Shown in pieces: positions 1 through 64,000 of a DNA stretch of 64,000 nt (positions within the stretch are counted from its first letter, which is position 1; the number at the start of each line of letters is the position of its first letter). The stretch is from Candidatus Dormiibacterota bacterium (GTDB taxonomy: Bacteria; Chloroflexota; Dormibacteria; Aeolococcales; Bog-877): the NCBI GenBank assembly GCA_027313505.1, contig DAHVDN010000007.1, forward strand, positions 14,110-78,109, written 5' to 3'. A program made the position numbers and the translations under genes. The notes beneath the pieces were generated by a model. It saw only the letters and a list, made by a program, of their open reading frames with translations. It did not search any database and had not been told where the DNA came from.

Positions 1-485
1 CCGAAATTGGCCTCCACGAAGTAGATGTGATCGTTGGATGGGTAGGTCTTGGTGATGGGAGCCTGTCCCCCCCCGGAAATGTAGAGGGTGAAGTTCACCG
101 AGCTGCCCGCCGGAGTCGCCTTGAACGAGAAGCCAGCCAGTGCCTGGCGGGCCGTGGAGCTCGGCGTCCCCGGGTACAGCTGATAGGTGTAAGAGGCGTA
201 TGAGGTGGAGGAGAGAAGAGGGCCAGGTGTCGCAGAGCTACTCGGAGAAGCTGACGGCGACGGTGAGGTCGAAGGTGAAGGGCTGCCCGACGAGGAAGGG
301 GTCGGCGACGTGCCGCCACTGGGCGCCACCCCAGAGCCGTGGCCGCTGTTCAAACCCCCAGCGCCCGCGACCCCCAAGGATCCCGGGTTGGTGTACCCGT
401 GGACGGCCAGAACGGCCGCCACCACGGCCGCAGCCGAAATCGCGGCCGCGCCTCTACGGCCGACAGATTCGCCAGCTATCCGCAT
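1..485 (-). CDS. Secreted Ser/Pro-rich protein, 5' part only (gene runs off the window start)
   Basis: The minus-strand frame from ATG (complement of 483-485) translates cleanly: MRIAGESVGRRGAAAISAAAVVAAVLAVHG (signal-like), then an SPSPS linker, then YQLYPGTPSSTARQALAGFSFKATPAGSSVNFTLYISGGGQAPITKTYPSNDHIYFVEANFG. It has no stop before position 1, so it is absent from the ORF track. Confidence 0.45.
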   Translation of the reverse strand, partial: MRIAGESVGRRGAAAISAAAVVAAVLAVHGYTNPGSLGVAGAGGLNSGHGSGVAPSGGTSPTPSSSGSPSPSTSPSPSASPSSSATPGPLLSSTSYASYTYQLYPGTPSSTARQALAGFSFKATPAGSSVNFTLYISGGGQAPITKTYPSNDHIYFVEANF

Positions 486-579
486 CTTGGATCTCCCGAA
501 CACGCTCCCCGCTCCAACATGGTAATGGAGAGGGGGGAATCCCGACCCGGGTTGGAGATTGGTCCCTGCCCGTCCGTGG

Positions 580-1788
580 CTACGAATTGACCTCGATGAC
601 TGGGAGATGGTGGTGCTGCTGCAGGTAGCTCCTCACCGCCAGGAGCGCGGCCACCCCCTCGCCGACGGCGGACGCCAACTGCTTGGTCGACCGGGCCCGG
701 ACATCACCTGCCGCGAAGATCGCGGGCGTGGATGTGGCAAAAGAATCGTTGGTCTCGACGAATCCCCAGCGGTCCAAATTGGCCATCCCCTTCAGCAGCT
801 GGGAATTGGGGTCCAACCCGATGAAAATGAAGGCCGCAGCGGGGTGCCAGGAGCTCTCCTCGCCGGTGGCGCGGTTGACAGTGATCACCTCTTCCAGCCG
901 GCTTCTTCCCCGCAGCTCTTTGACAACTGTGTCGGTGTGGATCTCGAACCTCGGGTCTGCCCTCACCTTGTCCTGCAGGAGCCGTGATGCCGTTAACTCC
1001 GGGCCATCTTGGACGATCCGAATCCGCTTGGCGAACTTGGCCAAAAACATTCCCTCCTCGACCCCAGCGTTGCCCCCACCTATGACCAGTAGCTCCTCCG
1101 AACCACGGTAGAACGGGCCGTCGCAGGTGGCGCAGAAGTGGACACCGGCCCCGATCAGATCATCCTCACCCGGGACCCCGAGGCGCCGGTAGGTCGACCC
1201 CGTGCAGCAGAGTAAAGCGTGGGCCCTGAGCTGCTGGCCGGTTCCAAGGGTTACCTCCACGTCACCGCCCTCGATCTGAAGATCCGAGACGCTGGCCCCG
1301 GCCACCAATTCCACCTCGTAGCGGCGAGCCTGCTGGATAAATCGATCCATCAACTCCGCCCCGCCAATTCCCTCTGGGAAACCAGGATAGTTGTCAATCC
1401 GCTCGGTCACACTGGCGTTGCCACCTAGCCCCCCGGAATCGACCACCACCACGTCGATTCCCTCCCGCGCAGCGTAAATGGAAGCGGCCAGACCGGCCGG
1501 CCCACCTCCGACCACGACCAAGTCGTAGAAGCTACGCTCCGCGACAACTTTGATTCCCAACTTGGATGCCAGCTCCTCATCGGAAGGCTCCAACAGGTGG
1601 CTTCCGTCGTCAAAGGTGATGGTCGGTATCGACCTTCCCCCGTTCTGGAGCCGCTCCACAAAGGCGAGGCCATCCTGGTCTTGGTCGATGTCGACCCAGT
1701 TGAAGTCGACCCTGTGAGTGGCGAGGAAGGCCTTGCTACGTCTGCAATCCGGGCACCACGGAGCGCCGTAAACAGTTATCCCAGTCAT
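580..1788 (-). CDS. trxB: Thioredoxin reductase with N-terminal glutaredoxin/NrdH-like domain (fusion)
   Basis: The ORF track gives 580..1935, but the Grx-like N-terminus begins at Met codon 1786-1788 (MTGITVYGAPWCPDC, CPxC redox motif). AAAGGGGA lies upstream as an RBS. The TrxR body has VVVGGGPAGLAASIYAAR (FAD binding), CATCDG (redox-active disulfide) and LLVIGGGNAGVEEG (NADPH binding). Confidence 0.85.
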   Translation of the reverse strand: MTGITVYGAPWCPDCRRSKAFLATHRVDFNWVDIDQDQDGLAFVERLQNGGRSIPTITFDDGSHLLEPSDEELASKLGIKVVAERSFYDLVVVGGGPAGLAASIYAAREGIDVVVVDSGGLGGNASVTERIDNYPGFPEGIGGAELMDRFIQQARRYEVELVAGASVSDLQIEGGDVEVTLGTGQQLRAHALLCCTGSTYRRLGVPGEDDLIGAGVHFCATCDGPFYRGSEELLVIGGGNAGVEEGMFLAKFAKRIRIVQDGPELTASRLLQDKVRADPRFEIHTDTVVKELRGRSRLEEVITVNRATGEESSWHPAAAFIFIGLDPNSQLLKGMANLDRWGFVETNDSFATSTPAIFAAGDVRARSTKQLASAVGEGVAALLAVRSYLQQHHHLPVIEVNS

Positions 1789-2030
1789 CCCAGCATCCCC
1801 TTTCGTCAACCATGGCACGTACCCAACCGAGCAGCCAGCTCCGCCCGCCCAACCCCCAGCAGGTCTCACGTTCGGCGCCTGGCGGCCGAGCCGAGCATAC
1901 TGCCATCGGCCCCATCCGGCTCGCAGGAGATGCATGTAAACTGCGACATTCGGAGGATCGCAGGGCTGTCCACAGCTGATGTCAGGTGCAGCTTGAGGTC
2001 CCGCTTTGCTTCGGTGCTTAGACTGATCTC

Positions 2031-2594
2031 ATGGTCCTGATCACTAGAGGTGCGGTGGTGGAGTCGAGGCACTCCAGGGTGCAGAGAATCCTACTGGAGA
2101 TCCGGGAGCTCGGCGACACCATGCAGCAGCACACGGACGCCACCTCGCGGCGCTTGGGAATCAGCACCACGGAGGTGCGTGCACTCAATCTGGTGGCCCG
2201 ACGAGGCGCGGCGACGCCCACCGAACTTGGTCAGCACCTGGGGGTCACGAGCGGTGGGGTAACCGGCATCGTCGATCGACTGGAACGCTCCGGACACCTG
2301 CGACGAACCGATGACAGGCATGACCGGCGCAAGGTGCAGGTGGAGGTGACCGACACCGCTCGAACGGCGGCAAAGGAGACGCTCGGAGATCTCAACCGGG
2401 AGCTGACGTCGATCCTTTCCAAGCGTTCAATGGCTGAGTTGGGAACCATTCGCGATCTCCTCGCGGAGATTGACGCCGCAATCGCCGCCCATAGCGCCAG
2501 CCTGGACGGTCTCCTGCCTCCCCGACTGGAGACCGCCACAACGCAGCTCTCCGGAAGTGGCCAGGCCAGCGACTTAAACGAGCAAAGCTCCTAG
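2031..2594 (+). CDS. MarR-family transcriptional regulator
   Basis: Winged-helix MarR signature region LGISTTEVRALNLVARRGAATPTELGQHLGVTSGGVTGIVDRLERSGHLRR. It sits directly upstream of and co-directional with the carotenoid operon; CrtR of Corynebacterium is a MarR-type regulator of such operons. The true start may be internal (ATG at 2121). Confidence 0.75.
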   Translation: MVLITRGAVVESRHSRVQRILLEIRELGDTMQQHTDATSRRLGISTTEVRALNLVARRGAATPTELGQHLGVTSGGVTGIVDRLERSGHLRRTDDRHDRRKVQVEVTDTARTAAKETLGDLNRELTSILSKRSMAELGTIRDLLAEIDAAIAAHSASLDGLLPPRLETATTQLSGSGQASDLNEQSS

Positions 2595-2880
2595 TCCCAA
2601 GGTTCGTCTGGCCACGTTAAGGCCGTAACGGCCAGGTTGACGACTGCTCGGAACCGGCATCTCCGCATCTCATGCCAGCTCTCGATATTCCTTATGTACT
2701 AAGATACTTGCCAGATGAGCTATAAAGATAGAACCAAGGTTGGGAACGCCCTTCCAGGGATGGGTGGGGCCCGGGCTCGCTTGCTTGGGATCCGAAATCG
2801 CTGGACCGTGAGCACCCGCCGGTGATGAGGAGCAAGTGGGTGGATGGTCCGACAGACGCCGTGGTGCGCCCCGCCTTCCC

Positions 2881-3219
2881 ATGTGGGATGGAGGCGGGTA
2901 CTGTCGCAGGTGGCGTTGGTTGACTCGCTACCTCTACCTCTCGGCTCTGCTTCTGAGTTGGGCTAGCGTCGTCTGGTTGGATCGCCGCTTGGCTACCGGG
3001 GTCACTGGGCGGCGCTTGGTGCGAGCAATCCTGGTGACCCTCCCCCTCTTTCTTTGCTTCGACCTCGTGGGGGCATCCCGCGGCTGGTTCCACAGCAACC
3101 CGCACCTGAACTCGGTCATCTTCCCGCCTGGAATACCGCTGGAAGAGCCAATCCTGCTGGCCTTCCTGACCATGATCTCGATCGCGCTCTGGCGCGGGGC
3201 CGGTCGCTTGTTCCGATGA
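2881..3219 (+). CDS. Lycopene-cyclase-domain protein, subunit 1 of a heterodimeric carotenoid cyclase (CrtYe/CrtYg/CrtYc-like)
   Basis: About 110 aa with 3 TM segments and the conserved PxEE motif (GIPLEEPILLAF). An alternative TTG start at 2920 gives MTRYLYLSALLL. It ends in an ATGA overlap with the next gene (3216-3219). Confidence 0.7.
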   Translation: MWDGGGYCRRWRWLTRYLYLSALLLSWASVVWLDRRLATGVTGRRLVRAILVTLPLFLCFDLVGASRGWFHSNPHLNSVIFPPGIPLEEPILLAFLTMISIALWRGAGRLFR

Positions 3220-3488
3220 GGCAGTACACCCTGGCTTGTCTCATAGCTCTCGGTGGTGCACTTTTGGTCTCCGGCTGGAGGGGCCGGCTCCGAGACCGAT
3301 CCGTCTGGGTCGGTCTGGCCCTCTTCTCCCTGCTCACGATCGGGGCCGATGTCGCCCTCACCGAGATCGGAGTTTTCAGCTACGCTCCCCAATTCCTCAG
3401 CGGCATCCGGATCGTCCGGATGCCGCTCGAGGACCTTCTCTATGGAATGGCGCTGTACCTGACCGCGGTAACTGTCTGGGCCTGGTGA
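3216..3488 (+). CDS. Lycopene-cyclase-domain protein, subunit 2 of the heterodimeric carotenoid cyclase (CrtYf/CrtYh/CrtYd-like)
   Basis: 90 aa: MRQYTLACLIALGGALLVSGW...RMPLEDLLYGMALYLTAVTVWAW, carrying the PLED(D/E) cyclase motif. The start is set at the ATG overlapping the upstream stop; the ORF track gives a longer 3054..3488 frame whose N-terminal part is R/P-rich. Confidence 0.7.
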   Translation: MRQYTLACLIALGGALLVSGWRGRLRDRSVWVGLALFSLLTIGADVALTEIGVFSYAPQFLSGIRIVRMPLEDLLYGMALYLTAVTVWAW

Positions 3489-4483
3489 GTTCGGTGCGCA
3501 GCCTGCTGGTCGCCAGCCGCCCATTCAGCTGGATAAACACCGGCCTCCCCTTCCTGGCAGCCGCACTTTCTGTGAAGTTATCTGCAAGTCCGACCGTGGT
3601 CGTGGGCACCCTCTACTTTCTGGGTCCGTACAACCTTCTTCTCTACGGGGTGAACGACCTGTTCGACTACCAGTCGGATCGGCTCAATCCTAGGAAGGGG
3701 GGAAGGATCGAGGGTGCCCGACTGGACCCGGGGCGCGGGCGCCTTCTGTGGTTCGCGATCGCGGTCACGAACTTACCTCTGCTGGCGGTAACCGCCGCGC
3801 TAGGGGGTTGGGGGCTGGCAGGGGCTCTGACCGCCACAGTGGCGGCGGCACTCGCCTATTCGACTCCCCCGCTCCGCACCAAGGTGATCCCTGTGCTCGA
3901 CTCGTTGACCAGCTCTTCGCACTTTGTGCTGCCCGCAGTCTGTGGCCTGTTGGCAGCCGGCCTTCCGCTCCAAGAGTTTCCCGGGCGGATCCTCGTCGCA
4001 TTCTTCCTCTGGGGGGCGGCTTCGCATGCTTTGGGGGCGATTCAGGACGTTCGGTTCGACCGTGCCGCCGGGATCGGCTCGGTCGCCACCGCTTTCAGCG
4101 CTCGACCGACCGCCGGGTTGGCCACCGTCACCTATGCGGCCGCTGCGTTGGCTCTCGGCCTCGGAGGTGGGCTGGAAGCACTCGCAGCCGTAGTCGTCAT
4201 CCCTTACGTCCTGCTCGCGGCATCCTGTTTGGTCGGGGATCCGGAACGTCAGTCCCGCCGTGCCTGGCGTGGATTCATGGGGATGAATCTGCTGGCTGGG
4301 TTCTTCATCACCCAACTGCTGCTGCGTCAGTGGGGAGTGGAGCATTTCAGCCCCCTGGACCTGGCCTGGGCTCCCACCGCTGCCGCCGGGGCGATGGTCG
4401 CAAGCATGTGGCTGTGCGACCTGAGTCTGCGCCGGAGGGCAGTCCCCGAACGCCCGGGTCCGACCCCACGGCGACGATCATAG
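3485..4483 (+). CDS. UbiA-family prenyltransferase, probably lycopene elongase (CrtEb/CrtE2/LbtA-like)
   Basis: Polytopic membrane protein with the Asp-rich NDLFDYQSD motif typical of UbiA prenyltransferases. The GTG start at 3485 overlaps the upstream TGA (GTGA). Position immediately after the two cyclase subunits mirrors crtYe-crtYf-crtEb in C50 carotenoid clusters. Confidence 0.7.
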   Translation: MSSVRSLLVASRPFSWINTGLPFLAAALSVKLSASPTVVVGTLYFLGPYNLLLYGVNDLFDYQSDRLNPRKGGRIEGARLDPGRGRLLWFAIAVTNLPLLAVTAALGGWGLAGALTATVAAALAYSTPPLRTKVIPVLDSLTSSSHFVLPAVCGLLAAGLPLQEFPGRILVAFFLWGAASHALGAIQDVRFDRAAGIGSVATAFSARPTAGLATVTYAAAALALGLGGGLEALAAVVVIPYVLLAASCLVGDPERQSRRAWRGFMGMNLLAGFFITQLLLRQWGVEHFSPLDLAWAPTAAAGAMVASMWLCDLSLRRRAVPERPGPTPRRRS

Positions 4484-5484
4484 TTTCGGCCGAGGCCGGA
4501 GGGCGCGACCTTCTCAGTTGTCTGAGGTCCCTCAGCGATCAGCGCTATGCCGGAGCGGTCGAGCTCTTGGTGATAGTCGATCGGGATGTGCCGATTGACC
4601 TTCCCGTCCTGCCTTCGTCCCGGCTGGTGCACACTCCGCGTAGAGCGGACCGGTGGGAGCGCGGGGCCCGGTCGCCATGGCACGGATATCGCAACTCAAG
4701 AGGTGAGGTTTTAGTCCTAGTTGGGGCGGAGACCCTGCTGCAACCCGATGCTCTCGACGGCCTGGTGGAAGAGCTCCGACGTCAAGGGGGTGGCCTGGTG
4801 ACCTTGCTCCCCCGTCATCCGGCCAGTGCGGCAGCGGAGGCGGCGCTCAACTCGGGCGTCACCCTAGCCCAGCGGTGCTGGCTTCCGTTGACCTTCCAGG
4901 GCCGACTCATGAGCCGTTTGCTGGGACCGGTCCTGGCAAATGGGCGCTGCACAGCACTCACCCGGAGCAGCTACGAGGCTGCGATCAACCGCGACCCGGA
5001 CGGCACCTCAGCCCGCAGCCAGTCTGGGCTTTTCCAGGTGATGGCCCACTCTGGGGTAGTTGTGCGAGTGCGCGAAGGGATCAACCTGGTAACAGACTTT
5101 GGCTGCCGGTCGCTCCCGGAGACCGCGTCATCGTTCCGGCGCAACTACCACAGGTTGAGCGGCAACTCACTACCGATCGCGCTGCTGGGCCTCATCGGCG
5201 TCGTGTTAACTCAGCTTCTGCCGCAGGCGCTACCCGTTGCGGCCTGGTTTGCGAACGATCGCTCCGCGTTGGCGGCGTCGCTCTTCGCCCTCGCGCTGCT
5301 CTGCTGGCCGCGGGTCTCAGTGGCCCTTCGCGGACGCGAAACGCTCTTGGGCCTCATCTGGCATCCGCTCACATGGCTTGCGGTCCTGGCGCTGCAGTCC
5401 TACTCCATCTTCGACAGAATGTGCGCTCGCGGCGCGATGAGCGAGCACCAGCCGGTCAGCCGCATGGTCGGAGTGGCGCGGTGA
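4414..5484 (+). CDS. GT2-family glycosyltransferase with C-terminal TM region (carotenoid glycosyltransferase, CrtX/CrtQ-like)
   Basis: N-terminal TATIIVSAEAGGRDLLSCLRSLSDQRYAGAVELLVIVDRDV (GT2 Rossmann beta1 and DxD region), and two or more C-terminal TM helices. The start is uncertain (GTG at 4408 or 4414) and must precede the IIVSA strand, so it overlaps the prenyltransferase 3' end by about 70 nt. The long 3748..5484 track ORF is an R-rich artefact upstream. Confidence 0.65.
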   Translation: MRPESAPEGSPRTPGSDPTATIIVSAEAGGRDLLSCLRSLSDQRYAGAVELLVIVDRDVPIDLPVLPSSRLVHTPRRADRWERGARSPWHGYRNSRGEVLVLVGAETLLQPDALDGLVEELRRQGGGLVTLLPRHPASAAAEAALNSGVTLAQRCWLPLTFQGRLMSRLLGPVLANGRCTALTRSSYEAAINRDPDGTSARSQSGLFQVMAHSGVVVRVREGINLVTDFGCRSLPETASSFRRNYHRLSGNSLPIALLGLIGVVLTQLLPQALPVAAWFANDRSALAASLFALALLCWPRVSVALRGRETLLGLIWHPLTWLAVLALQSYSIFDRMCARGAMSEHQPVSRMVGVAR

Positions 5485-7004
5485 CCGTCGGACTTCCGCA
5501 GGCGGCCATGCTCAAGCGAACGGGCGAGTCGAGGAGGCGTGTCGCCGTGATCGGCGCCGGGCTGGGAGGGCTGGCCGCCGCGCTGCGACTGCAAGCGGCC
5601 GGTTTGGAGGTCCAAGTCCTAGAGGCATGCGCAACTCCTGGGGGCCGGGCCGGCCAGATTCAAGCGGACGGATTCACCTTTGACACAGGCCCATCGCTTA
5701 TCACCATGCCCGAACTGCTCGACGAGCTCTTCCGTCTGGCGGGCACGACCACTCGGGAGCAGCTGACCCTGCATCGACTCGATCCCTTCTACCGCATTCA
5801 TTGGCACTCCGACCCAAGGTGGTTCGACTTCAATGGTGACCCGGACGCCATGGCTGAACAAATCGGGAAGTTCAGCCCGGCTGACGCCCGACGCTATCCC
5901 GATTTCATCAAGGCCAGTCGCAGGATCCACCACGAGGCCATCCTGGCCGCCGGCCGAATGCCGTTTCTCAGCCTTGGCGACCTCATTGGGCTGGTACCAA
6001 AGATGGTCCGGCTGGATGCCCTGCGCTCGGTCGACCGCTTCGTCGGACGCTTCTTCAAGGAGCCCCACGTGAGGCAGGCATTCTCCTTTCACCCTCTTTT
6101 CATAGGCGGAGATCCCTTCCGAGTGCCCGCCGTATATGCCGCCCTGGCATACCTTCAGATCGAGTCCGGCGTCTGGTACTCGGATGGCGGCGTCCACTCC
6201 CTGGTTAAGGCGCTGACAGCCCTGGTGGAACGTGGCGGGAGGATTGCCTATGGAGATCCTGCTGTAGAGATCCTGCAAATAGGTGGCCGGGTGAGGGGGG
6301 TCCGGACGAGCTCGGGTGAGGTGCACCCCGCGGACTTCGTGGTCAGCAATGCCGATGTGCTGGAAACCCAGCGGCTCCTCCTCCGGGAATCCCCCGCCAG
6401 AGAGCCCACGCTGACGATGAGCTGCTTTCTTCTCTATTTGGGAACCGATAGGCGGTTCCCGCAACTGGCGCACCACACCCTGTTGGTCGGCGAGGACTTT
6501 CGGGGGTTCATCGGAGACGTAAGGCGGAATGGGAGGCTCGGCGCCTCGCCAAGCCTCTATGTTCACGCGCCGGCACGCACCGAGAGGGCCATGGCACCTC
6601 TCGGGGGAGACTCTCTCAGCGTGCTGCTGCCAGTTCCGAACCTCCGATCGAGCACTGATTGGCACCAAGCCGAGACCAAGGTGCGCCAGCAGGTGATCGA
6701 GGCCATGGAGAGTCCGAGCGGCTTGGGCATGGGGGGACTGCGACAGTCCGTGACCCTGGAGCGCAGATGGACTCCGCTGGACTTCAGGCGACAGCTCAGG
6801 GCCGCATCTGGAAACGCTTTCGGGCCCGAGCCGACTCTTCTCCAATCCGCGTATTTCCGCCAACCCAACAAGGACCGGAGAGTCCAGGGGCTGTTTCATG
6901 TTGGTGCCGGGACCCATCCGGGCGCGGGGATTCCCGGGGTGCTACTGGGGGCGGAGATCACCTCCGGCTTGCTGCTGGAGGAGGTTGGCGCGTGGCGGCG
7001 GTAG
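5481..7004 (+). CDS. crtI: Phytoene desaturase
   Basis: Dinucleotide-binding N-terminus RRRVAVIGAGLGGLAAALRLQAAGLEVQVLE and CrtI-like body ending GAGTHPGAGIPGVLLGAEITSGLL. The GTG at 5481 overlaps the upstream TGA (GTGA); an alternative ATG lies at 5508. The 4875..7004 track ORF is an upstream artefact extension. Confidence 0.85.
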   Translation: MTVGLPQAAMLKRTGESRRRVAVIGAGLGGLAAALRLQAAGLEVQVLEACATPGGRAGQIQADGFTFDTGPSLITMPELLDELFRLAGTTTREQLTLHRLDPFYRIHWHSDPRWFDFNGDPDAMAEQIGKFSPADARRYPDFIKASRRIHHEAILAAGRMPFLSLGDLIGLVPKMVRLDALRSVDRFVGRFFKEPHVRQAFSFHPLFIGGDPFRVPAVYAALAYLQIESGVWYSDGGVHSLVKALTALVERGGRIAYGDPAVEILQIGGRVRGVRTSSGEVHPADFVVSNADVLETQRLLLRESPAREPTLTMSCFLLYLGTDRRFPQLAHHTLLVGEDFRGFIGDVRRNGRLGASPSLYVHAPARTERAMAPLGGDSLSVLLPVPNLRSSTDWHQAETKVRQQVIEAMESPSGLGMGGLRQSVTLERRWTPLDFRRQLRAASGNAFGPEPTLLQSAYFRQPNKDRRVQGLFHVGAGTHPGAGIPGVLLGAEITSGLLLEEVGAWRR

Positions 7005-7822
7005 TGGCACCTGCGATCCAGCCATATCTGGATCGGGCGGTCGAAACGACCAATAGGGTGGCCAGAACCTTTGCATTGGCCACACGCCTACTTCCTCGTG
7101 AGGTGCGCCCGGATGTTTACCTTCTCTACCTGGTGTGTCGCCAGCTGGACGACCTGGTCGACTTTCAAAAGCCCGACGCTGAACGGCGTTTGGGCTGGGT
7201 GGCGAGGTGGGCTGAGCGAGGAGAGGTGCGGGGCCCGGAAGCGGAGATCCTGCAACATCTAGCGGATCGCTATCCAACTCTCCCCCGCGATGCGGTCACC
7301 GACTTCTGCGAGGGCCAGCGTCAGGACATGGGGACGCTTGTCGTCGACACTGAGGCCGATCTGGATCTCTATGCCTACCGAGTTGCTGGCACTGTGGGCC
7401 GCCTGATGGCGACAATCCTGGGTGCCGAAACAGAAGCTGCAGACGAGGCATCTCGCGCCCTGGGGATCGCCATGCAGAGAACCAACATTCTTCGTGACAT
7501 CGATGAGGACCTGGCCCGCGGGCGAGTCTACATCCCGGCTCAGGCCCTGGCTATGGCTGGCGTTCAGGACCTTGCCAGGGACGATCGCACGCTGCTGCTC
7601 CGGGTCGAGATTGCAGTCGCGGACCATTGGTACGAGCTGGGACTCCCGGGAAGCTCCCTGCTCAAGCACGGCGGCAGGCAGGTTCGGGCCGCCGGCGTCA
7701 TGTACCGCCAAATTCTGCGCCAGATCGAACGGGAGGGGCGGGGGGTTCAGCGACCGAAGAGGGTCGTGGTCCCATCGCACCGCAAGCTGCTCGGGTTGGT
7801 CCAGGGATTGGTTCAACCTTGA
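7004..7822 (+). CDS. crtB: Phytoene synthase
   Basis: Squalene/phytoene synthase motifs YLLYLVCRQLDDLVD (Asp-rich 1) and RTNILRDIDEDLARGRVYIP (Asp-rich 2). The GTG start at 7004 overlaps the crtI TAG by 1 nt; an alternative GTG lies at 6992. Confidence 0.85.
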   Translation: MAPAIQPYLDRAVETTNRVARTFALATRLLPREVRPDVYLLYLVCRQLDDLVDFQKPDAERRLGWVARWAERGEVRGPEAEILQHLADRYPTLPRDAVTDFCEGQRQDMGTLVVDTEADLDLYAYRVAGTVGRLMATILGAETEAADEASRALGIAMQRTNILRDIDEDLARGRVYIPAQALAMAGVQDLARDDRTLLLRVEIAVADHWYELGLPGSSLLKHGGRQVRAAGVMYRQILRQIEREGRGVQRPKRVVVPSHRKLLGLVQGLVQP

Positions 7823-7906
7823 TCGCGAGAGGCCCCGGTTCTCATCGGGCCACCGGCGGCCGCTGACACCGACCCCGGTCGCGGTAAGGCCCGAGCCCCA
7901 ATAGGA

Positions 7907-9031
7907 TCAGGCCGGCTGGCGCCCCTCGACCGCGCCCAAAAGGTCGCCGATCGTCAGGGGGACCGCCGCGGGAGCGACTCCGACCTGCTGACTGGCCACG
8001 GACTGCCCCGGCACCAGGGTGGAGCACAGTTCACGCGGGGTGGGCGTGACTGGGCTCACCGCGTCCGTGAGGAACCGACGCATTTTCAGAGCAAGCCAGC
8101 CTGCCGCGCCCGCGGGCAGGGCCACCATCAGATCGAGGATCTGCACCTCGAGCCCGAGGGCTAAAACCCCAGAGATGGGAAGCCCGGCCAGGGCGAGCCC
8201 TCCCGCCCACCACACCTGTGACGTCCCGAGGCCGCCAACGCCCTGAATGGGCAGGGCGAACAGCAGGGTGCGCACCGCCAGAGCGAGCCAAACCTGCCAT
8301 AGGCTGAGATCGGCCCCCAGCGCCCAGAATAGGCAGAGATATTCCACCGCTGCCATAAGGCGCGCTCCCAGCGTCGCGGCGATTAGGGCAACGACTACCC
8401 GCCATCCGGTCAGCTCATCCAGCGCCGCCTCCGCCCTGACCGCAAACGGCTGACAGTGCCGGATCCGCCCCACCCGGGACAGTAGCCAGCGGCGCGAAGG
8501 CTTGACGAAGACCGCCGCCATGGAGAAGCAGAGAACCGTGGCGAGCCCGATCGAGGCAAGGCGCACGGATGTCGGCAGCCGCACCCCCGCCAGATCGGCG
8601 GAGACCAGGAGAATTAGCGCCAGACTAGCCACGTCCAGCAGGCGGGAGATGAGGGCGCTGCCCGTGCCGCGGCTCAGGCTGGACCGAAGGTTTGTGCGCG
8701 AAAGCACGACGAATGTGGCATCGCTGCCCGGGCCAGGTAGCAACTGTCCAGCCCCCCAGCTCGCTGCGGTCACACCCAGTACTGCCCCGATCGATCCTCG
8801 TCCGAGCAGGGTGCGATAGCGCCAAGCGCGCATGGTGACATATCCGCAACCTACCAATGCTCCGACCGCGAACAAGCCCCAGGAGAGGTGCGTCAGCGCC
8901 TGCCCGACCCGCTCAAGAGAGATCTTGGAGATCACCAGCTCTAGGAGCCCAGCCCCTACCAGCGTTCCCACTAGGAGGCGGTTACGGGGTTTCCTCAAAG
9001 CGCCAGCCAGGCGCGCCGGGACTCCATTCAT
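7907..9031 (-). CDS. Polytopic membrane protein, lysylphosphatidylglycerol-synthase-TM / flippase-like (UPF0104) family
   Basis: Eight or more predicted TM helices, rich in G/A/L. The architecture resembles flippase-like domains often found beside GT2 enzymes. The family assignment is by resemblance only. Confidence 0.55.
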   Translation of the reverse strand: MNGVPARLAGALRKPRNRLLVGTLVGAGLLELVISKISLERVGQALTHLSWGLFAVGALVGCGYVTMRAWRYRTLLGRGSIGAVLGVTAASWGAGQLLPGPGSDATFVVLSRTNLRSSLSRGTGSALISRLLDVASLALILLVSADLAGVRLPTSVRLASIGLATVLCFSMAAVFVKPSRRWLLSRVGRIRHCQPFAVRAEAALDELTGWRVVVALIAATLGARLMAAVEYLCLFWALGADLSLWQVWLALAVRTLLFALPIQGVGGLGTSQVWWAGGLALAGLPISGVLALGLEVQILDLMVALPAGAAGWLALKMRRFLTDAVSPVTPTPRELCSTLVPGQSVASQQVGVAPAAVPLTIGDLLGAVEGRQPA

Positions 9032-9112
9032 CGCCCACAGTGTGGCGTCCCTGTCCCCAATCCTCCTTAGTTGGAGCTGAGACTCCAGTGCTTCGGGAGG
9101 GAGATTCCTCGG

Positions 9113-9661
9113 CTACCTCTCCTCCGACACCATGGACTCCGGAACCCCATTGATCTGGTAGGGCAGATCGCTGATGTCGAAGTAGCGCACCGGCTTGCGC
9201 ATCCGCTTGGCGATTCCCACCTGCACCTTCAGCCCCAAGGACAGGTCCCCAAACACCCACATCTCGTCACAACGAGCTATCAGGTTGTTCATGGCCTCGC
9301 GCACCAGATCCTTGGGCACAGTGTGGAGCAGGTAGTAGTCGAAGAGCATGAAGGGAGTGACCGGGACTCGGCCATCGTCGAGCACGTACTTGGTCAGTTG
9401 CTGGCGCCAAAAGAAGTTCCGGTTGCTCATGGCGACATAGACCAGCGGCTTCGGTCGGCGGAGCGTTCGCTCCGCCTGCTCCGCCGGGCTGGCCCTAGGA
9501 GTGGGAGTGAAGATAAGCTCCAAGATGTCATCCGCCGAGCGGGCTGCACCCACCTTGGGTGCAGTTCCGACCTCTCCCTCGCCAGCTCCTTGGGGTTCGC
9601 CCGAAGAGGGGTCCCCAAAGGGCTGGGAGCCGTCGCCACGCGCGCGCTGCTTTGCACCCAA
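9113..9661 (-). CDS. Hypothetical protein with a nucleoside 2-deoxyribosyltransferase-like C-terminal domain
   Basis: The C-terminal 120 aa (LVYVAMSNRNFFW...CDEMWVFGD...GIAKRMRKPVRYF) resembles NDT/Rcl-like folds (YxAG..., GyA..gKPV). The N-terminal 50 aa are low-complexity and the start is uncertain. There is a 12-nt gap to the upstream UDG gene. Confidence 0.45.
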   Translation of the reverse strand: MGAKQRARGDGSQPFGDPSSGEPQGAGEGEVGTAPKVGAARSADDILELIFTPTPRASPAEQAERTLRRPKPLVYVAMSNRNFFWRQQLTKYVLDDGRVPVTPFMLFDYYLLHTVPKDLVREAMNNLIARCDEMWVFGDLSLGLKVQVGIAKRMRKPVRYFDISDLPYQINGVPESMVSEER

Positions 9662-9673
9662 GATTTTCTGGGA

Positions 9674-10396
9674 TTATACGCAATCCAAAGGAGCGATCCG
9701 GGAACTTGCCAAGAGCTCGACCAGCCGACTCAGCCACCCCAGCGCCTTTGCCAGCTGCGCCCTGTGGGACGTTTGATTCAACCAGTGGCTGGCACCGGAA
9801 GGGTGGGGCAGCGGTAGGACCAGCAATCGACCAGGAGGGCGTCGCCATCCCGCCAGCTCTTCGGAAGCTTCCTCTCCACCTTCCCAGAACACTCGACCTA
9901 TCAGCTGTTCCATGGGTCGCGCTCCGATGAAGCGCCCGATCGCAAGTTGACCGACCGCAATCAGCAACAGGGGGCTTAGCAGCCTCAGCTGGTCGTCGAG
10001 GTGGGGCCGACAGAGTTCGACCTCTGTCGCGGACGGCCGTCGGTCCCCCGGTCCGGCGCCGGCAGCTCCGGGAAAGCACTTGGTCACAGAGGTGATATAG
10101 ACGGCTCGTCGAGCCGTAGTCTCGTCGCCAAGGCCGGCCTCCGCGAGCCAGCGAAACAGCTGTCGCCCCGCCCGACCGCTGAACGGCAGCCCACTGTGCT
10201 GCTCGAGTCGACCCGGCGCCTGGCCGATCAGCATCACCTCACTCAGGACCGGACCCGATAGGACGGGGCGGACGGTCGGGATCAATCCACAGTCCTGGCA
10301 CCGTCGGCAGCTCATGATCCTTCGGTGCAGCTGCTCAAGCTGAGCCCCTCGTACCGGAGCGGGGCCGGCTGTCTTTGGAACTTGAAACGGAGGCAC
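9674..10396 (-). CDS. Uracil-DNA glycosylase, family 4 (4Fe-4S type)
   Basis: CRRCQDCGL... Cys cluster, followed by GQAPG (GEAPG-like active-site motif), HPS and SHW regions. Confidence 0.8.
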   Translation of the reverse strand: MPPFQVPKTAGPAPVRGAQLEQLHRRIMSCRRCQDCGLIPTVRPVLSGPVLSEVMLIGQAPGRLEQHSGLPFSGRAGRQLFRWLAEAGLGDETTARRAVYITSVTKCFPGAAGAGPGDRRPSATEVELCRPHLDDQLRLLSPLLLIAVGQLAIGRFIGARPMEQLIGRVFWEGGEEASEELAGWRRPPGRLLVLPLPHPSGASHWLNQTSHRAQLAKALGWLSRLVELLASSRIAPLDCV

Positions 10397-10642
10397 CGGG
10401 TGCTATCCTAATGCGGACCAACCCGTCCCCTGGACGGTCCCCGGAAACAGCAGGGCACCCAGATGCCTCAAGGCTCCGATCCCAGACGCTGGCCCGACCA
10501 GCAGTCCCCAGATCCGGGCTCGCCAACTCAGCCCGGCTGGTGGAGTTCGATGTGGCACGAGAGGCTGCCCCGCGAAGTCGGCGAACCGGCCCCCGCACGA
10601 GCGCTGGGCACCCTACTACAGGGATGGAGCCAACGGGCGGTT

Positions 10643-10810
10643 ATGGCCATGGTGCCGCTGTTGGTGGTCGCCGCCGTCGTGTTTGGCAGCTTCGGGTTCA
10701 CCCTGGTGAGTGAAATCATGGCAGCGGCCATCCTTCTCATCCTCGCGGGAGCCGCATTGCACCCCATCTGGCGGCGCTCGCGCGACCGCGCTGGAAGTTG
10801 GTGGCGATGA
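10643..10810 (+). CDS. Possible small membrane protein (55 aa)
   Basis: MAMVPLLVVAAVVFGSFGFTLVSEIMAAAILLILAGAALHPIWRRSRDRAGSWWR: two hydrophobic helices with a positive C-terminal tail. ATGA-coupled to the next small ORF. Confidence 0.25.
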   Translation: MAMVPLLVVAAVVFGSFGFTLVSEIMAAAILLILAGAALHPIWRRSRDRAGSWWR

Positions 10811-11103
10811 CGGAGAGACGTGGCGGGCGGCGCTCGGCTCCTGGTCGACTTGTGGAGCTGCCGGCGGTCGCGGCAAAGGTTGGAGCTGAGCTGCGACGCC
10901 GAGCGGATGGGCCCGGTCTGGAGGGGGCCATTGCCGATGGGCTCTTGAGGCTATTGCACCACTCGGCCCGGCTCATGACCGAGATCGGATCCAACTTAGA
11001 GCAGGCGATTACGCCGGAGCAGGCGCCCCGCGCACGCAGAGCCGCGCCCCAAGGGCCAGGCGACAGAACGTCTCGGGTTCGCAAACTCAGGCCTGAGGAC
11101 TGA
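10798..11103 (+). CDS. Possible small protein (101 aa)
   Basis: Start overlaps the previous stop (ATGA at 10807-10810). The sequence is not obviously low-complexity, but no motif is recognised. Confidence 0.2.
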   Translation: MVAMTERRGGRRSAPGRLVELPAVAAKVGAELRRRADGPGLEGAIADGLLRLLHHSARLMTEIGSNLEQAITPEQAPRARRAAPQGPGDRTSRVRKLRPED

Positions 11104-11123
11104 TCCCGCCTCCCTCCTCAAGC

Positions 11124-11978
11124 TCAGCCCCATGGGGAAGCCGGCGGACGCGCAGGGGGAAGTCCACTTCTGTCCTCTCGCTCCGCCAGGCCACGTCCGT
11201 AGCCCCTTTGGGAGGGATTTGGGACCAGGTCAAACAGGCGGTAACTCTCGGCCAGCTCCACCCCCACCAGAGCCCCGGCCTGCCGAGCCCCCTTCCACAT
11301 GCCTTCCGCCATATCGGAGGCGTCGAACTGGCTCCGGTGCTCGCCGAGCGCCGCAAGTTGATTCTCGATGTCAACAGCCAGTACCGGAACCGCCACGTCT
11401 GCCGACTGGCCCGAGCCGATCAGGACAAATTTGGTCTTATGAGGCTGAAGCCCCTCTTCCGAGGCGAGCTCCGGGAAGGCTCTGACATCTCGCGCACTGG
11501 GAAAGACGGCATCCAGGCAGGCGTCCGCCGCGGCCCGATGGTCCGGATGATTGATGTACCCGCGGCCGAAGAACCTGCTGGTTGGATCCATGGTCACCAC
11601 CAGCTCGGGGCGAAAACGGCGCAGAACCCGCACCAGATCGCGCCTGACGTCCAGCGTATTCTGCAGCATCCCGTCGGGGTAACCAAGGCAGATCACCTGG
11701 TCCACCCCCAGGTGTGACGCCGCCGCCCGCTGCTCCTCCAGGCGGATCCGGCTCAGCTCACCTGGCGGGACCTCGGGATCGTCTCCACCCGCGTCGCCGT
11801 CTGTGACGAGGCAAATGGCTCCTCGAGTTCCCTGGCTGACCCATGCTGACATGACCGCTGCCGCCAGAAAATCGCAGTCGTCCGGATGCGCAACCACCAC
11901 CAGGGCGGACTCGGGCACGTAGTCGAAGAGTTCCAAGGTTGGCTGACCGGCATTGGATCGGGGTTCGTCATCACTCAT
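11124..11978 (-). CDS. PIG-L / LmbE-family N-acetylglucosaminyl deacetylase
   Basis: VVVAHPDDCDFLAAAVM (AHPDDE zinc-binding motif) and downstream HPDH; full-length LmbE fold. Confidence 0.8.
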   Translation of the reverse strand: MSDDEPRSNAGQPTLELFDYVPESALVVVAHPDDCDFLAAAVMSAWVSQGTRGAICLVTDGDAGGDDPEVPPGELSRIRLEEQRAAASHLGVDQVICLGYPDGMLQNTLDVRRDLVRVLRRFRPELVVTMDPTSRFFGRGYINHPDHRAAADACLDAVFPSARDVRAFPELASEEGLQPHKTKFVLIGSGQSADVAVPVLAVDIENQLAALGEHRSQFDASDMAEGMWKGARQAGALVGVELAESYRLFDLVPNPSQRGYGRGLAEREDRSGLPPARPPASPWG

Positions 11979-11999
11979 ACACCCGCTATCCTCCCAGGG

Positions 12000-12869
12000 A
12001 TGAACTCCTCTCTGCCTACTCAGATCGTCGCTACCTTTTCCATCGCGGCAACCGACGGCATCGACTGGGGGGTGGCCGTCGCATCGAAGTTCCTAGCTGT
12101 CGGTGCGGTCGTCCCAGCCGCCGCCAGTGGGGTGGGAGCCATCGCCACCCAGGCGATGGGGAACACCTCGTTCAAGGCGGATGGCCTAAGAATGCTGCGC
12201 GAGGGCGTCTCCGCCTCAGCGGTGGTTGACAGGCTCACCGGCGATGACCCCGACCGAGATCACCGTCAACTAGGGGTTGTCGACAGTTTCGGGCGGGCCG
12301 CGAGCTACACCGGAGCCGCCTGTTTCGCCTGGGCGGGCTCCAGGATGGGACCGAACTACACCTGCCAGGGCAACATCCTCACCAGTCCAGGGGTGGTCGA
12401 GGCCATGGCCGCCGCTTTCGAGGGGAGCACGGGCCGGTTGGCGGACAGACTGCTCACGTCGCTTAAGGCCGGCGACGACGACGGCGGAGACAGTCGGGGC
12501 CGGCAGTCGGCTGCGCTGTTGGTGGTCAGATCAGGTGGGGGCTACGGCGGCTTCGACGACCGGATGATCGACCTACGGGTCGACGACCTACCGCGGCCGA
12601 TACCCGAACTGGAGCGCCTTCTGCGACTCTGGCGGCTCCACTTTGAAGTCCCCACAAAGGAGGGGTTGATTCCCGTCGACGCCGGAATCGTCGCCCTTCT
12701 TCGTTCCGGCCTGGAACTACGCGGTCAGCTCGATGGCGCGGCTTCGGACGAACAGGTGATTGACGCCCTCCAGCGGTGGGCGGGCATGGAGAACCTGGAG
12801 GAGAGATGCAAGAACCGAACGCTGGTGGATCCTCTGGTGCTGGCGCTGCTTGCCGGCGACGCCGGGTGA
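12000..12869 (+). CDS. DUF1028-family (Ntn-hydrolase-like) protein
   Basis: N-terminus TFSIAATDGIDWGVAVASKF, typical of DUF1028. AGGGA RBS before the ATG at 12000. Confidence 0.7.
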   Translation: MNSSLPTQIVATFSIAATDGIDWGVAVASKFLAVGAVVPAAASGVGAIATQAMGNTSFKADGLRMLREGVSASAVVDRLTGDDPDRDHRQLGVVDSFGRAASYTGAACFAWAGSRMGPNYTCQGNILTSPGVVEAMAAAFEGSTGRLADRLLTSLKAGDDDGGDSRGRQSAALLVVRSGGGYGGFDDRMIDLRVDDLPRPIPELERLLRLWRLHFEVPTKEGLIPVDAGIVALLRSGLELRGQLDGAASDEQVIDALQRWAGMENLEERCKNRTLVDPLVLALLAGDAG

Positions 12870-12915
12870 CTGCGCGCCGCTGCTGGAAAACGGGTCTTAG
12901 GTAGAGAGGACCGGG

Positions 12916-14010
12916 TCAGCTGCTGGAATCGGCCAGTTCTCGGCCTGGGTATCCCCACCGACCCTGAGGGCTGGTGGCCCCGGTAGGGCCGTCTGCCAGG
13001 CCCACACCGGTCCCCCACCTGGCCGGGTTGCGACGCGCCAGCCGGCTGGGGATGAGATGGGCGCCCATCGCGAAGATCAGCCAGCCAAAGAAGAGGGGCA
13101 GCCCGAATCCCCAGATGTCCTTGGCCATATAGAAGTGGAAGTCCTGAGCGTCAACGTACTGCATTGCGGTCATAAGTAGACCAACAACCCCGAAGGCGAC
13201 GTTCACCAATACCCAACCTTGGGCGATTATTCGTGGCCTCTCAAGGCGGAAGCGATCCAGGGGCCGAAGCTCGAGTGACGGAGCGGCCGAACGGCTCCAC
13301 CCGAACCAGAGGTTGCCGAGCATGATGGCCCAGCAGATCGCCCCCGCTGTGAACACCACGATCCCGAACGCCACCATGTTCTGCGACACGGCAGCGGGAA
13401 GACCCTGGGTGCCCGCGTAGACTCCTTCGTTCAGCAGCAGGCCTCCCCCCGTGAGGAGTGTCCCGCCGAGGAGTCCGCTCACCAGCACTGTGATCCAACT
13501 ACGCAAGCGCCTCTGCCGTACCTCAAATGAACCGCCAAGGGCGCCGAGGACCCTCCAGAGAAGCGGTGCCCCGAGAGCCCAGATCATCCAGGGCGGAACG
13601 ATCGCCGGCAGCCAGTCGACCGAAAGGTTGAAGTGGAAGTCATACCCATCCCAGGCGCGAAGCAGGACCATCCCTCCCCACACCAGCATGGTGTAGACAA
13701 GCAGGTAGACCGCAGATCCAATCACCACCTCGAAACGCTTCTCCACCAACCGCTGAAGCCCCCCGCCAGGCTCTTGCAACCAGCCGGCAACCTTCCAGTA
13801 GAGAGGTCCCGCAAGAAACAAGATGATCCCGACCGGGGTGGCCCAGGGCAGGATGTCCATGATCAGGTTGAAGTGGAAGACGTAAGGGTTCGCGACCTTG
13901 AGAAGCACCATGGCGGCCCACACCACCAAGACAAACGTGATCGCCAGGATCACCGCAGCGGTAACCACCTCAAAACGGCGCCTGATCAGGGTGTCCCAGC
14001 TCATCAGCAT
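12916..14010 (-). CDS. Integral membrane protein with three tandem internal repeats (each ~75 aa, two TM helices, conserved RFEVV...DFHFN core)
   Basis: Repeats RRFEVVTAAVILA...NPYVFHFNLIMDILPW; KRFEVVIGSAVYLL...DGYDFHFNLSVDWLP; ...AQDFHFYMAKDIWGF. No known family recognised. Confidence 0.65.
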   Translation of the reverse strand: MLMSWDTLIRRRFEVVTAAVILAITFVLVVWAAMVLLKVANPYVFHFNLIMDILPWATPVGIILFLAGPLYWKVAGWLQEPGGGLQRLVEKRFEVVIGSAVYLLVYTMLVWGGMVLLRAWDGYDFHFNLSVDWLPAIVPPWMIWALGAPLLWRVLGALGGSFEVRQRRLRSWITVLVSGLLGGTLLTGGGLLLNEGVYAGTQGLPAAVSQNMVAFGIVVFTAGAICWAIMLGNLWFGWSRSAAPSLELRPLDRFRLERPRIIAQGWVLVNVAFGVVGLLMTAMQYVDAQDFHFYMAKDIWGFGLPLFFGWLIFAMGAHLIPSRLARRNPARWGTGVGLADGPTGATSPQGRWGYPGRELADSSS

Positions 14011-14071
14011 GCAATGTTAACGGCCCGACCCCGGGCCATTATCGCCTCCCCCGAGCCCATCACGACACCGT

Positions 14072-14401
14072 TCACGCTCGCATTCCCCGGAAGATCAGGA
14101 TCATCCCCAGGAGCAGGAGGACTACGGAGATCAGCGCCAGACATCCGAAGTCGAAGCTCAGCAGGACCCGAAATCGGGTTCGCATCTCTCCGACGGCGGG
14201 CGACCTTAGGGGCCTGCCCGTTGGGACCAGGGGGCCCGAACGCGGCAGCTCGCCCCGATTGTTCGACTGATTTCCCCAGATGCTGCGCAAGCTTAGACTC
14301 GCGCCGAAGGCCATCAGAACCCCGACAGCCAAGATGACCAGCCCGAGCCCGATGCTGCCATGAGGAGCTGCTGCCAGCACCGACGACGGTGCGGCGGTCA
14401 T
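14072..14401 (-). CDS. Small membrane protein (2 TM)
   Basis: Hydrophobic N- and C-terminal helices; lies in the minus-strand string between the cox genes and the repeat protein with 25-60 nt spacers. Confidence 0.35.
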   Translation of the reverse strand: MTAAPSSVLAAAPHGSIGLGLVILAVGVLMAFGASLSLRSIWGNQSNNRGELPRSGPLVPTGRPLRSPAVGEMRTRFRVLLSFDFGCLALISVVLLLLGMILIFRGMRA

Positions 14402-14426
14402 GGGGAGATTTCCGAGTACGCTCCCC

Positions 14427-14654
14427 CTAGCGGAGGGCGCGATATTCCCGACGAGCGTCCCTGATCCAGCCCCCCAGTGCGACCACCAGAATGATCAGGC
14501 CCACGATGACCACCACCAGTTTGGTGATGACGCCGATAAGCGACATCGCGACACCCACCGCCAGCAGGGCTGGCCAGAAGCTGGGACCGGGAAGGTGCTC
14601 CTCCTCGTGCTCTGGCTCGTCCGTCCCGGCCACCTCGTCAGCCATGGGCCGCAC
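14427..14654 (-). CDS. Small single-TM protein, possibly a cytochrome oxidase accessory/subunit-IV-like protein
   Basis: Acidic N-terminus (EPEHEEEH) followed by one TM (LLAVGVAMSLIGVITKLVVVIVGLIILVVALGGW) and a basic C-terminus. Lies 106 nt downstream of ctaA. Confidence 0.4.
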   Translation of the reverse strand: MRPMADEVAGTDEPEHEEEHLPGPSFWPALLAVGVAMSLIGVITKLVVVIVGLIILVVALGGWIRDARREYRALR

Positions 14655-14759
14655 CGAGGTATAGGGTGGCCCAAACGAAGGCCACGACCAGCATCAGAAA
14701 TGCGATCACGGTCAGGATGATCCCGAACCGCATGTTGCCGCCCGCAGACCGTCGCTGCA

Positions 14760-15761
14760 CTATCCCTCCTCCGTCGATGGATCAGGGCCCATCTTAAGAC
14801 TCTTGCCCGCCGAGGGCTGAAGGGCCGGGGGCCGAAGCGCACCCAGACCGGGGGACTCGTCCGCCGCGGCCAGCCAGCCGATGGTGGCCAGCCACACCAC
14901 AGCTGCCCAGATCGCCGCGGCCAGGGCGATATGGAGGTCCTGAAGGGCATCCGGAGCAGCCGTCGTCGCCACCAGGCCACCGACTGCGATTTGGGCCAGA
15001 AGAAGTACTCCGACTAGGTCCGCAATCAACCGGGCTCCAGGGATCCCACGCCAGCGCCGAGCCACATGCATGACGAAAAGAACGATGAAGATCGACACCA
15101 GGAGCACCGAAAGCCGGTGTGCGTATTGGATGATCACCAGCGGTGCCGCCACACCGCGAGCGGAGCAGAAGGGCCAGGACGGACAGGAGTAGGTCGCCCC
15201 CCCGTCAACCACCAAAGAACCTGAGACCAGAAGCAGGAAGGTCATGGCGACTGTGGTGTAGCCCAGGGCATTCAGCCGCCGACGGACTGCCGGAACACTG
15301 GGGACCAGAACCGCAGCCACCGTGACCCAGGTGATGGCCAGGACGATCAAGCCGAAGAGAAGGTGCAGGGCGACGGTGAAGGGGGCGTTGTGGGTGACGA
15401 CTGTGATGGCCCCCAGGACAATCTGAATGGCGATGATCCCGACTGCTGCGGTTGCAGGGACCAGCACCGAGCGGCGCTCCCGAGCGAACGCCCAGGCAGC
15501 CACTGCGGTCGATACCACCAGCAAAGTGACCAAGACCACCAAGTAGCGGTGGGACTGCTCCAGAAGCGAGTGGAAGTGGTCAATCGGGCCGAGCTGCCCG
15601 TAGCAGAGGGGCCAGCCAGGGCACCCCATGCCCGACTCGGTGACTCTAACCGTGCTTCCCAGAATTATCAGGAAGTAGGTCGCCACCCCGGTGACGATCG
15701 CCAGAGTCGGCAGGATCCATCTGGGCCGGCGTCCGCTCCCGGACGGCGCGGCCAAACTCAC
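14760..15761 (-). CDS. ctaA: Heme A synthase
   Basis: CPGWPLCYG motif in loop 1 and a second CPSWPFC pair. Start chosen at GTG (complement of 15759-15761) overlapping the ctaD stop (GTGA). The track ORF 14760..15890 would overlap ctaD by 130 nt. Confidence 0.85.
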   Translation of the reverse strand: MSLAAPSGSGRRPRWILPTLAIVTGVATYFLIILGSTVRVTESGMGCPGWPLCYGQLGPIDHFHSLLEQSHRYLVVLVTLLVVSTAVAAWAFARERRSVLVPATAAVGIIAIQIVLGAITVVTHNAPFTVALHLLFGLIVLAITWVTVAAVLVPSVPAVRRRLNALGYTTVAMTFLLLVSGSLVVDGGATYSCPSWPFCSARGVAAPLVIIQYAHRLSVLLVSIFIVLFVMHVARRWRGIPGARLIADLVGVLLLAQIAVGGLVATTAAPDALQDLHIALAAAIWAAVVWLATIGWLAAADESPGLGALRPPALQPSAGKSLKMGPDPSTEEG

Positions 15762-17416
15762 GGCAGAACCGCACCCGGTGGATTTATCGCCTTTCCCGAC
15801 AGCCGGTAGTCCCGCAGCGGGCGGTTGCTTTCGACAGGGGGAAGCTCGCGATCGAAGTTCTGCGGAGGCGGCGGCGAGGTCGTGAACCACTCCAGGGAGT
15901 TGCCCTCCCAGGGATCATTCACCGCAGTCTTGGGACCGTGCAAGGAGATCGCCACGTTGTAGATGAAGATCAGGACGGCGATCGCAATGATGTAGGAGCC
16001 AATTGTCTCCAACAGGTTGAGGGGTCCCCACCCGCTGCTCGCCCCGTAGGTGGCGATTCTCCGGGGCATGCCCATCACTCCCAGGAAATGCATCGGCATG
16101 AATGTGAGGTTGAAACCGATGATCAGCAGCCAGAAGTGCCACTTGCCCAGTCTCTCATTCAGGTAGCGGCCGAACATCTTGGGCCACCAGTAGTAGAGGC
16201 CGGCGAAGAGCGCGAACAGCGATCCGCCGACCAGCACGTAGTGGATGTGGGCCACGACCCAGTAGGTTCCGTTGAGCTCGTAGTCGATCCCCAGGGAAGC
16301 CAGGAAAACTCCATCCAGCCCACCGATGAGGAACATCAGGATGAACCCCACAGCGAAGAGCATCGCCGCGGAGTACTGGATGGACCCGCCCCACATAGTT
16401 CCCAACCAGTTGAAGATCTTGACTCCGGTCGGTACCGCAATCACCATCGTCGCGCCCATGAAGAAGATCTGCACCGGCAGCGGCAGTCCCACGGTGAACA
16501 TGTGGTGGCCAAAAACCATGAAGCCAAGCACACCGATGGCAGCCATGGACATTGCCATGGCTCGGTAGCCGAAGATCGGCTTTCGGGTGAAGACCGGCAG
16601 GATCTCAGAAATGACCCCAAAGCCCGGCAGAACCATGATGTAGACCGCCGGGTGGGAATAGAACCAGAAGATCAGCTGGTAGAGAATGACATTGCCACCG
16701 CCGCTGGGGTTGAAGAAGTTGGTTCCCAACTGGCGGTCCAACAGGACCATGGCCAGGGCCGCCGCCAGGAACGGGGACGCCAGCAGGACCAGCGCCGAAG
16801 TCACCTCCATCGCCCAAACGAAGAGAGGAAGGCGGAACCAGGTCATGCCAGGTGCACGCATCCGGTGGATGGTGACCAGGAAGTTGACGGCCCCCATAAC
16901 CGAGGCGATTCCCAAGATGTGAAGACCAAGAATCCAGAGGTCCTGGCCAACCTGTGGCGAATAGAGCTTCTCGGTCAGGGGCACGTATCCGGTCCAACCC
17001 GCGGCAGCGGTACCACCGAAGAAGAACCCGCTGTACATGACCAGACCGCCCAACGGGATGAGCCAGAAGGCGAAGGCATTGATCCTAGGGAAGGCCATGT
17101 CCTTGGCGCCGATCATTAGCGGGAGCATGTAGTTGCCGAAGGCGCTCCACACCGGGACCACGAACAGGAAGATCATCGTGGTTCCGTGCATCGTGAACAG
17201 CTGGTTGTACTGGGATGCGGTGAGCAGGTTGTTGTTGGGCTGGGCCAGTTGAGTGCGCAGCAACAACGCCATCAACCCCCCGATCAGAAAGAAGACGAAG
17301 GTGGTGTAGAGGTAGAGCAGACCAATCCGCTTGTGGTCGGTGGTAGTGACCCATTCCCACACGGCCTGGTGGCTGCGGTGGGCGGGGCGGATCAGCGGAA
17401 GTTCAGCTGCTGCCAT
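15758..17416 (-). CDS. ctaD: Cytochrome c oxidase subunit I
   Basis: 12-TM heme-copper oxidase; WFYSHPAVYIMVLPGFG and HHMFTVG motifs. Confidence 0.95.
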   Translation of the reverse strand: MAAAELPLIRPAHRSHQAVWEWVTTTDHKRIGLLYLYTTFVFFLIGGLMALLLRTQLAQPNNNLLTASQYNQLFTMHGTTMIFLFVVPVWSAFGNYMLPLMIGAKDMAFPRINAFAFWLIPLGGLVMYSGFFFGGTAAAGWTGYVPLTEKLYSPQVGQDLWILGLHILGIASVMGAVNFLVTIHRMRAPGMTWFRLPLFVWAMEVTSALVLLASPFLAAALAMVLLDRQLGTNFFNPSGGGNVILYQLIFWFYSHPAVYIMVLPGFGVISEILPVFTRKPIFGYRAMAMSMAAIGVLGFMVFGHHMFTVGLPLPVQIFFMGATMVIAVPTGVKIFNWLGTMWGGSIQYSAAMLFAVGFILMFLIGGLDGVFLASLGIDYELNGTYWVVAHIHYVLVGGSLFALFAGLYYWWPKMFGRYLNERLGKWHFWLLIIGFNLTFMPMHFLGVMGMPRRIATYGASSGWGPLNLLETIGSYIIAIAVLIFIYNVAISLHGPKTAVNDPWEGNSLEWFTTSPPPPQNFDRELPPVESNRPLRDYRLSGKAINPPGAVLP

Positions 17417-17432
17417 GGTGACTGGGCCCTCT

Positions 17433-18194
17433 TCAGGTTGTCAGGTGCTGGATGTAGCGCTGGTATTGGTCCATGGAGACAACCTTGACCGTGATCAACA
17501 TCTGATCATGGCCGACCCCACAGAATTCGTAGCACTGGCCGCCGAAGGTTCCGAGCCGGCTGCCTTCCAAAAACGCGTGGTTCACAATTCCCGGAAGGGC
17601 ATCGATCTTGGCCCCCAACTGGGGCACCCAGAAGCCGTGGATCACGTCCATCGACTCGGTTGACAGCTCAATCGGAACATTGACCGGAATTTCCAGCGTC
17701 CGCAGGGAGTATTTCCCGTTCGGATAGTAGAAGGTCCAGTAGAACTGGCGACCCACAACCTTGATATGCACCTCCTGGCGTGCCGCTGGGCTGGCCGGGC
17801 TGGGACCGTGTCGAAGGTAGCCGACATTGACCGCATTAAGGACGAAGAGGCCCACCAGGACTACGAGGGGCCCGATGGTCCACGCCAACTCCACCCGGTT
17901 GTTCCCGTGGATCTGCTTGGGCATCTCGTCGGGGGAGCGACGCCGGAAGTGAATAGCCGCGTACAGGATGGCCCCACCTACCCCGACCAGCACCACGCTG
18001 GAGCAGATCAGGAATACGGTCCAGATCATATCGATGGTATTGACCGGCGGCCCGCCACCGTTGAGGAAGTTGGTGTTCCCGGCGAAGACCGGGACGGCCC
18101 CAGCCGCTGCCGCAAGACCGGCGAGACCGCCGGCTGCCGCCAGCTTGCCTCCGATCCGGTTCCAACTCGAGTTCAAGCTCTCCTCCCACGCCAC
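17433..18194 (-). CDS. ctaC: Cytochrome c oxidase subunit II
   Basis: CuA centre CYEFCGVGHDQM; two N-terminal TM helices; VIHGFWVPQLG. Confidence 0.9.
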   Translation of the reverse strand: MAWEESLNSSWNRIGGKLAAAGGLAGLAAAAGAVPVFAGNTNFLNGGGPPVNTIDMIWTVFLICSSVVLVGVGGAILYAAIHFRRRSPDEMPKQIHGNNRVELAWTIGPLVVLVGLFVLNAVNVGYLRHGPSPASPAARQEVHIKVVGRQFYWTFYYPNGKYSLRTLEIPVNVPIELSTESMDVIHGFWVPQLGAKIDALPGIVNHAFLEGSRLGTFGGQCYEFCGVGHDQMLITVKVVSMDQYQRYIQHLTT

Positions 18195-18358
18195 ACCGAC
18201 GGACCCAGTCGGGGCGACTGGTCCTCCGACGGCCGCTGCCGGGGAGTATGCCGATCGTCCGATCTCAGTGTCAATCTTGATTTGCCCCGCGGGGCGCGGA
18301 ACTCCCTGGCTAAGATGGGCAGGTAGAGTAAGAACCCCACTGGGACAAGGGGGTGGAC

Positions 18359-21022
18359 ATGGCCAAGACTTTTTCCACGGATCCGCTTGGGGTGCGGCAG
18401 CGCCTGGGGGGGGGAGGCCCCTTCTACTTCAGTCTGGCCCGCCTCGAGGCCCAGGGAGTCGCCGACCCAGCTTCTTTGCCCATCACCGTCAAGATCTGGT
18501 TGGAGATGCTGCTGCGTCAGGCTGGCGGCGCCCATGTGAGCGTTGACGATGCTCTCACCATGGCTCGCTGGAGCGGGGCATCCAGCTCCGACCAGGAGTT
18601 CCCATTCTTCCCCTCCCGGGTCCTGCTCCAGGACTTCACCGGAGTCCCGGCAGTGGTTGATCTCGCCGCGATGAGGGCCGCGATGGCACGTCATGGGGGT
18701 GACGCTGGGCGCATCGACCCGCTGGTGGACGCCGACCTCGTCATCGACCATTCGGTCCAAGTGGACGCCTTCGGCAGCTCTCGGGCGTACGGCGTCAACT
18801 TGGAGCGTGAATACGAGCGCAACTCCGAACGCTACAGCCTCCTGAGGTGGGCTCAACAGGCGTTCCACGGCTTTAGGGTGGTACCTCCCGGGATGGGGAT
18901 CGTGCACCAGGTCAATCTGGAATACCTGGGGCGCGTGGTCGCCGTCAAGGAGATGAATGGAGAGATCACAGCTATCCCCGACACCCTTGTGGGGACCGAC
19001 TCCCACACCACCATGATCAACTCGCTGGGTGTCCTGGGATGGGGCGTTGGCGGCATAGAGGCTGAGGCAGCGATGCTGGGGCAGCCAATGCTGCTGGGCA
19101 TGCCCACGGTGATCGGTGTTCACTTCACGGGCCGCCTGCCCGCCGGCGTCACCGCAACCGACCTGGTGCTACGGGTGACCCAGTGGCTGCGCGGCCACGG
19201 GGTGGTGAACAAGTTCGTCGAGTTCGCCGGCGACGGCCTCGACAGCCTCTCCTTGGCGGACCGAGCGACCCTGTCCAACATGGCGCCTGAATACGGCGCC
19301 ACAGCGGCCCTATTTCCCGTCGATGCCACAGTCCTGGATTACCTTCGAACCACCGGACGCAGCCCGGAGCTGGTGGAGTTGGTCGAGAGATACACCATGG
19401 CCCAGGGTCTGTTTCGGAGGTCCGGTGACCCTCTGGCCCAGTACAGCGAACTCCTGGAACTGGACCTCGGATCCATCGAACCCAGCGTGGCTGGGCCCAA
19501 GCGTCCCCAGGACCGGGTTTCCTTGGGGAACACCAACCAGAGCTTCGTGGCGAGCTTCACCCCTCAGCGACCACCCGCCTCGCAACCCGGGACGGAGGTG
19601 CTTGAGGATGGTTCGGTAGTCATAGCCGCCATCACCTCCTGCACCAACACCTCAAACCCGGGAGTGATGGTCGCAGCGGGCCTTCTGGCGCAGAAGGCTG
19701 TCGCCAGAGGCCTGAAGCCTCCGGCCTATGTAAAGACCAGCATGGCGCCTGGGTCCCGAGTGGTGAGCGACTATCTCACCAAGGCGAAGCTGCTCGAGCC
19801 GCTGGCGGAGCTGGGCTTTGACATAGTCGGATACGGCTGCACGACCTGTATCGGAAACAGCGGACCACTGCCGGACGAGGTGGCCGAAGTGGTCCGACGG
19901 GAGAACCTCAGTGTGGCTGCCGTACTCAGCGGCAATCGGAACTTTGAAGGACGCATCCACCCCCAGGTTCGCGCGGCCTATTTGGCCTCGCCACCTTTGG
20001 TGGTGGCGTTCGCTCTGGCTGGGACGGTTCGGCGCGACCTCACCAAGGAACCGCTGGGGGTGGACCGAGACGGCAATCCCGTGTATCTCAGCGAGCTCTG
20101 GCCCACCTCCCAGGAGATCTCAGATTTGATTCGTGAGGCGGTGCTTCCGGAGTTCTTCCACCGCGAGTACGAGCGCATCTTCAATGGCGACGAACACTGG
20201 AAGGGAATGGCCTCCCCGACCGGACCGACCTACGCTTGGAGCGACTCTTCGACGTACATTCGCGAAGTTCCGCTTTTCGAGGATATGCCAGCCACCCCCC
20301 ATCCGGTGGCAGACATCAAGGAGGCCAGAGTTCTGGCGCTTTTGGGCGATTCGATCACTACCGATCACATCTCCCCGGCCGGCTCAATTGCCATGGACAG
20401 TCCGGCAGGCAGGTACCTTACAGAGCAGGGAGTGGAGACCCGGGACTTCAACAGCTACGGCTCGCGCCGGGGCAACCACGAAGTCATGATTCGGGGGACC
20501 TTCGCAAACGTTCGGCTGCGCAACCGACTGGCCGGGGAGCGCGAGGGGGGGGTTACCACCCATCAACCTGACGGCGAGGAGATGACGATCTTCGAGGCTT
20601 CGGAGCTCTATCGTTCCCAGGGGGTTCCACTGCTGGTGATCGGTGGCAAGGAATATGGGTCAGGAAGTTCCCGTGACTGGGCTGCCAAGGGTACGACTCT
20701 GCTCGGGGTGCGGGCGGTTTTGGTCGAGAGCTTTGAGCGGATTCACAGGAGCAACCTGGTCGGGATGGGAGTGGTCCCGCTTCAATTTCTGCCGAGACAG
20801 TCCGCGGCTACTCACCAGCTGGACGGGACCGAGCGCTACAGCCTGCTGGATCTTGACCAGAGTCTTTCTCCCGGAGCAACTGTCGAGTTGCTTGTGACCT
20901 CGAGGGATGGTTCGACTCGAAGGGTCCCGGTCATCATTCGGGTGGACAACGTAACCGAGGTCGAATATTTGCGCCACGGTGGCGTGCTCCCCATGGTCCT
21001 GCGGCAGTTCCTAACAACCTAG
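18359..21022 (+). CDS. acnA: Aconitate hydratase A
   Basis: About 888 aa with aconitase family motifs (GTDSHTTMIN, CTNTSNP, SGNRNFEGR). AAGGGGG RBS before the ATG at 18359; a GTG lies at 18353. Confidence 0.95.
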   Translation: MAKTFSTDPLGVRQRLGGGGPFYFSLARLEAQGVADPASLPITVKIWLEMLLRQAGGAHVSVDDALTMARWSGASSSDQEFPFFPSRVLLQDFTGVPAVVDLAAMRAAMARHGGDAGRIDPLVDADLVIDHSVQVDAFGSSRAYGVNLEREYERNSERYSLLRWAQQAFHGFRVVPPGMGIVHQVNLEYLGRVVAVKEMNGEITAIPDTLVGTDSHTTMINSLGVLGWGVGGIEAEAAMLGQPMLLGMPTVIGVHFTGRLPAGVTATDLVLRVTQWLRGHGVVNKFVEFAGDGLDSLSLADRATLSNMAPEYGATAALFPVDATVLDYLRTTGRSPELVELVERYTMAQGLFRRSGDPLAQYSELLELDLGSIEPSVAGPKRPQDRVSLGNTNQSFVASFTPQRPPASQPGTEVLEDGSVVIAAITSCTNTSNPGVMVAAGLLAQKAVARGLKPPAYVKTSMAPGSRVVSDYLTKAKLLEPLAELGFDIVGYGCTTCIGNSGPLPDEVAEVVRRENLSVAAVLSGNRNFEGRIHPQVRAAYLASPPLVVAFALAGTVRRDLTKEPLGVDRDGNPVYLSELWPTSQEISDLIREAVLPEFFHREYERIFNGDEHWKGMASPTGPTYAWSDSSTYIREVPLFEDMPATPHPVADIKEARVLALLGDSITTDHISPAGSIAMDSPAGRYLTEQGVETRDFNSYGSRRGNHEVMIRGTFANVRLRNRLAGEREGGVTTHQPDGEEMTIFEASELYRSQGVPLLVIGGKEYGSGSSRDWAAKGTTLLGVRAVLVESFERIHRSNLVGMGVVPLQFLPRQSAATHQLDGTERYSLLDLDQSLSPGATVELLVTSRDGSTRRVPVIIRVDNVTEVEYLRHGGVLPMVLRQFLTT

Positions 21023-21026
21023 CCGT

Positions 21027-22064
21027 GTGATCCAACTCAGTCAGGCTTCTCCAGCTCGGCGGATCCTGCTCGGCAAGGGAGCGCTTGCGGAGCTTCCGGC
21101 GGAGGTGGACCGCTCCGGAATGACCAAAGTGGTGCTGGTGACAAGTTCGACGCTCGCCCATTCCTCCCAGGTTGTCAGCCAGGTCGAGCTCCTCCTGGCC
21201 GGGCCTCATCAGGCCACGTTCACTGGAGTGGGTCAACACACACCCCGGAGCGCGGTCCTTCAATTGGAGGACCTACTGGAGCAGACTGGGGCAGATGGGG
21301 TCGTAAGCCTGGGGGGCGGGAGCGTAATTGACGGCTGCAAGGCTGCGATTCACGATCGGGGTGCTAACACCATCGCCCACCTGGCGATTCCGACCACTCT
21401 GTCAGGCGCGGAGTTCACCGCCTCGGCCGGGGTGACCGACGATGAGAGCCGCCGGAAGCAGGGACAGGTCGATCCGGAATCCGCGCCCCAGCGAGTGATT
21501 CTTGACCCTGCGGCCACCCTGGCTACCCCGGTGAACCTCTGGCTCTCCTCGGGGATCCGCGCCCTCGATCACGCCGTGGAGACGCTGTGGGCACCGGAGC
21601 AGGATCCCCTCACATCATTTCTGGCGCAGGAATCTATTCGACGCCTTTTGAAATTTTTAGCGGAGTGCAAGCAGCGGCCCGACGGGCTCGAAGCTCGGCA
21701 CGGCGCCCAGATAGCCGCTTGGTGGGCGGCCCTCGGTCTGGCGAGCACCACTATGGGCCCAAGTCACCAGCTGGGCCGAATCCTCGGGGCCACCTTCGGT
21801 ATCCCTCACGGGATCACATCCTGCGTCTTTCTTCCGGCGACAATCGACTACTTCGCCGCGAACCGGCCAGCCCTGGTCACTCCCATGGTGGACCCGTTTG
21901 GGGTGTCCGAGGCGTCAGCCGTCGGCCCGGCGGTCAAAGCGTTCATTGAGAGCTTGGGCCTCCCAACATCCCTTATGACTGCAGGTCTCGACAAGGAGGA
22001 GCTCCCGCACTTCCTGGGTCTGGTACCTGCCGAGTGGCACCAGATCGTGAACGCCTGCCGCTGA
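21027..22064 (+). CDS. Iron-containing alcohol dehydrogenase-family oxidoreductase (maleylacetate reductase-like)
   Basis: GGGSVIDGCKA NAD-binding glycine motif. GTG start 5 nt after the acn stop. Confidence 0.75.
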   Translation: MIQLSQASPARRILLGKGALAELPAEVDRSGMTKVVLVTSSTLAHSSQVVSQVELLLAGPHQATFTGVGQHTPRSAVLQLEDLLEQTGADGVVSLGGGSVIDGCKAAIHDRGANTIAHLAIPTTLSGAEFTASAGVTDDESRRKQGQVDPESAPQRVILDPAATLATPVNLWLSSGIRALDHAVETLWAPEQDPLTSFLAQESIRRLLKFLAECKQRPDGLEARHGAQIAAWWAALGLASTTMGPSHQLGRILGATFGIPHGITSCVFLPATIDYFAANRPALVTPMVDPFGVSEASAVGPAVKAFIESLGLPTSLMTAGLDKEELPHFLGLVPAEWHQIVNACR

Positions 22065-22079
22065 AGGGGTTTGAGCTGG

Positions 22080-22991
22080 CTATTGTCGGGGAGTGCCGGC
22101 GAGGTGCTGGGGCCGAGGCCGGTCGACCACCCGGGTGGCCAGGACCGATCCGATCAGGATCATGCCAAACCCAGCCGCAGTGCCGACTCCAACCCGCTCG
22201 TGAAGGAGGGTCACCCCTAGGAGCACCGCGACTGCGGGATTTACATAGGTGATCACCGTGGCGCGAATGGCGCCTACTTCGGCAATGAGCTGAAAGAGGA
22301 GTAAGAAGGCGACGGCGGTACAGACCACACCCAGGGTCCCGATCGCCGCCAAGACACTGGGGTGCGGCCACCGCCGAGGTGCCAGCAGGACGCCCGCCGG
22401 CAGGTACGCCAGGGCGCAGACCGCCAGGGAGCTAGCTACCACCCCCAATCCGGAAAGATGGGAGAGATATCTGGAGAGGAGCTGGGGACCGCTGGCGTAG
22501 CACAGGACAACCACAGCCATCTCCAACGCGGGCACGGCGCTGACGGAGCTGAGGTCGAGCCCAAGTACTGCCCCAACGCCGACGAGCCCGACCAAGAGCC
22601 CCAGTAGCTGCGGCCTTGAGGGTCGCTCGCCCTTCCCTGCTCTAAGCACAATCAAAGACCCAACCAATGGGACCGCCGCAACCAGAAGGCCGGAAAGTGA
22701 ACTAGAAAGGTGAGTCTCAGCGTCAGACAGCAGCACCCATGGAACGGCAATCTCGATCGCGCTGTAGGCCAGCAACGGGCGCCAGGATTTCAGCACTGGC
22801 CAAAGCTGACCGCGGTAGACCGCCAGCGGCACCAGAATCACCGCTCCAATTGCCGTCCTCGCGAAGACCAGTGCTGGCGGGGACACGTCGGCAACAGAAA
22901 CGCGAATCAGGAGGTAGGGCACACCCCAGATGACGCACATCGCCAAGAAGAGAGCCCAACCGCGCCGGCTCAATCGCGGCGCCCTGCCCAA
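22080..22991 (-). CDS. DMT (EamA-like) family transporter
   Basis: Ten TM segments arranged as two 5-TM halves. Confidence 0.8.
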   Translation of the reverse strand: MGRAPRLSRRGWALFLAMCVIWGVPYLLIRVSVADVSPPALVFARTAIGAVILVPLAVYRGQLWPVLKSWRPLLAYSAIEIAVPWVLLSDAETHLSSSLSGLLVAAVPLVGSLIVLRAGKGERPSRPQLLGLLVGLVGVGAVLGLDLSSVSAVPALEMAVVVLCYASGPQLLSRYLSHLSGLGVVASSLAVCALAYLPAGVLLAPRRWPHPSVLAAIGTLGVVCTAVAFLLLFQLIAEVGAIRATVITYVNPAVAVLLGVTLLHERVGVGTAAGFGMILIGSVLATRVVDRPRPQHLAGTPRQ

Positions 22992-23066
22992 CGCCTCATC
23001 GGGAGACGGGAGGTGCGCTCAGGTCGGCCATGGGATCTGGACCAGCATGGCCGGGAAAGCCTTAGG

Positions 23067-23141
<75 letters not shown>

Positions 23142-23198
23142 CGGATTGGGAATGAAGCTGAACAGGTCCGACCGGTCCTGGGTCACCTGAGACTCAGA

Positions 23199-23516
23199 CT
23201 ACTCGTCCTCGTCGCCGATGGTGAACATCAGCCCATCCTGGACGTCATATAGGGCGTCCATCCACTCCGCGATGGTCACCTCCTCAGCACGCCCCCGCCC
23301 GAGGGGATGACCCTCCCGAGCCAGGAGCCTGCGGCACTGGGTCCGAAGTGGCGTCGGAACCACCACCTCTTCGACAATGTTGAGCTGCTCGAGCTCGTTC
23401 AGCAGTCGGTCAATGAAGAGGATCTTGTTGCGGCGGGCGTTGCGCTCACGGCGAGTGAGGTGGTCGACCTCGTAGAGCTTGGAGATCTCGTGGGAGGTTT
23501 CAGCGATGGTGGGCAA
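23199..23516 (-). CDS. Hypothetical small acidic protein
   Basis: 105-aa ORF of normal composition; no motif recognised. Confidence 0.45.
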   Translation of the reverse strand: MPTIAETSHEISKLYEVDHLTRRERNARRNKILFIDRLLNELEQLNIVEEVVVPTPLRTQCRRLLAREGHPLGRGRAEEVTIAEWMDALYDVQDGLMFTIGDEDE

Positions 23517-23802
23517 AGTCGATCCCTTGAAGTGAAAGCGGTGTGGACGAGCGCTCAGCGCTCAACTCTTGTTGGCGGAATATCTGCTCCCATCCTAGAT
23601 CGCCTAGTCACGATCGTCAAGGCTTGGATGCAGTCCTGGCGGCCCGTAATCCGGCCGACCCCGAACCCGACCGCGCCCACCCTGGCCAAACCCTCCTGCG
23701 GCCCGCCCGACCCGACCCGGTCCGACGTCGACTGAGTCCCCCCCTGAATGTGCGTGGTCGAGTAACGACCACAGGGTACGGTTGGGCCGGTGGAAGATCG
23801 GC

Positions 23803-24051
23803 TCAACCCGGCCGTCGGCCACCAGGGCGGCCTCGGCGCTGCTCGCCCCGATGCCGATAGCTAAGCTCCAGCACCAACTGTTCCACCGCGGACCGCGCCT
23901 CCACGACGCGGTCGAGGCACGGGTCATCCACCGCCATCGCTTTCGACATCAGGGTGTCTAGGCGCCGCTGGACGGAGCGAGCGTCCCGCAACAGCTCCCC
24001 GGTGCGTCGGCTGACGGACGCATCATCGTCACCCTCTCCGCTCTCAGGCAC
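23803..24051 (-). CDS. Hypothetical small protein (weak)
   Basis: 82-aa ORF between birA and the upstream hypothetical; composition borderline. Confidence 0.2.
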   Translation of the reverse strand: MPESGEGDDDASVSRRTGELLRDARSVQRRLDTLMSKAMAVDDPCLDRVVEARSAVEQLVLELSYRHRGEQRRGRPGGRRPG

Positions 24052-24087
24052 ATATCCCAGCCTAACTGCCGGAGTGACGAGTTGCCA

Positions 24088-24861
24088 TCAGAGAGGGCCC
24101 CGGACTTCCAGACGCAGTGCCCCCTCCCGTACCTGGGCGAGATCACCGGCCGCAACTCTGGTCTCCACTCCGTGCTTCTCCAGGCGCAGGGTGCCATCGG
24201 CGGCCACCCCAAGGAGCACACCCGATAGTCGGCTCGATGGCAGAGAGACCTCGACATCCATGCCCAACCAGGCCATGCGGCTCTGCCACGGGGCCCACAT
24301 GGCCGAAAAGCCTCCCTGCAGCCACTGCCGATATCGGCGCTCCAGATGGATGAGGAGACTCAGCGCCAGCTCTGTGACGTCGACCGGCTTTCCCTGCAGG
24401 TCGAGGGCCGTGGCCCGGGGGCCTGGCAGGCAAGCCACCGGCAGTCCCGACCAGGCGACATTGCACCCGACCCCGAGGGCCACCCCAGCCGGCGCCATCG
24501 GGCCCTGTACCACCCCCTCGACCAGCAGCCCTGCGATCTTCTGCCCGTTCACCAGGCAATCGTTGGGCCACTTCAGTTGGACGGACGGGCCCCCGGCGGC
24601 TTCGATTCCCTCTGCGACGGCGAGCCCAGCCGCCAGGGCTAGGGTTTCGTCGCCCCATGAGGACCCGGGTGGGCGCCATAGCAGGGAGAACATCAGGGAA
24701 GTTCCGGTCGGCGCGACCCAGCGCCTTCCCGCTCGCCCCCTCCCCGCCGCTTGGAACTCAGCGAAGACGATGAGCCCCTCCGGTGCCCCGGCAGCGATGG
24801 CTCGGAGCACCAGGTCCTGGGTGCTGGCAACTCTGGACTCAAAGCGGGTGTCGAGGCGCAT
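24088..24861 (-). CDS. birA: Biotin--[acetyl-CoA-carboxylase] ligase (group I, no DNA-binding domain)
   Basis: GRGRAGRRW biotin-binding loop. Start set at Met (complement of 24859-24861), giving 258 aa; the track ORF 24088..25116 extends further 5'. Confidence 0.8.
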   Translation of the reverse strand: MRLDTRFESRVASTQDLVLRAIAAGAPEGLIVFAEFQAAGRGRAGRRWVAPTGTSLMFSLLWRPPGSSWGDETLALAAGLAVAEGIEAAGGPSVQLKWPNDCLVNGQKIAGLLVEGVVQGPMAPAGVALGVGCNVAWSGLPVACLPGPRATALDLQGKPVDVTELALSLLIHLERRYRQWLQGGFSAMWAPWQSRMAWLGMDVEVSLPSSRLSGVLLGVAADGTLRLEKHGVETRVAAGDLAQVREGALRLEVRGPL

Positions 24862-24960
24862 GCCTGCGGCTGACAGCAGCCGCCGAAGTCGAGCAGGGTC
24901 CAGCTTCGCTTGCTCGCGCCGTGAGATTGGTGTTCCTCCTATCCGGCAGTATCTGAAGTC

Positions 24961-25512
24961 GTGGGTACTCCCGTATACTGCCGCCTCGTGGAGAACTGGG
25001 AGCGGATCGAGCTCTTCAGCTCCTTCCTCAAGTTGACCGGAGACATCGAGGTCGTGCCACCGCTGCGGCTGACCGATGTGGTCAACCGGATGACGGAGTA
25101 TATGGAGGTGCGCCAACTGACGTTGGAGCCGCTGGCTAGCACCTATCCCGTCATCAGTACCGTTGAGGAAGCGGCCATGCTCTCCAAGCGATCAATCCTC
25201 ATAATCGCGCCCGTGGGTGAGAGCAGCGCCGACATGGGCGGCCGACGGGCGCTCCTCGAGCAGAAGGTCGCCCACCAGGTAGCTCTGACCATTGACACCT
25301 TCTCCCTGGTTTGCGAGGTATTTTTGGAGCCTCGCCTGAGTTTGCGGGAGACGCTGGAGCGCAGTGTGGACGACTTCCTAGCGGTGAGGAACCTCAACGC
25401 CGTCTGGCTCCCGGCGCTCACCCACGAGCGGGTCACCATCCAACGCCCCTTCGCCTTGGTGCACCCCCGGCAAATCCTCAGCTTCTCAGAGCGGGGGGCC
25501 GCATCTCTTTGA
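24961..25512 (+). CDS. Hypothetical protein
   Basis: Normal composition; ends 10 nt before the NUDIX gene (operon-like spacing); no family recognised; start uncertain. Confidence 0.45.
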   Translation: MGTPVYCRLVENWERIELFSSFLKLTGDIEVVPPLRLTDVVNRMTEYMEVRQLTLEPLASTYPVISTVEEAAMLSKRSILIIAPVGESSADMGGRRALLEQKVAHQVALTIDTFSLVCEVFLEPRLSLRETLERSVDDFLAVRNLNAVWLPALTHERVTIQRPFALVHPRQILSFSERGAASL

Positions 25513-25522
25513 GCCGCCCGGG

Positions 25523-26311
25523 ATGACTGACCTGGGCAAGAGCGTGGCGCGCGACGCTGCCACCGTAGTCCTGCTCCGGCCCCCCCAAGCTCCCGGATCC
25601 GGCCCCCAGGTTCTGTTGCTAGGCCGGCCCGCGAGCGCAAAGTTCGCGCCGGGCACCCAGGTGTTTCCCGGGGGCTCGGTGGATTATGCCGACTCGGATC
25701 CGGCTTGGGCACACCTGCTTGATCCGAACGCCGCCAGCTCCGAATCGCAGACCACAGAGCCCAGACTCAAGCTCGCGGCCATACGGGAGACATTCGAGGA
25801 ATGCCAGGTCCTCCTCGCGCGCGGTCCTGACGGCGCGCCATGCACAGCGGCCCAGCTCGCGGCCGTGGAGGCGGTCCGCCCACGGCTGCGCTCTGGGGAC
25901 CCATCCGCACTGAGGACGGCGTTCGAGTCTGTGGGCCTGCGGCCCGACCTGGACGGGCTTGTGTTCTGCGCTCATTGGATCACCCCAGAGGGGCTTCCCC
26001 GGCGGTTTGACACTCGATTTTTCCTCGCCCCTTTGCCGCCGGGACAGAATCCACAGCCGGACCCACTCGGCGAGCATAGCTCCCTGCGTTGGGTAGACCC
26101 GGGCATCGCGCTGGAGGAGGCCCGACAGGGCATCTGTCAGATGTTGCCGCCGACCCGGGCCGTCCTCGCCCAGGTCGCCTCCGCGCGCTCTCTGGAAGAG
26201 GCGCTGGCGATCGCCAGAGAGACCTCAGTGATCACGATTCAGCCCCGGCTCGAAGAGGTGAACCCTGAGCGATACCCAGGCTTGGACCTGGCGACGCTGC
26301 GCGGGCACTAA
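25523..26311 (+). CDS. NUDIX hydrolase
   Basis: Nudix box ...AAIRETFEECQVLL (REx2EE). Confidence 0.8.
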   Translation: MTDLGKSVARDAATVVLLRPPQAPGSGPQVLLLGRPASAKFAPGTQVFPGGSVDYADSDPAWAHLLDPNAASSESQTTEPRLKLAAIRETFEECQVLLARGPDGAPCTAAQLAAVEAVRPRLRSGDPSALRTAFESVGLRPDLDGLVFCAHWITPEGLPRRFDTRFFLAPLPPGQNPQPDPLGEHSSLRWVDPGIALEEARQGICQMLPPTRAVLAQVASARSLEEALAIARETSVITIQPRLEEVNPERYPGLDLATLRGH

Positions 26312-26313
26312 GG

Positions 26314-27108
26314 GTGACCCCCGCAGAGATACTTCTGGTGAGGGCTCCGAATCCCAGTCCCATGACCGGGCTCGGGACCAACACCTGGGTCTTCGGCAGC
26401 GGCGAGGCCCTGGTGATCGACCCTGGCCCGCTCGAGGAAGGACACCTAACCCGAGTGGTGCGGGAGTGTCGTCAGATCGGTCGGGTCGTGGCCGTGATCT
26501 TAACCCATCATCACTCTGACCACCGGGAGGGAGCGAAGCGCCTCTGCGAGCTGACAGGGGCGCCGCTGGCGCTTTACCACGACCGGGCCCGAGGCGCCGG
26601 GGATCTGCCGCTCCACCACGGTGACCGACTGATCGCCGGTCGAGCCGAGCTCCAGGTGCTGCATACACCCGGGCACGCCTCCGACCACATCTGCCTCCTA
26701 GGCCAAGCCGACCGTGTGCTGTTCACGGGGGACCACATTCTCTCGGGTACAACCAGCGTCATTTGGCCACCGGATGGAGACATGGATGCCTACATGCGAT
26801 CCCTGGAGTTGATCCAGCACTTAGAAGTTGATCGCTTGCTGCCAGGCCACGGCGAGATCATCGAAGACCCACAAGCGGCAATCTCCGAGCTCATCGAGCA
26901 TCGCCTTGATCGGGAGCGCCAGATCCTTGAACGAATTCGGCAAGGAGCCAGCACCCCTCAGGCGATTGTCGCCTCCCTCTACTCGGGCTACCCAGATGAG
27001 CTCTTAGAAGCGGCCAGTAAGACAGTTCTGGCCCACTGCCTGAAACTGGTGACGATGGGGAAGGTGCACCAGATTGGGTCCGCGGATTCACCGGCCTTTG
27101 AGGTTTAG
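26314..27108 (+). CDS. MBL-fold metallo-hydrolase
   Basis: THHHSDHREG (HxHxDH) and downstream His/Asp ligands. Confidence 0.85.
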   Translation: MTPAEILLVRAPNPSPMTGLGTNTWVFGSGEALVIDPGPLEEGHLTRVVRECRQIGRVVAVILTHHHSDHREGAKRLCELTGAPLALYHDRARGAGDLPLHHGDRLIAGRAELQVLHTPGHASDHICLLGQADRVLFTGDHILSGTTSVIWPPDGDMDAYMRSLELIQHLEVDRLLPGHGEIIEDPQAAISELIEHRLDRERQILERIRQGASTPQAIVASLYSGYPDELLEAASKTVLAHCLKLVTMGKVHQIGSADSPAFEV

Positions 27109-27812
27109 GCGCCCGGCGAGGTATCGCGGACTCAAACAAACCATTTGAAGTACCCCTTTGGAGTTTGACCCGGTTGGTGCTCGCGTCGATGGTCTTGGCC
27201 CGCACCAACAGTTGGAGTTCTGGTGCCACAGCCAGGCCCGCAGCTAGTCGAATAGTTGAGTTGATTGGTGGAGCTGGAGCCCGCGTTGTTGACGGCCCTG
27301 CCGGTGATCTGCTAGGACCACCTCCAGGGCAACGACGAAGTCGGCGCCTTCCCTGCTCCAGGACGCGACCGCTTTCGGCAACGCTCTCCGACCTCACCAA
27401 TGCCAGACAGGATGCGGGGTGACTCTCTCGGGGATACCTTTCTGTCCGGGCGGCTCCTCGCCAGCCGGCGGCGAGATGGATCGGCTCAGGCCCCTCGATC
27501 ACATCACCGTTGCCAGCGATCTTCGGGTGGGGACAATCCGAGCGTGTCCTGTGATCGACTGTCGCGAAACCGTCGATGATCGCAACCGCGGGGCGGGGGC
27601 CAGCGTCCATCCACTCTGGACTGCTAGCTCCACCGGCAGCCGCTCCTTGACGCCGTGGGCCGGGGTGCGCGCTACAGGACCGTGGTCGTCACGGTCAGCC
27701 GCACGAGGCCCCGCTGCAGCTCGCGTTGCAAAACCAGGGAAGTCAACCGCGTTGGCCGGGCCACCAAATGCCAGGCCCACCGCGGCCGATCCAGATCTTC
27801 AGCGGCACACCC

Positions 27813-29345
27813 CTAGTCGAGATGGAACGGTAGGTGGGCTAGGGTCCTGGTCATCACCCCGGTCGGCCCCTTGGGCACCAGCGTCGCCAGCAGCGGCTCG
27901 GCATGGTAGGACGATGCGGCGATGTCGAGATGGACCCAGGGACGGTCAGCCACAAACTCGCGGATGAAGAGCGCTCCGTTGATGGTCCCAGCAGCGGGAG
28001 TGCCCGAGGTGTTTCGAATGTCGGCGATGTCGCAGGTCAGGGCGACGTCGTGCTCCGGGAAAAGGGGCAACTCCCAGATCCGTTCGCCGGCCTCCAACGA
28101 AGATGCCCTCACGGCCTCCAGAAGCTCGGGGCTGTTCCCCATCGCCGCAGTCACCGGGTGCCCGAGGGCTATCGAGACAGCTCCGGTGAGGGTTGCCACG
28201 TCGACCAGGTGAGTAGCTCCCTGGCTTATGGCGTAGCAGATTGCGTCGGCGAGGACAAGCCGCCCCTCGGCGTCCGTGTTGTTGATCTCTATGGTCTTGC
28301 CGTTCATCGCCGAAACGACGTCACCGGGCTTGGTCGCACCCCCTCCGGGCATATTCTCGGTGAGGGGAGCGACGGCAATCACCTCGACGCGCGGCTCGGT
28401 TCGAGCGATCACGCCAATCGCCTGAACCACCGCAGCCGCCCCACTCATATCTGACTTCATGGTGACCATTCCCGGATTGGGCTTGAGAGATATCCCACCG
28501 GTGTCGAAGGTGATCCCCTTACCGACCAGCGCCAACACTCGCCCCGAACGGTCAGAAGATCTCGGCTTATAGCGGAGAAGCACCATCTTGGGAGGTTGGT
28601 GGGACCCGCGGGCAACGGCCAGGAGAGCCCCCATGCCCAACCGCTCCATCTCCTGACGCTCCACCACCTTGAGGCTCAGCCCTGCGGACTTCGCGAGCCG
28701 CTCAGCCACGACCACGAAGTCAGAAGGGGTCAGCCGATTGCTTGGTCGCCACTGCAGGACCCTGGTGGCGTTCGTGGCCTCGGCGAGGCGGACTCCAGCA
28801 GCCAGAGCGGCGGACAGGTCGGATCCGGTGCCCAAGCCGACGACCAGCAGCTCTTCGATCTCAGCTTTGCTTTCCGCTTCCTTGAGTTCACCGAGGTGAT
28901 AGTTTCCGAGTCCGATCCCCTCCGCGATCGCGCGAGCCGGCGCCTGGGGTGCCTGGCCAGTGGCCGGTACCGCAAGGGCATCACGCACCGACGGGTCGAG
29001 TACCACCGCCACCGATCGACAGTAGCGGCGGACATCCCGCCCCACAAACTGAAGTGCGTTCCGGAGTCTGTAGCCGTCGAGCAAGGGCCTCTTGCCCAGG
29101 CTGAGGAACAGCACCCGGGGGGCGGCCACCCGACCCATGGTAGGCAGCAGCTTCCGCTCGGGAAACAGTCCCGACGCCTCCTTGGACTGGAGCATTTTGG
29201 AGAAGACCGAGTCGAGTGCCTTGTCGGCCGCAGCCGCTTGCGGACCCAGACCCTCTTCGGGGAAGTACGGGAAGACGACAACGTCCGCCCGGATCTTGGT
29301 GACGTCGGTCTCGGATGCCTTGGCCTGCAATTGGGTTACCTCCAT
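27813..29345 (-). CDS. pepA: Leucyl aminopeptidase (M17)
   Basis: M17 catalytic-domain motifs (NTDAEGRLVLAD; VGKGITFDTGG). Start taken at MEVTQLQ; the track ORF extends 32 codons further. Confidence 0.9.
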   Translation of the reverse strand: MEVTQLQAKASETDVTKIRADVVVFPYFPEEGLGPQAAAADKALDSVFSKMLQSKEASGLFPERKLLPTMGRVAAPRVLFLSLGKRPLLDGYRLRNALQFVGRDVRRYCRSVAVVLDPSVRDALAVPATGQAPQAPARAIAEGIGLGNYHLGELKEAESKAEIEELLVVGLGTGSDLSAALAAGVRLAEATNATRVLQWRPSNRLTPSDFVVVAERLAKSAGLSLKVVERQEMERLGMGALLAVARGSHQPPKMVLLRYKPRSSDRSGRVLALVGKGITFDTGGISLKPNPGMVTMKSDMSGAAAVVQAIGVIARTEPRVEVIAVAPLTENMPGGGATKPGDVVSAMNGKTIEINNTDAEGRLVLADAICYAISQGATHLVDVATLTGAVSIALGHPVTAAMGNSPELLEAVRASSLEAGERIWELPLFPEHDVALTCDIADIRNTSGTPAAGTINGALFIREFVADRPWVHLDIAASSYHAEPLLATLVPKGPTGVMTRTLAHLPFHLD

Positions 29346-29358
29346 GTATTTGCTGAGC

Positions 29359-29604
29359 TCAGCTGCCGATGAGCCCCTCGGACTCCGGTGGCGGCGGGTC
29401 ATTGCGCCGCCGACCCAATCCGGCTCGCAAGCGCTCCACATCGTCGGAAGTGAAGCGATTACGCCCGAGATCGTCGACCGCGGTGGGGCGCGCCCGGCCC
29501 TCGCGGATCCAGTTGATGATGACTTGAGGCTTCACCCCGAGTAGGCGACCCACCTCGACGGGTCCGAGCAGCTGCGGGTCAGCGCTGTCAGTGATGGGGG
29601 TCAA
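29359..29604 (-). CDS. Small HTH DNA-binding protein (excisionase/MerR-like HTH_17)
   Basis: VEVGRLLGVKPQVIINWIREGRARP helix-turn-helix. Confidence 0.5.
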   Translation of the reverse strand: MTPITDSADPQLLGPVEVGRLLGVKPQVIINWIREGRARPTAVDDLGRNRFTSDDVERLRAGLGRRRNDPPPPESEGLIGS

Positions 29605-29899
29605 ACCTCACCGACGCCAGGTCAGGGATCCAGTCCCTGAGGGCACCCTCGATCCGTCGGCGAAGGAAAGGGGTCAGGACGGTGACATAGTTTGAGGAGG
29701 GGTGCGCTTGAACCACCACTTCGCCTGGTCGCGGCTGGGTCACGTTCAGGCTGTCCGCCGCCGGTCCGGACTCGACCACTCCACGTACCCGAGCGGTCAG
29801 TTCAAGGTCGTCCACACGGACAATCATGGCACCGAGGACCCGGTCACGTCTCGCGCCCGGGTCCTGGTGAGACCCGATCGCCGCTGCATCGACGACCAT
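29588..29899 (-). CDS. Hypothetical protein
   Basis: 103-aa ORF overlapping the start of the HTH gene by 17 nt; no motif recognised. Confidence 0.35.
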   Translation of the reverse strand: MVVDAAAIGSHQDPGARRDRVLGAMIVRVDDLELTARVRGVVESGPAADSLNVTQPRPGEVVVQAHPSSNYVTVLTPFLRRRIEGALRDWIPDLASVRFDPHH

Positions 29900-30013
29900 G
29901 ACCCAGGGTGACCGCCCCCAGCACTTGCCAGACCACCTGGCAGATGGCGGTCACCTAAACCCGTACCGCTCTGCATCCTGGGGGGCGATGAGCCAGAATC
30001 CGGTCCTGCAGGG

Positions 30014-30373
30014 GTGCGATTCGGCATAATCGCCGCGGTGGCCGACTTCGTACCTGTTTGCAAGGCAGCCGACATCCCTGCGGGAACCGGCACCGTGATC
30101 GACGCCGACGGAGTGGAGATCGCGGTGTTCAACACCGAGGGGGTGTTTCATGCGCTCGAGAACGCCTGTGCTAGTGGCGGCTCGATCGGAGAGGGAAAGC
30201 TGCGCGGCCATGTTGTCACCTGTCCGCTTGATGGTGAGACCTACGATGTGCGCACTGGGATCTCGCCAATCTCCGACGCCATCTTCGTTCGCCACTTTGA
30301 CGTGCGCCTCAACAAGCTTGGCGAGGTACTGGTTCGGCTGGAGCCCACCGAAGATGAGGACGATCAACTCTGA
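30014..30373 (+). CDS. Rieske-like (NirD-type) small ferredoxin-fold protein, apparently lacking the canonical CxH/CxxH ligands
   Basis: VCKAADIPAGTGTVID...VFHALENACASGG...HVVTCPLDGETYDVRTG matches Rieske/NirD topology, but His ligands are missing in both boxes. Confidence 0.55.
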   Translation: MRFGIIAAVADFVPVCKAADIPAGTGTVIDADGVEIAVFNTEGVFHALENACASGGSIGEGKLRGHVVTCPLDGETYDVRTGISPISDAIFVRHFDVRLNKLGEVLVRLEPTEDEDDQL

Positions 30374-30396
30374 GCCAGCGACTGGCGGCCATCGAC

Positions 30397-31353
30397 GTGG
30401 GCTCGAATACCGTCCACCTGCTTGTGGCAACCCTTGACCCACACGGGTTGACCGAACGCCTGCATGCCGTCGAGATGGTAAACCTTGGACACGAGGTGAC
30501 GGCAAACGGCAAGTTGGGAGAGGCGGTGATAGGACGCGCCGCTGACATTTTGGCACAGATGATTGCACTGGCCCGGGGTGAACGGGTGGAGGCGATGGGC
30601 TTAGTGGCAACCGAAGCCATCCGGAATGCGCCCGACTCCAAGCAATTGGTGGAGGTTGTCCGAAGGAGGACCGGAGAGACCATTCGGGTTCTTACCGGGG
30701 AGGCCGAGGCACGCCTGAGCTATTTGGGAGCGACCGCGTTCAAGGTGCCCGCCGGTCAACCCGCCACCGTAGCGGATGTCGGGGGTGGCAGCACCGAGGT
30801 CGTGCAGGGCAGGGGGACGCGGCCACGGAACGGCACGAGCCTCAAGCTAGGGTCGGACCAGCTCCTCGGGCTGGTGGGGGCAGCCGACCCGTTTTCAGAG
30901 AGGCAGCGCGTCCACGCAGCGGCGAGGGTGTCCATGATCCTGGAGGCGGTTCCTCGCGATGAGGAGCCCGGGCTCCTCATCGCGACCGGGGGCACCGCCT
31001 CAAACGTCCCGGTGATGTTGGGTTCCCGGGTTCCATCCGAGTCCTCCCCCGTGATCTCGCTACACCCGGAGAGCGGTGACGCCTGGACCGTCGTGTCGCG
31101 GGGAGACATGGATCGAGCCCTGGAGCTGGCAATGAGCATGTCCAGCGCGGAGCTCTCGGGCAGCACTGGTCTCAGCCTCAAGAGGTCTAGGCTTATGGCG
31201 GGGGGCCTTGTGATCCTTGCCGGTCTCCTCGACCGGTATCAGGCCCCCGCGCTTACCGTGACCGAGCGGGGCTTGAGGGATGGGGTGTTGTTGGCTCTCG
31301 CGGCGGCCCGCAACCGCCAGCCGGTCGGTTCGGATCGATCCTCTCCCACGTAG
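30397..31353 (+). CDS. ppx: Ppx/GppA-family exopolyphosphatase/guanosine pentaphosphate phosphohydrolase
   Basis: AAIDVGSNTVHLLVA N-terminal motif (the upstream LAAID would require a CTG start) and DVGGGSTE phosphate-2 motif. Confidence 0.85.
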   Translation: MGSNTVHLLVATLDPHGLTERLHAVEMVNLGHEVTANGKLGEAVIGRAADILAQMIALARGERVEAMGLVATEAIRNAPDSKQLVEVVRRRTGETIRVLTGEAEARLSYLGATAFKVPAGQPATVADVGGGSTEVVQGRGTRPRNGTSLKLGSDQLLGLVGAADPFSERQRVHAAARVSMILEAVPRDEEPGLLIATGGTASNVPVMLGSRVPSESSPVISLHPESGDAWTVVSRGDMDRALELAMSMSSAELSGSTGLSLKRSRLMAGGLVILAGLLDRYQAPALTVTERGLRDGVLLALAAARNRQPVGSDRSSPT

Positions 31354-31386
31354 TGTCGCACCGCAAGTTCCTCTAAGCTGAGGTCG

Positions 31387-32076
31387 ATGGCGCTGTTCGA
31401 CTTTCACACTCACACGACCATTTCCGACGGCCATGCTGCGCCCCTGGAGATGGCCAGACGTTGCCTAGAAAATGGCTACGCGGCCTACGTCTGCAGCGAC
31501 CACGTCGACGAGACCACAGTCGATCGGCGTGTTCCAGAGATCGTCGATGCGTGCATGAAGGTATCCAGAGAGATGGAGTTGCCCACCGTTCCGGCGGTGG
31601 AGGTGACTCGGGTACCACCAGAGCGGGTGGCTTGGGTGGCCGCCCGGGCACGGTCGCTGGGAGCCCGCCTGGTGGTCGTTCATGGAGAGACCCTGGGTGA
31701 CTTCCCTCAGCCTGGCCTCAATCTGGCGGCCGCACGGTGCCGCGATGTCGACATCCTGGGGCACCCCGGCCTGATCACGGAGGAGGCGGCCGAGACTGCG
31801 AGAATAAACGGAATCCACCTTGAGATCAGCGCCGCGGGACTGCACGGGCTGACCAACGGCCACGTCGCCAAGATGGCGCTTCTGGTCGGAGCCGGGTTGG
31901 TGCTGGACTCGGATGCGCATCGACCGGAGGCGCTGCTGACCACGACCAGGGCCCGGCAGGTCTTGGAGGGAAGCGGACTGGACCTAGAGGAAGTGGGCCG
32001 CATCTCAGCAAACTCCCCGTTCGAGATCCTCGCGAGAAGGGGGATCGAGCTACCGCTCCCCGCTAAGCCCTCCTGA
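31387..32076 (+). CDS. PHP-domain metal-dependent phosphoesterase
   Basis: MALFDFHTHTTISDGH N-terminal PHP motif; downstream His/Asp ligands. Confidence 0.8.
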   Translation: MALFDFHTHTTISDGHAAPLEMARRCLENGYAAYVCSDHVDETTVDRRVPEIVDACMKVSREMELPTVPAVEVTRVPPERVAWVAARARSLGARLVVVHGETLGDFPQPGLNLAAARCRDVDILGHPGLITEEAAETARINGIHLEISAAGLHGLTNGHVAKMALLVGAGLVLDSDAHRPEALLTTTRARQVLEGSGLDLEEVGRISANSPFEILARRGIELPLPAKPS

Positions 32077-32100
32077 CCCGGGAGGACGCGGCAGTCACCG

Positions 32101-32733
32101 TCACCCAGATCCGGGAGGGTTCGGAGTGATGGGAGGTTGCGGTGATGCCCCGGGACCCGTTGTTGGGGAGGGTGTCGCAGAGTACTGCGGGGTGGGGGTG
32201 AACGTGGGGCTAGGCGTGTTGGTGGGCAGGGACTCGACGTCGTTGAGCACGGCCACGAGCAGCGTTCCGTTCGGTCCCTGAGAAAAGGTGACGACCACTG
32301 CCTCCCCGGGGATGAGGCTGGACAGGGGCGCTGCGGCGCCGCCTCGGGTGATCTTGGAGCTGGCGTTCACGAAGGCCTGAATCGGGGCACCAGCCGACGG
32401 CTGGATGGCGACGAGGTTCTCGGAGACCGAAACCGCAACAATGGTTCCGTTGATCGGCGACCCGACCAGGCTCGACACGCTGGGACTGGAGGTGGGGTGA
32501 ATGGCCCCCGCTCGGGAATGGGTCGAGGTGGCTCCTGCACGTCCGAAGATCGTCAGTGATGCAGCTATCAATCCCGCGGCCAGTAACCCGAGAGCGGCGA
32601 TGATGAGGAGAATGGTCAGACCGACCCCGAAATGGCGGCGAAGCCGCCGAGCGGGGCTCTTCCGAGCAGCACTAGCACGTCGTCGTGGCTTGCGGACGAC
32701 GCGCCGTCCTTCCGGAACCTGAGCCTCCGCCAA
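32101..32733 (-). CDS. Membrane-anchored protein with basic cytoplasmic tail, one TM and a Pro/Thr/Ser-rich extracellular C-terminus
   Basis: RKPRRRASAARKSPARRLRR then LTILLIIAALGLLAAGLIAASL, ending in PTNTPSPTFTPTPQYSATPSPTTGP. Confidence 0.5.
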   Translation of the reverse strand: MAEAQVPEGRRVVRKPRRRASAARKSPARRLRRHFGVGLTILLIIAALGLLAAGLIAASLTIFGRAGATSTHSRAGAIHPTSSPSVSSLVGSPINGTIVAVSVSENLVAIQPSAGAPIQAFVNASSKITRGGAAAPLSSLIPGEAVVVTFSQGPNGTLLVAVLNDVESLPTNTPSPTFTPTPQYSATPSPTTGPGASPQPPITPNPPGSG

Positions 32734-32871
32734 GGACCTTCCTCCTAACCTGGATCGGCGCGCGCCATAAAACTGGGGCCGTGGGCACCCGCCTCACGAA
32801 GGTAGCCCCGAGCTCCGGAGTATAGATGACGGCCGGATGCGGGCCGCGACCAGTATCATCAACTTCCACCC

Positions 32872-35289
32872 ATGCCTCTGGAATACGATCATCGCGCCAT
32901 CGAGGCGAAGTGGCAGGCGAAGTGGCGGCTCACGGGTCTCAACGAACCCGACCTGCGCTCCGCTGCGGAACCCTACTACAACCTCATGATGTTCCCCTAC
33001 CCCTCGGCCGAGGGGCTCCACGTTGGGAACATGTACGCCTTCTCCGGTGCGGACGTGCACGGCCGCTTCCAAAGAATGCAAGGGAAACAGGTGTTCGAGC
33101 CCATGGGCTTCGACGCCTTTGGCATCCACAGCGAAAACTTCGCGTTGAAGGTGGATCGACACCCTGCGGACCTCATAGCCTCCAACGTTGCCAACTTCCG
33201 ACGCCAGTTAGAGAGGCTGGGGGGTCAGTTCGCCTGGAGCAAGACCGTGGAGACCACCGACCCCCGGTACTACCGCTGGACTCAGTGGCTCTTTCTAACT
33301 CTCTGGAAAGGGGGACTGGCTTACCGAGCCCGGCGCAATGTCAAATGGTGCCCCGTTGATCTCACGGTCCTGGCTGACGAGCAGGTGATGGCCGATGGGA
33401 CCTGCGAGCGCTGTGGCACGACGGTGGTGGAGCGAGAGTTGGAGCAGTGGTTCCTGAGAATCTCCGCTTACACCGAAAAGCTGCTGGCGGACCTGGACTG
33501 GATGGACTGGTCAGAAAGCACCAAGCTGCTCCAACGCCACTGGATCGGTCGCAGCGAGGGGGCTCAAATCGACTTCCCGATTGACGGCGCAGAGCCCCTT
33601 CGGGTGTTCACGACCAGACCGGACACCATCTTTGGCGCAACCTTCATGGTGCTGGCACCCGATCACCCCCGTACGCTGGAGCTGGCCGAACCCACGGTGA
33701 GAGGCGAGGTCGCCAACTACGTGTCCGAGGCGGCTCGGCGGCGGATAGCTGGTGTCAGGGAGGCCGCAGACTCGACCATGGGGATCGCCCTTGGCCGAAA
33801 CGCGCGCCACCCGCTCACCGGCGAAGCCGTTCCGCTCTACACCGCCGAATACGTCCTCTCCGAGTACGGTACCGGCGCGATCATGGCTGTGCCGGCCCAC
33901 GACAGCCGAGATCTCGCCTTCGCCCAGGCCTTCCACTTGCCGGTGGTCGAGGTGGTGTCTGGGAACTCTGGCTCGAAGGCCCATGGGGAATCCGGTGTGC
34001 TGGTGAACAGCGGCGACTTTGACGGTCTGGCCGCGCCAGATCCTGCGCGCGACGTGGTCACCGCCGCACTCGCGGAAAGAGGCCTGGGACAGCGCCACGT
34101 GACTTACAAGCTTCGTGACTGGGGAATCTCCCGGCAACGCTACTGGGGACCCCCAATTCCAGCAGTGCATTGCCCGGTACATGGACCAGTACCGGTGCCG
34201 GAGGACCAACTTCCAGTCCTCCTCCCCCACATCGAGGACTTCCGACCGCTTGGGTCAGGGGAGTCGCCCCTTGCCAGAGATCCTGCCTTCTACAACACCA
34301 CCTGCCCGCAGTGCGGCGGACCGGCTAAGCGGGAGACCGATGTCTCGGACAACTTTCTAGACAGCGCCTGGTACTACCTCCGCTACCCGTCGGCGGATCG
34401 AGATGACGTCGCATTCGACCCGGAGCTGACCAGGAAGTGGCTGCCGGTGGACACCTACATCGGGGGTAATGAGCACGCCGTTCTGCACCTGCTCTACGCA
34501 CGCTTCATCGCCATGGCGCTGCACGATCTGGGCTTCCTCACCTTCGATGAGCCGTTTCAGCGGTTTCGAGCCCACGGGATGATCCTCAAAGACGGCGCCA
34601 AGATGTCCAAGTCGCGCGGTAACGTCGTCGTCCCCGACGAATACCTCGATCGGTTCGGCGCCGACGCGTTCCGTCTGTATCTCATGTCCATGGGGCCGTT
34701 TGCCGAGGGGGGCGACTTCAGAGAGAGTGGTGTCAATGGGCCTCAGCGCTTCTTGACCCATGTCTTTCGCCTCTTGGAACGTTTGATCGCCGACGGGCCG
34801 GCCGCGGAGGAGCCGCTTGAGCTCGCTCGCGCCCGACACCGCTGCATCCGGGATGTCAGCAGAGATACCCCGGAGCTGAAGTACAACACTGCGATCGCGG
34901 CCATGATGACCTACGTCAAAGTGCTTCAGGGAACCGCTTCGCCGGTCCCGTCGCAGGCGATGGAGACGCTGGCGCTCTTGTTGGCCCCCTACTGCCCGCA
35001 CGCCGCCGAAGAGCTCTGGGAGCGGCTGGGAAGGAAGTATTCGGTCCACCAGCAGCCGTGGCCCACCGTGGACCCGGCCATGCTCACCCAGGACCACGTG
35101 GTGGTGGTGATCTCAATCAATGGCAAAAAGCGAGATCAGCTTCAGGTCACTCCGGGACTCCCCAAGGAAGAACTCATTCGGCGAGCGCTTGTCTCGGATC
35201 GAATCCAGCAGTTCTTGTCCGGACGGCAGCCATCGCGCATCTTCGTGGTCCCGGATCGTCAGGTGAACCTGGTGGTCGCAACCGACTGA
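32872..35289 (+). CDS. leuS: Leucine--tRNA ligase
   Basis: 805 aa; HVGN (HIGH-like) near the N-terminus, KMSKSRGN motif, CP1 editing domain. Confidence 0.97.
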   Translation: MPLEYDHRAIEAKWQAKWRLTGLNEPDLRSAAEPYYNLMMFPYPSAEGLHVGNMYAFSGADVHGRFQRMQGKQVFEPMGFDAFGIHSENFALKVDRHPADLIASNVANFRRQLERLGGQFAWSKTVETTDPRYYRWTQWLFLTLWKGGLAYRARRNVKWCPVDLTVLADEQVMADGTCERCGTTVVERELEQWFLRISAYTEKLLADLDWMDWSESTKLLQRHWIGRSEGAQIDFPIDGAEPLRVFTTRPDTIFGATFMVLAPDHPRTLELAEPTVRGEVANYVSEAARRRIAGVREAADSTMGIALGRNARHPLTGEAVPLYTAEYVLSEYGTGAIMAVPAHDSRDLAFAQAFHLPVVEVVSGNSGSKAHGESGVLVNSGDFDGLAAPDPARDVVTAALAERGLGQRHVTYKLRDWGISRQRYWGPPIPAVHCPVHGPVPVPEDQLPVLLPHIEDFRPLGSGESPLARDPAFYNTTCPQCGGPAKRETDVSDNFLDSAWYYLRYPSADRDDVAFDPELTRKWLPVDTYIGGNEHAVLHLLYARFIAMALHDLGFLTFDEPFQRFRAHGMILKDGAKMSKSRGNVVVPDEYLDRFGADAFRLYLMSMGPFAEGGDFRESGVNGPQRFLTHVFRLLERLIADGPAAEEPLELARARHRCIRDVSRDTPELKYNTAIAAMMTYVKVLQGTASPVPSQAMETLALLLAPYCPHAAEELWERLGRKYSVHQQPWPTVDPAMLTQDHVVVVISINGKKRDQLQVTPGLPKEELIRRALVSDRIQQFLSGRQPSRIFVVPDRQVNLVVATD

Positions 35290-35990
35290 AGCCGCAGAGG
35301 TCAGGCCGAAGACGCTGAAGGCGGACTTTGTGACGGTCTCTGGAACGCCATCCTGCTCAACCAGCTGCCTCGGCCGAGCGCCGACTTCAAATTCAGCCTA
35401 ACTCACGATGCTGGATCAGGTAGGCATGGCCCAGGCCAGACGACCAGCCTCGGGTCCCTCAGCAACAGCTGATATCGGTCCCTTCATGGAGCGGCACATC
35501 CGACCAATATGAGAGCTGGTCCTGCCCATCCTGATTTTCAAAGACGTAAGGGTTTGCGTCCAACAACGCCGGTTTGCCTCCGCCCGGGGTCGGGTATCTG
35601 GGTCCCGCTCGCAGGGGATAGAAGCCATCGGCGTTCGGCACCGGGACCGCCCCGAGTGTCAACGGACCCGCGGGGGCCTCGAACTCCCTCAGGTCTCCCG
35701 AGCCTGGTGATGGGGCAGTGCCTCAAGGAAACCGGCTCATTCTGAAAGCGGTCGAACGGCACGTGGGCGGTGCCCTGAAGATTTGGTCCGGCTTGGCGGT
35801 GGCCTGGGTCACCCGGGCCAGCCGCTGTCGCGACCGGTCCATCAGGATCGGCCATCCAGATCCGGCGAGCCGGACTGAGTTCCCTAGCTGGCGCCAGGTG
35901 GGCCGATGGTACCTTCGACCATCCCAGCTCCGCTCGGTTCAAGGGCAAGCTCGTCACCCCACACCCCGACGGTCATATCCTTGCCAGGGA

Positions 35991-36067
35991 CGGCCCGTAG
36001 CTCAGCTGGTTAGAGCGGGGCTCTTATAAAGCTCAGGTCGCGGGTTCGAGTCCCGCCGGGCCGACCA
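35991..36067 (+). tRNA. tRNA-Ile with anticodon UAU (reads AUA)
   Basis: CGGCCCG-TA-GCTC-AGCTGGTTA-GAGC-G-GGGCT-CTTATAA-AGCTC-AGGTC-GCGGG-TTCGAGT-CCCGC-CGGGCCG-A-CCA. Positions 34-36 are TAT. The Ile-like D arm is TAGCTCAGCTGGTTAGAGCG. Confidence 0.75.
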
Positions 36068-36104
36068 TCGTGGGCTGCGGACCTCGGATTTTCCTGACCG
36101 GCCT

Positions 36105-36992
36105 CTAACCGGAAGGTCTACCGCTCCGAGCTACGCCGAGAGCGTCGGCCACCATGCCCAGGGTCTCTAAGTGGCCCTGGACTGAGCCCAGGCTCGCTCC
36201 CATCGTATTGACTGACACATGAGTGGCGCCGGCACCCTGCCACATCTCCACCTGCTCTGTCAGCTGAGCTGTCCCGCCTGGCCTCCAACTCACCCTTCCC
36301 TCCATCCCCAGGGCGCTCGGGTCGCGACCGAATTCGCTGGCAGCATGCTCGATGATTGAACGCGCCCGGTCCAGTTTCGGCCCTGGGGGCGCCTGTGGGA
36401 ACCAGCCATCCGCGAGCTGACCGGCTCGCCGCAAGGCCCGCTCTGTACTAGCCCCAAACCAGATCGGGATCGGCCTCTGGATTGGTGCAGGCAACAGGCC
36501 TGCCCCAATCACGCGCTCGTCTTCTCCGTCATAGGTGACGCTGGTCTCGGTCCATAGCCTGCGGAGCAGGGTCACCTGATCGACGATGCGCGCCCCGCGG
36601 TTGGAGAACTCCTTCCCCAAAGCCTCGTACTCGACAGGGTTCCACCCCAGCCCTACGCCCAGACGAAAATTTCCACCAGTGAGAATGTCAATCTCTGTCG
36701 CCTGTTTGGCAACAAGGGCGGTCTGGCGCTGGGGCAGAATTATGATCCCGGTGACCAACTCCATGCTGGTGATCGCCGCCAGGAAGCCGAAGAGCACCAT
36801 TGGCTCGTGAAAGTTGGTGTGGATGTCGTAGGGTCCATCCCATCCTCGATGGATCGCGGGATCGGCGCCTAAGACATGGTCGTAGACCAGCAGATGTTTG
36901 AAGCCCATCCGCTCCACCCCCTGGGCATACGCCCTGACCGCGTCGGGGTCGGCTCCGATCTCGGTCTGGGGGAAGACGACGCCGATCTTCAT
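36105..36992 (-). CDS. LLM-class F420-dependent oxidoreductase (luciferase-like)
   Basis: TIM-barrel LLM features (MKIGVVFPQTE..., GGNFRLGVGLGW). Confidence 0.85.
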   Translation of the reverse strand: MKIGVVFPQTEIGADPDAVRAYAQGVERMGFKHLLVYDHVLGADPAIHRGWDGPYDIHTNFHEPMVLFGFLAAITSMELVTGIIILPQRQTALVAKQATEIDILTGGNFRLGVGLGWNPVEYEALGKEFSNRGARIVDQVTLLRRLWTETSVTYDGEDERVIGAGLLPAPIQRPIPIWFGASTERALRRAGQLADGWFPQAPPGPKLDRARSIIEHAASEFGRDPSALGMEGRVSWRPGGTAQLTEQVEMWQGAGATHVSVNTMGASLGSVQGHLETLGMVADALGVARSGRPSG

Positions 36993-37236
36993 GAGGAACG
37001 TTTTACCACGGGCGACAACTCAACTGCGAGACTTCGGATCAACGATTGCGGGTCCACCAACGATGAGGGCTGTCGCGATGCGGTGAGCCGGGGCCGAGCG
37101 CTACGAATGCGCAGTACGCTCCGGGGCAGTTTGCGAGAATGGGAACGTTACGGTTCGACGGCTGCGGGGAGGTGGCGGTCGGGCCATGGCTGCCAGGCGC
37201 GGGCCAACCGCCCTGTTACCTTGTGGGAGCCCACTG

Positions 37237-37989
37237 ATGTCACTGGTTTTGATACTCACGGAGGAACGCTTCCGCGAGCATGTTGAAGATGTCGTCAGCC
37301 AGACTGGGTTTGAGCTGGCCGACTTTAAGGGCAGCGGCCAGGAGCTGGTGAGTGCCTTGCCAGGGTTTCTGGCATCCACCCCAGATCTGGTCTTGGTTGT
37401 GAGCGAGAGGGCTCACCCCACTTGGGGTCGGACCCTCGATGAGCAGAGTGTGCGGTATTGGTTGGTTCAGGTCGGCCACCCCTCGGGGAACGGGCTGCGC
37501 CCTCCCATCCGTCAGCCCCACCGACATCTATTGGGGCTTGACGGCGCCTCAGAGGGATACCTCTCGCAACTCCTGGACGATTGGCGCGAACGACCACTGG
37601 TCCGGGTGGATTGCTTCACATTCGCCTACCGGGATGGATTGCCCCCGGAGGCAGACTGGGTGCTCGACACCCGGTTCCTGGACAGTCCCTACTGGATCCC
37701 GGAGATGCGCGCCCGGACCGGGCGCGACCCCATGGTGCGCAGGCACATGATGGACCAACCCGGTGCCCGGCAACTGGTCGAGGGGTACCTCGCCATCCTG
37801 ACGGAACTCCTCGACCTGTATCAGGCACAGCGCCGCTCGGTGCTGAGGGTCGCAGTTGGCTGCACGGGAGGCAAGCATCGCTCGGTCGCCATCGCCAGCG
37901 AGCTCGTAGAGCGCATAAACAGGACCGGCAGGGCTACCTCAAGGTACCTGGACCGACCGCCCCTGCACCTCCCCCAGACGCTGGACTGA
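37237..37989 (+). CDS. RapZ/YvcJ C-terminal-domain protein lacking the P-loop NTPase domain
   Basis: C-terminal RVAVGCTGGKHRSVAIASEL is the RapZ C-domain signature. The N-terminal ~100 aa has no GxxGxGKS/T Walker A. Confidence 0.55.
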   Translation: MSLVLILTEERFREHVEDVVSQTGFELADFKGSGQELVSALPGFLASTPDLVLVVSERAHPTWGRTLDEQSVRYWLVQVGHPSGNGLRPPIRQPHRHLLGLDGASEGYLSQLLDDWRERPLVRVDCFTFAYRDGLPPEADWVLDTRFLDSPYWIPEMRARTGRDPMVRRHMMDQPGARQLVEGYLAILTELLDLYQAQRRSVLRVAVGCTGGKHRSVAIASELVERINRTGRATSRYLDRPPLHLPQTLD

Positions 37990-37996
37990 GCCCGCT

Positions 37997-38599
37997 TCAG
38001 CTCAGCTGTGGCCACGCAGCAGTCCGGTCCGCCGAACTGGGTCGACGGGAGTCATCGCCGACGAGAGGCAAAACCGAGCGCATGAGGTCCTCATAGGCGC
38101 CGCGCACCTCGGGATGGCGCATGAGAAGTAGGTGTGCGTATTCATGCACGACCGGGCGCGGCGGCCGGGCCAGCCGCAGGTGCACCTCTTCGGGTAGATG
38201 GTTGGCCTTGCGCCCGTTGCAGCGCCTGCAGGCGACCACCTGGTTTTCCCAACTGTTAGACGAGCCACCTCGAGAGACCGGAACCACGTGATCGATCGTC
38301 AGCTCAAACGGAGCGGCCTGGACGCCACAGTACTGGCAGGTGTGGGCGTCACGCAGCAGCAGATTGCGCCGATTGGCCCGAATCATTCGGCGGGGAATGG
38401 TCACGTTGCGAAGCAGCCGCACAACGATCACCCCCTCCCCTAGCCGCCGCTGCTCGAGCTCCGCCTCCATGGATGCACGTACCCCATCGTCGAAGAAGGC
38501 GACTCGCTCCTTGGTGAGAAGCACCACCAGGCGCCGTCGGCTGATGACGTTGAGCGGCTGCATGGAGGCGTTGAGCAACAGCACCGGCATAGGTGCCAT
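37997..38599 (-). CDS. HNH endonuclease-family protein
   Basis: CQYCG...DHVVPVSRGG...NQVVACRRCN (HNH zinc-finger nuclease core). Confidence 0.8.
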   Translation of the reverse strand: MAPMPVLLLNASMQPLNVISRRRLVVLLTKERVAFFDDGVRASMEAELEQRRLGEGVIVVRLLRNVTIPRRMIRANRRNLLLRDAHTCQYCGVQAAPFELTIDHVVPVSRGGSSNSWENQVVACRRCNGRKANHLPEEVHLRLARPPRPVVHEYAHLLLMRHPEVRGAYEDLMRSVLPLVGDDSRRPSSADRTAAWPQLS

Positions 38600-38791
38600 T
38601 GTGCGCGGTCAAGAGCGTCTAGGAGGGACGCATCCCCAAGTCCACTCTCAGGCCATTTAGGCTGTTTGGCAGGGTGGTGCCCAGGACTGTGAGCACGACT
38701 ACGACCACTGCTGCGACCAGCAGACAAAGCAGGATGTAGCTCGTGACCGATGGCCCGGACGTGGGCGAGGGAAGGCGCGGCTCAAACATCC

Positions 38792-40102
38792 CTAGATCGC
38801 CTCACCGGGCTCAGCTTCGAGTGACCACCCTCCGCTCGCCTTAATCGCCACGCCCCTCATTAGCCACCTTCCCGACTCGCAGGACAGCGCCCACGGGAGC
38901 TGCCGCGCAACCTCCTGCCGCCTCATGACCCTGGCAATGTAGTGCTCCTCAGAAGCCTCCGGAAGGGCTCTGGCGCACATCTCCAAGGCCGCCTCGGCGG
39001 ACGCCGTATCGATGCCGAGCACGGTTCCACCGTCAGCTCTCGGCAGAGCCCCGAGAAGCGTGGCCAAGTCGGCCGACCCCGGATCGATTACCAAAAGCGG
39101 ATCACCTTTTAGGGCCACCTCTAAAGCACCCTCGGCACCGGCGACGAGATCGGCCCATGCGGAAGGAGTCCAGCCACCGGCTCCGCGGCCCCGGAAAGCC
39201 CTGGGCCGAGTGGCGCTGCCCTGCAGGGTGTCGGCAATTGCCCGCATCGCGAGCTGCGGGCGACGGGCCGCAAGCAGGACTGCCCCCCCTGCGGACACCA
39301 CCTTCTCGACCCCAGCCAGCACCTCCTGTCCGATCTCGACACCCCTGGACACAACCACACCCACAACCGGTCTCTCCACCAAGGGGGGCGTGATGAAGTC
39401 CAATTGGAGGTCACCCACGTAGCCCCAACCGGTGCAATGATCATCACTCAGGTCCAAGGCCCTACGAACGGTGCGAACGGCATCCTCGATCTCCCCGAGA
39501 CGAAGCGGATCCTGCTGCGAGCTGAAGACTCGATTCCGGCGGCCCTCGACGGGGAAGCCTTCGACCAGCCTTACCGCATCGGCGCCACTTTCCAGAAGGG
39601 GCCGGGCCAACCGCGGCGCCCCGGTCAGGTCCAGGCCGGAGACTCTTGGGGTCTCGATCGGAATCGGAGGTATCGCAGAGCTGGCAGACGGCGGCAGCGG
39701 CACCCCACGGGATGCTCCCGGATCGCGCCATTCGCCCAATGTCGGACTCATGGAGAGCGGTGGCGCTGTCGGTGCAACCCGAGCAGTGGCCTGAACCAAG
39801 GTCAGCTGAACTCCCGCAACCCGCAGGGTCCCACCAATGGGGAGTACCGCCCGGCCTCCGGGCGCAAGCCTGCGACCGTCGACCCATGTCCCACTGACCC
39901 CGCCCAGGTCGTGAACCTCAACTCCTCCCTCGTCGAGGAACAGCTCACAGTGCCGGTTGTCCACTCCCTCCTGAGGGTCCAAGTGACTAACGTCGACATC
40001 GGGCACGGCGCCACCGGGTGTGGCACGACCGAGAAGGATCGGATACCGCTCCAAAGTGACGGTGGCGCCGTCAGTTGCGCGCAGGGAGAACGGTCCGTTC
40101 AT
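38792..40102 (-). CDS. FHA-domain protein with an uncharacterised (possibly degenerate ATPase-like) C-terminal domain
   Basis: N-terminal FHA: ILLGRATPGG...VSHLDPQEGVDNRHCELFLDEGGVEVHDLGGVSGTWVDGRRL. A Pro-rich linker follows, then a C-terminal ~250 aa with no Walker A. Confidence 0.7.
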   Translation of the reverse strand: MNGPFSLRATDGATVTLERYPILLGRATPGGAVPDVDVSHLDPQEGVDNRHCELFLDEGGVEVHDLGGVSGTWVDGRRLAPGGRAVLPIGGTLRVAGVQLTLVQATARVAPTAPPLSMSPTLGEWRDPGASRGVPLPPSASSAIPPIPIETPRVSGLDLTGAPRLARPLLESGADAVRLVEGFPVEGRRNRVFSSQQDPLRLGEIEDAVRTVRRALDLSDDHCTGWGYVGDLQLDFITPPLVERPVVGVVVSRGVEIGQEVLAGVEKVVSAGGAVLLAARRPQLAMRAIADTLQGSATRPRAFRGRGAGGWTPSAWADLVAGAEGALEVALKGDPLLVIDPGSADLATLLGALPRADGGTVLGIDTASAEAALEMCARALPEASEEHYIARVMRRQEVARQLPWALSCESGRWLMRGVAIKASGGWSLEAEPGEAI

Positions 40103-40132
40103 CGACTCAGAGCTCAGCGACCCGCAGCCCGC

Positions 40133-41104
40133 TCACTGAGGCTCCAGCCCGCGCGCCCGCAGCTCCTCGATGAGGGCGGGGAGTACCTTGAGCACATCCC
40201 CCACGATACCCAGATCACTCAGCTTGAATATGGGTGCGTCCCGATCTCGGTTGATTGCCACAATGTGCCCTGCACTCTTCATTCCCACCGTATGCTGCAT
40301 CGCTCCGCTGATACCACAGGCAATGTACAGGTCCGGCTTCACCGTCTTACCGGTCTGCCCCACCTGACGAGCGTAGGGAACCCAACCCGCGTCCACCACC
40401 GCTCGGCTGGCGCCAACTGCCCCCTGCAGCTGACTGGCGAGCTGGTCTAAGAGAGCGAAGTTTGACGGCTCCTGGAGTCCCCGACCTCCGCTTATGACCA
40501 CCCGGGCCTCCTCCAGCTTCGGCCCCGAGGTTGGGGCCACGACCGACTCCAGTCGGCGCGCACCCAAAGGCGACCCGGCAGGCAGGGACACCTCGACCAA
40601 CCGTGGTGGTGGTCCGCCAAAACCGACGGCCTGGTAGGACTTGGGGCGGACGAGGACGCAAGGGGTGGGACCACGGACCTCAGTGGTCACGTTCAAGGTC
40701 GCGCCGAAGATCGAGCTGCACACCGAAAATCCGCCCGCTGCCGTCGAGATACCGGTGGCGTTGGCTACCACGGTGGAGCCCAACTGAGCGGACAGGTGCC
40801 CACAGATATCTCTGCCGTCGTAAGTCGCGCCGAAAATGAGCAGATCGGGGCGATGCTGCTCCACCAAGCTGGCGAGCACCGCCGCATGGGGCTGCGCGAC
40901 GTGCGTGCCGTAAGCCTCGTCCGTGCCCAGATAGACGGTCGTGGCTCCGAACTCCCCCAAGGTCTCTGTAACCAATCGAGCCTGGGGATTCAAGACCACC
41001 GCTTCCAGCTCCCCCCCGAGGCCCCTCGCCCCTGTCATCACCTCGAGGGAGATGGGGCTCACCTCCTCCTTTGCGAGCTCTACGAATACCCAAATTTTGC
41101 TCAT
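40133..41104 (-). CDS. etfA: Electron transfer flavoprotein subunit alpha
   Basis: C-terminal FAD-binding region DLYIACGISGAMQHTVGMKSAGHIVAINRDRDAPIF. Confidence 0.9.
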   Translation of the reverse strand: MSKIWVFVELAKEEVSPISLEVMTGARGLGGELEAVVLNPQARLVTETLGEFGATTVYLGTDEAYGTHVAQPHAAVLASLVEQHRPDLLIFGATYDGRDICGHLSAQLGSTVVANATGISTAAGGFSVCSSIFGATLNVTTEVRGPTPCVLVRPKSYQAVGFGGPPPRLVEVSLPAGSPLGARRLESVVAPTSGPKLEEARVVISGGRGLQEPSNFALLDQLASQLQGAVGASRAVVDAGWVPYARQVGQTGKTVKPDLYIACGISGAMQHTVGMKSAGHIVAINRDRDAPIFKLSDLGIVGDVLKVLPALIEELRARGLEPQ

Positions 41105-41105
41105 T

Positions 41106-41885
41106 TCAGATCAACTTCAGCTCGGCCAAATACTCGGCGATGACCAGGGCCGCAGAGCCGTCGTCCTCCACGATCCGCCCGGCGTCGCGTTGAGGTGCCG
41201 GCTGGATCAGCGTTACCCGCTGGTGACCCTGCTCCTCGGCGATTAGATCAGCGTCCATGCCCAGCCCGCTGAGGTCGAGTCGTTCCAGCGGACGACCCCG
41301 GGCACCCATGATCCCCTTCAGCGTGGGATATCGAGGCTCATTGATGCCGCCGGTCACCGTCACCACGGCCGGGAGGTCGGCCTCCACCACGTCGTGGCCA
41401 TTCGGCGTCTGGCGGTGGATCAGCACCGTCCTGCCCTCGACCTCCAGCTTCTTGGCAAACGTGAGTGATGGCCACCCCAGCAGCTCGGCGACCGCAGCTG
41501 GAACGGTGCCTGTGTAGCCGTCGGTTGATTCGGTGCAGGCGATGACCAGCTCGGCGGCCGAGCTCCTCACGGCCGCGGCCAGCGCTCGGGCGGTGGTCAG
41601 CGCATCCGCACCGGCCAGCAGTGGATCGCAAATGTGGATGCCGGACGCCGCCCCCATCGCCATGGCTTTTCGAACCACGTCGACGGCCTGCTCGCCCCCC
41701 ATCGAGATTGCAACCACCTCCCCGGCAGTGGCCTCTGCGATACGCAGCCCCGCCTCGACGCCATATGCGTCTCCGGGGTCCAACACCACCTCTCCTCCTT
41801 CTCGAACCAAGCGGTTGGTGCTGAGATCCAGTTTCCCAGGCGCCGACGGGTCAGGAATCTGCTTCACAAAGACGGCTATCTTCAA
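41106..41885 (-). CDS. etfB: Electron transfer flavoprotein subunit beta
   Basis: MKIAVFVKQIPD...; stop is 1 nt from the etfA start. Confidence 0.9.
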   Translation of the reverse strand: MKIAVFVKQIPDPSAPGKLDLSTNRLVREGGEVVLDPGDAYGVEAGLRIAEATAGEVVAISMGGEQAVDVVRKAMAMGAASGIHICDPLLAGADALTTARALAAAVRSSAAELVIACTESTDGYTGTVPAAVAELLGWPSLTFAKKLEVEGRTVLIHRQTPNGHDVVEADLPAVVTVTGGINEPRYPTLKGIMGARGRPLERLDLSGLGMDADLIAEEQGHQRVTLIQPAPQRDAGRIVEDDGSAALVIAEYLAELKLI

Positions 41886-42056
41886 TACGAAAACGTCCCC
41901 TTAACGCAGTCGAAGCGGGCGGCTAGGGTCAATCTTAGCCCTACCGGAAGGGAGCCCGGCCGCACTTCAGTGGGAGGGGCTTGGTCCGGTCGGCCTTATA
42001 ATCGCCAGGCCCAAGGTGGGCTGGTCAGGTCCGTCAGCTCAAGGCGGATCGCCATT

Positions 42057-42134
42057 GGCCCCGTGGTGTAGCTGGCCTAACACGCCACCCTGTCAAGGTG
42101 GAGATCGGCGGTTCGAATCCGCTCGGGGTCGCCA
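42057..42134 (+). tRNA. tRNA-Asp (anticodon GUC)
   Basis: GGCCCCG acceptor, D arm GTGT/ACAC, anticodon arm CCACC-CTGTCAA-GGTGG, T loop TTCGAAT, discriminator G plus CCA. Confidence 0.9.
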
Positions 42135-42145
42135 CCTCCTCGCAC

Positions 42146-42712
42146 CTACGGCACTGGGTCGGGGTAGATTCGAAACCCGGCGAGGACTCGATGCCGGAGA
42201 CTTTCGTAGAAGGGCAGCGCGGCCCCGTCAGCGAGAAGGTCCAGCCGTTCCCCGCCCGCGGCCGTCAGCGCACTGAGCAGAAGGGTACGCCCCAGGCCGG
42301 TTCGGCGACGATGAGCAGCGACAAGGAGAAGGGCACAGTAGGCCTGTATCTCCCCATCTGAGAGAACCTGGCAGACCCCGATCACCTGTTCTGAATCCCT
42401 CGCCACCATGGTTGTCGATCCGGGACTCGTAAGTGCCCTGAGAGCACGCTCAGGGTCTGTCGGCAAGCTGAGCCACCGCTCGGCGGTGCAGAGCTCTAGC
42501 ACGCCTGGCAAATCCTGAGGGACGACCGGCGCGATCTCCCAACGGGGTGCCGCTAGGTCAGCAGTCGTGCATCGATGTGGATCGGTTATGGCAGCGTCTC
42601 CCCGCGCAACGCACGCAACGCACGCTACGCCCAGCGATTGTAGAGACGGATTATAGACAAATTTCCCTCGTTTACCGCTCCAAACAGAGCGCTCGGTGAA
42701 CCAAGGGGCCAC
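42146..42712 (-). CDS. GNAT-family N-acetyltransferase
   Basis: C-terminal acetyl-CoA-binding motif AHRRRTGLGRTLL (Q/RxxGxG/A); start uncertain. Confidence 0.6.
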   Translation of the reverse strand: MAPWFTERSVWSGKRGKFVYNPSLQSLGVACVACVARGDAAITDPHRCTTADLAAPRWEIAPVVPQDLPGVLELCTAERWLSLPTDPERALRALTSPGSTTMVARDSEQVIGVCQVLSDGEIQAYCALLLVAAHRRRTGLGRTLLLSALTAAGGERLDLLADGAALPFYESLRHRVLAGFRIYPDPVP

Positions 42713-42870
42713 CCGGTTGCCTAATGGTCTAGCTGGCGGGTCGGGCGCCTAATCGAGGGGCGACCGAACCATGGTCCCGGGTCCCGCGGTGCTGCCGACG
42801 CACCAGCTTGTCCCCGCCTGCCCGCTCCCCGTGTCCGTCGACGGTCCGAACGGAAGCGTGCTGTTCTCCC

Positions 42871-43089
42871 TCAGGGGCCCACCTCGGTAACGAGCCTTAG
42901 GGCCTGTTCAGGGCACGCCGCCACGGCACGTTTGGCCAGCTTCGACTGCTCAGGGTCGTAGTCAGGGGATGCAAGCAGGACGGGGAAACCCCAGTCATCC
43001 AGATCGATCAGGCGCGGCGCGATCAAGGCGCATATCCCATGCCCCTTACAGCGAACCGCATCGACCAGGAGCTTTCCCATCAGCGCCAC
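42871..43089 (-). CDS. Small ferredoxin (single-cluster 3Fe-4S/4Fe-4S type)
   Basis: 72 aa; CKGHGICA...ACPEQA cluster ligands. Start overlaps the NuoF-like gene end by 10 nt. Confidence 0.7.
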   Translation of the reverse strand: MALMGKLLVDAVRCKGHGICALIAPRLIDLDDWGFPVLLASPDYDPEQSKLAKRAVAACPEQALRLVTEVGP

Positions 43090-44453
43090 CCCGCACCACT
43101 TGGGGTAGGCACGCGGAAGGTCGGTAGATGCGATTTTCGATCGCAGGGGCCGCGCCGAATGTGACGCTCCACATCATCGGCGAAGACTGCCAAGGCATAC
43201 TGGAGCAATAGCGCAGCCCCGTCCGGATGATGGCAGGCCCCGCGATCGGCGAAAGTGGCTGACCGACGTAACAGCTGGCGCACATCACGTCGACTGACCC
43301 TTCCGAAGGCCAGCTCCGACATCCCCTCGGCGAGCCTGGGCAACCCGAATATGCAGGGGCCACACTGGCCGGCGCTCTCGCTCGCCAGATACCCCAGCAG
43401 CCGTGCCGTCTCCGCGAGGCCGCAGGCCTCCCACGGTAGGATGCCGAGTAGGCCGCACCCCAAAGACAATCCCCTAGCGAGCAGTTGGTCGCGGGCGAGC
43501 GGCTGGTCCCAGGCATCCCTGCCATCTACCCATCGCCCGGCATAACCGCCCAACAGCACCGCTCGAGGAGGGGCATCAAGGCCCGCCCGATCGGTCAGCA
43601 GCTGGCCCACAGTCACCGCCCCTCCGACCTCGAAGACCCTGGGCCCCGGGGGGGTAGCGCCGGCCAGTGTCACCAGGGTCGACCCCGCGGCCCCACTGGT
43701 TCCTGCCAACCTGAACCACCAGGGGCCGCGGCGGGCGATCAGGGCCAGGTGACCCATGGTCTCGGCGTTATGCAGAAGCGTCGGTCGGCCGTGGATTCCT
43801 GCTCGCGCGGCGCGCCGGTCGGTGAGCGGGCGAGCGTCGCCGTCCTCCAGGAAGTGAATGATGGCGCTGGACTCGCCAGCCACGTATCGAGACGGGCCGT
43901 AGGAGATGTCCATGCGAGGCTCGGTCAGACGGGCGCGGCGGCGCTCCTGCACCGCGTTCTTGAGACTAGTGATGGCGCTCCTGGACTCCCGATGGACATG
44001 GATGATCACCTGGTCGGCGTTGACTGCCTCCGCTGCCACCACCGCTCCGTCAAGTACCAGGTGGGGACGCAGCGCCATCAGAGTCCGATCCTTGTGACTT
44101 GCAGGCTCGCTTTCTGAGCCGTTCACCACCACCAAGGGACTGCCTCCCCGCGCCGCCACCGTGCGCATCTTGACGGCCGCGGGGAACCCAGCACCCCCGC
44201 GGCCCTGAAGCCCGCTCTCCTCGACGACCCGGCGTATGTGGGCGGCGTCTCCCAATCCGGGCAGCGGTCCGAGACGGTCTAGGTGATCTACTAAGGACTC
44301 CATACCGGCCACGGCCTTCGGCCCGGCCAGGATGCGACTCCCGGCCTCACCGACCCCGGCCAGCAGCTGGTCCGGATTGCTGGCGAGCTCATCCGGAACA
44401 ACTGGGGTTTGTGGATTGGTCAAGGACAGCAAGTCGGTGTGGACACCACTCAC
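43080..44453 (-). CDS. NuoF-like NADH-binding FMN/4Fe-4S flavoprotein (complex I 51-kDa subunit paralogue)
   Basis: GRGGAGFPAAVK (NADH-binding GRGGAGFPTG), VVNGSESEPASHKDRTLM, and ESAGQCGPCIFG (N3 cluster ESCGxCxPC). Confidence 0.85.
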   Translation of the reverse strand: MSGVHTDLLSLTNPQTPVVPDELASNPDQLLAGVGEAGSRILAGPKAVAGMESLVDHLDRLGPLPGLGDAAHIRRVVEESGLQGRGGAGFPAAVKMRTVAARGGSPLVVVNGSESEPASHKDRTLMALRPHLVLDGAVVAAEAVNADQVIIHVHRESRSAITSLKNAVQERRRARLTEPRMDISYGPSRYVAGESSAIIHFLEDGDARPLTDRRAARAGIHGRPTLLHNAETMGHLALIARRGPWWFRLAGTSGAAGSTLVTLAGATPPGPRVFEVGGAVTVGQLLTDRAGLDAPPRAVLLGGYAGRWVDGRDAWDQPLARDQLLARGLSLGCGLLGILPWEACGLAETARLLGYLASESAGQCGPCIFGLPRLAEGMSELAFGRVSRRDVRQLLRRSATFADRGACHHPDGAALLLQYALAVFADDVERHIRRGPCDRKSHLPTFRVPTPSGAGWR

Positions 44454-45163
44454 AAATATGCGTCCCCATGACCGGGATAGGAGGTGGCAGCGCTGGGTTG
44501 CCCGGGACTCGAGGGCGGCTCCAACCGGCTCGCGCCAAACCGAGTGGCCACCACGACCAGCAGCACACCTCCGGTGACCACGTACATCGGTCGCAGCACT
44601 CCGGTGTCACTCCCTGCCAACACACTGTGCAACCAAGCCAAAGCCACCGCCAGGAGTGCCAACCGATGAACTGCAAGCCAGTGGCGCCCGAAAAAACGGC
44701 CCGCCAGGGCAGCGGTAATCCCCATCGCGGCGCCGAGATACAAACTCACAGAACCCAGACCGACCGCGAACGGACGGTACGTCGCCTTTCCAGGTGCGAT
44801 CACCCCCAGCCATCCGACGCCGGCAAATGTATCCAGGGCGAATACGATGACGTGCCCCGCAACCAGGATGCAGGCAGCCACTGCCAAGGCGACATGAAGC
44901 CGCAGCAGGACTGCTGGATGGAGGACCGGTCGCCGCCATCTCCATGGGTGACGGAACCAAGTACCGACCAGAGCGAGAGCGACGATGTCCAGGTAGGCTG
45001 CCAGTCCCAGCCCCCGTCCCAGGATCCAGGGCATCATCCGGTCGTGCAGTGCGGGCTCCACCAGCGTTATGAGGAGTGCAGCAGTTACTGCCCCACCAAG
45101 TGCCGCGACCACCGCGGATGCGCCGTGGTGAGGGACCCGAGGCAAGCTGCCACCGGCCTTCAC
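44450..45163 (-). CDS. Ferric-reductase-domain (MsrQ/YedZ-like) di-haem b membrane protein
   Basis: Six TM helices. Two helices each carry a His pair 13-14 residues apart (LHVALAVAACILVAGHV; HRLALLAVALAWLHSV). ATGA overlaps on both sides (45160-45163 and 44450-44453). Confidence 0.7.
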   Translation of the reverse strand: MKAGGSLPRVPHHGASAVVAALGGAVTAALLITLVEPALHDRMMPWILGRGLGLAAYLDIVALALVGTWFRHPWRWRRPVLHPAVLLRLHVALAVAACILVAGHVIVFALDTFAGVGWLGVIAPGKATYRPFAVGLGSVSLYLGAAMGITAALAGRFFGRHWLAVHRLALLAVALAWLHSVLAGSDTGVLRPMYVVTGGVLLVVVATRFGASRLEPPSSPGQPSAATSYPGHGDAYL

Positions 45164-46146
45164 GCGCGACGCCAGACTAGGAATGGAGCCATGGCCCTGC
45201 TGATGGCGAGACCGCCACCGTCGTCAATCCACAGCGCGGCCAGCCCTCGCTCGTCGGAGAACCGTTGCACCCCCTCGGACCCTTCAAGGAAGAGGGATTT
45301 GCTCCAGACCTCAGCGATAGCCGGATCCTTGTCGATGACCGTCACGGCTCTCAGGCCAGATCCTCCTGGCAGGCCGGTTCGAGGGTCGATCAGGTGGTGG
45401 ACCAGGGTTCCTCCCGCTTCCCAGTGACGCAGGCGGATCGAGGATGTGGCACATGCTCGATCAGATAGCTCCAACACCGCCACCGGCTCGCTGTCTCCAA
45501 AGGGGTCCTCGACTCCGACTTTCCAGAGGTCACCGGCGGGTGCTCTGCCTGCGCAGTAACAGTCTCCGCCCGCCTCCACGAGATGGTCAGGGGCGACTGC
45601 CCTCAGCCTCTGGCTTGCCCAGCGAACTGCAAGGCCCTTCCCAATACCGCCGAGATCGACTGGGCGGCCACCTAGCAACACAGTCCTTCGGACCCGTCGA
45701 AATCGTGGTCGCCACTCGCCCATGGGACGCCTCGCCAGTGGGCTTCGCACCCCGGTCTGAACCGGACCGGAACCGAAGGGCAGGGAGTGGTCGTAGCCCA
45801 GGCGCGTTAGGTCCCCCATGATGCGAGGGTCGAAGCGGCCCTGGGTAAGCAGGTAGGCCCGATAGGCCTCCGAAATGGCCCGAAAGCATGGGGGTGGGAC
45901 CCTGCGCCAGCTGTCGGGGGCGGCATTCGCCAGCATAAGTGGGCTGGTCGGGACGAACCGGGTACAGCTCTTCTCTACCTCCTCAAAGACCTTCAGCGCA
46001 TGATCGACCGCGCGCTCCGGAGTCGCTCTGTCGGCGCTTGCTAGAGCCCGGATGCTGATGCTGCTGGCCATTGCGACGGCAGTCCCGGAAACCTCCACCG
46101 GTGCCCTGTCAGGGAACGGCAACCCCAGAGGCTCCAGTCGTCGCAT
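45160..46146 (-). CDS. apbE: FAD:protein FMN transferase
   Basis: ApbE-fold motifs (GTAVAMASSISIRA near the N-terminus; DLGGIGKGLAV; VEAGGD). No signal peptide is visible from the ATG at 46146; the longer track ORF (to 46428) is R/P-rich upstream. Confidence 0.85.
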   Translation of the reverse strand: MRRLEPLGLPFPDRAPVEVSGTAVAMASSISIRALASADRATPERAVDHALKVFEEVEKSCTRFVPTSPLMLANAAPDSWRRVPPPCFRAISEAYRAYLLTQGRFDPRIMGDLTRLGYDHSLPFGSGPVQTGVRSPLARRPMGEWRPRFRRVRRTVLLGGRPVDLGGIGKGLAVRWASQRLRAVAPDHLVEAGGDCYCAGRAPAGDLWKVGVEDPFGDSEPVAVLELSDRACATSSIRLRHWEAGGTLVHHLIDPRTGLPGGSGLRAVTVIDKDPAIAEVWSKSLFLEGSEGVQRFSDERGLAALWIDDGGGLAISRAMAPFLVWRRA

Positions 46147-46522
46147 GCACCGTTGGAGCGGCGGGTAAGGGGGGCAGCGGGGAGCCCGCCAAGTGAGCGA
46201 TCTGCCGTTCGTCGGAGTCGATGCGCTCCTGCAACCGCTGCACCTGCACCTGAGTCTTGAGCCACGCCGCCTGAGCCGCGGTCTGAGGTGAGGCTCCGTG
46301 GGGGGTGACGTTGGCCCCCGGTGTCGACGAGGCCGCCCAGCTGATCGCGCCCATCGTGGCCAACCCGGTGGCGGCGGCGGCCGCCCACGGAGTGATTCGG
46401 CGACGGAGAGCGCGGCGCCATCGCTCACTCCGTAGCGCCGCCGCTCTCAGGTCAGTTGTCGCCGCCACTTCCACCTCCGTCCCCGCTCGAGGAGCCGCTG
46501 GCGCCGGTGGTGGTATGGACAA
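46109..46522 (-). CDS. Tat-signal mini-protein A with C-terminal VHATTGASG (putative ApbE flavinylation site)
   Basis: RRRITPWAAAAATGLATMGAISWAASS Tat-like signal, a coiled-coil-like middle and a C-terminus PTVHATTGASGVAVP. It is a paralogue of the next ORF with different synonymous codons at the motif. Its 3' end overlaps the apbE start in another frame; its own start is uncertain. Confidence 0.45.
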   Translation of the reverse strand: MSIPPPAPAAPRAGTEVEVAATTDLRAAALRSERWRRALRRRITPWAAAAATGLATMGAISWAASSTPGANVTPHGASPQTAAQAAWLKTQVQVQRLQERIDSDERQIAHLAGSPLPPLPAAPTVHATTGASGVAVP

Positions 46523-46772
46523 TTGGAGCCGCAGTCGCCGCTGGAACCGGCCGCTTGCGCATGGCGACCGCTTCAGCGGAGAGCCTCTTTGCCTCGGCGG
46601 CCAGCCGCTTCGCCTCCGCGGTGATCACTTGCTGCTGAGTCAGGGCATGTTGACTGGAAGCCGCCGGGCTTGCAGCGGCAGTCCCGGGCGCCGCTGCCAA
46701 TGCAGCGGCCCCACCAGCCGCTGCCCCGACCACAGCGGCGGCCGTTGCGATCAAGCGACGTCGAGAAACCAT
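46452..46772 (-). CDS. Tat-signal mini-protein B with C-terminal VHTTTGASG (putative ApbE flavinylation site)
   Basis: MVSRRRLIATAAAVVGAAAGGAAALAAAPG (S-R-R-x-L-I Tat motif), QQQVITAEAKRLAAEAKRLSAEA helix, APIVHTTTGASGSSSGDGGGSGGDN tail. Confidence 0.5.
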   Translation of the reverse strand: MVSRRRLIATAAAVVGAAAGGAAALAAAPGTAAASPAASSQHALTQQQVITAEAKRLAAEAKRLSAEAVAMRKRPVPAATAAPIVHTTTGASGSSSGDGGGSGGDN

Positions 46773-47058
46773 GCCTGCGACCTCCTACTTCTATGAACCC
46801 TGCTTAGCGTAGCCGTCGATCGATGACGAAGCGGTGACGAGTAGATGAGAGTTGTCTTATTCCAAAGTGCCAGGGCCGAGTGACGAAAGGCGTCGGTGGA
46901 CGCCGCTAGGCATCAGCAAATCAAGCTAAAAAGATGGGCATTTGATGAGCGCCATCGTGGGGGAAGTCCAGCTAGGATCGGCTTGCGACCGCCCTTCGCT
47001 GTTTCCCAGAATGACTCCAGTGCCGCCGGGTGCGCGATCCATCGTCTATGGTGGGACG

Positions 47059-47466
47059 ATGCTCACTGGCACGGCCGGACTGCGTACCCTGCTGCGCCGG
47101 GCCGCCGGCGTTGGGGCCGGGCTCGCAGCAGTGGTCGTGGTAAGCGCCGCAGCTGCGGCGACTCTCGGACCCAGCTCGAACAGCAGCCACATCGCCCAGC
47201 GGCAGGTTGTCCTAGGGGGCGCAGCGCCGGCGCCGGGCCAACTTGCTACCGCCCCAAAGCCACGGGTCGGCGTCGACAAGGGGACTGCGGTGCGGGTGGT
47301 GCCGCCGTTCGAGCCAGTTATCCAAAGTGAGCCCTCCCAGCCCGTGGAGACAGGTTCAGACACCTCAGGAGGGACCGGCCAGTCGAGCGACGCCACCCCA
47401 AGCCCGGAGTCGAGCGGGTCCTCCCCTGGTCAATCCACACCGAGTCCATCCGGCGCTGACGGGTAA
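47059..47466 (+). CDS. Secreted low-complexity protein upstream of the sensor kinase
   Basis: MLTGTAGLRTLLRRAAGVGAGLAAVVVVSAAAAA signal, then a Pro/Ser/Gly-rich C-terminus. Stop lies 5 nt before the HK start. Confidence 0.4.
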   Translation: MLTGTAGLRTLLRRAAGVGAGLAAVVVVSAAAAATLGPSSNSSHIAQRQVVLGGAAPAPGQLATAPKPRVGVDKGTAVRVVPPFEPVIQSEPSQPVETGSDTSGGTGQSSDATPSPESSGSSPGQSTPSPSGADG

Positions 47467-47470
47467 GCGT

Positions 47471-48943
47471 GTGGCCGAATCACTAGTCCTGGAACCCACT
47501 GAACGTACAAGTCGGCGGTGGCGGCCGGGGCTGGCGGTCCGGTTGGCGGCCTTGCATGCCGGAATTCTTACAGTGGTGCTGGTCGCGGTAGGCATCCAGG
47601 TGGACAGAATTGTGGCCGGTAATCTCCTCGCCAGTGTCAACACCGGTCTGGTAGAAGAGCTCGCCGAATACGGCAACGCGGCCGCCCACAGGGTTAACGG
47701 CACCCCCTTGGTGACCTTCGATCAGAGCTACCTGCGTTCCCACCAACTTCCAAGTGGGCACGCCGTCCTGCTTGCCGTAGCAAGAGGTGCCGCGCCCCCC
47801 CGTGGTGCGATCCTGGGAAGCTCGGGCTCGAATCAAATCCGGAGCTCTCCGCTGGTGGCAAACTGGTTGAACCACATTCCAAATCAAAGCCTTTTCGGCC
47901 AGATCACGGCCGGCGGCGTGAGCTACCGGGTGTTGGTCAGCCCTGTGCTCAGCGGCGGCCAGGTCGTCGGCGCCTTCATCGCAAGTGCTGACCTGACCGG
48001 TGTGTCTCAGGCGGTAGCCAGCCAGCTGGTGGCCGTCATCGTGGAGGGAGCGGTTGCCCTGATCGCTGCCGTCCTGACTGCCTACCTGCTGCTGCGCCGA
48101 GTCTTGAGGGTGGTGGACGGGGTCACCACCACCGCTGCGGATATCAGCGAATCCGACCTCACACGCCGCTTAGCGTACCGGGGCCCGGATGACGAGGTGG
48201 GCCGTCTGGCACGAACCTTTGACCGAATGTTGGAACGGCTCTCTGCTAGTTTCGCCGGCCAGCGACGTCTACTCGCGGATGTCTCCCACCAATTGAGGAC
48301 TCCGCTGACTGTCATCAGGGGCCACCTAGAGCTCCTGCTACGCGACGGGACCTCCGATGCTGACGAGGTGGCCGGCACTCTCGCCGTAGTTCTCGACGAG
48401 TTGGATGGGACGGCCCTTCTCGTGGATCGCCTACTCTTGCTGGGACGAGCATTGGAGCCAGAGTTTCTCGAGGAGGAGCCAATCGCGTTGGGCTCATTCC
48501 TGGCAGACATCCTCGATGCCGGGGAGGTCCTGGGCGACCGGAACTGGGTGTTGCGACCGGTCCCCCCCGTGGGCGTGTTCGGGGACCGCACCAAGCTCCG
48601 CGGTGCATTGCTGAACCTGATAGACAACGCCGTCAAGGCCACCAAGCCCGACGACACGATCGCGCTTGAGGCACGGATTTCCGGCCATGTCCTCACGCTG
48701 ACCGTCAGCGACACCGGCGTAGGGATCGAGCCCGAGATCCGAGACTCGGTCTTCGATCGATTCGTAGCCGGGAGGGCTGGGGGGCCACGCGGAACGGGGC
48801 TTGGCCTGGCAATCGTCCGCGCGGTCGTCGAGGCGCACGGTGGTCAGGTCACTCTGGAAAGTTCGCCTGGCCGAGGGTGCAGTATCGAGATCACCCTGCC
48901 CGCCAACCGAATAATCCCCTCCGGTGAAGGGGCCAGCAGTTGA
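47471..48943 (+). CDS. Two-component sensor histidine kinase
   Basis: Two TM helices and a periplasmic loop, a HAMP domain, H-box LADVSHQLRTPLT, and G-boxes DTGVGIE / GTGLGLAIV. GTG start at 47471. Confidence 0.85.
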   Translation: MAESLVLEPTERTSRRWRPGLAVRLAALHAGILTVVLVAVGIQVDRIVAGNLLASVNTGLVEELAEYGNAAAHRVNGTPLVTFDQSYLRSHQLPSGHAVLLAVARGAAPPRGAILGSSGSNQIRSSPLVANWLNHIPNQSLFGQITAGGVSYRVLVSPVLSGGQVVGAFIASADLTGVSQAVASQLVAVIVEGAVALIAAVLTAYLLLRRVLRVVDGVTTTAADISESDLTRRLAYRGPDDEVGRLARTFDRMLERLSASFAGQRRLLADVSHQLRTPLTVIRGHLELLLRDGTSDADEVAGTLAVVLDELDGTALLVDRLLLLGRALEPEFLEEEPIALGSFLADILDAGEVLGDRNWVLRPVPPVGVFGDRTKLRGALLNLIDNAVKATKPDDTIALEARISGHVLTLTVSDTGVGIEPEIRDSVFDRFVAGRAGGPRGTGLGLAIVRAVVEAHGGQVTLESSPGRGCSIEITLPANRIIPSGEGASS

Positions 48944-49617
48944 AAATTCTGATCACTGAAGACGACGCGCGGATTGCCAACTTCGTCGCGAAGGGCCTGC
49001 GGGCCGAGGGGTACGTGACCGTTGTGGCTTCGACTGGGGCCGAGGCTCTACTCCTCATCCAAATCCGGGACGAGAGCCCCGACCTGGTGCTGCTCGACCT
49101 CGGCCTGCCCGACCAGGATGGCCTCACGGTTCTGCGCAAGATGCGTGGAGTTCGACCAGAGTTGCCCGTTATCATCCTCACCGCTCGGCGCGAGCTGGGT
49201 GAGAAGGTCCGGGGCTTAGACGCCGGGGCAAGGGACTACGTGACCAAGCCATTCGCCTTCGAGGAGTTGCTGGCACGAATCCGGGCGACTCTGCGCGACC
49301 GTGACCAGGAGACTTTGACCACCCTGGTGGTCGGCGATCTTCGGCTTGACCTGCAGACTAAGATTGCCTGGCGCGGGGAGCGCCGGATTGAGCTCGCTCG
49401 GCGAGAGTGGGCGCTCCTGGAATTACTCATGCGCAACCCGACCAAGCTGCTGTCTCGAATGCAAATTCTCAACCAGGTGTGGGACTATGGCTTCGACCCC
49501 GGCAGTAACGTGGTGGATGTCTACGTGGGCTACCTACGGCGCAAGGTCAACGGACCCGGCGAGACGCAGCTCATCCAGACGGTCCGAGGCGCGGGGTACC
49601 GACTGACGCCACCCTGA
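48940..49617 (+). CDS. OmpR-family response regulator
   Basis: Receiver domain (DD...D...K pattern) plus a winged-helix C-terminus ending GAGYRL. TTG start overlaps the HK stop (TTGA). Confidence 0.9.
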   Translation: MKILITEDDARIANFVAKGLRAEGYVTVVASTGAEALLLIQIRDESPDLVLLDLGLPDQDGLTVLRKMRGVRPELPVIILTARRELGEKVRGLDAGARDYVTKPFAFEELLARIRATLRDRDQETLTTLVVGDLRLDLQTKIAWRGERRIELARREWALLELLMRNPTKLLSRMQILNQVWDYGFDPGSNVVDVYVGYLRRKVNGPGETQLIQTVRGAGYRLTPP

Positions 49618-50155
49618 GTTGATGCGGATTTTTGGCCAGAAGGGTCCCCCAATCTCACACATTTGCCGCCCCGGGATCCGAAATCGCAGGACCCCTGGGG
49701 TAGGTGGGGGAGTGTCGGGAAGGCTGGGGTTTAGGCGTCCTCCAAGGGGGCCTGTCCCAAACGATCGATTGATTGGATTGAGGGAGTGTTGGCACTCGAA
49801 AGTCAGCGTGGCGAACCACAACCCTGGCCCCTTTTGTGAGGTGACGTTGCACCACCTGAAGTGAGCGGTCGGCGGAGCTCGCGTCGAGGCTCGACCATCG
49901 ATGACGTAGATGACCCGATGGCAAGCCGATCTGGTCATTTGAGCTGAGCGCGGAACGGAGGTGCGCCGCAGCAAGTTGGTGCTCGGTTCCGCGGAGAGCA
50001 CAGCCTCTTTGCCGACGCATCATGTCCCAGCTCGTTCTCGGCGGACCACTTCGGTTAAGAGAACTCTCATCGCAAGGTCATCTGTCGTTCACGGCGCAGA
50101 CGCAAGCTAAACGTATGCCTCGGGCTTCCGGGACACGCAAATGTGGAGGATTGAG

Positions 50156-50740
50156 ATGAAGGACACGCTGATGAGGTGGCCCCTGATTGGGGCCGCCGCA
50201 ACCGCTGCCGCTGTGGCAGGCGCCGCCGCGGTGGCAGCTGCGGGAGCGCTACCGACCCCCGCGGCACCCACTCTTCACAACGTGAAGACCGCAAGTTACA
50301 CTGCGAACTGCCCAACAGGACTGCCCGGTGCGGCTGACACTGCTGCGCTCAGCTGGGTCGATGTCCACGCCGGCGGGACCGGACCGGCCGGAGTAGTCAA
50401 GACCGAGGCCGATGTCGAGAAGGGAGTCTGCGTCTTCGACGTTCGGACCATGGCTCCTAATGGGACGATCTGGGTCGTTCAGGTACGCCGAAGTGCCGTA
50501 GCCGCAAGCGAGGTCGTACTCTCTGCGAACCTGGCCGAGGGCTCGCCCGCCGCCATCCCGGCCACCAGTCCTGCGCCGTCGGTCGCGCCCACCCCGGAGG
50601 CGAATAACACCCCGCAACCAGCTGAAACGCCCCAGCCCGAGGAGAGCGCCAAGGCGACAGAGACTCCGCAGGCCCCTGAAAGCCCTCAACCGGACGCCAC
50701 CCCTAAGCCGAGCCAGTCGCCGGGTGGTAGCGACAATTAG
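50156..50740 (+). CDS. Secreted protein with signal peptide and Pro/Glu/Thr-rich C-terminal tail
   Basis: GGAGGA RBS 7 nt before the ATG. MKDTLMRWPLIGAAATAAAVAGAAAVAAAGA signal, a globular middle with two Cys, and a PQPAETPQPEES tail. Confidence 0.6.
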   Translation: MKDTLMRWPLIGAAATAAAVAGAAAVAAAGALPTPAAPTLHNVKTASYTANCPTGLPGAADTAALSWVDVHAGGTGPAGVVKTEADVEKGVCVFDVRTMAPNGTIWVVQVRRSAVAASEVVLSANLAEGSPAAIPATSPAPSVAPTPEANNTPQPAETPQPEESAKATETPQAPESPQPDATPKPSQSPGGSDN

Positions 50741-50864
50741 CCCGGCTGTCACCCAGGTTCGCCTTGGGCGCCTGGATTGGGCAGTTTGGGAGGTGCGCTC
50801 CGGGTAGGGGGTCTCTGGACGGCACGATTTGCCGGTACCCAGAGGGGTGTCGGCGTCCTGATGA

Positions 50865-50901
50865 GGTCCCCTCACGATTGACGATCGGTCGTGAGGGGAC
50901 C
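50865..50901. repeat. Perfect 13-bp inverted repeat (GGTCCCCTCACGA / TCGTGAGGGGACC) with 11-nt loop containing CGATCG
   Basis: Read directly from the sequence, ~125 nt downstream of the secreted-protein gene. No U-tract follows. Confidence 0.6.
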
Positions 50902-51732
50902 GGGCCGGCCGTGTCGAGCGACCGAGAGCTGAGTTCGGACGACCAAACCAGGTCGGGAGCTTTGTGGGCTGCCGACCTGGCTCCCCGGGTAGGTCGGCAG
51001 GAACCGCAAGATCGGTCAGCCGGGGCCCGGAAGGATTCGTGGTCTCTTCCTCGGCTCCCATGGTGTCGCCCCCTGCGGGAAGCGGGCCAAGGACGGTTTG
51101 CCTCCGGCGAGGTGCCCGTCCCCGGTCCTTCATTTGCCAAATGGTCAGCGCTGCTTTGGCAGCTTCCCACCGATGCCGATGGGCTCGCTGTCAAGAACCT
51201 ACGGCAGGCGGCCGGCAAGTGGACCATATGGTCGGTCCCAGTGATCTCCTGGACACGTCGAAGCGAAGAGCTATGAGGCGTCGAGACCGAGGGCAAGGGC
51301 AGGACAGTCCTCGCAGAGTTGAGGGCTGACTGCTGAACGCTCCCGGAGGAGACCACCAACCCCTTGATGGCATGGGTCAGGCGCGAGTTGTCAACACACC
51401 GGGATAAGGAGCATTCACAACCTTGCCGGCAAAGCACACCCGATGCCTTCGTCGGAGATTATTCGAGGCCACCGAGTGCCCACTTCCAACAGTTGGCGGC
51501 TAGGAGGATGTGCGCCAATGGGAGTTCAATAGGGTCCCGTTTCCTTGAATATGTTCACCGTGTCCGGTCAGCCGCGGCCGCGGCCGCAACTTGGCAGACG
51601 ACCCATAGACCGCCCACGGGCCCTGACGCAAACGTAAGCTTTGTCGGTAGCGGGACACCAGCGGTTCTTGGAGTCGGTCAGGAAGGTCCGGCCCTTGTAG
51701 TCGAGCGCCGGTCCTGACCTAAGATTGGCGCC

Positions 51733-52497
51733 GTGCGCCTTCACCCCAGTGCCCGGGTCGGCTTCGCCGCCGCCGCTACCGAATACGAGCGTGGACGGCC
51801 GGACTACCCGGTGGCGGCGGTGGAATGGCTGTCAGCCCAGCTCGCTCTCGGGCCTGAGAAGACTGTCCTGGACCTGGGGGCAGGAACCGGCAAGCTGACC
51901 AGAGCGCTGGGATCCTCGGGAGCGAGAATCATCGCTCTCGAACCAATCTCAGAGATGGCCACGGTCATCAAGCACGCAGCGCCCCAGGCCAGAGTGGTCA
52001 CAGCGACCGCGGAGCACACCGGAATCGCCTCCTCCTCAGTGGACGCGGCCACCGCGGGTCAGGCCTTCCACTGGTTCGCGAACTCAGAGGCTCTGCGCGA
52101 GATCCACCGGGTTCTTCGACCCCGTGGTGGACTGGGACTGATCTGGAACCGCCGCGACCCAGGAGACCCCTTGTGGGCGGAGATCGACCATCTGGTCGAA
52201 CCCCTGCGCCTGACTGAACCCGCCTATCGTGATCACGCTTGGCGCCCGGTCCTTGAGAACAGCGGTCTGTTCTCTACATTGGTTGCCGAGACCTTCATCC
52301 ACCGGCCCTCGGTGACTCTCGACCAGCTTGTTGACCGCGTTTTGTCCATCAGCTATGTCGCCTGTCGGCCGAAGACGGACCGGGAGCTGATTGCAGAGCA
52401 GGTCGCGAAGCTGGGACAAAGTTACTCCGGATTCGAGGATGGCCGCGTGATTCTCCCTTACTCGACAGAGGCGTGGGTGGCATTCGCGATTGACTAG
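51733..52497 (+). CDS. Class I SAM-dependent methyltransferase
   Basis: VLDLGAGTGKLT (motif I), IIALEP (motif II region). Confidence 0.85.
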   Translation: MRLHPSARVGFAAAATEYERGRPDYPVAAVEWLSAQLALGPEKTVLDLGAGTGKLTRALGSSGARIIALEPISEMATVIKHAAPQARVVTATAEHTGIASSSVDAATAGQAFHWFANSEALREIHRVLRPRGGLGLIWNRRDPGDPLWAEIDHLVEPLRLTEPAYRDHAWRPVLENSGLFSTLVAETFIHRPSVTLDQLVDRVLSISYVACRPKTDRELIAEQVAKLGQSYSGFEDGRVILPYSTEAWVAFAID

Positions 52498-52897
52498 CGA
52501 GCCGAAGGAATCCCCGGACCTGCCCCTTCCAGCATCATTCCTGAAGCTGCTCGTCGACCGTGAGGAGCTGTTGGTGAGCTCCAGGGGACCAGCCGGTAGC
52601 GGAACGGTGCGAATGTGGTTTGCGGTCTCGCCAGATGGACATCTGTACCTGCTCACGCCGTCATACTCGATCAAAGCTCAACGCTGGCTGGAGGACCCGT
52701 GGGTAAGGCTGACAGTGCCCGATGGTGGACCCAGCGTGGAGGGCACGGTCACCAGGTTAGGCGCTGAAGACTCGGAGGTGCATTCCGATCTGCTCGTATC
52801 TCACTTCGGGATGGCGGGAGCCACCACCAGGGAGGCCCTACGGTGGATGGTCGAGTCGGGGTCGCACCTGCTTCTCCTGGTCAGCGGGAAGGGTTAG
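52490..52897 (+). CDS. PPOX-class (pyridoxamine 5'-phosphate oxidase-like) FMN/F420-binding split-barrel protein
   Basis: SSRGPAGSGTVRMWFAVSPDGHLYLLT resembles the PNPOx-like core; 8-nt overlap with the methyltransferase gene. Confidence 0.55.
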   Translation: MTSEPKESPDLPLPASFLKLLVDREELLVSSRGPAGSGTVRMWFAVSPDGHLYLLTPSYSIKAQRWLEDPWVRLTVPDGGPSVEGTVTRLGAEDSEVHSDLLVSHFGMAGATTREALRWMVESGSHLLLLVSGKG

Positions 52898-54168
52898 AGA
52901 GCGGCTCCATCAACGTCGAGCACCGCCTGAAGCAGCGCCTTCGCCCCAAGAGTGACCTCCCAAGGGTCGCTCCACTCTTCGGGGCAGTGACTGCGCCCGT
53001 CCCGCGAAGGGATGAAGAGCATGGCAATGGGCGCGATCCGGGCGATATGGGCTGCATCGTGGCTCGCCCCTGAGGGCAGCTCCAGTGGAACAGTTCCGAC
53101 TCGAGCTGCGGACTGGCTCAGAATCCGCCTCAGCCTGGGATCGCAAGGCACCGGGTCCCCTTGGGAGACCCATTGGACGGTGACGGCCAAGCTTCGCGAG
53201 CTGGCCACGCGCCCAGCGAGTGTCTCGAGATCAGTGGAGCGATTCCGAAGCCAAGTCTCGAAGACGCTCCTTAGCTCAACATTGAGCAGCGCCCGAGCCG
53301 GAACCACGTTTGTGGAGTTCGGCTCTACCAACAGCCGGCCGGCGGTGGCCACCCCGTCCTCGTCCGCCTCCTGGACTCGTCCGATGACTTCGGTCCCGAG
53401 GACAAGTTCGGCCGCCCCCTGAAGGGCGTCTCGGCGCAGGTCCATGGGGGTTGTCCCAGCATGGTCCGCTCGTCCCTCGATGTCGATGCTGGCCCGGCTG
53501 ATCCCGGCTATGCAGGTCACGACGCCGATCTGGCGACCAGCTCTTTCGAGCCGAGCCCCCTGCTCTATGTGGAGCTCCAAATAGGCATGGAGAGATCCAT
53601 CGGGCCAGCGCGTAGACGCCAGCTCATCTGGTCGGCAGCCCGAAGTGCGAAGCGCGTCGCCGAGTGAGGCACCTGTTTCATCGCGCAGTGCCAGGTGCTC
53701 CGCTGTCAGGTGGCCGGTGACCGCCCGACTGCCGAGACAGCTGATACCGAACTGGTTGGGCTCTTCCCCGAGGAAGTCCACGATCCAAAGTGGGTGGCGC
53801 AGCGCGCCGCCGTGGCCTGCAAGTATGCGAGCGACCTCCACTGCAGCCACAACTCCGACCATGCCATCGAAGCGCCCACCGGCCGACACGGTGTCGGAGT
53901 GCGAACCCACCACCAGCGGAGGCAGTTCGGGGTCACCCCCTCCCAGCTTGCCGATGAGGTTCCCAGCAGGATCCAGCGTAACCGCCAGTCCCGCCACCTG
54001 CATCATCGTTTTGACCAGGGCGCGCGACTGCTTATAGGCGTCGCTGAATACCCGACGCGTCCAACCGGGTTGACCATCCTCCACAAGAGTGGACAGCTCC
54101 ATCAAGGCTGTCCACAGCCGAGGCTCCGACGGTTCGCCCAGCGATAAGGGCGCAGGGGATGGGGACAC
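52894..54168 (-). CDS. M20-family Zn-dependent amidohydrolase (allantoate amidohydrolase / N-carbamoyl-amino-acid hydrolase-like)
   Basis: GSHSDTV, DGMVGVVAAVE and HAYLELHIEQG metal-binding blocks typical of the M20 amidase/hydantoinase branch. Confidence 0.8.
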   Translation of the reverse strand: MSPSPAPLSLGEPSEPRLWTALMELSTLVEDGQPGWTRRVFSDAYKQSRALVKTMMQVAGLAVTLDPAGNLIGKLGGGDPELPPLVVGSHSDTVSAGGRFDGMVGVVAAVEVARILAGHGGALRHPLWIVDFLGEEPNQFGISCLGSRAVTGHLTAEHLALRDETGASLGDALRTSGCRPDELASTRWPDGSLHAYLELHIEQGARLERAGRQIGVVTCIAGISRASIDIEGRADHAGTTPMDLRRDALQGAAELVLGTEVIGRVQEADEDGVATAGRLLVEPNSTNVVPARALLNVELRSVFETWLRNRSTDLETLAGRVASSRSLAVTVQWVSQGDPVPCDPRLRRILSQSAARVGTVPLELPSGASHDAAHIARIAPIAMLFIPSRDGRSHCPEEWSDPWEVTLGAKALLQAVLDVDGAAL

Positions 54169-54205
54169 GGCAGTTCACGCTAACACCCCGGCCAGCTTGT
54201 GAGCG

Positions 54206-54784
54206 GTGCCCCAAATCTGCTTTGATGCTCCGGTGCCAGATCGCCGAGACGCCGTCGCGCTACTCCACCAACACACCAAGGGCGAGAGCCTCCGCCGCCA
54301 CGGCTTGGCGGTCGAGGCGGTCATGCGGGCTGCGGCCGAGCGCTCCGGTGGCGACCAGGAGCTCTGGGGCGTAACCGGACTTCTCCACGATTTCGACTAC
54401 GAGAGCCATCCCGACGAGCACCCCTTCTGGGGCCGACCAGTACTGGAGGCCGCCGGCTACCCCCAAGAGGTGGTGACTGCCATCCAGGGACACGCCAACT
54501 TCAGTGGAGTGCCCCGGGAGACGCCAATGGCGAAATGGCTCTTTGCGCTGGACGAGCTCACTGGTTTCTTGATGGCGGTAGCGATGGTGCAACCCGGGAG
54601 GGAGATGGCGGCAGTGCGCTTCCCATCGGTACGGAAGAAGCTGAAAGACAAGGCTTTCGCCCGTAGCGTGAACCGCCAGGACATTCTCCAGGGAGCGGCC
54701 GAGCTCGAAGTCGAGCTAGAGGAGCTGGTCGGTATGGCGGTTTCGGCGCTGACCCCTATCGCGCCCGAGCTGGGGCTGGGCTGA
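54206..54784 (+). CDS. HD-domain phosphohydrolase
   Basis: H...HD...D pattern (RRHGLAVE...LLHDFDYESHPDEH). Confidence 0.65.
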   Translation: MPQICFDAPVPDRRDAVALLHQHTKGESLRRHGLAVEAVMRAAAERSGGDQELWGVTGLLHDFDYESHPDEHPFWGRPVLEAAGYPQEVVTAIQGHANFSGVPRETPMAKWLFALDELTGFLMAVAMVQPGREMAAVRFPSVRKKLKDKAFARSVNRQDILQGAAELEVELEELVGMAVSALTPIAPELGLG

Positions 54785-54939
54785 GGGGCAGTCCGGGGCG
54801 CCAGTTTCAGCTGCCAGAGTCGAATCCCGGATTGGTGGTGCTGCTCGTCGCGGCGCCCGCGTCAGCTGGTCTTTCAGCTCGAGAATCCTGGAGCCAGGGC
54901 GCGCCGGGTTTGCCTATACTCGGGGTCCGACCTCGATCC

Positions 54940-55032
54940 GGGGAGGTGGCTGAGTGGCCGAAAGCGCCCGCCTGCTAAGCGGGTGACGGGGCTTAACCTC
55001 GTCCGAGGGTTCGAATCCCTCCCTTCCCGCCA
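54940..55032 (+). tRNA. tRNA-Ser (anticodon GCU)
   Basis: GGGGAGG acceptor, 3-bp D stem, anticodon arm CCCGC-CTGCTAA-GCGGG, long variable arm, T loop TTCGAAT, CCA encoded. Confidence 0.9.
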
Positions 55033-55185
55033 CGGTGATACCGGGGCTGGACTTTTGAGGACGGGTTTAAGAGGGGGCGAGGCTCGGCCCCCATTCTGAC
55101 CCGAACGGCGGGCCGGAATACTGCCGGGTGCAACTTCCAAGACCCTCCTTGCGACCGGGTTCTCTCGGACCTCTCCTGGTGGGGT

Positions 55186-56031
55186 TCAGATCTCGCGGCA
55201 GCGAAAGCTCCAGAGGGCGATACCCAGCACCACCAGGAGCCAAATCCCCACCCAAGCAAGGTACCCAACGGTGGGTCCGGAGCTCACCTGAAACGTCGAC
55301 CCGAAACCTCTACTTGCGGCCAATACCGAACTCAAGGGCTCAATCGCGAATACCGCGGCCCGCCAGAGACCATCGGTGGGAAGCAGGAAGTGGGTGACCA
55401 CACCCACGTCGGCGATCGGCTGATTGTGGAAGAACTCACCGAAGGCACCGGCCACTCCTCCAAGCCACATGGTGCCAAAGGCGATCACCGAAATGACCCC
55501 CGCGGTGATCGCCGAAACCCGGGTGCTGAGGGCAAGGGTGAACGTCAGCAGAATCAGCCCCTCGACCAGCAAAGAAGCCTCAGCGACAGCCATCTGCCGA
55601 GGGAGGTATCCGGTGGTCCAGTCGACCAGCAGGAACTCGGCGGTGGTCGACGCCGATGCGTACATCCCGATCGGGACCGCCAATCCAAACCACCGGCCCA
55701 GAAGCAATTCCTCCCGTCGTACAGGGCGCGAGAGCAGGGCCTGCGCTATCCCCGACTCGAGATCACCTGCTATGGAGGGCGCGGCCAGGAATGCACAGGT
55801 CAGGGCCAGCACAAAGCTGAACATGAACATGACCAGCAACAGCAGCTGGGAAGAGGCGAGCTGGACCTCTCCCGGGGTCAGCGGGGAGCCCCCGATATAG
55901 AGGTCATGTACGCGTGAGAAGCCCCAGGCGGTGATTCCGATCACGATCGCCGTCAGTGACAGCAGGGCTAGTACCAAGCGACGGCGGAGCAGCTCTCTGA
56001 AGGTGAGGCGGGCGATGACCAGGGTTGTCAC
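55186..56031 (-). CDS. ABC-2 type transporter permease
   Basis: Six TM segments; ATGA overlap with the ATPase gene. Confidence 0.8.
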   Translation of the reverse strand: MTTLVIARLTFRELLRRRLVLALLSLTAIVIGITAWGFSRVHDLYIGGSPLTPGEVQLASSQLLLLVMFMFSFVLALTCAFLAAPSIAGDLESGIAQALLSRPVRREELLLGRWFGLAVPIGMYASASTTAEFLLVDWTTGYLPRQMAVAEASLLVEGLILLTFTLALSTRVSAITAGVISVIAFGTMWLGGVAGAFGEFFHNQPIADVGVVTHFLLPTDGLWRAAVFAIEPLSSVLAASRGFGSTFQVSSGPTVGYLAWVGIWLLVVLGIALWSFRCREI

Positions 56032-56969
56032 TCCTTATCCCCCACCAGTTCCAGAAATCGCTCCTCCAAAGTCTGCTGTCCGGGATCGACCACTTGAATC
56101 TGACCGCCGGCAGCGACAACGGCCGACACGAGCGCCGGTACCCGGTCTCGGGGGAGCCCCCGGACCGTGAGCCAGCCCTCGGCAAAATGCGAAGCGCCGA
56201 AGCGGGCCAGACCAGCCAACGCCTCGGGCCCAAGGTCTGAGCATTGGATCCGAACACGAGGCCCCGCCAGCAACTGGGGAAGGCTGCCCTCGGCGACGAC
56301 ACGCCCATGATCCACCACCGCTACTCGGTCGCAGATCTGCTCAACCTCCGACAGCAGGTGCGAGTTGAGGAAGACCGCTACCCCACGACGCTTCAGCGCC
56401 CTCAGCACCTCCCGGACATCGTGGCGGCCGACCGGATCCAGCGCTGAGGTCGGCTCGTCCAAGAGCACGAGATCAGGTTTCCCAAGCAGAGCCACCGCCA
56501 ATCCCAGCCTCTGTTGCATTCCCTTCGATAAGGTGTCCACGTGATCTTCGGAGCGCCCATCGAGCCCCACCAGCTCGAGGGCTGACTGGATCTCCGAGCG
56601 CCGTGAGCCGCGCTCGATGCCCGCCAGCTCGCAATGAAGCCGGAGCACCTCTCCGGCCCGCAGCCAACCCTGGTAGCGGAACAGCTCAGGCAGGTAACCG
56701 ATGCGACGGCGAGCCTCCAGCGAACCAAGCGGAAAGCCCAGCACCATGCCTTCCCCAGATGAAGCTCTGGCTAGCCCCAACATGAGCCGCACAGCGGTGG
56801 TCTTCCCCGCGCCATTGGGACCGAGGAATCCGAAGACCTCGCCTCGCGGGACGGTCATGTTGAGTCCCGCCAGGGCGACGGTGCTGCCGTAGTGCTTGGT
56901 GAGCCCCGACAGGTGGATCGCCGGGCTGGCTAAGTCAGCGCCTGGGTTGTCGCCGGAACTCTCCCTCAC
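56028..56969 (-). CDS. ABC transporter ATP-binding protein
   Basis: Walker A GPNGAGKTT, signature LSKGMQQRL, Walker B LVLLDEPTSALD. Confidence 0.9.
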   Translation of the reverse strand: MRESSGDNPGADLASPAIHLSGLTKHYGSTVALAGLNMTVPRGEVFGFLGPNGAGKTTAVRLMLGLARASSGEGMVLGFPLGSLEARRRIGYLPELFRYQGWLRAGEVLRLHCELAGIERGSRRSEIQSALELVGLDGRSEDHVDTLSKGMQQRLGLAVALLGKPDLVLLDEPTSALDPVGRHDVREVLRALKRRGVAVFLNSHLLSEVEQICDRVAVVDHGRVVAEGSLPQLLAGPRVRIQCSDLGPEALAGLARFGASHFAEGWLTVRGLPRDRVPALVSAVVAAGGQIQVVDPGQQTLEERFLELVGDKE

Positions 56970-57909
56970 CGCCGCCAGCTCAGACTCATTGAAGGCTCCT
57001 CAGCATCAGCACAGTCCTTTCAGCTCCAGCAGTTCCCGCGCCCGCATCCATCAGGCCCGGGGCCCGCAACACCCCAGTTGAGAACGGCCCGCCGGAATCG
57101 GCCGCTGCCTGATGACGCCTGCCGGCGCCTTGGGGATCCAGGTTAGCGACCACCGGCAGTGCTCCATCTGCGCGACTGTCGGACGGGGGTGGTAAACGAG
57201 GGGGGGCACCCTCGCCACGAGGGTCGGTTCCTGGGACGGTCGGCCGGGCCGAAGGCGAAGGTGACCGTCACTCGGGGACCCTGATGTTGGTTAGCTGTTA
57301 GTGGGATTCCGGTGAGAATTTGGGCTGGAAGCGGGAGGTTGGTACCGGGTCGACCTTCGGCGGCTCCGAAGCTCGAATGGCGCACCACTGCTGGGATGAC
57401 AGACTTCATGACCCGGCCGAGGTCCGACATGCGCGGCAGCGCGAGCAGCTCGACGATAGGAGACCTGTACCAGCTCCTGGGACCGGTCGGCAGGGCCTAG
57501 TTGGCCTTGGTTCGCCCATAGTCCGCGCCTTTGGGTTCACCGTATCGAGAGCACAACAATCCCGCGCGAAGTGTCGGGCCGAAATGTATCAGCCGATCGC
57601 GGCGACAGAGGAGAACGGCGCTGGGCTGACGGTCCTGCCACCAGCGCCCCGTCTTGACCGGTTGGCCCGCAATCCGGCACGGCGCCGGTCAACTGTCAAC
57701 CCCCCTCGGGAGCCAATTCTGGTACCCCTTCCAAACTCCGGGTCGCTTCGCCGGCTGCAAAGACGTGGATTCGTGCACGCTCGGACGCGGCCCGTCGGCT
57801 GTGGAGAGGATGACGAGGAAGCGAAGATCCGGCGACGGGACTGGAGCGAGGCTGTATCTCCACCTTCAAAGGCTGTTACGAGAGGGGCAAAAGGACGTAC
57901 GATTCGCCG

Positions 57910-58500
57910 GTGAGCACCCGATTCGCCTCCAAAGCACGACCCGAACGCCAGAGTAGCCTGATTTCCCTTCCGGGACGACTCATCGCCCGGTATCGCGAGA
58001 CGGCGGCCGATAGGCCAGACGAGGAGATCAACCTGCGGGTACTGACCTCCTTCGTCGCGACCTTCACGGGGGTTCGGATAATCACCCATGGCATTCGGGG
58101 AAATTGGCTGCCTCTCAAGAACATTCAGCTCGGCGGCAGCAAGGGATCTCATCCCCTACATATTCATCACCTGGTTTGGGGGATTCTCATCCTCACCGGG
58201 TGTGGGTATGGGACCTTGCTTCGCGCCGAGCCGAAGTGGCGACGGCGCCTCTCCCCGCTGTATGGGGCCGGAGTCGCTCTCACCTTCGACGAATTCGCGC
58301 TCTGGCTGAGGCTGGAGGACGATTACTGGAGCGCCGACGGTCGAGCGAGTGTCGACGCCGTGGTCCTCCTTAGCTCCCTTTTTGCGCTGGCAGTGGCGTC
58401 ACCGCTCTTTTGGCAACGTGCCCTCGACGAGGTGGCCAGAACCGCCGCCCCCATCGGGTTATCCGGCAAGAATCGGGGCTCTGTCCCCCAGGGCGCTTGA
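57910..58500 (+). CDS. Hypothetical integral membrane protein
   Basis: GTG start; hydrophobic segments and a His cluster HPLHIHHLVWGILIL; family not recognised. Confidence 0.4.
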   Translation: MSTRFASKARPERQSSLISLPGRLIARYRETAADRPDEEINLRVLTSFVATFTGVRIITHGIRGNWLPLKNIQLGGSKGSHPLHIHHLVWGILILTGCGYGTLLRAEPKWRRRLSPLYGAGVALTFDEFALWLRLEDDYWSADGRASVDAVVLLSSLFALAVASPLFWQRALDEVARTAAPIGLSGKNRGSVPQGA

Positions 58501-58533
58501 GCGCCCTGCCCACCGTCACATGAGGTAGCAGCG

Positions 58534-59661
58534 GTGCCAGACGAGTTTCTCACCATCGATCAAGTAGCACAGCGGCTGGCCCTGCCTCCAGAGATGATCC
58601 GCCGTCGGATCGAGTCGGGAGACATTCCTGTCCACTGGGTGGAGTCGGACGGCAAGCTTGAGATGCGGGTCGCGGCCGACGACGTCGGTGGGTCGCCGCC
58701 ACCGTCTCCCACCTTCGATCGGCCAGTCGGACAACCCGGGCCGGTTGATGAACTTCGGCCGGTCGCTGGAGAGCCCGCAGCCGAAGAGTGGGCAGATCCG
58801 GACGAGACCGAGTACCCCCAGGGCCTCTGGACGCCGGTCGAGGAAGCTCCGATCGCGGAGATGAGCCCTTGGGAGGCGAGCACTGTCGGGGAGACGCCGG
58901 TGGCGGAGCAGGAGCCCCCGGTGGTACCGGTTTGGCGCCCCGATCCCGAGACGTGGGAGGATGAACCGCTTGGGGAGGTCGCGACTGCGGAGGTGAATTT
59001 CTCGCAACCCACCGCCGACCCGTACTTTGGTTCGAGCGCGTTCCAGGCTGAGTCTCCCGCAGAAGAGGAGCCCGAGACGGAGCCCGAGGTGGAGTCCGGT
59101 GAGGAGCCATCGGAGCCGGAGGGCGAACCAATCCCGACGCCCGAGTCGGCGTTCTTCATGCCTGAACCCGATCCGCTTCCTTTCTCCGCTCCGCCGGCGC
59201 CAGCATTCGGCTTCGAACCGGCGACGGCGTACGAGGATTTGTCCGAGGAGACGACTCAGTACGAGGAGCCGGTCAGCCCAGTCATGGAGCAGACTGTGGC
59301 TCCCGAACCTCCTCCACTCGCCGAGGAGGTCTCAGCACCTTCGGCGGTGATCACCTCCCAGGCCGGGGGAGCTGGATCGCTGGCGATCAACTCAATCGAC
59401 GCCCGGGAGCTGGTGGCCGGCCTGTTCGAGCGATGGGAGAGGGCGCTGGAACAGCGCATCCAGGCGGAGCAACGACTTCGCTTCGAGGCCGAACTGGAGC
59501 AAAGGATGAGGCAGGTTCGTGACCTTCGTCAGGAGCTCGACCAGTCCAGGAAGACTCAGGCCGCCCAGCAGGCGGAGCAGGAGCGAGAGCTGATGGATCT
59601 GCGCAACAAGGTCCGGGAGTTGGAGCAGGCACCGCGAAGTCGCGGGCTGTTCCGCCGATAG
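58534..59661 (+). CDS. HTH (MerR/excisionase-like) DNA-binding protein with long acidic Pro-rich disordered region and C-terminal coiled coil
   Basis: N-terminus LTIDQVAQRLALPPEMIRRRIESGDIP; about 230 aa of E/P-rich linker; C-terminus ERALEQRIQAEQRLRFEAELEQRMRQVRDLRQELD. Confidence 0.6.
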   Translation: MPDEFLTIDQVAQRLALPPEMIRRRIESGDIPVHWVESDGKLEMRVAADDVGGSPPPSPTFDRPVGQPGPVDELRPVAGEPAAEEWADPDETEYPQGLWTPVEEAPIAEMSPWEASTVGETPVAEQEPPVVPVWRPDPETWEDEPLGEVATAEVNFSQPTADPYFGSSAFQAESPAEEEPETEPEVESGEEPSEPEGEPIPTPESAFFMPEPDPLPFSAPPAPAFGFEPATAYEDLSEETTQYEEPVSPVMEQTVAPEPPPLAEEVSAPSAVITSQAGGAGSLAINSIDARELVAGLFERWERALEQRIQAEQRLRFEAELEQRMRQVRDLRQELDQSRKTQAAQQAEQERELMDLRNKVRELEQAPRSRGLFRR

Positions 59662-59713
59662 GAAGGGGTCGTCGGCCCTGATCCGGCGGCCGGATCGGGG
59701 CCTCTCCGCGGGA

Positions 59714-61501
59714 ATGGCTAGCTCCACTGACGTCGAGACCATCAAGGCCCGGCTCAACCTCGTTGAGGTCATCGAGGGATACGTCCGTCTGCAGAGGGCT
59801 GGCCGCGAGTACAGGGGGCTGTGTCCCTTCCATAAGGAACGCAGCCCCTCCTTCTACGTAAACCCCGAAAAGCAACTGTGGAACTGCCATGGTTGCCAGC
59901 TCGGGGGTGACCTGATCAAGTTTGTGGAGCTCATCGATCACACCGATTTCCGCGGCGCACTGGAGGAGCTCGCCAAGAGGGCCGGAGTGGAGCTGTCGCC
60001 GCTGGAGCAGATGTCCCCAGCTCAGCGCAGGCAGGTGCGGCTCCGCGAGAGCTCCCTGCGCCTGAACCAAATGGCGGCTGATTTCTATCACGAGGTCCTG
60101 CTTCACCACCAGGCGGGAGCACCGGGCCGAGACTTTCTTAAGGCCCGCGCGGTAACGGAAGATGATATATCCAGTTTCCACCTGGGCTATGCGCCTCAGG
60201 GGAGCCGCCGCGACAACCTCGTTCGGTACCTGGTCAAACGCCAGGCGACCGGCGAGGAGATCGTCGCCGCAGGGCTGGCGGGTGCCCGCCAGGGATTGAC
60301 CGATTTCTTCAGGAGGCGCCTCATAATCCCAATCCGGGACGAGCGCCAGCGCTGGGTCGGCTTCGGGGGCCGAGCGCTGGGGGAAGACCAACCGAAGTAT
60401 CTGAACACCAGATCCACCGGACTATTCGACAAGTCCCGGGTGCTCTTCGGCATGGACAGGGCGGTGGCGGCCATCGGGAGGGAACGGCGCGTGGTTCTGA
60501 TGGAGGGCTACTTCGACGTCATCGGGGCTCACCGCAGCGGAGTGGCCACGGCTGTTTCCACCTCCGGAACCGCGCTCACAGAGACCCAGGTGCTGCTCCT
60601 GCGTCGTTTCGCCGACGAGGTGATCCTTTGCTTCGATGGCGACGCCGCGGGGCAGAAAGCCGCCAGACGCGCCGTGGACCTCTGCGGCGGGGCTGGCCTG
60701 ATCTGCCGGCTGGTGCTGCTGCCGGATGGTGTCGATCCAGACGATCTCAGCCGCACGGCTCCCGATCAGTTGAGAAGGATGCTCGACGATGCCGCTCCCG
60801 CATGGGAGGTACTCATAGACCAGGCTCTGGGAGACAGCTCGTCGCAGTCCGGCTCGCAACGGCAGGAAGCCCTGCGCCGCTGTATGGCCATTCTGGCCAA
60901 GATCCCCGAGGCCAGTATCAGAGAGCTCTACGCGGAGCGGGTGGGTCGCCGGTTGGGACTGGCCCACGGACGTATTCTGGAGGATGTGGAGCGAGGGGCC
61001 AAGGGGCTGGCAGGAGTTCCTGGTTTGGAAGTCGCCAGGGCTGGGAAAGGTGCAATGGGCGCGTCTGCCCATTTGCTGGGACTGCTGTTGGGGCGGTCAG
61101 AACTCGCTTCGGAGGTCAGAGATCGCTATCAGGTCACGCGTGGCGACTTCCCTGATAGGGAGGATGGGGAGCTGTACGCTGCAATCTGCGAAGCGCTTCC
61201 TGGCAGACCTGACCCCGCGGCGTTACCACCCAATCTTTCCCAACGGTTGGCGGAGGTTGAAGGAGCAGAGCTTCCAGAGCTGGAGGAGCCAACCGGCAGC
61301 CCACGTGTGCAACGGGCATTGGAGGACTGCGTGAGGGTCATTCGAATCGAGGTGGGCGAAGCCACCATAGCCGATCTGCAGGGCAAGCTGACCGGGCTGG
61401 GACATCACCGAGCGGGGTCGTCGCCAGCCCTGGTAGCCGAGATTGAGGCGGTGCGCCGAAGGATTGAACAGTTGCGCCGCAGTGACGGATTGGAGTCCTG
61501 A
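59714..61501 (+). CDS. dnaG: DNA primase
   Basis: Zinc ribbon [14 protein letters not shown]...CHGC; TOPRIM domain EGYFDV...CFDGDAAG. Confidence 0.95.
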
Positions 61502-62607
61502 TGGCGAGAGCGATGAAGCTGGCCATTCCCACCGCCCCGCCGCGCACGGAGGACTTAGTCAGGGCGGCGGAGCAGCTGATCCTGAAGGGAAAGGAGCAGG
61601 GTTTCCTCAGTCCCAATGAGATAGTTGAGCCATTTCCTGAGCTGGACACCGACCCAGACCAGATGGAGCGGCTTTTCGTCCTCTTCCGGGAGATGGGGAT
61701 CCTGGTGTCGGACGGGGACAAGGACTTCGACTCGGATGAGTCCGAGGACGAGATGTTGGCGTCCGACGCGGATGCCGTGTCATTGGACGACCCGGTGCGG
61801 ATGTATCTCAAAGAGATCGGGCGGGTGGCCCTGCTTAAGGCGGAGGACGAGGTCTATCTCGCCAAGCTGATCGAGCAAGGTGATGAGGACGCAAAGCACC
61901 GACTGACGGAGGCCAATCTGAGACTGGTGGTCTCCATCGCCAAGAAGTACATCGGTAGGGGCATGTCCTTCCTTGATCTGATCCAAGAAGGCAACATGGG
62001 CCTGATCCGGGCCGTTGAGAAGTTCGACTATCACAAGGGCTACAAGTTCTCGACCTATGCCACCTGGTGGATCCGACAGGCGATCACCCGAGCTATCGCA
62101 GATCAGGCGCGCACCATCCGGATCCCGGTCCACATGGTTGAGACCATCAATAAGCTGGTACGCATTTCGAGGCGCCTGCTGCAGGAGCTGGGTCGGGAGC
62201 CGGCAGATCCCGAAATCGGCGAGGAGATGGGTATCACCCCTGACCGGGTCAGAGAAATTGTCAAGGTTGCACAGGACCCGGTCTCCCTGGAGACCCCGAT
62301 CGGCGAGGAGGAGGACTCCCATCTCGGCGACTTCGTGCCCGACAGCGAGGCGGTGGCCCCCTCGGAGGCAGCCTCCCTCACCATGCTCCACACCGAGGTG
62401 GAGGACATCCTCGACACCCTCACCCCGAGGGAGCGGCGGGTGCTGCAGCTCCGCTTCGGCCTGATCGACGGCCACCAGCGCACGCTGGAGGAGGTGGGCA
62501 AGCGCTTCGGGGTCACCCGGGAGCGGATCCGGCAGATCGAGGCCAAGGCGCTGCGCAAGCTTCGCCACCCGTCCCGGAGCATCAAGCTCAAGGACTACTT
62601 GGAGTAG
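61501..62607 (+). CDS. rpoD: RNA polymerase sigma factor, sigma-70 group 1/2 (compact, no long region 1.1)
   Basis: Region 1.2 [11 protein letters not shown], region 2 [41 protein letters not shown], region 4 [19 protein letters not shown]. Its ATG overlaps the dnaG TGA by 1 nt. Confidence 0.95.
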
Positions 62608-63057
62608 CCACCAGGTCTGTGCGGGAGGACGGCTGCCCGCGGCTCGCAACCGCCCACCTGGTGCGTTTCTTGCGCTCTCGCAGAGTTCAGGCCCAAGGTT
62701 TCGGAGCCGACAAGCCAGAACTGGCGCGGTGACCTGATTCAGCCAGGCGTCAACTGCCTGCGCCAGACCGCCCTCCCCCGGGCTGACGGTCGCCCAGGTG
62801 TGGGCCGAGGCGGCGTGGAGCGACGGTTCAAGACCGCTGTCGCCCGCGCTCGAGGACCTGTCCCACCGCTTCTGACGCGGTCTCCGATCTTCGGAAGCCC
62901 CCTGGGGCTCATCCTGCCGGGGGCCGCAGCCCTACGGGGTCGGCGCTCCAGTGCTCGAGCATGGGATCGCCAATCCGCCAACCCTCTGGTTCCTGGTGGT
63001 GTTTGTGGTGGGTGAGATCGTGGCCGCCAGCGCCGCCACCGGAAGCGGACCCGAGAC

Positions 63058-64000
63058 TCAGCCCATCCAGCGATCGAACCAGGCGCAGGTCCGGGCGGCG
63101 AAGTCGGCCAGGGCCACGGCGTCGCGTACGCCGTGCCCCTCCTCAGGGTAGAGGGCCAGTTCGGTCTCGACCCCGGCGGCGAGCAGAGCCTCGTGGAACT
63201 CCACCGCCTGCCCGGGCGGAGTGCAACGGTCGAGCTGGCCTGCGGTGAGGAGGGTGGGGGTGCGCGACCTGCCGGCGAAAAACGCCGGGCTGCGATCGAA
63301 GTAGGGCCCCCCGGGACCCGGGCCCCCTACCCCCAGAAACTGGGCGTCGAAGTCCGGGATGTTGCTGGTGAAGTGCTGGCTGTACCAGTCGGTGACCGGG
63401 GATCCCGCGACCGCCGCGGCGAAGCGGTCCGTCCTGGTGGTTATCCAGCAGGCCATGTAGCCACCATGGCTCACCCCCAGGACGCCCAGACGTCGGGGGT
63501 CGGCGACGCCCTCGGCGACCAGGTGATCCAGGCCGGAGAGGTGGTCTTGGACCTCAGCCCCGCCATAGTCGCCAACCTCCAGCTCCAGGAAGTCCTGGCC
63601 GCGCCCGCAGCTGCCCCTCGGGTTGGGCATGAAGAGGGCATAGCCGCGGGCGGAGAGATAGGCGTAGTGGAGGAGGCCCCTCCCAGGCCACTCCGACTCC
63701 CAGCGGCCCACCGGGCCTCCGTGGACGGTGAGGACCGTGGGGTAGGGTCCGGATCCCTGCCGCGGCTCGACCAGCAGGCCGGAGATCTCCAGCCCGTCCG
63801 GGGCGGGCCAGGAGATCTCCCGGATGGTCCCGATCTGGCCCTTCAGCCACTCGAAGCCTGGATGGGAGAGGGAGACGATCTCCGATGCCCGGCCCTGATC
63901 CACCCGGGCCAGGATCGGCGGGGAACCCCAGGACTCCAGGGCCAGCAGCGCCCCGCCCTGGGGGTGAGGGGCGGCGGCGGGAGTGAACGGGCCCGAGGTG
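63058..64000 (-). CDS. S9-family serine peptidase (prolyl oligopeptidase / acylaminoacyl-peptidase-like), C-terminal catalytic domain; gene continues beyond window end
   Basis: GVSHGGYM (GxSxGG nucleophile elbow) and a downstream Asp/His region. The frame remains open upstream of the track start to position 64000. Confidence 0.8.
   Translation of the reverse strand, partial: TSGPFTPAAAPHPQGGALLALESWGSPPILARVDQGRASEIVSLSHPGFEWLKGQIGTIREISWPAPDGLEISGLLVEPRQGSGPYPTVLTVHGGPVGRWESEWPGRGLLHYAYLSARGYALFMPNPRGSCGRGQDFLELEVGDYGGAEVQDHLSGLDHLVAEGVADPRRLGVLGVSHGGYMACWITTRTDRFAAAVAGSPVTDWYSQHFTSNIPDFDAQFLGVGGPGPGGPYFDRSPAFFAGRSRTPTLLTAGQLDRCTPPGQAVEFHEALLAAGVETELALYPEEGHGVRDAVALADFAARTCAWFDRWMG

Follow-up and report, generated by a model that had tools for sequence, protein, structure and literature searches.

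Gene content and conservation of the locus

In the window (the whole 64,000-nt stretch of DNA that was analysed), six co-directional genes lie on the minus strand from position 46772 down to 42871, as found by ORF analysis, Pfam searches and public gene calls. Their products are two small tag proteins, an ApbE-family protein, a putative NOX-type membrane cytochrome with four His residues, a NuoF-like NADH flavoprotein and a small ferredoxin (table 1). Sequence analysis supports all six as genuine genes that are conserved together, and their interlocked arrangement, described in the first-pass annotation, was borne out in part.

Table 1. Genes and predicted flavinylation tags of the operon and its divergent neighbours (window positions).
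Feature	Position	Strand	Size and basis
miniB	46452..46772	-	106 aa; ATG ORF, same 106-aa gene called in public assemblies
miniB predicted flavinylation tag, H86-T-T-T-G-A-S92	46497..46517	-	matches [S/T]-G-A-[S/T]; Ser92 is the predicted FMN site
miniA	46109..46468	-	119 aa; GTG start, 119 aa called in public assemblies
miniA predicted flavinylation tag, H108-A-T-T-G-A-S114	46127..46147	-	five residues from C-terminus; family logo
ApbE-family FAD:protein FMN transferase	45160..46098	-	312 aa; PF02424
Putative ferric-reductase-domain-superfamily cytochrome b, six helices	44450..45163	-	237 aa; His pattern, homologues, predicted fold
NuoF-like NADH-binding flavoprotein	43080..44453	-	457 aa; PF01512 and PF10589
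Small single-cluster ferredoxin	42871..43089	-	69-72 aa; Fer4_15
C-type small membrane-anchored low-complexity protein	46957..47466	+	169 aa; public gene call
Sensor histidine kinase, HAMP-HisKA-HATPase	47471..48943	+	490 aa; public gene call and Pfam annotation
OmpR-family response regulator	48940..49617	+	225 aa; NCBIfam matches

The miniB ATG is preceded by AGGAGG at a distance of 8 nt, and the miniA GTG, which overlaps the miniB stop by 17 nt, by GGAGG. For apbE the start codon of the public gene call for this contig was adopted, a GTG at 46098 that lies 10 nt past the miniA stop at 46109; the overlap of miniA with the apbE start, as originally annotated, exists only for the longest ORF in this frame (422 aa), in which the PF02424 profile starts at residue 120. 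The two 4-nt junctions (45163-45160 and 44453-44450), previously read as ATGA, are GTGA, i.e. a GTG start over a TGA stop. The 10-nt overlap given for the ferredoxin and NuoF-like genes holds with a ferredoxin GTG start at 43089, and shrinks to a 1-nt TGATG junction with the alternative ATG at 43080.

The comparison covered 64 related GTDB genome loci, mostly Acidimicrobiia, plus Dormibacterota and Mycobacteriales. The neighbourhood was conserved: apbE and the membrane protein gene were present in all 64, the NuoF-like gene in 57 (six of the seven absences were at contig ends) and a ferredoxin gene 3' of it in 55. In at least 58 loci the gene immediately upstream of apbE was a tag gene (55 by an ORF rule and three more by direct translation), with a product ending in PP-V-[H/T]-[A/T]-T-T-G-A-[S/T], 2-5 residues from the stop. 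The order of the six genes was identical in Dormibacterota-type contigs with different flanks.

The six-gene operon also has three divergent companions, which encode a small protein, a histidine kinase and a response regulator. The kinase and regulator genes adjoin the core in 33 of the 64 loci, and the C-type gene, which is transcribed divergently and directly upstream of the kinase gene, has a positional counterpart before the kinase in most kinase-bearing loci. The counterparts have in common a TM segment and a ...PSRPV[VI]T... motif, are rich in Thr, Ser and Pro over one region, and end in GDH, GDE or GDN. The best NCBIfam match of the kinase was the heavy-metal sensor kinase cztS_silS_copS (158 bits, under cutoff), and that of the response regulator was cztR_silR_copR (1.6e-63, under cutoff), with HprR at 1e-52.

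Predicted functions of ApbE, the cytochrome and the NADH module

The identification of ApbE was confirmed by PF02424 (E=9.5e-44) and by PDB matches to TM1553 (3.9e-20) and Listeria FmnB (1.1e-16). The protein keeps DLGGIGKG, EAGGD and HHLIDPRTG, as well as the Ser, His and Arg that align with the catalytic residues of FmnB (PMC12052999). The subfamily is diverged in that TSGDYER is replaced by TSSIRLR and the triad Asp by Glu. In agreement with the initial description, ApbE has no signal peptide or lipobox. Across the whole family the first profile position typically comes only 9-18 codons after the upstream stop, which leaves no room for a signal peptide, and ApbE is predicted to be cytosolic throughout the family.

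The membrane protein had been assigned to the ferric-reductase domain proteins. Its two His pairs (H90/H104, 14 apart, and H166/H179, 13 apart), which are invariant in 31 homologues, the homologues themselves and the predicted fold agree with this assignment, but Pfam gave no match at E<=1, Ferric_reduct included. Family members mostly fall under the PF01794 threshold, and the NCBIfam MsrQ model matched at E=0.016, far under cutoff. The closest folds are NOX5, SpNOX and NOX2, and a cytoplasmic RHPWR loop is invariant. In MsrQ and STEAP the inner site holds an Arg (Arg77), and a His there marks the two-haem type; MsrQ binds one haem and a cytosolic FMN, and MsrQ and STEAP both use a cytosolic flavin beside the haem (PMC12525009). 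The His pattern and the modelled fold support a NOX-type bis-haem ferric-reductase-domain protein with four His ligands.

The hallmarks noted for the NuoF-like protein, GRGGAGFP and ESAGQCGPC, are present, the FMN/NADH motifs are kept, and Pfam is in agreement (Complex1_51K, PF01512, 4.5e-35; NADH_4Fe-4S, PF10589, 8e-15). Thermus Nqo1 matched at 2.5e-40, with GRGGAGFP, NGSESEP and YVAGESSA aligned. The nuoF_fam score was 176 versus a cutoff of 559, and the gene stands alone, NuoE and NuoG being missing beside it. Compared with the canonical NuoF ESCGxCxPC, the initial Cys is absent here and in nearly all homologues examined (E[ST][AS]GQCG[PTS]C), in which an ACGL Cys recurs upstream. The last gene does encode a ferredoxin, as proposed (Fer4_15, E=3.2e-11), with three Cys in the pattern CKGHGIC...CP.

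Tag proteins and the flavinylation motif

Both small proteins carry VH[TA]TTGASG, as was first observed. MiniB starts with SRRRLIA and a hydrophobic Ala/Gly-rich segment; after this anchor, a AEAKRLAAEAKRL segment of helical character leads to the tag VHTTTGAS, and the protein closes with an acidic tail of Gly, Ser and Asp (GSSSGDGGGSGGDN). Contrary to what had been stated, the protein does not end at the motif, since this tail adds 14 residues. MiniB matched no Pfam or NCBIfam family. Its homologues (P0004, P0006, P0007 and P0009-P0011) have an invariant H-x-T-T-G-A-S-G, at 34-66% identity across aligned regions where reported (no figure for P0010). MiniA has an Arg-rich n-region (RWRRALRRRITPW) and a hydrophobic segment that closes with SWA-AS, followed by a helix and a linker rich in Pro, with the tag TVHATTGASGVAVP at the C-terminus directly before the stop; its homologues are P0001-P0003, P0005 and P0008. 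In the AF2 model of miniA, residues 3-48 and 61-95 are helical and the tail (96-119) is disordered (pLDDT <50).

A-type proteins consist of an anchor, a helix, a Pro/Ala/Thr linker and the tag, and B-type proteins add an acidic Gly/Asp/Ser/His tail. The logo of 58 unique A-type proteins reads P(57/58)-P-V-[H24/T20]-[A/T]-T-T-G(58)-A(58)-[S48/T10], with 2-5 aa past the tag in 55 of them. Within the same type of cluster, P0156 has five tandem tags of ~12 aa each, and some B-type relatives have no tag (L010, L065). The small size implied by the term mini-protein is a local trait, as the Acidimicrobiia counterparts reach 130-520 aa owing to long linkers. Long Pro/Thr/Ala linkers are typical of wall-spanning, extracytoplasmic regions.

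Among six-frame ORFs of at least 60 aa from the related loci (n=6530), 86 had [ST]GA[ST] within 8 residues of the C-terminus. Since 70 of these 86 were directly upstream of apbE, leaving a background of 16/6530 ORFs with such a motif elsewhere, the pairing of tag and apbE is not due to chance. No other cluster protein in the related loci keeps [ST]GA[ST], and the Pfam search detected no FMN_bind (as expected from the first-pass annotation), DUF2271 or DUF3570 domain in the cluster. The position of the tag beside apbE, together with the lack of the motif in other cluster proteins, suggests that the small proteins are likely ApbE substrates.

The known ApbE motif is D-x-x-[S/T]-G-A-[S/T], and in these tags the first Asp is replaced by His, Thr or Gln. 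Seven residues are sufficient for ApbE, best at a terminus, and changing Asp to Ala has only a minor effect (PMC12052999). The tails might alternatively be unflavinylated, marking small envelope proteins for sorting, processing or some other modification, with ApbE in another role (FAD hydrolysis or an unlinked target), as the missing Asp, the diverged TSGxYER region and the tagless B-type proteins would allow. This appears improbable, however, given that the tags share with ApbE substrates a G-A-[S/T] core that never varies, that tested substrates can do without the Asp (PMC12052999), that tandem tag repeats exist, that ApbE retains its catalytic Ser, His and Arg, and that the tag gene is coupled to apbE at nearly every locus by overlapping or near-abutting stop and start codons. 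The tails probably carry a covalently attached flavin; if so, they would be a natural, domain-free flavin carrier that seems not to have been described.

Proposed electron flow and relation to known systems

Taken as a whole, the module may export electrons from NADH to tethered flavins, a reading given a probability of roughly 0.55. NADH would be oxidized by the stand-alone NuoF-like flavoprotein, and electrons would pass from its Fe-S cluster via the three-Cys ferredoxin to the inner and then the outer haem of the cytochrome b. The acceptor at the outer face would be FMN bound covalently to the Ser/Thr of the ...PPV[H/T][A/T]TTGA[S/T] tag. This tag lies C-terminally, or close to the C-terminal end, in one or two proteins that are predicted to be tethered to the membrane and mostly unfolded. 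Cytosolic ApbE would draw on cytosolic FAD to attach this FMN, either ahead of export or in its course. Flavins tethered in this way could act as one-electron carriers, short-range in Dormibacterota (mature proteins of ~60 aa) and wall-spanning in Acidimicrobiia (linkers of 100-450 aa). Points set against this reading are the replaced first Asp, the divergence of ApbE, the tagless B-type relatives, the missing Cys of the NuoF-like protein and the Pfam-silent membrane protein.

A cytosolic ApbE and an extracytoplasmic tag require export of an already modified tail, which also counts against the proposed path. In 51 of the 58 A-type proteins an RR or otherwise Arg-rich n-region precedes the hydrophobic segment, which argues for a predicted N-in, C-out topology. 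Export by the Tat route, as first proposed, is not established, the Tat motif being weak or absent in many family members: A-type n-regions mostly lack RR-x-hydrophobic-hydrophobic, and in many B-type relatives there is just one Arg. Export would be unnecessary if the flavin were cytoplasmic, with the FMN tail docked at the inner face of the cytochrome to bridge the NuoF-like protein and ferredoxin to the haem. The family-wide cytosolic ApbE, the invariance of RHPWR and the non-covalent cytosolic flavin beside the haem of MsrQ and STEAP (PMC12525009) fit such a placement, which is nevertheless rather doubtful: the four haem-ligand His are invariant and His replaces the MsrQ/STEAP Arg (PMC12525009), so that haem is expected at the inner site, a strongly Arg-rich n-region before a single hydrophobic segment predicts a C-out tail, and the long linkers of the tag proteins suit an outside location.

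For the NADH-to-tethered-flavin path, the best guess for the terminal acceptor is a metal ion, e.g. Fe(III) or Cu(II), based on the acidic tail past the B-type tag and the metal-sensor-like two-component neighbour. It is a guess because no terminal reductase, MsrP-type molybdoenzyme, other periplasmic reductase or transporter is conserved near the cluster in the related loci. The same wiring could serve a NOX-like oxidase (O2 to superoxide/H2O2) or supply an MsrPQ-like repair of oxidative damage, in keeping with the NOX5, SpNOX and NOX2 folds and with a regulator that resembles HprR; in E. coli, HprSR controls msrPQ (10.1101/2021.09.09.459708; PMC9302797). Such a purpose is unlikely in view of the missing reductase partner, the fact that NOX enzymes require no flavin acceptor past the outer haem, and the acidic Gly/Asp/His tails and best sub-threshold kinase and regulator matches, which point to metals.

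As in E. coli MsrPQ with Fre, a split NOX-like system, a separate cytosolic NAD(P)H flavoprotein would feed a ferric-reductase-domain protein, a partner on the periplasmic side would receive the electrons, and an OmpR-family two-component system is encoded adjacently (HprSR). Unlike that system, there is no MsrP, the donor would be the NuoF-like protein plus ferredoxin, and the cytochrome has the His of the NOX two-haem pattern, in contrast to MsrQ with its Arg77 and one haem plus FMN (PMC12525009).

The gene combination had been thought undescribed. However, Méheust et al. (2021, eLife; PMC8238504) describe ApbE/MsrQ-like clusters as broad in Actinobacteria, 31 of them with a NuoF-like protein, and propose that cytosolic NAD(P)H supplies electrons which cross the membrane and reach a flavinylated extracytosolic acceptor. 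The present operon resembles these in that apbE lies beside the gene of a ferric-reductase-domain membrane protein, the NAD(P)H module is cytosolic and the distribution is centred on Actinobacteria. It differs, going by the general description of those clusters, in that they typically carry an FMN_bind substrate instead of a short peptide at the end of a disordered tether, that the pipeline demanded a predicted signal peptide or lipobox on ApbE or its substrate whereas ApbE here is predicted to be cytosolic, and that the membrane protein mostly falls under the PF01794 threshold (PMC8238504). Judged by the general description of those clusters, the 31 with a NuoF-like protein included, the substrate class together with a cytosolic ApbE appears to be undescribed.

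A close parallel to the tag is the engineered Flavin-tag (Tong et al. 2021; PMC12052999), likewise a terminal peptide with [S/T]-G-A-[S/T] outside a folded flavin domain. It is a minimum of 7 residues long with [S/T]-G-A-[S/T] as its last four, and ApbE flavinylates it with the highest efficiency when it is terminal, but it is a laboratory construct from NqrC-type motifs with Asp first (PMC12052999), whereas the present tags occur naturally, show Pro-Pro-Val-[His/Thr] where the construct has Asp-x, and lie within a dedicated redox operon. The multi-flavinylated FMN_bind 'beads-on-a-string' proteins of Gram-positives are also extracytoplasmic membrane or wall carriers, which are described as having one to many ApbE-attached flavins and are proposed to carry electrons over distance (PMC8238504, PMC11334425, PMC10339131). 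There each flavin is held by a folded FMN_bind domain of 120-160 aa, in contrast to a ~12-residue peptide with no predicted fold in the present tags, and P0156 with its five tags would be the analogous arrangement.

Organization and distribution of the gene cluster

The first-pass annotation described six co-directional genes on the minus strand at 42871-46772, and the public calls for the same contig (GCA_027313535.1, DAHVDM010000003.1) concur. Its observations were essentially right, with minor errors. Both 4-nt junctions, given as ATGA overlaps, read GTGA instead. The overlap reported between the apbE start and miniA, one of the two small tag proteins encoded upstream of apbE, arises only with an artefactual longest ORF for ApbE; this 422-aa ORF was ruled out by the start of the Pfam profile, the N-termini of homologues and the public gene call. 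The 10-nt overlap of the ferredoxin and NuoF-like genes holds for one ferredoxin start, but an alternative ATG start may give a TGATG junction. The VHxTTGASG motif is present in both mini-proteins as stated, but miniB does not end in it, as 14 Gly/Ser/Asp residues come after the motif. A scan of 42600-47300 detected no promoters, and two terminator-like sites against 2.1 expected.

Genes of the cluster and neighbouring features in the window
Feature	Position	Strand	Remarks
miniB	46772-46452	-	106 aa
miniA	46468-46109	-	119 aa; GTG start preceded by GGAGG; 17-nt overlap with the miniB stop
ApbE	46098-45160	-	312 aa; PF02424
Membrane protein	45163-44450	-	237 aa
NuoF-like protein	44453-43080	-	457 aa; Complex1_51K and NADH_4Fe-4S
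Small ferredoxin	43089-42871	-	Fer4_15
C-type protein	46957-47466	+	169 aa; membrane-anchored, low-complexity; directly upstream of the histidine kinase
Histidine kinase and OmpR-type regulator	47471-49617		divergent from the operon
EtfA/EtfB-like pair	40133-41885	-	two ORFs downstream of the operon; assigned by eye
tRNA-Asp	42057-42134	+	ARAGORN; downstream of the operon
188-aa ORF	42146-42712	-	acetyltransferase-like by eye; no NCBIfam match
tRNA-Ile, anticodon TAT	35991-36067	+	ARAGORN

The two mini-proteins are products of genuine, conserved genes. Used as queries in a word-indexed search, they retrieved 11 relatives, which fall into two groups and come in part from MAGs named Candidatus Dormibacteria. 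On the contigs of these relatives the order miniB-miniA-ApbE-membrane-NuoF-like-Fer4_15 is kept between differing flanks (GDPD upstream, DEAD helicase downstream), indicating that the six-gene block behaves as a unit. The membrane protein has 158 homologues at E<=1e-3, from Acidimicrobiales, Mycobacteriales and further Actinomycetota.

Scanning GTDB with a single genome for each species gave 64 related loci, nearly all from MAGs, and their gene content was determined by searching six-frame ORFs with the window proteins. Most belong to Acidimicrobiales/Acidimicrobiaceae, and others to Dormibacterota, Mycobacteriales, Frankiaceae and one Bacillota. Conservation of the neighbourhood, proposed earlier as a check, was borne out: ApbE and the membrane protein are found in all 64 loci, the NuoF-like protein in 57 (six of the seven misses being contig ends), the ferredoxin in 55, and the histidine kinase with its OmpR-type regulator, usually directly downstream, in 33. 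All-against-all clustering of the flanking ORFs of the 64 loci revealed no extra conserved neighbours (MsrP, VIT1, transporters or Tat genes), and no further family was present in more than 12 loci.

In two Acidimicrobiaceae MAGs (L036 and L040, about 2300-5600 and 6400-10100) the entire ApbE/membrane/NuoF-like(/Fdx) set is tandemly duplicated. Each copy in L040 has its own upstream tag gene, and the first copy in L036 looks fragmented. Near-identical Dormibacterota-type clusters were also seen on contigs labelled Micrarchaeaceae archaeon (L013), Nanopelagicaceae (L016), Acidiferrales (L020) and Verrucomicrobiia (L032), labels that probably stem from mistakes in the binning or taxonomy of the source MAGs.

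Tag proteins encoded upstream of apbE

A near-identical C-terminal peptide was found on a same-strand gene directly upstream of apbE in 55 of the 64 loci when an ORF rule was applied, and direct translation added three; two of the six loci without a detected tag gene are cut at a contig edge. The peptide is a candidate ApbE substrate. In relatives of miniA, which carry the tag at the C-terminus (A-type, 58 unique sequences), the logo is P(57/58)-P-V-[H24/T20]-[A/T]-T-T-G(58)-A(58)-[S48/T10]-x-x-[P/K]-(P)-stop, with 2-5 residues after the modifiable Ser/Thr in 55 of the 58. Relatives of miniB (B-type, 23 unique sequences) have the motif P-x-[T/V]-H-[A/T]-T-T-G-A-S-G, followed by an acidic tail rich in Gly/Ser/Asp/His. 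Among the 11 relatives from the word-indexed search, A-type proteins end in ...HATTGASGV(A)VP, and B-type proteins in ...H[TA]TTGASG and then GDGGGSGGD[NSG].

The ApbE-substrate core [S/T]-G-A-[S/T] with its modifiable Ser/Thr is thus present in the 58 A-type proteins, where Gly and Ala are invariant, and also in the 23 B-type proteins. The motif Asp, three residues ahead of the first [S/T], is absent, and the 58 A-type proteins have His (24), Thr (20), Gln, Lys or others there. The related loci hold 6530 six-frame ORFs of 60 aa or more, of which only 86 have [ST]GA[ST] within 8 residues of their end, and 70 of these are genes upstream of apbE, so that the tag is not a product of compositional chance. 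Elsewhere in the cluster (ApbE, membrane protein, NuoF-like protein, ferredoxin, kinase and regulator) the same motif is sporadic, in no more than 5 of about 64 sequences and at no conserved position, and another protein of the cluster was rejected as the ApbE target.

A-type proteins consist of an Arg-rich n-region, a hydrophobic segment, a helical segment, a Pro/Ala/Thr linker and the tag, in this order. The hydrophobic segment is single and moderately hydrophobic (Ala/Gly/Thr/Val), often closing with an A-W-A-like site. The length of the mature part is set by the linker: in the Dormibacterota group it comes to about 57-73 aa, and in Acidimicrobiia to about 95-190 aa, with a maximum of about 450 aa. 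The mini-proteins of the window thus represent the short end of a family. No folded FMN_bind domain surrounds the tag: the AF2 model of miniA comprises two helices (residues 3-48 and 61-95) and a disordered tail (96-119, pLDDT <50) that bears it. Neither mini-protein had a Pfam match at E<=1, and membership in FMN_bind (PF04205) was rejected, the best Pfam/NCBIfam hits being trifles (USP19_linker, 0.056; YicS, 0.11).

Among 1.84 billion cluster representatives a profile search picked out 45 relatives; all those inspected carry a tag like [ST]GA[ST] or one close to it. Synteny recovered far more tag proteins than these 45; such low-complexity proteins are poorly visible to profile searches. One B-type relative (P0156; L076, 2548-3153), located in the same ApbE/membrane/NuoF-like/Fer4_15/HK cluster, has the tag unit of about 12 residues (...RPAAHTTTGASGT...) repeated five times in tandem ahead of its acidic tail. 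At the level of sequence, this repetition shows the short peptide to be the functional unit.

Three B-type homologues (L010 4131-4565, L065 111-539 and L009 3954-4478) have no TGAS tag and keep the anchor, the coiled coil and an acidic GGDGGGGDD-like end, so the acidic tail may function independently of the flavin. In L011/L024 an extra plus-strand ORF (10764-11045) ending in ...APATHTTSGASGG lies away from apbE, opposite the genes of a Tad pilus; it may be either another tag protein or an ORF arising by chance.

Predicted flavinylation, NADH donor module and membrane cytochrome

The assignment of ApbE was confirmed by a full-length match to PF02424 (E=9.5e-44, profile positions 1-265 of 266); matches in the PDB included TM1553 (3.9e-20) and FmnB (1.1e-16). 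A catalytic Ser-His-Asp set and an FAD-contacting Arg have been described for FmnB and Vc_ApbE (PMC12052999). In the alignment with FmnB the Ser (TSS), His (HHLIDP) and Arg (LR) are kept, yet the triad Asp aligns with Glu (AEVWSK), and SIRLR is found in place of GxYER; with this mixture of kept and altered residues, we regard flavinylation as strongly inferred. ApbE recognizes D-x-x-[S/T]-G-A-[S/T] and places FMN on the last residue, seven residues being sufficient, and exchanging the Asp for Ala made little difference to a tested substrate (PMC12052999). The tags described here share the [S/T]-G-A-[S/T] core and differ from the canonical motif by His or Thr in place of Asp, and are probably flavinylation sites.

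ApbE was previously noted to have no visible signal peptide, and this was upheld. About 10 residues precede profile position 1, and across the family the gap to the tag-gene stop is typically 9-18 codons, too short for a signal peptide or lipobox, either of which is usual but not required in ApbE proteins. ApbE is accordingly predicted to be cytosolic across the family; cytosolic ApbEs are known (PMC12052999). As the tag proteins are predicted to be N-in, C-out, the tail would need to be modified before export, which raises the mechanistic puzzle of how a cytosolically flavinylated tail crosses the membrane. Tat substrates have an [S/T]-R-R-x-F-L-K-like motif followed by a weakly hydrophobic h-region. 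Tat export, the route proposed for both mini-proteins, fits miniB of the window (SRRRLIA) but fits poorly miniA (RRRITPW) and most A-type n-regions, which have no RR-x-hydrophobic-hydrophobic. An RR pair precedes the hydrophobic segment in 51 of the 58 A-type proteins compared with 12 of the 23 B-type, several of which have a single Arg.

The NuoF-like protein matched Complex1_51K (PF01512, 4.5e-35) and NADH_4Fe-4S (PF10589, 8e-15), in line with its earlier naming, and Thermus Nqo1 (2.5e-40), with GRGGAGFP, NxSESEP and YVAGESSA kept. It differs from NuoF proper in its nuoF_fam score (176 against a cutoff of 559) and in having no NuoE/NuoG neighbours and no adjacent nuo genes. The ESAGQCGPC sequence (43350-43376), cited as a NuoF hallmark, is present but is without the first Cys of the canonical ESCGxCxPC. 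The family motif is E[ST][AS]GQCG[PTS]C, the first Cys being Ala or Ser in nearly all NuoF-like homologues examined (L012-L075), and the four-Cys N3 ligation pattern (CxxCxxC...C) was not found. Other Cys residues recur in the homologues, one about 20 residues upstream (ACGL) and one downstream in G[AG]CxHPDG, so the cluster ligation may be rearranged or the cluster may be of a different type. The ferredoxin (Fer4_15, 3e-11) has three Cys in a CxxHxxC...CP arrangement, which we take to be the pattern of actinobacterial [3Fe-4S] ferredoxins.

The His pairs reported in the membrane protein were verified as H90/H104 (14 apart) in TM3 and H166/H179 (13 apart) in TM5, and are invariant in 31 homologues, as is a cytoplasmic RHPWR loop; the outer loops are conserved and include D111...G117...Y129-R130-P131 and G184-S-D186. 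The window protein had no Pfam match at E<=1, PF01794 included; 9 of the 31 close homologues matched PF01794 (best 3.4e-07). As in the ferric reductase superfamily, a six-TM fold with a cofactor-binding four-helix core is predicted. By the positive-inside rule H90 and H166 would face the cytoplasm and H104 and H179 the outside. At the inner TM3 position, where they bind flavin, MsrQ and STEAP carry Arg; in NOX and DUOX this residue is His, and a second haem is present (PMC12525009). Unlike MsrQ, the membrane protein has His at the site equivalent to Arg77, which suggests a NOX-type bis-haem family, and an MsrQ-type protein with one haem and FMN was rejected on this basis (PMC12525009). The score against the NCBIfam MsrQ model was low (E=0.016; 14.7 bits against a cutoff of 130), and no MsrP-like gene is conserved near the operon in the 64 loci.

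Proposed electron route, possible terminal acceptor and known flavinylation systems

In all ApbE substrates described to our knowledge, the flavin resides in a membrane subunit or a folded domain (FMN_bind, NqrB/RnfD, DUF2271, DUF3570, Flavodoxin_4, FMN reductase). The substrate classes of Huang et al. (FMN-bind1/2, NqrB/RnfD, DUF2271, Flavodoxin_4 and FMN reductase; PMC11334425) are likewise folded, in contrast to the predicted disorder of the tag tail. Méheust et al. described 'MsrQ-like' flavinylation clusters, widespread in Actinobacteria and typically containing apbE and an FMN_bind gene, and recorded a NuoF-like protein in 31 of them (PMC8238504). The gene combination, previously taken to be undescribed, is therefore not new in outline, but the substrate class, a terminal tag served by a cytosolic ApbE instead of an FMN_bind protein, apparently is. 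The survey of Méheust et al. needed PF01794 and a predicted signal peptide or lipobox on ApbE, FMN_bind, DUF2271 or DUF3570, and left 4% of genomes with an 'orphan' apbE (PMC8238504); with these filters, clusters like the present one would mostly have escaped it. No description of C-terminal or disordered ApbE peptide tags, or of this cluster in Acidimicrobiia, was found in the literature.

The interpretation in the first-pass annotation is plausible, and synteny and conservation of the motif support it well, although it claims too much for Tat export and for the newness of the gene set. Electrons from NADH would pass through the FMN and Fe-S of the NuoF-like protein to the ferredoxin, then to the inner and the outer haem of the membrane cytochrome, and finally, via the FMN of the tethered tag, to an acceptor outside; flavinylation would have taken place in the cytoplasm before export.

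Metal ions are favoured as the terminal acceptor. The acidic Gly/Asp/Ser/His tail lies right after the B-type tag, and the best matches of the kinase and regulator are heavy-metal sensor families, at sub-cutoff scores. The C-type protein, encoded ahead of the kinase and probably in one operon with kinase and regulator, points the same way, its acidic end being similar to the B-type tail. Positional counterparts occur in most kinase-bearing loci (e.g. L011 6863-7240, L009 8498-9007), with a WWxxPG-TM start, ...PSRPV[VI]T..., a Thr/Ser/Pro-rich stretch and a GDH/GDE/GDN end. An oxidant-linked role of the system is a live rival to the metal acceptor, since the regulator is similar to HprR too, and HprSR controls msrPQ in E. 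coli (10.1101/2021.09.09.459708).

On a more far-reaching reading, these would be domain-free flavoproteins of bacteria from at least two phyla, disordered membrane-tethered polypeptides whose sole functional element would be a C-terminal peptide of about 10 residues, sometimes repeated up to five times, with FMN attached by ApbE. Such a 'flavin on a leash' would carry electrons from the outer NOX-type haem across the cell envelope, the B-type proteins delivering them to metal ions on the adjacent acidic tail, and cytoplasmic flavinylation would precede export. We hold this reading, with all of these details, tentatively, at a probability of roughly 0.4. If true, ApbE would have a structurally new class of substrate, and monoderm bacteria a new way of transferring electrons outside the cytoplasm that needs no FAD export. 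If the tags are natural ApbE substrates, they would also explain part of the unassigned 'orphan apbE' genomes of Méheust et al. and offer a candidate NADH-driven route of extracellular reduction in little-studied lineages of soil, peat and permafrost (Acidimicrobiia, Dormibacterota). The engineered Flavin-tag is most effective at a protein terminus (PMC12052999), and its principle would already be present in nature.

The Etf-like pair, the tRNA-Asp and the 188-aa ORF are not conserved alongside the operon in related contigs. The window also encodes a tRNA-Ile with a TAT anticodon, which is uncommon in bacteria, where AUA is usually read by a modified CAU anticodon.

Follow-up and report, generated by a model that had tools for sequence, protein, structure and literature searches.

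Flavinylation by ApbE is the known bacterial route for placing flavins outside the cytoplasm, and surveys of it have centred on secreted ApbEs. Every natural ApbE substrate known to us so far is a folded domain. Among described systems, the closest to the locus studied here are the MsrQ-like flavinylation clusters (Meheust et al. 2021, eLife, PMC8238504), in which apbE sits beside a ferric-reductase/MsrQ-like di-haem membrane protein and which are proposed to pass cytosolic electrons to a flavinylated protein outside the cytosol. Such clusters with a NuoF-like gene have already been described; 31 of them encode a NuoF-like protein (PF10589), a cytoplasmic NAD(P)H module (PMC8238504).

The sites that ApbE modifies share a [S/T]GA[S/T] core (PMC8238504, PMC12052999). 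In FMN_bind substrates (NqrC, RnfG and Listeria PplA) and in DUF2271 and DUF3570 proteins, the Ser/Thr acceptor lies inside a folded, flavin-cradling domain of ~120-420 aa. The full motif is D-x-x-[S/T]-G-A-[S/T]; its Asp, six residues before the acceptor, is strictly conserved according to a review, and Asp-to-Ala replacement has only a minor effect on flavinylation (PMC12052999). A 7-residue motif at a protein terminus, as in the engineered flavin-tag, is fully flavinylated by ApbE, termini working best (PMC12052999). FMN_red proteins have been reported to be flavinylated on a C-terminal extension that is unstructured and folds back onto the conserved flavin-binding site of the same protein (Huang et al. 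2024, mSystems, PMC11334425). Taken together, the last two cases indicate that short terminal motifs can suffice. Cytosolic ApbEs also exist (PMC12052999), among them that of Klebsiella pneumoniae, cited there, which flavinylates a soluble fumarate reductase.

The window analysed here is the whole stretch of 64,000 nucleotides from a Candidatus Dormiibacterota bacterium. It holds a gene cluster that we rate as a variation on the known MsrQ-like flavinylation systems. Two small genes of the cluster, A and B, suggest a domain-less kind of flavin carrier for electron export from the cell. We think it probable that both encode membrane-anchored proteins whose disordered C-terminus is a natural flavin tag in a NAD(P)H-to-outside electron chain.

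Organisation of the gene cluster

Six genes follow one another on the minus strand in a conserved order: B, A, apbE and the genes for a NOX/MsrQ-like membrane protein, a NuoF-like protein and a ferredoxin. The relatives used for comparison are the 53 loci that hold the same ApbE and membrane protein; all come from uncultured metagenome bins, labelled Dormibacterota or Acidimicrobiia. The labels Micrarchaeaceae, Nanopelagicaceae and Verrucomicrobiia (L010, L011, L020) were distrusted, since these loci closely resemble Dormibacteria-labelled ones.

Gene B (46452-46772, minus strand) encodes 106 aa from an ATG with AGGAGG 8 nt upstream. The N-terminus, SRRRLIA, leads into an Ala/Gly-rich hydrophobic segment, then an Ala-rich helix (AEAKRLAAEAKRLSAEA) and a motif (AAPIVHTTTGASG) that is followed by an acidic Gly/Ser tail (SSSGDGGGSGGDN). 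Gene A (46109-46468, minus strand) overlaps B by 17 nt in a different frame. A mechanical ORF listing extends it to TTG 46522 (46109-46522); GTG 46468, which gives 119 aa, is the likelier start, since GGAGG lies 5 nt before it and gene callers picked the matching start in four relatives (proteins of 116-120 aa). Its conserved Arg-rich N-terminus (RSERWRRALRRRITPW) precedes a hydrophobic segment, a helix at residues 64-93, a Pro-rich linker and the tail AAPTVHATTGASGVAVP. An AF2 model of low confidence (pLDDT 58) places helices at 2-47 and 64-93 and leaves the tail disordered. The sequence-only reading had the 3' end of A overlapping the start of apbE. The overlap (14 nt) exists only if apbE begins at TTG 46122, the start chosen by gene callers in L001, L003, L004 and L005, and vanishes with the in-frame starts GTG 46098 or ATG 46071.

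On the plus strand, three divergently transcribed genes lie alongside (46942-49617): one for a small anchored protein (46942-47466), one for a histidine kinase of the HAMP/HisKA type (listed mechanically as 47243-48943, with a probable start near 47470) and one for a response regulator of the OmpR type (48940-49617). This trio, which adjoins the cluster in L003 and lies downstream of the ferredoxin gene in several Acidimicrobiaceae loci, likely regulates the operon. A scan for sigma-70 promoters gave no match, and terminator-like sites were no commoner than by chance.

Coding status and conservation of A and B

Neither A, B nor the A-types of Acidimicrobiia match a Pfam (to E<=10) or NCBIfam model, and A and B sit outside the known flavinylated domains (FMN_bind PF04205, NqrB/RnfD, DUF2271, DUF3570, Flavodoxin_4 and FMN_red). 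Spurious ORFs are abundant in this high-GC DNA, and both ORFs are small and of low complexity. These features would suit a leader or repeat that codes for nothing, or short ORFs ahead of apbE that only regulate it and make no functional protein. The substitution pattern and the conserved tail already contradict such an explanation, to which we give almost no credence. Against related loci, dN/dS is 0.12-0.22 for B and 0.17-0.30 for A, and differences concentrate at third codon positions (5/1/25 and 5/4/19 at positions 1/2/3 in two examples). Bins carrying the labels of two phyla share one architecture of anchor, helix, linker and tail, with DNA and linker length varying freely. Rfam found no family over 42500-47500, and so no FMN riboswitch or leader. 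An antisense ORF (46305-46796, plus strand) was rejected on the same pattern, since the substitutions sit where the minus-strand frames have their third codon positions.

A and B are genuine genes. Gene callers predict both in metagenome bins of relatives, some of which bear the label Candidatus Dormibacteria. B orthologues occur in L001-L008, L010-L013, L015, L017 and others, with B-type copies in about a third of the loci. The A-type partner is universal: in 52 of the 53 loci an ORF of this type stops directly upstream of apbE, typically ~30-100 nt from the start of the ApbE alignment, and the remaining locus is cut by a contig edge. The sequence-only reading had proposed that both ORFs are protein-coding under purifying selection, and had offered to give this up if they were absent from genomes with apbE and the membrane protein, or if dN/dS were ~1. 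The ORFs are kept wherever those two genes are kept and dN/dS is well below 1, so the proposal is not refuted.

In wider searches, a word-indexed search of 5.8 billion proteins returned one match for B and four for A. A full HMM search over 1.84 billion representative sequences gave 13 matches at E<=0.001; ten of the other small ones were inspected, and the tail is present in all ten. Two matches, long repetitive proteins of 990 and 768 aa, covered the anchor region only and were set aside.

The shared C-terminal tail

Both ORFs encode AAP(I/T)VH(T/A)TTGASG. The codons quoted for this motif in the sequence-only reading are exact: GCC GCT CCA ACG GTG CAT GCG ACG ACT GGA GCC TCT GGG in A (~46124-46162) and GCG GCT CCA ATT GTC CAT ACC ACC ACC GGC GCC AGC GGC in B (~46494-46532). 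Four of these 13 codons are identical, seven synonymous (including Ser, TCT against AGC) and two non-synonymous. Of 53 related loci, 52 have the tail, and its TTGAS is written in 38 different DNA spellings that use all four Gly and all four Ala codons. The suggestion that a shared peptide is kept at the protein level as its DNA drifts is thereby upheld.

The likeness of the two tails exceeds chance. In a BLASTP of A against B the motif stretch is the sole match (E=0.01, a single comparison), and when the profiles of the two families are compared with each other, 15 columns align at E=1.8e-10. A and B had been called paralogous. They clearly have the same architecture, and descent from a common ancestor is plausible; beyond the tail, only one 28-column helical stretch of the two profiles aligns (probability 80%, E=1.4e-5).

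A-type tails follow the consensus ...PPxVxxT[TS][GR]A[ST], 1-6 residues before the stop. Ser alternates with Thr at the acceptor position, which is what an ApbE site would show. The predicted FMN acceptor of A is Ser114 (TCT, 46127-46129), five residues from the stop, in the TGAS core ACT GGA GCC TCT (46127-46138, minus strand); that of B is Ser92 (AGC, 46497-46499) in ACC GGC GCC AGC (46497-46508, minus strand). The match to the ApbE consensus noted in the sequence-only reading holds for the core, present as TGAS in both ORFs, and fails for the full D-x-x-[S/T]-G-A-[S/T], in which both ORFs have His at the Asp position. Among 42 distinct A-type tails this position is T in 18, H in 16, then K, Q, V, S and A, and D in none; 39 carry [ST]GA[ST] and three TRAS. 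Judged from these sequences, the absent Asp and the three TRAS loci would count against a flavinylated tail.

Compared with FMN_bind, DUF2271 and DUF3570 substrates, the tails are alike in their [S/T]GA[S/T] Ser/Thr acceptor, in lying beside apbE and in a predicted extracytoplasmic location. They differ in that the site is 1-6 residues from the C-terminus and predicted to be disordered, rather than within a folded domain. In the engineered flavin-tag (PMC12052999), a short terminal peptide is the whole ApbE recognition element, as it would be here. That laboratory tool keeps the leading Asp, whereas the tails have His, Thr, Lys, Gln, Val, Ser or Ala and a conserved PPxV lead-in; they would be its natural counterpart. 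FMN_red proteins likewise carry the motif on a disordered C-terminal extension (PMC11334425), and A and B lack the flavin-binding domain onto which that extension folds. As modelled, a disordered tail would offer FMN no obvious binding pocket, which counts against the reading that we favour.

The ApbE protein

The product of apbE (45160-46122, minus strand; ~320 aa) belongs to the FAD:protein FMN transferase family (PF02424, E=9.5e-44). Aligned to solved ApbEs, it keeps GGIGKG, the FAD-binding GGI(A/G)KG of the family, and HHLIDPRTG, with the catalytic His of HH(I/L)xDP. The C-terminal [AG]D[AG]LST motif of ApbE is, we assume, the Mg2+-binding site; where ADALST is usual the window protein has AEVWSK, and 42 of 53 loci have AEVx[ST]K. 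Against the NCBIfam ApbE equivalog model it reaches 49 bits, far short of the cut-off of 498. The departure from the canonical metal motif means that activity could differ.

With this departure in mind, the tails of anchored A and B might instead be unflavinylated and act as a docking peptide for the cytochrome, as an ApbE pseudosubstrate or regulator, or as a C-terminal sorting or processing signal. The missing Asp, TRAS in three loci and the lack of any domain in A or B to hold a flavin would fit such roles. We nevertheless consider them unlikely: (i) the [S/T]GA[S/T] core and the Ser/Thr alternation are ApbE usage; (ii) the ORF is tied to apbE in 52 of 53 loci; (iii) within ~8 kb, four syntenic loci encode no other ApbE substrate (FMN_bind, DUF2271 or DUF3570), nor do the scanned neighbours in the window; and (iv) the minor effect of Asp-to-Ala replacement and the good performance of terminal 7-mers as substrates (PMC12052999) soften the force of the absent Asp.

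The PF02424 domain begins at ~residue 14 after the TTG start, and at most ~20 residues precede it. No signal peptide or lipobox is present, and neither the window nor the related loci have a hydrophobic in-frame segment upstream; ApbE is signal-less in 53 of 53 loci. We rejected a longer apbE reaching upstream to 46428, since the added frame encodes an Arg/Pro-rich, non-hydrophobic peptide and lies over gene A. A programmed frameshift could in principle fuse A to ApbE and yield an anchored extracytoplasmic ApbE with the motif in its own linker. Such a fusion would supply the export signal that ApbE otherwise lacks, and it sits well with the commonly short distance (~30-100 nt) from the A stop to the ApbE alignment and with the two genes never sharing a frame (gap modulo 3 always 0 or 2). 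The gap length, however, varies widely and poorly fits a fixed recoding site, apbE has candidate starts of its own (TTG, GTG and ATG), gene callers keep the genes separate and no Rfam family was found. We therefore regard the fusion as highly improbable.

The favoured reading keeps ApbE as a separate, signal-less enzyme. The survey of MsrQ-like clusters discarded signal-less apbE genes (PMC8238504). K. pneumoniae ApbE is similarly signal-less; its substrate remains cytoplasmic, whereas A and B carry an N-terminal export/anchor segment. With no signal peptide on ApbE, FMN loading would most likely take place in the cytoplasm.

Topology and export

In the N-terminal flank, 5-8 Arg lie directly before the sole hydrophobic segment, which predicts an N-in/C-out orientation. 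Acidimicrobiia A-types have Pro/Ala/Thr-rich linkers of 100-180 aa, and long linkers of this composition are typical of extracytoplasmic segments. The N-terminal regions had been described as Tat-type. Window B (SRRRLIA) and A (RRRITPW) do have twin arginines, as do ~43 of 46 A-types near the h-region (hand count), but the pair is not conserved in B-types, whose orthologues often have RSR, KR or none; Arg-rich n-regions and flanks are common in high-GC genomes and not diagnostic of Tat.

A cytoplasmic ApbE and an outside acceptor site together require export of a flavinylated chain, and this requirement counts against the favoured reading. The Tat-inserted Rieske protein is exported with its cofactor attached; no case for ApbE substrates was found in the literature searched. 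The lack of a signal peptide on all 53 ApbEs would be explained if the tails were flavinylated and stayed in the cytoplasm, their FMN forming part of the input there and linking ferredoxin to the inner haem; cytoplasmic ApbE-substrate pairs are known (PMC12052999). We give this arrangement only a small chance. It runs against the predicted orientation and the long linkers, and against known MsrQ-like systems, which have their flavin outside (PMC8238504); moreover, the NuoF-like protein and ferredoxin already make a complete cytoplasmic input.

The membrane protein and electron supply

The six-helix, ferric-reductase-domain/MsrQ-like membrane protein (44450-45163, minus strand) is predicted to bind two b haems. 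His72, His90, His104, His166 and His179 are invariant in 51 sequences, and four of them form the candidate ligand pairs His90/His104 and His166/His179, spaced i/i+14 and i/i+13. The window protein has no Pfam match even at E<=10 and so falls below PF01794 detection; 14 of 51 homologues match that family. A PDB sequence search with its profile returned nothing meaningful and a fold search was used instead. With an AF2 model (pLDDT 84), the top Foldseek matches were the NOX5 transmembrane domain, SpNOX and STEAP2, at weak E-values (0.03-0.3). Sequence and model together predict a NOX/MsrQ-like di-haem cytochrome. It shares with NOX5, SpNOX and STEAP the six helices and the i/i+14 and i/i+13 His pairs on helices 3 and 5. 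Unlike them it has no fused FAD/NADPH dehydrogenase domain, and a separate NuoF-like protein and ferredoxin would supply the electrons.

The NuoF-like NAD(P)H-binding FMN/[4Fe-4S] protein (43080-44453, minus strand; PF01512 and PF10589) scores far below the NuoF equivalog cut-offs and is not the NuoF of complex I. The last gene of the operon encodes a small single-cluster ferredoxin (42871-43089, minus strand; PF13459 Fer4_15). Nearly all related loci that reach that far have this gene behind the NuoF-like one.

The cluster resembles MsrQ-like clusters (PMC8238504) in its apbE beside a predicted di-haem membrane protein, its NuoF-like module and the proposed direction of electron transfer. It departs from them in having no FMN-binding-domain gene in the neighbourhood scanned, the presumed substrate being a domain-less tail on a small anchored protein; in a membrane protein below PF01794 detection; and in a separate ferredoxin that is always present.

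Model and implications

We propose that A and B each begin with an Arg-rich segment for export or anchoring, followed by a single amphipathic helix, a linker rich in Pro and a disordered tail that ends in TTGAS. The ApbE encoded immediately downstream would take FMN from FAD and link it to the Ser of the tail through a phosphoester. Flavinylated A and B would then be exported or inserted with the C-terminus outside, possibly by Tat. Electrons would pass from NAD(P)H to the NuoF-like FMN/[4Fe-4S] protein, to ferredoxin, to the two b haems of the membrane protein, to the tethered FMN on A (and B) and on to some extracytoplasmic acceptor.

A more detailed version of this model is conceivable, and we put it forward tentatively, as rather doubtful. 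A clade of signal-less AEVxSK ApbEs would load Asp-less, Pro-rich tails in the cytoplasm, the proteins would be exported with FMN in place and the result would be a membrane-tethered swinging flavin outside. The tail could then ferry electrons from the NOX-like di-haem protein to acceptors within reach of the linker (up to ~180 residues).

If the tails are flavinylated, a bare terminal peptide is sufficient in nature, beyond engineered flavin tags, and flavin loading can come before export. For protein labelling, the tails and their enzyme would also be a natural tag-enzyme pair in which the tag has no Asp. For the poorly known soil and peat Dormibacterota and Acidimicrobiia, it would mean a compact electron route from NAD(P)H to the outside, one that may serve iron reduction or redox defence.

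Results

Two overlapping genes precede apbE

Two small minus-strand ORFs, B and A, lie just upstream of apbE. B (46452-46772) has an ATG start with AGGAGG 8 nt upstream and encodes 106 aa. A is listed mechanically from a TTG (46109-46522); starting from the GTG at 46468, which lies five bases past GGAGG, the product is 119 aa, and this start and length match the gene-caller choice in four relatives. The two ORFs overlap by 17 nt in different frames. At the junction (46452-46480, minus strand) the bases encoding the acidic Gly-rich end of B (GDGGGSGGDN) also supply A with its GGAGG ribosome-binding site and its GTG start. Since the same bases serve both, part of the conservation at the GGD-x end may reflect translational coupling instead of the B protein. 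Loci with a much longer B tail (L015, L025, L030) also retain the GGD-x-stop ending.

The motif codons reported for A and B by the sequence-only reading proved exact; of 13, four are identical, seven differ synonymously (including Ser TCT versus AGC) and two change the residue. Relatives of B (P0001) and A (P0002-P0005), of which NCBI names two as Candidatus Dormibacteria, were found and their contigs fetched. For the closer loci, B has a Nei-Gojobori dN/dS of 0.12-0.22 and A one of 0.17-0.30; values are higher against the most distant locus, a comparison in which dS is saturated. Substitutions concentrate on third codon positions of the annotated frames (L001 versus L004, positions 1/2/3: B 5/1/25, A 5/4/19). 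The earlier claim of protein-coding sequence under purifying selection thus holds, and both A and B are genes. The third-position pattern in the minus-strand frames excludes an antisense ORF (46305-46796) and, with the low dN/dS, a non-coding repeat; that the region is instead a non-coding leader is scarcely credible.

The tail defines a rare protein family

Scanning the membrane-protein alignment against one genome per species gave 46 loci, labelled mostly as Acidimicrobiales or Acidimicrobiaceae bins, and a few as Dormibacterota. Near-identical Dormibacteria-type clusters occur in bins titled Candidatus Micrarchaeaceae archaeon, Candidatus Nanopelagicaceae and Verrucomicrobiia (L010, L011, L020), labels that probably reflect mis-binning or mis-classification in that soil MAG set.

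In 52 of 53 apbE-bearing loci apbE is closely preceded by an ORF whose stop typically falls about 30-100 nt ahead of the ApbE alignment start and that carries [ST][GR]A[ST] 1-6 residues before this stop; the sole exception begins at a contig edge. The tail consensus is PPxV-x-x-T-[TS]-G-A-S, after which comes GVP, PAKP or the like. A-type copies spell the five codons of TTGAS in 38 different ways at the DNA level, with all four Gly and Ala codons in use. Ser is the predicted acceptor in most loci; five have Thr.

B-type copies occur in about a third of loci (18/53 by strict motif count, a few more by eye), their motif followed by an acidic Gly-rich extension ending GGD-x, and are always accompanied by a short A-type with His six residues before the acceptor. 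Acidimicrobiaceae-type loci have only a long A-type, with a Pro/Ala/Thr-rich linker of 100-180 residues. The acceptor Ser codon is mostly AGY in B-type and mostly TCN in A-type copies, which suggests that the split is old.

A-type proteins share an Arg-rich flank and one hydrophobic segment, often with AWA or AWV at its end, and then a conserved amphipathic helix that a linker joins to the tail. An AF2 model of A, of low confidence, places helices at residues 2-47 and 64-93; from residue 94 on, the tail is disordered. The only BLASTP match between A and B is VH(T/A)TTGASG (E=0.01, one comparison). In profile-profile comparison the tails of the two families align at E=1.8e-10 and, after tail removal, only a 28-column helical stretch does (probability 80%). 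The common architecture is therefore clear. The paralogy first proposed is plausible, but beyond the tail it has weak support.

The Dormibacteria-type HMM profile, run in full against 1.84 billion representative proteins, matched only 13, and the ten other small ones inspected (101-140 aa) all terminate in the same tail; these small proteins are thus a rare, uncharacterised family. No Pfam or NCBIfam model covers them.

The cluster encodes a predicted transmembrane electron path

Downstream of A on the minus strand lie apbE (45160-46122; PF02424, E=9.5e-44) and genes for a 237-aa membrane protein (44450-45163; no Pfam match of its own), a NuoF-like protein (43080-44453; PF01512 and PF10589) and a ferredoxin (42871-43089; Fer4_15). 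All six genes abut or overlap, and their order is kept in five distinct syntenic metagenome loci (L001, L003, L004, L006, L008). Across scanned loci apbE directly precedes the membrane gene. The NuoF-like and ferredoxin genes come next after the membrane gene in almost all loci of sufficient length. In two Acidimicrobiaceae loci (L023, 1-2600 and 3300-7120; L026, 1-2550 and 3120-7110) a second copy, comprising the end of apbE and the membrane protein, NuoF-like and ferredoxin genes, lies immediately upstream of the first; the whole module is tandem-duplicated there.

PF01794 (Ferric_reduct) is matched by 14 of 51 membrane-protein homologues, and some sources label homologues YedZ/MsrQ or ferric reductase. 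His72, His90, His104, His166 and His179 are invariant in the 51 sequences; the i+14 (His90/104) and i+13 (His166/179) spacings are those of ferric-reductase-domain haem ligands. The AF2 model (pLDDT 84) has six long helices and its best Foldseek matches are the NOX5 transmembrane domain, the bacterial NADPH oxidase SpNOX and STEAP2, with modest E-values (0.03-0.3) and probability about 1. Charged loops would place both termini in the cytoplasm.

The Pfam domain of ApbE begins about 14 residues past the most upstream plausible start (TTG 46122). No hydrophobic stretch lies in frame upstream of it in the window or in 50 of 53 loci; in the other three, what looks like one is the first strand of the ApbE domain or lies out of frame within gene A. 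Its motifs for the FAD site and the catalytic His can be aligned with those of solved ApbEs. The canonical [AG]D[AG]LST (ADALST), the metal-binding motif, reads AEVWSK here (~45300-45320; D to E, T to K). Of 53 related loci, 42 have AEVx[ST]K, and every ApbE with it lacks a signal peptide. By these sequence features the cluster ApbE is assigned to a distinct clade lacking a signal peptide, and AEVx[ST]K may be the signature of a separate catalytic variant, one that evolved together with the Asp-less tail.

Among the listed loci A-type ORF and apbE never share a frame (the gap modulo 3 takes the values 0 and 2 but not 1), which could reflect common ancestry or avoidance of read-through fusion. 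An A-ApbE fusion made by frameshift is very improbable.

Neighbouring genes

Divergently upstream (46942-49617, plus strand) lies a trio in which a small signal-anchored protein, conserved in the stretch VV.PSRPVI, is encoded with a histidine kinase (HAMP/HisKA) and a response regulator of the OmpR type. The trio adjoins the cluster in Dormibacteria-type loci (also L003, 4842-7482) and in Acidimicrobiaceae-type loci, where it lies downstream of ferredoxin (L018, L027, L031, L043 and L049, ~7160-9950). Acidimicrobiaceae copies of its small protein have a Thr run and acidic Gly-rich end (TTTTTRPG..GGDx) resembling a B-type tail but without GAS. Just past the response regulator, a 199-aa plus-strand ORF (50141-50740) without a Pfam match opens with a signal-like sequence, WPLIGAAATAAAVAGAAAVAAAGA, and has a repetitive C-terminus, rich in Pro, Glu, Thr and Gln, that ends GGSDN. 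This is a further small protein of low complexity, either secreted or anchored.

Downstream of ferredoxin (40133-42712, minus strand) are genes for a GNAT acetyltransferase, electron-transfer flavoprotein beta and alpha subunits and an FHA-domain protein. Their order is identical in L003 (11873-14325). Since downstream neighbours differ in the other syntenic gene-called loci (L001, L004, L008), these genes are probably local synteny and not part of the system.

Discussion

Among known systems the MsrQ-like flavinylation cluster comes closest; it carries cytosolic electrons to a flavinylated extracytosolic protein and includes a NuoF-like gene in 31 reported cases (PMC8238504). The usual FMN-binding-domain gene was not found among scanned window neighbours or syntenic loci; the only conserved partner bearing an ApbE-like site is the A-type tail, joined in the window by B. 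A 7-residue motif at a protein terminus suffices for full flavinylation (PMC12052999). Because the parts fit this logic, we propose that the tail itself is flavinylated. ApbE would place FMN on the tail Ser in the cytoplasm, the flavinylated protein would be exported or inserted with its C-terminus outside, and the tethered FMN would take electrons from NAD(P)H via the NuoF-like protein, ferredoxin and two haems. Flavinylation, topology, export route and final acceptor are what we infer.

The tail matches the ApbE acceptor consensus in its [ST]GA[ST] core (TRAS in three loci), but the leading Asp of the published motif, termed strictly conserved (PMC12052999), never occurs in tails. Changing that Asp to Ala had little experimental effect on flavinylation (PMC12052999). 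Also against the proposal, the metal motif of the cluster ApbE is unusual, and a disordered tail provides no evident pocket for flavin. The rival that the tail has a docking or sorting role and is not flavinylated is unlikely.

The proposed path also requires export. The n-regions noted earlier as Tat-type read SRRRLIA and RRRITPW in the window copies. Given also weakly hydrophobic h-regions, followed by a basic residue in several B-types, Tat export is possible, but B-type orthologues do not keep the twin arginine. Cytosolic ApbEs are known (PMC12052999); against the proposal, no account of exporting an ApbE substrate that already bears flavin was found in the literature searched. That the tail flavin instead faces the cytoplasm is distinctly unlikely; we favour an outward-facing tail.

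In substrate logic, the nearest parallels are the engineered flavin-tag and FMN_red proteins flavinylated on a C-terminal extension (PMC11334425). The window cluster differs from known systems in a domain-less substrate, an Asp-less, Pro-rich motif, an ApbE without signal peptide and with an altered metal motif, and ferredoxin as a separate gene. The 2021 survey discarded ApbE and FMN-bind genes without signal peptides (PMC8238504), which may explain why this variant went undescribed.

In three loci (L035, ~3659-3700; L053, ~3764-3811; L054, ~3725-3766) TTRAS replaces TTGAS (Gly to Arg, codon CGC). Should such tails still be modified, this enzyme clade would not need the Gly of the ApbE core.
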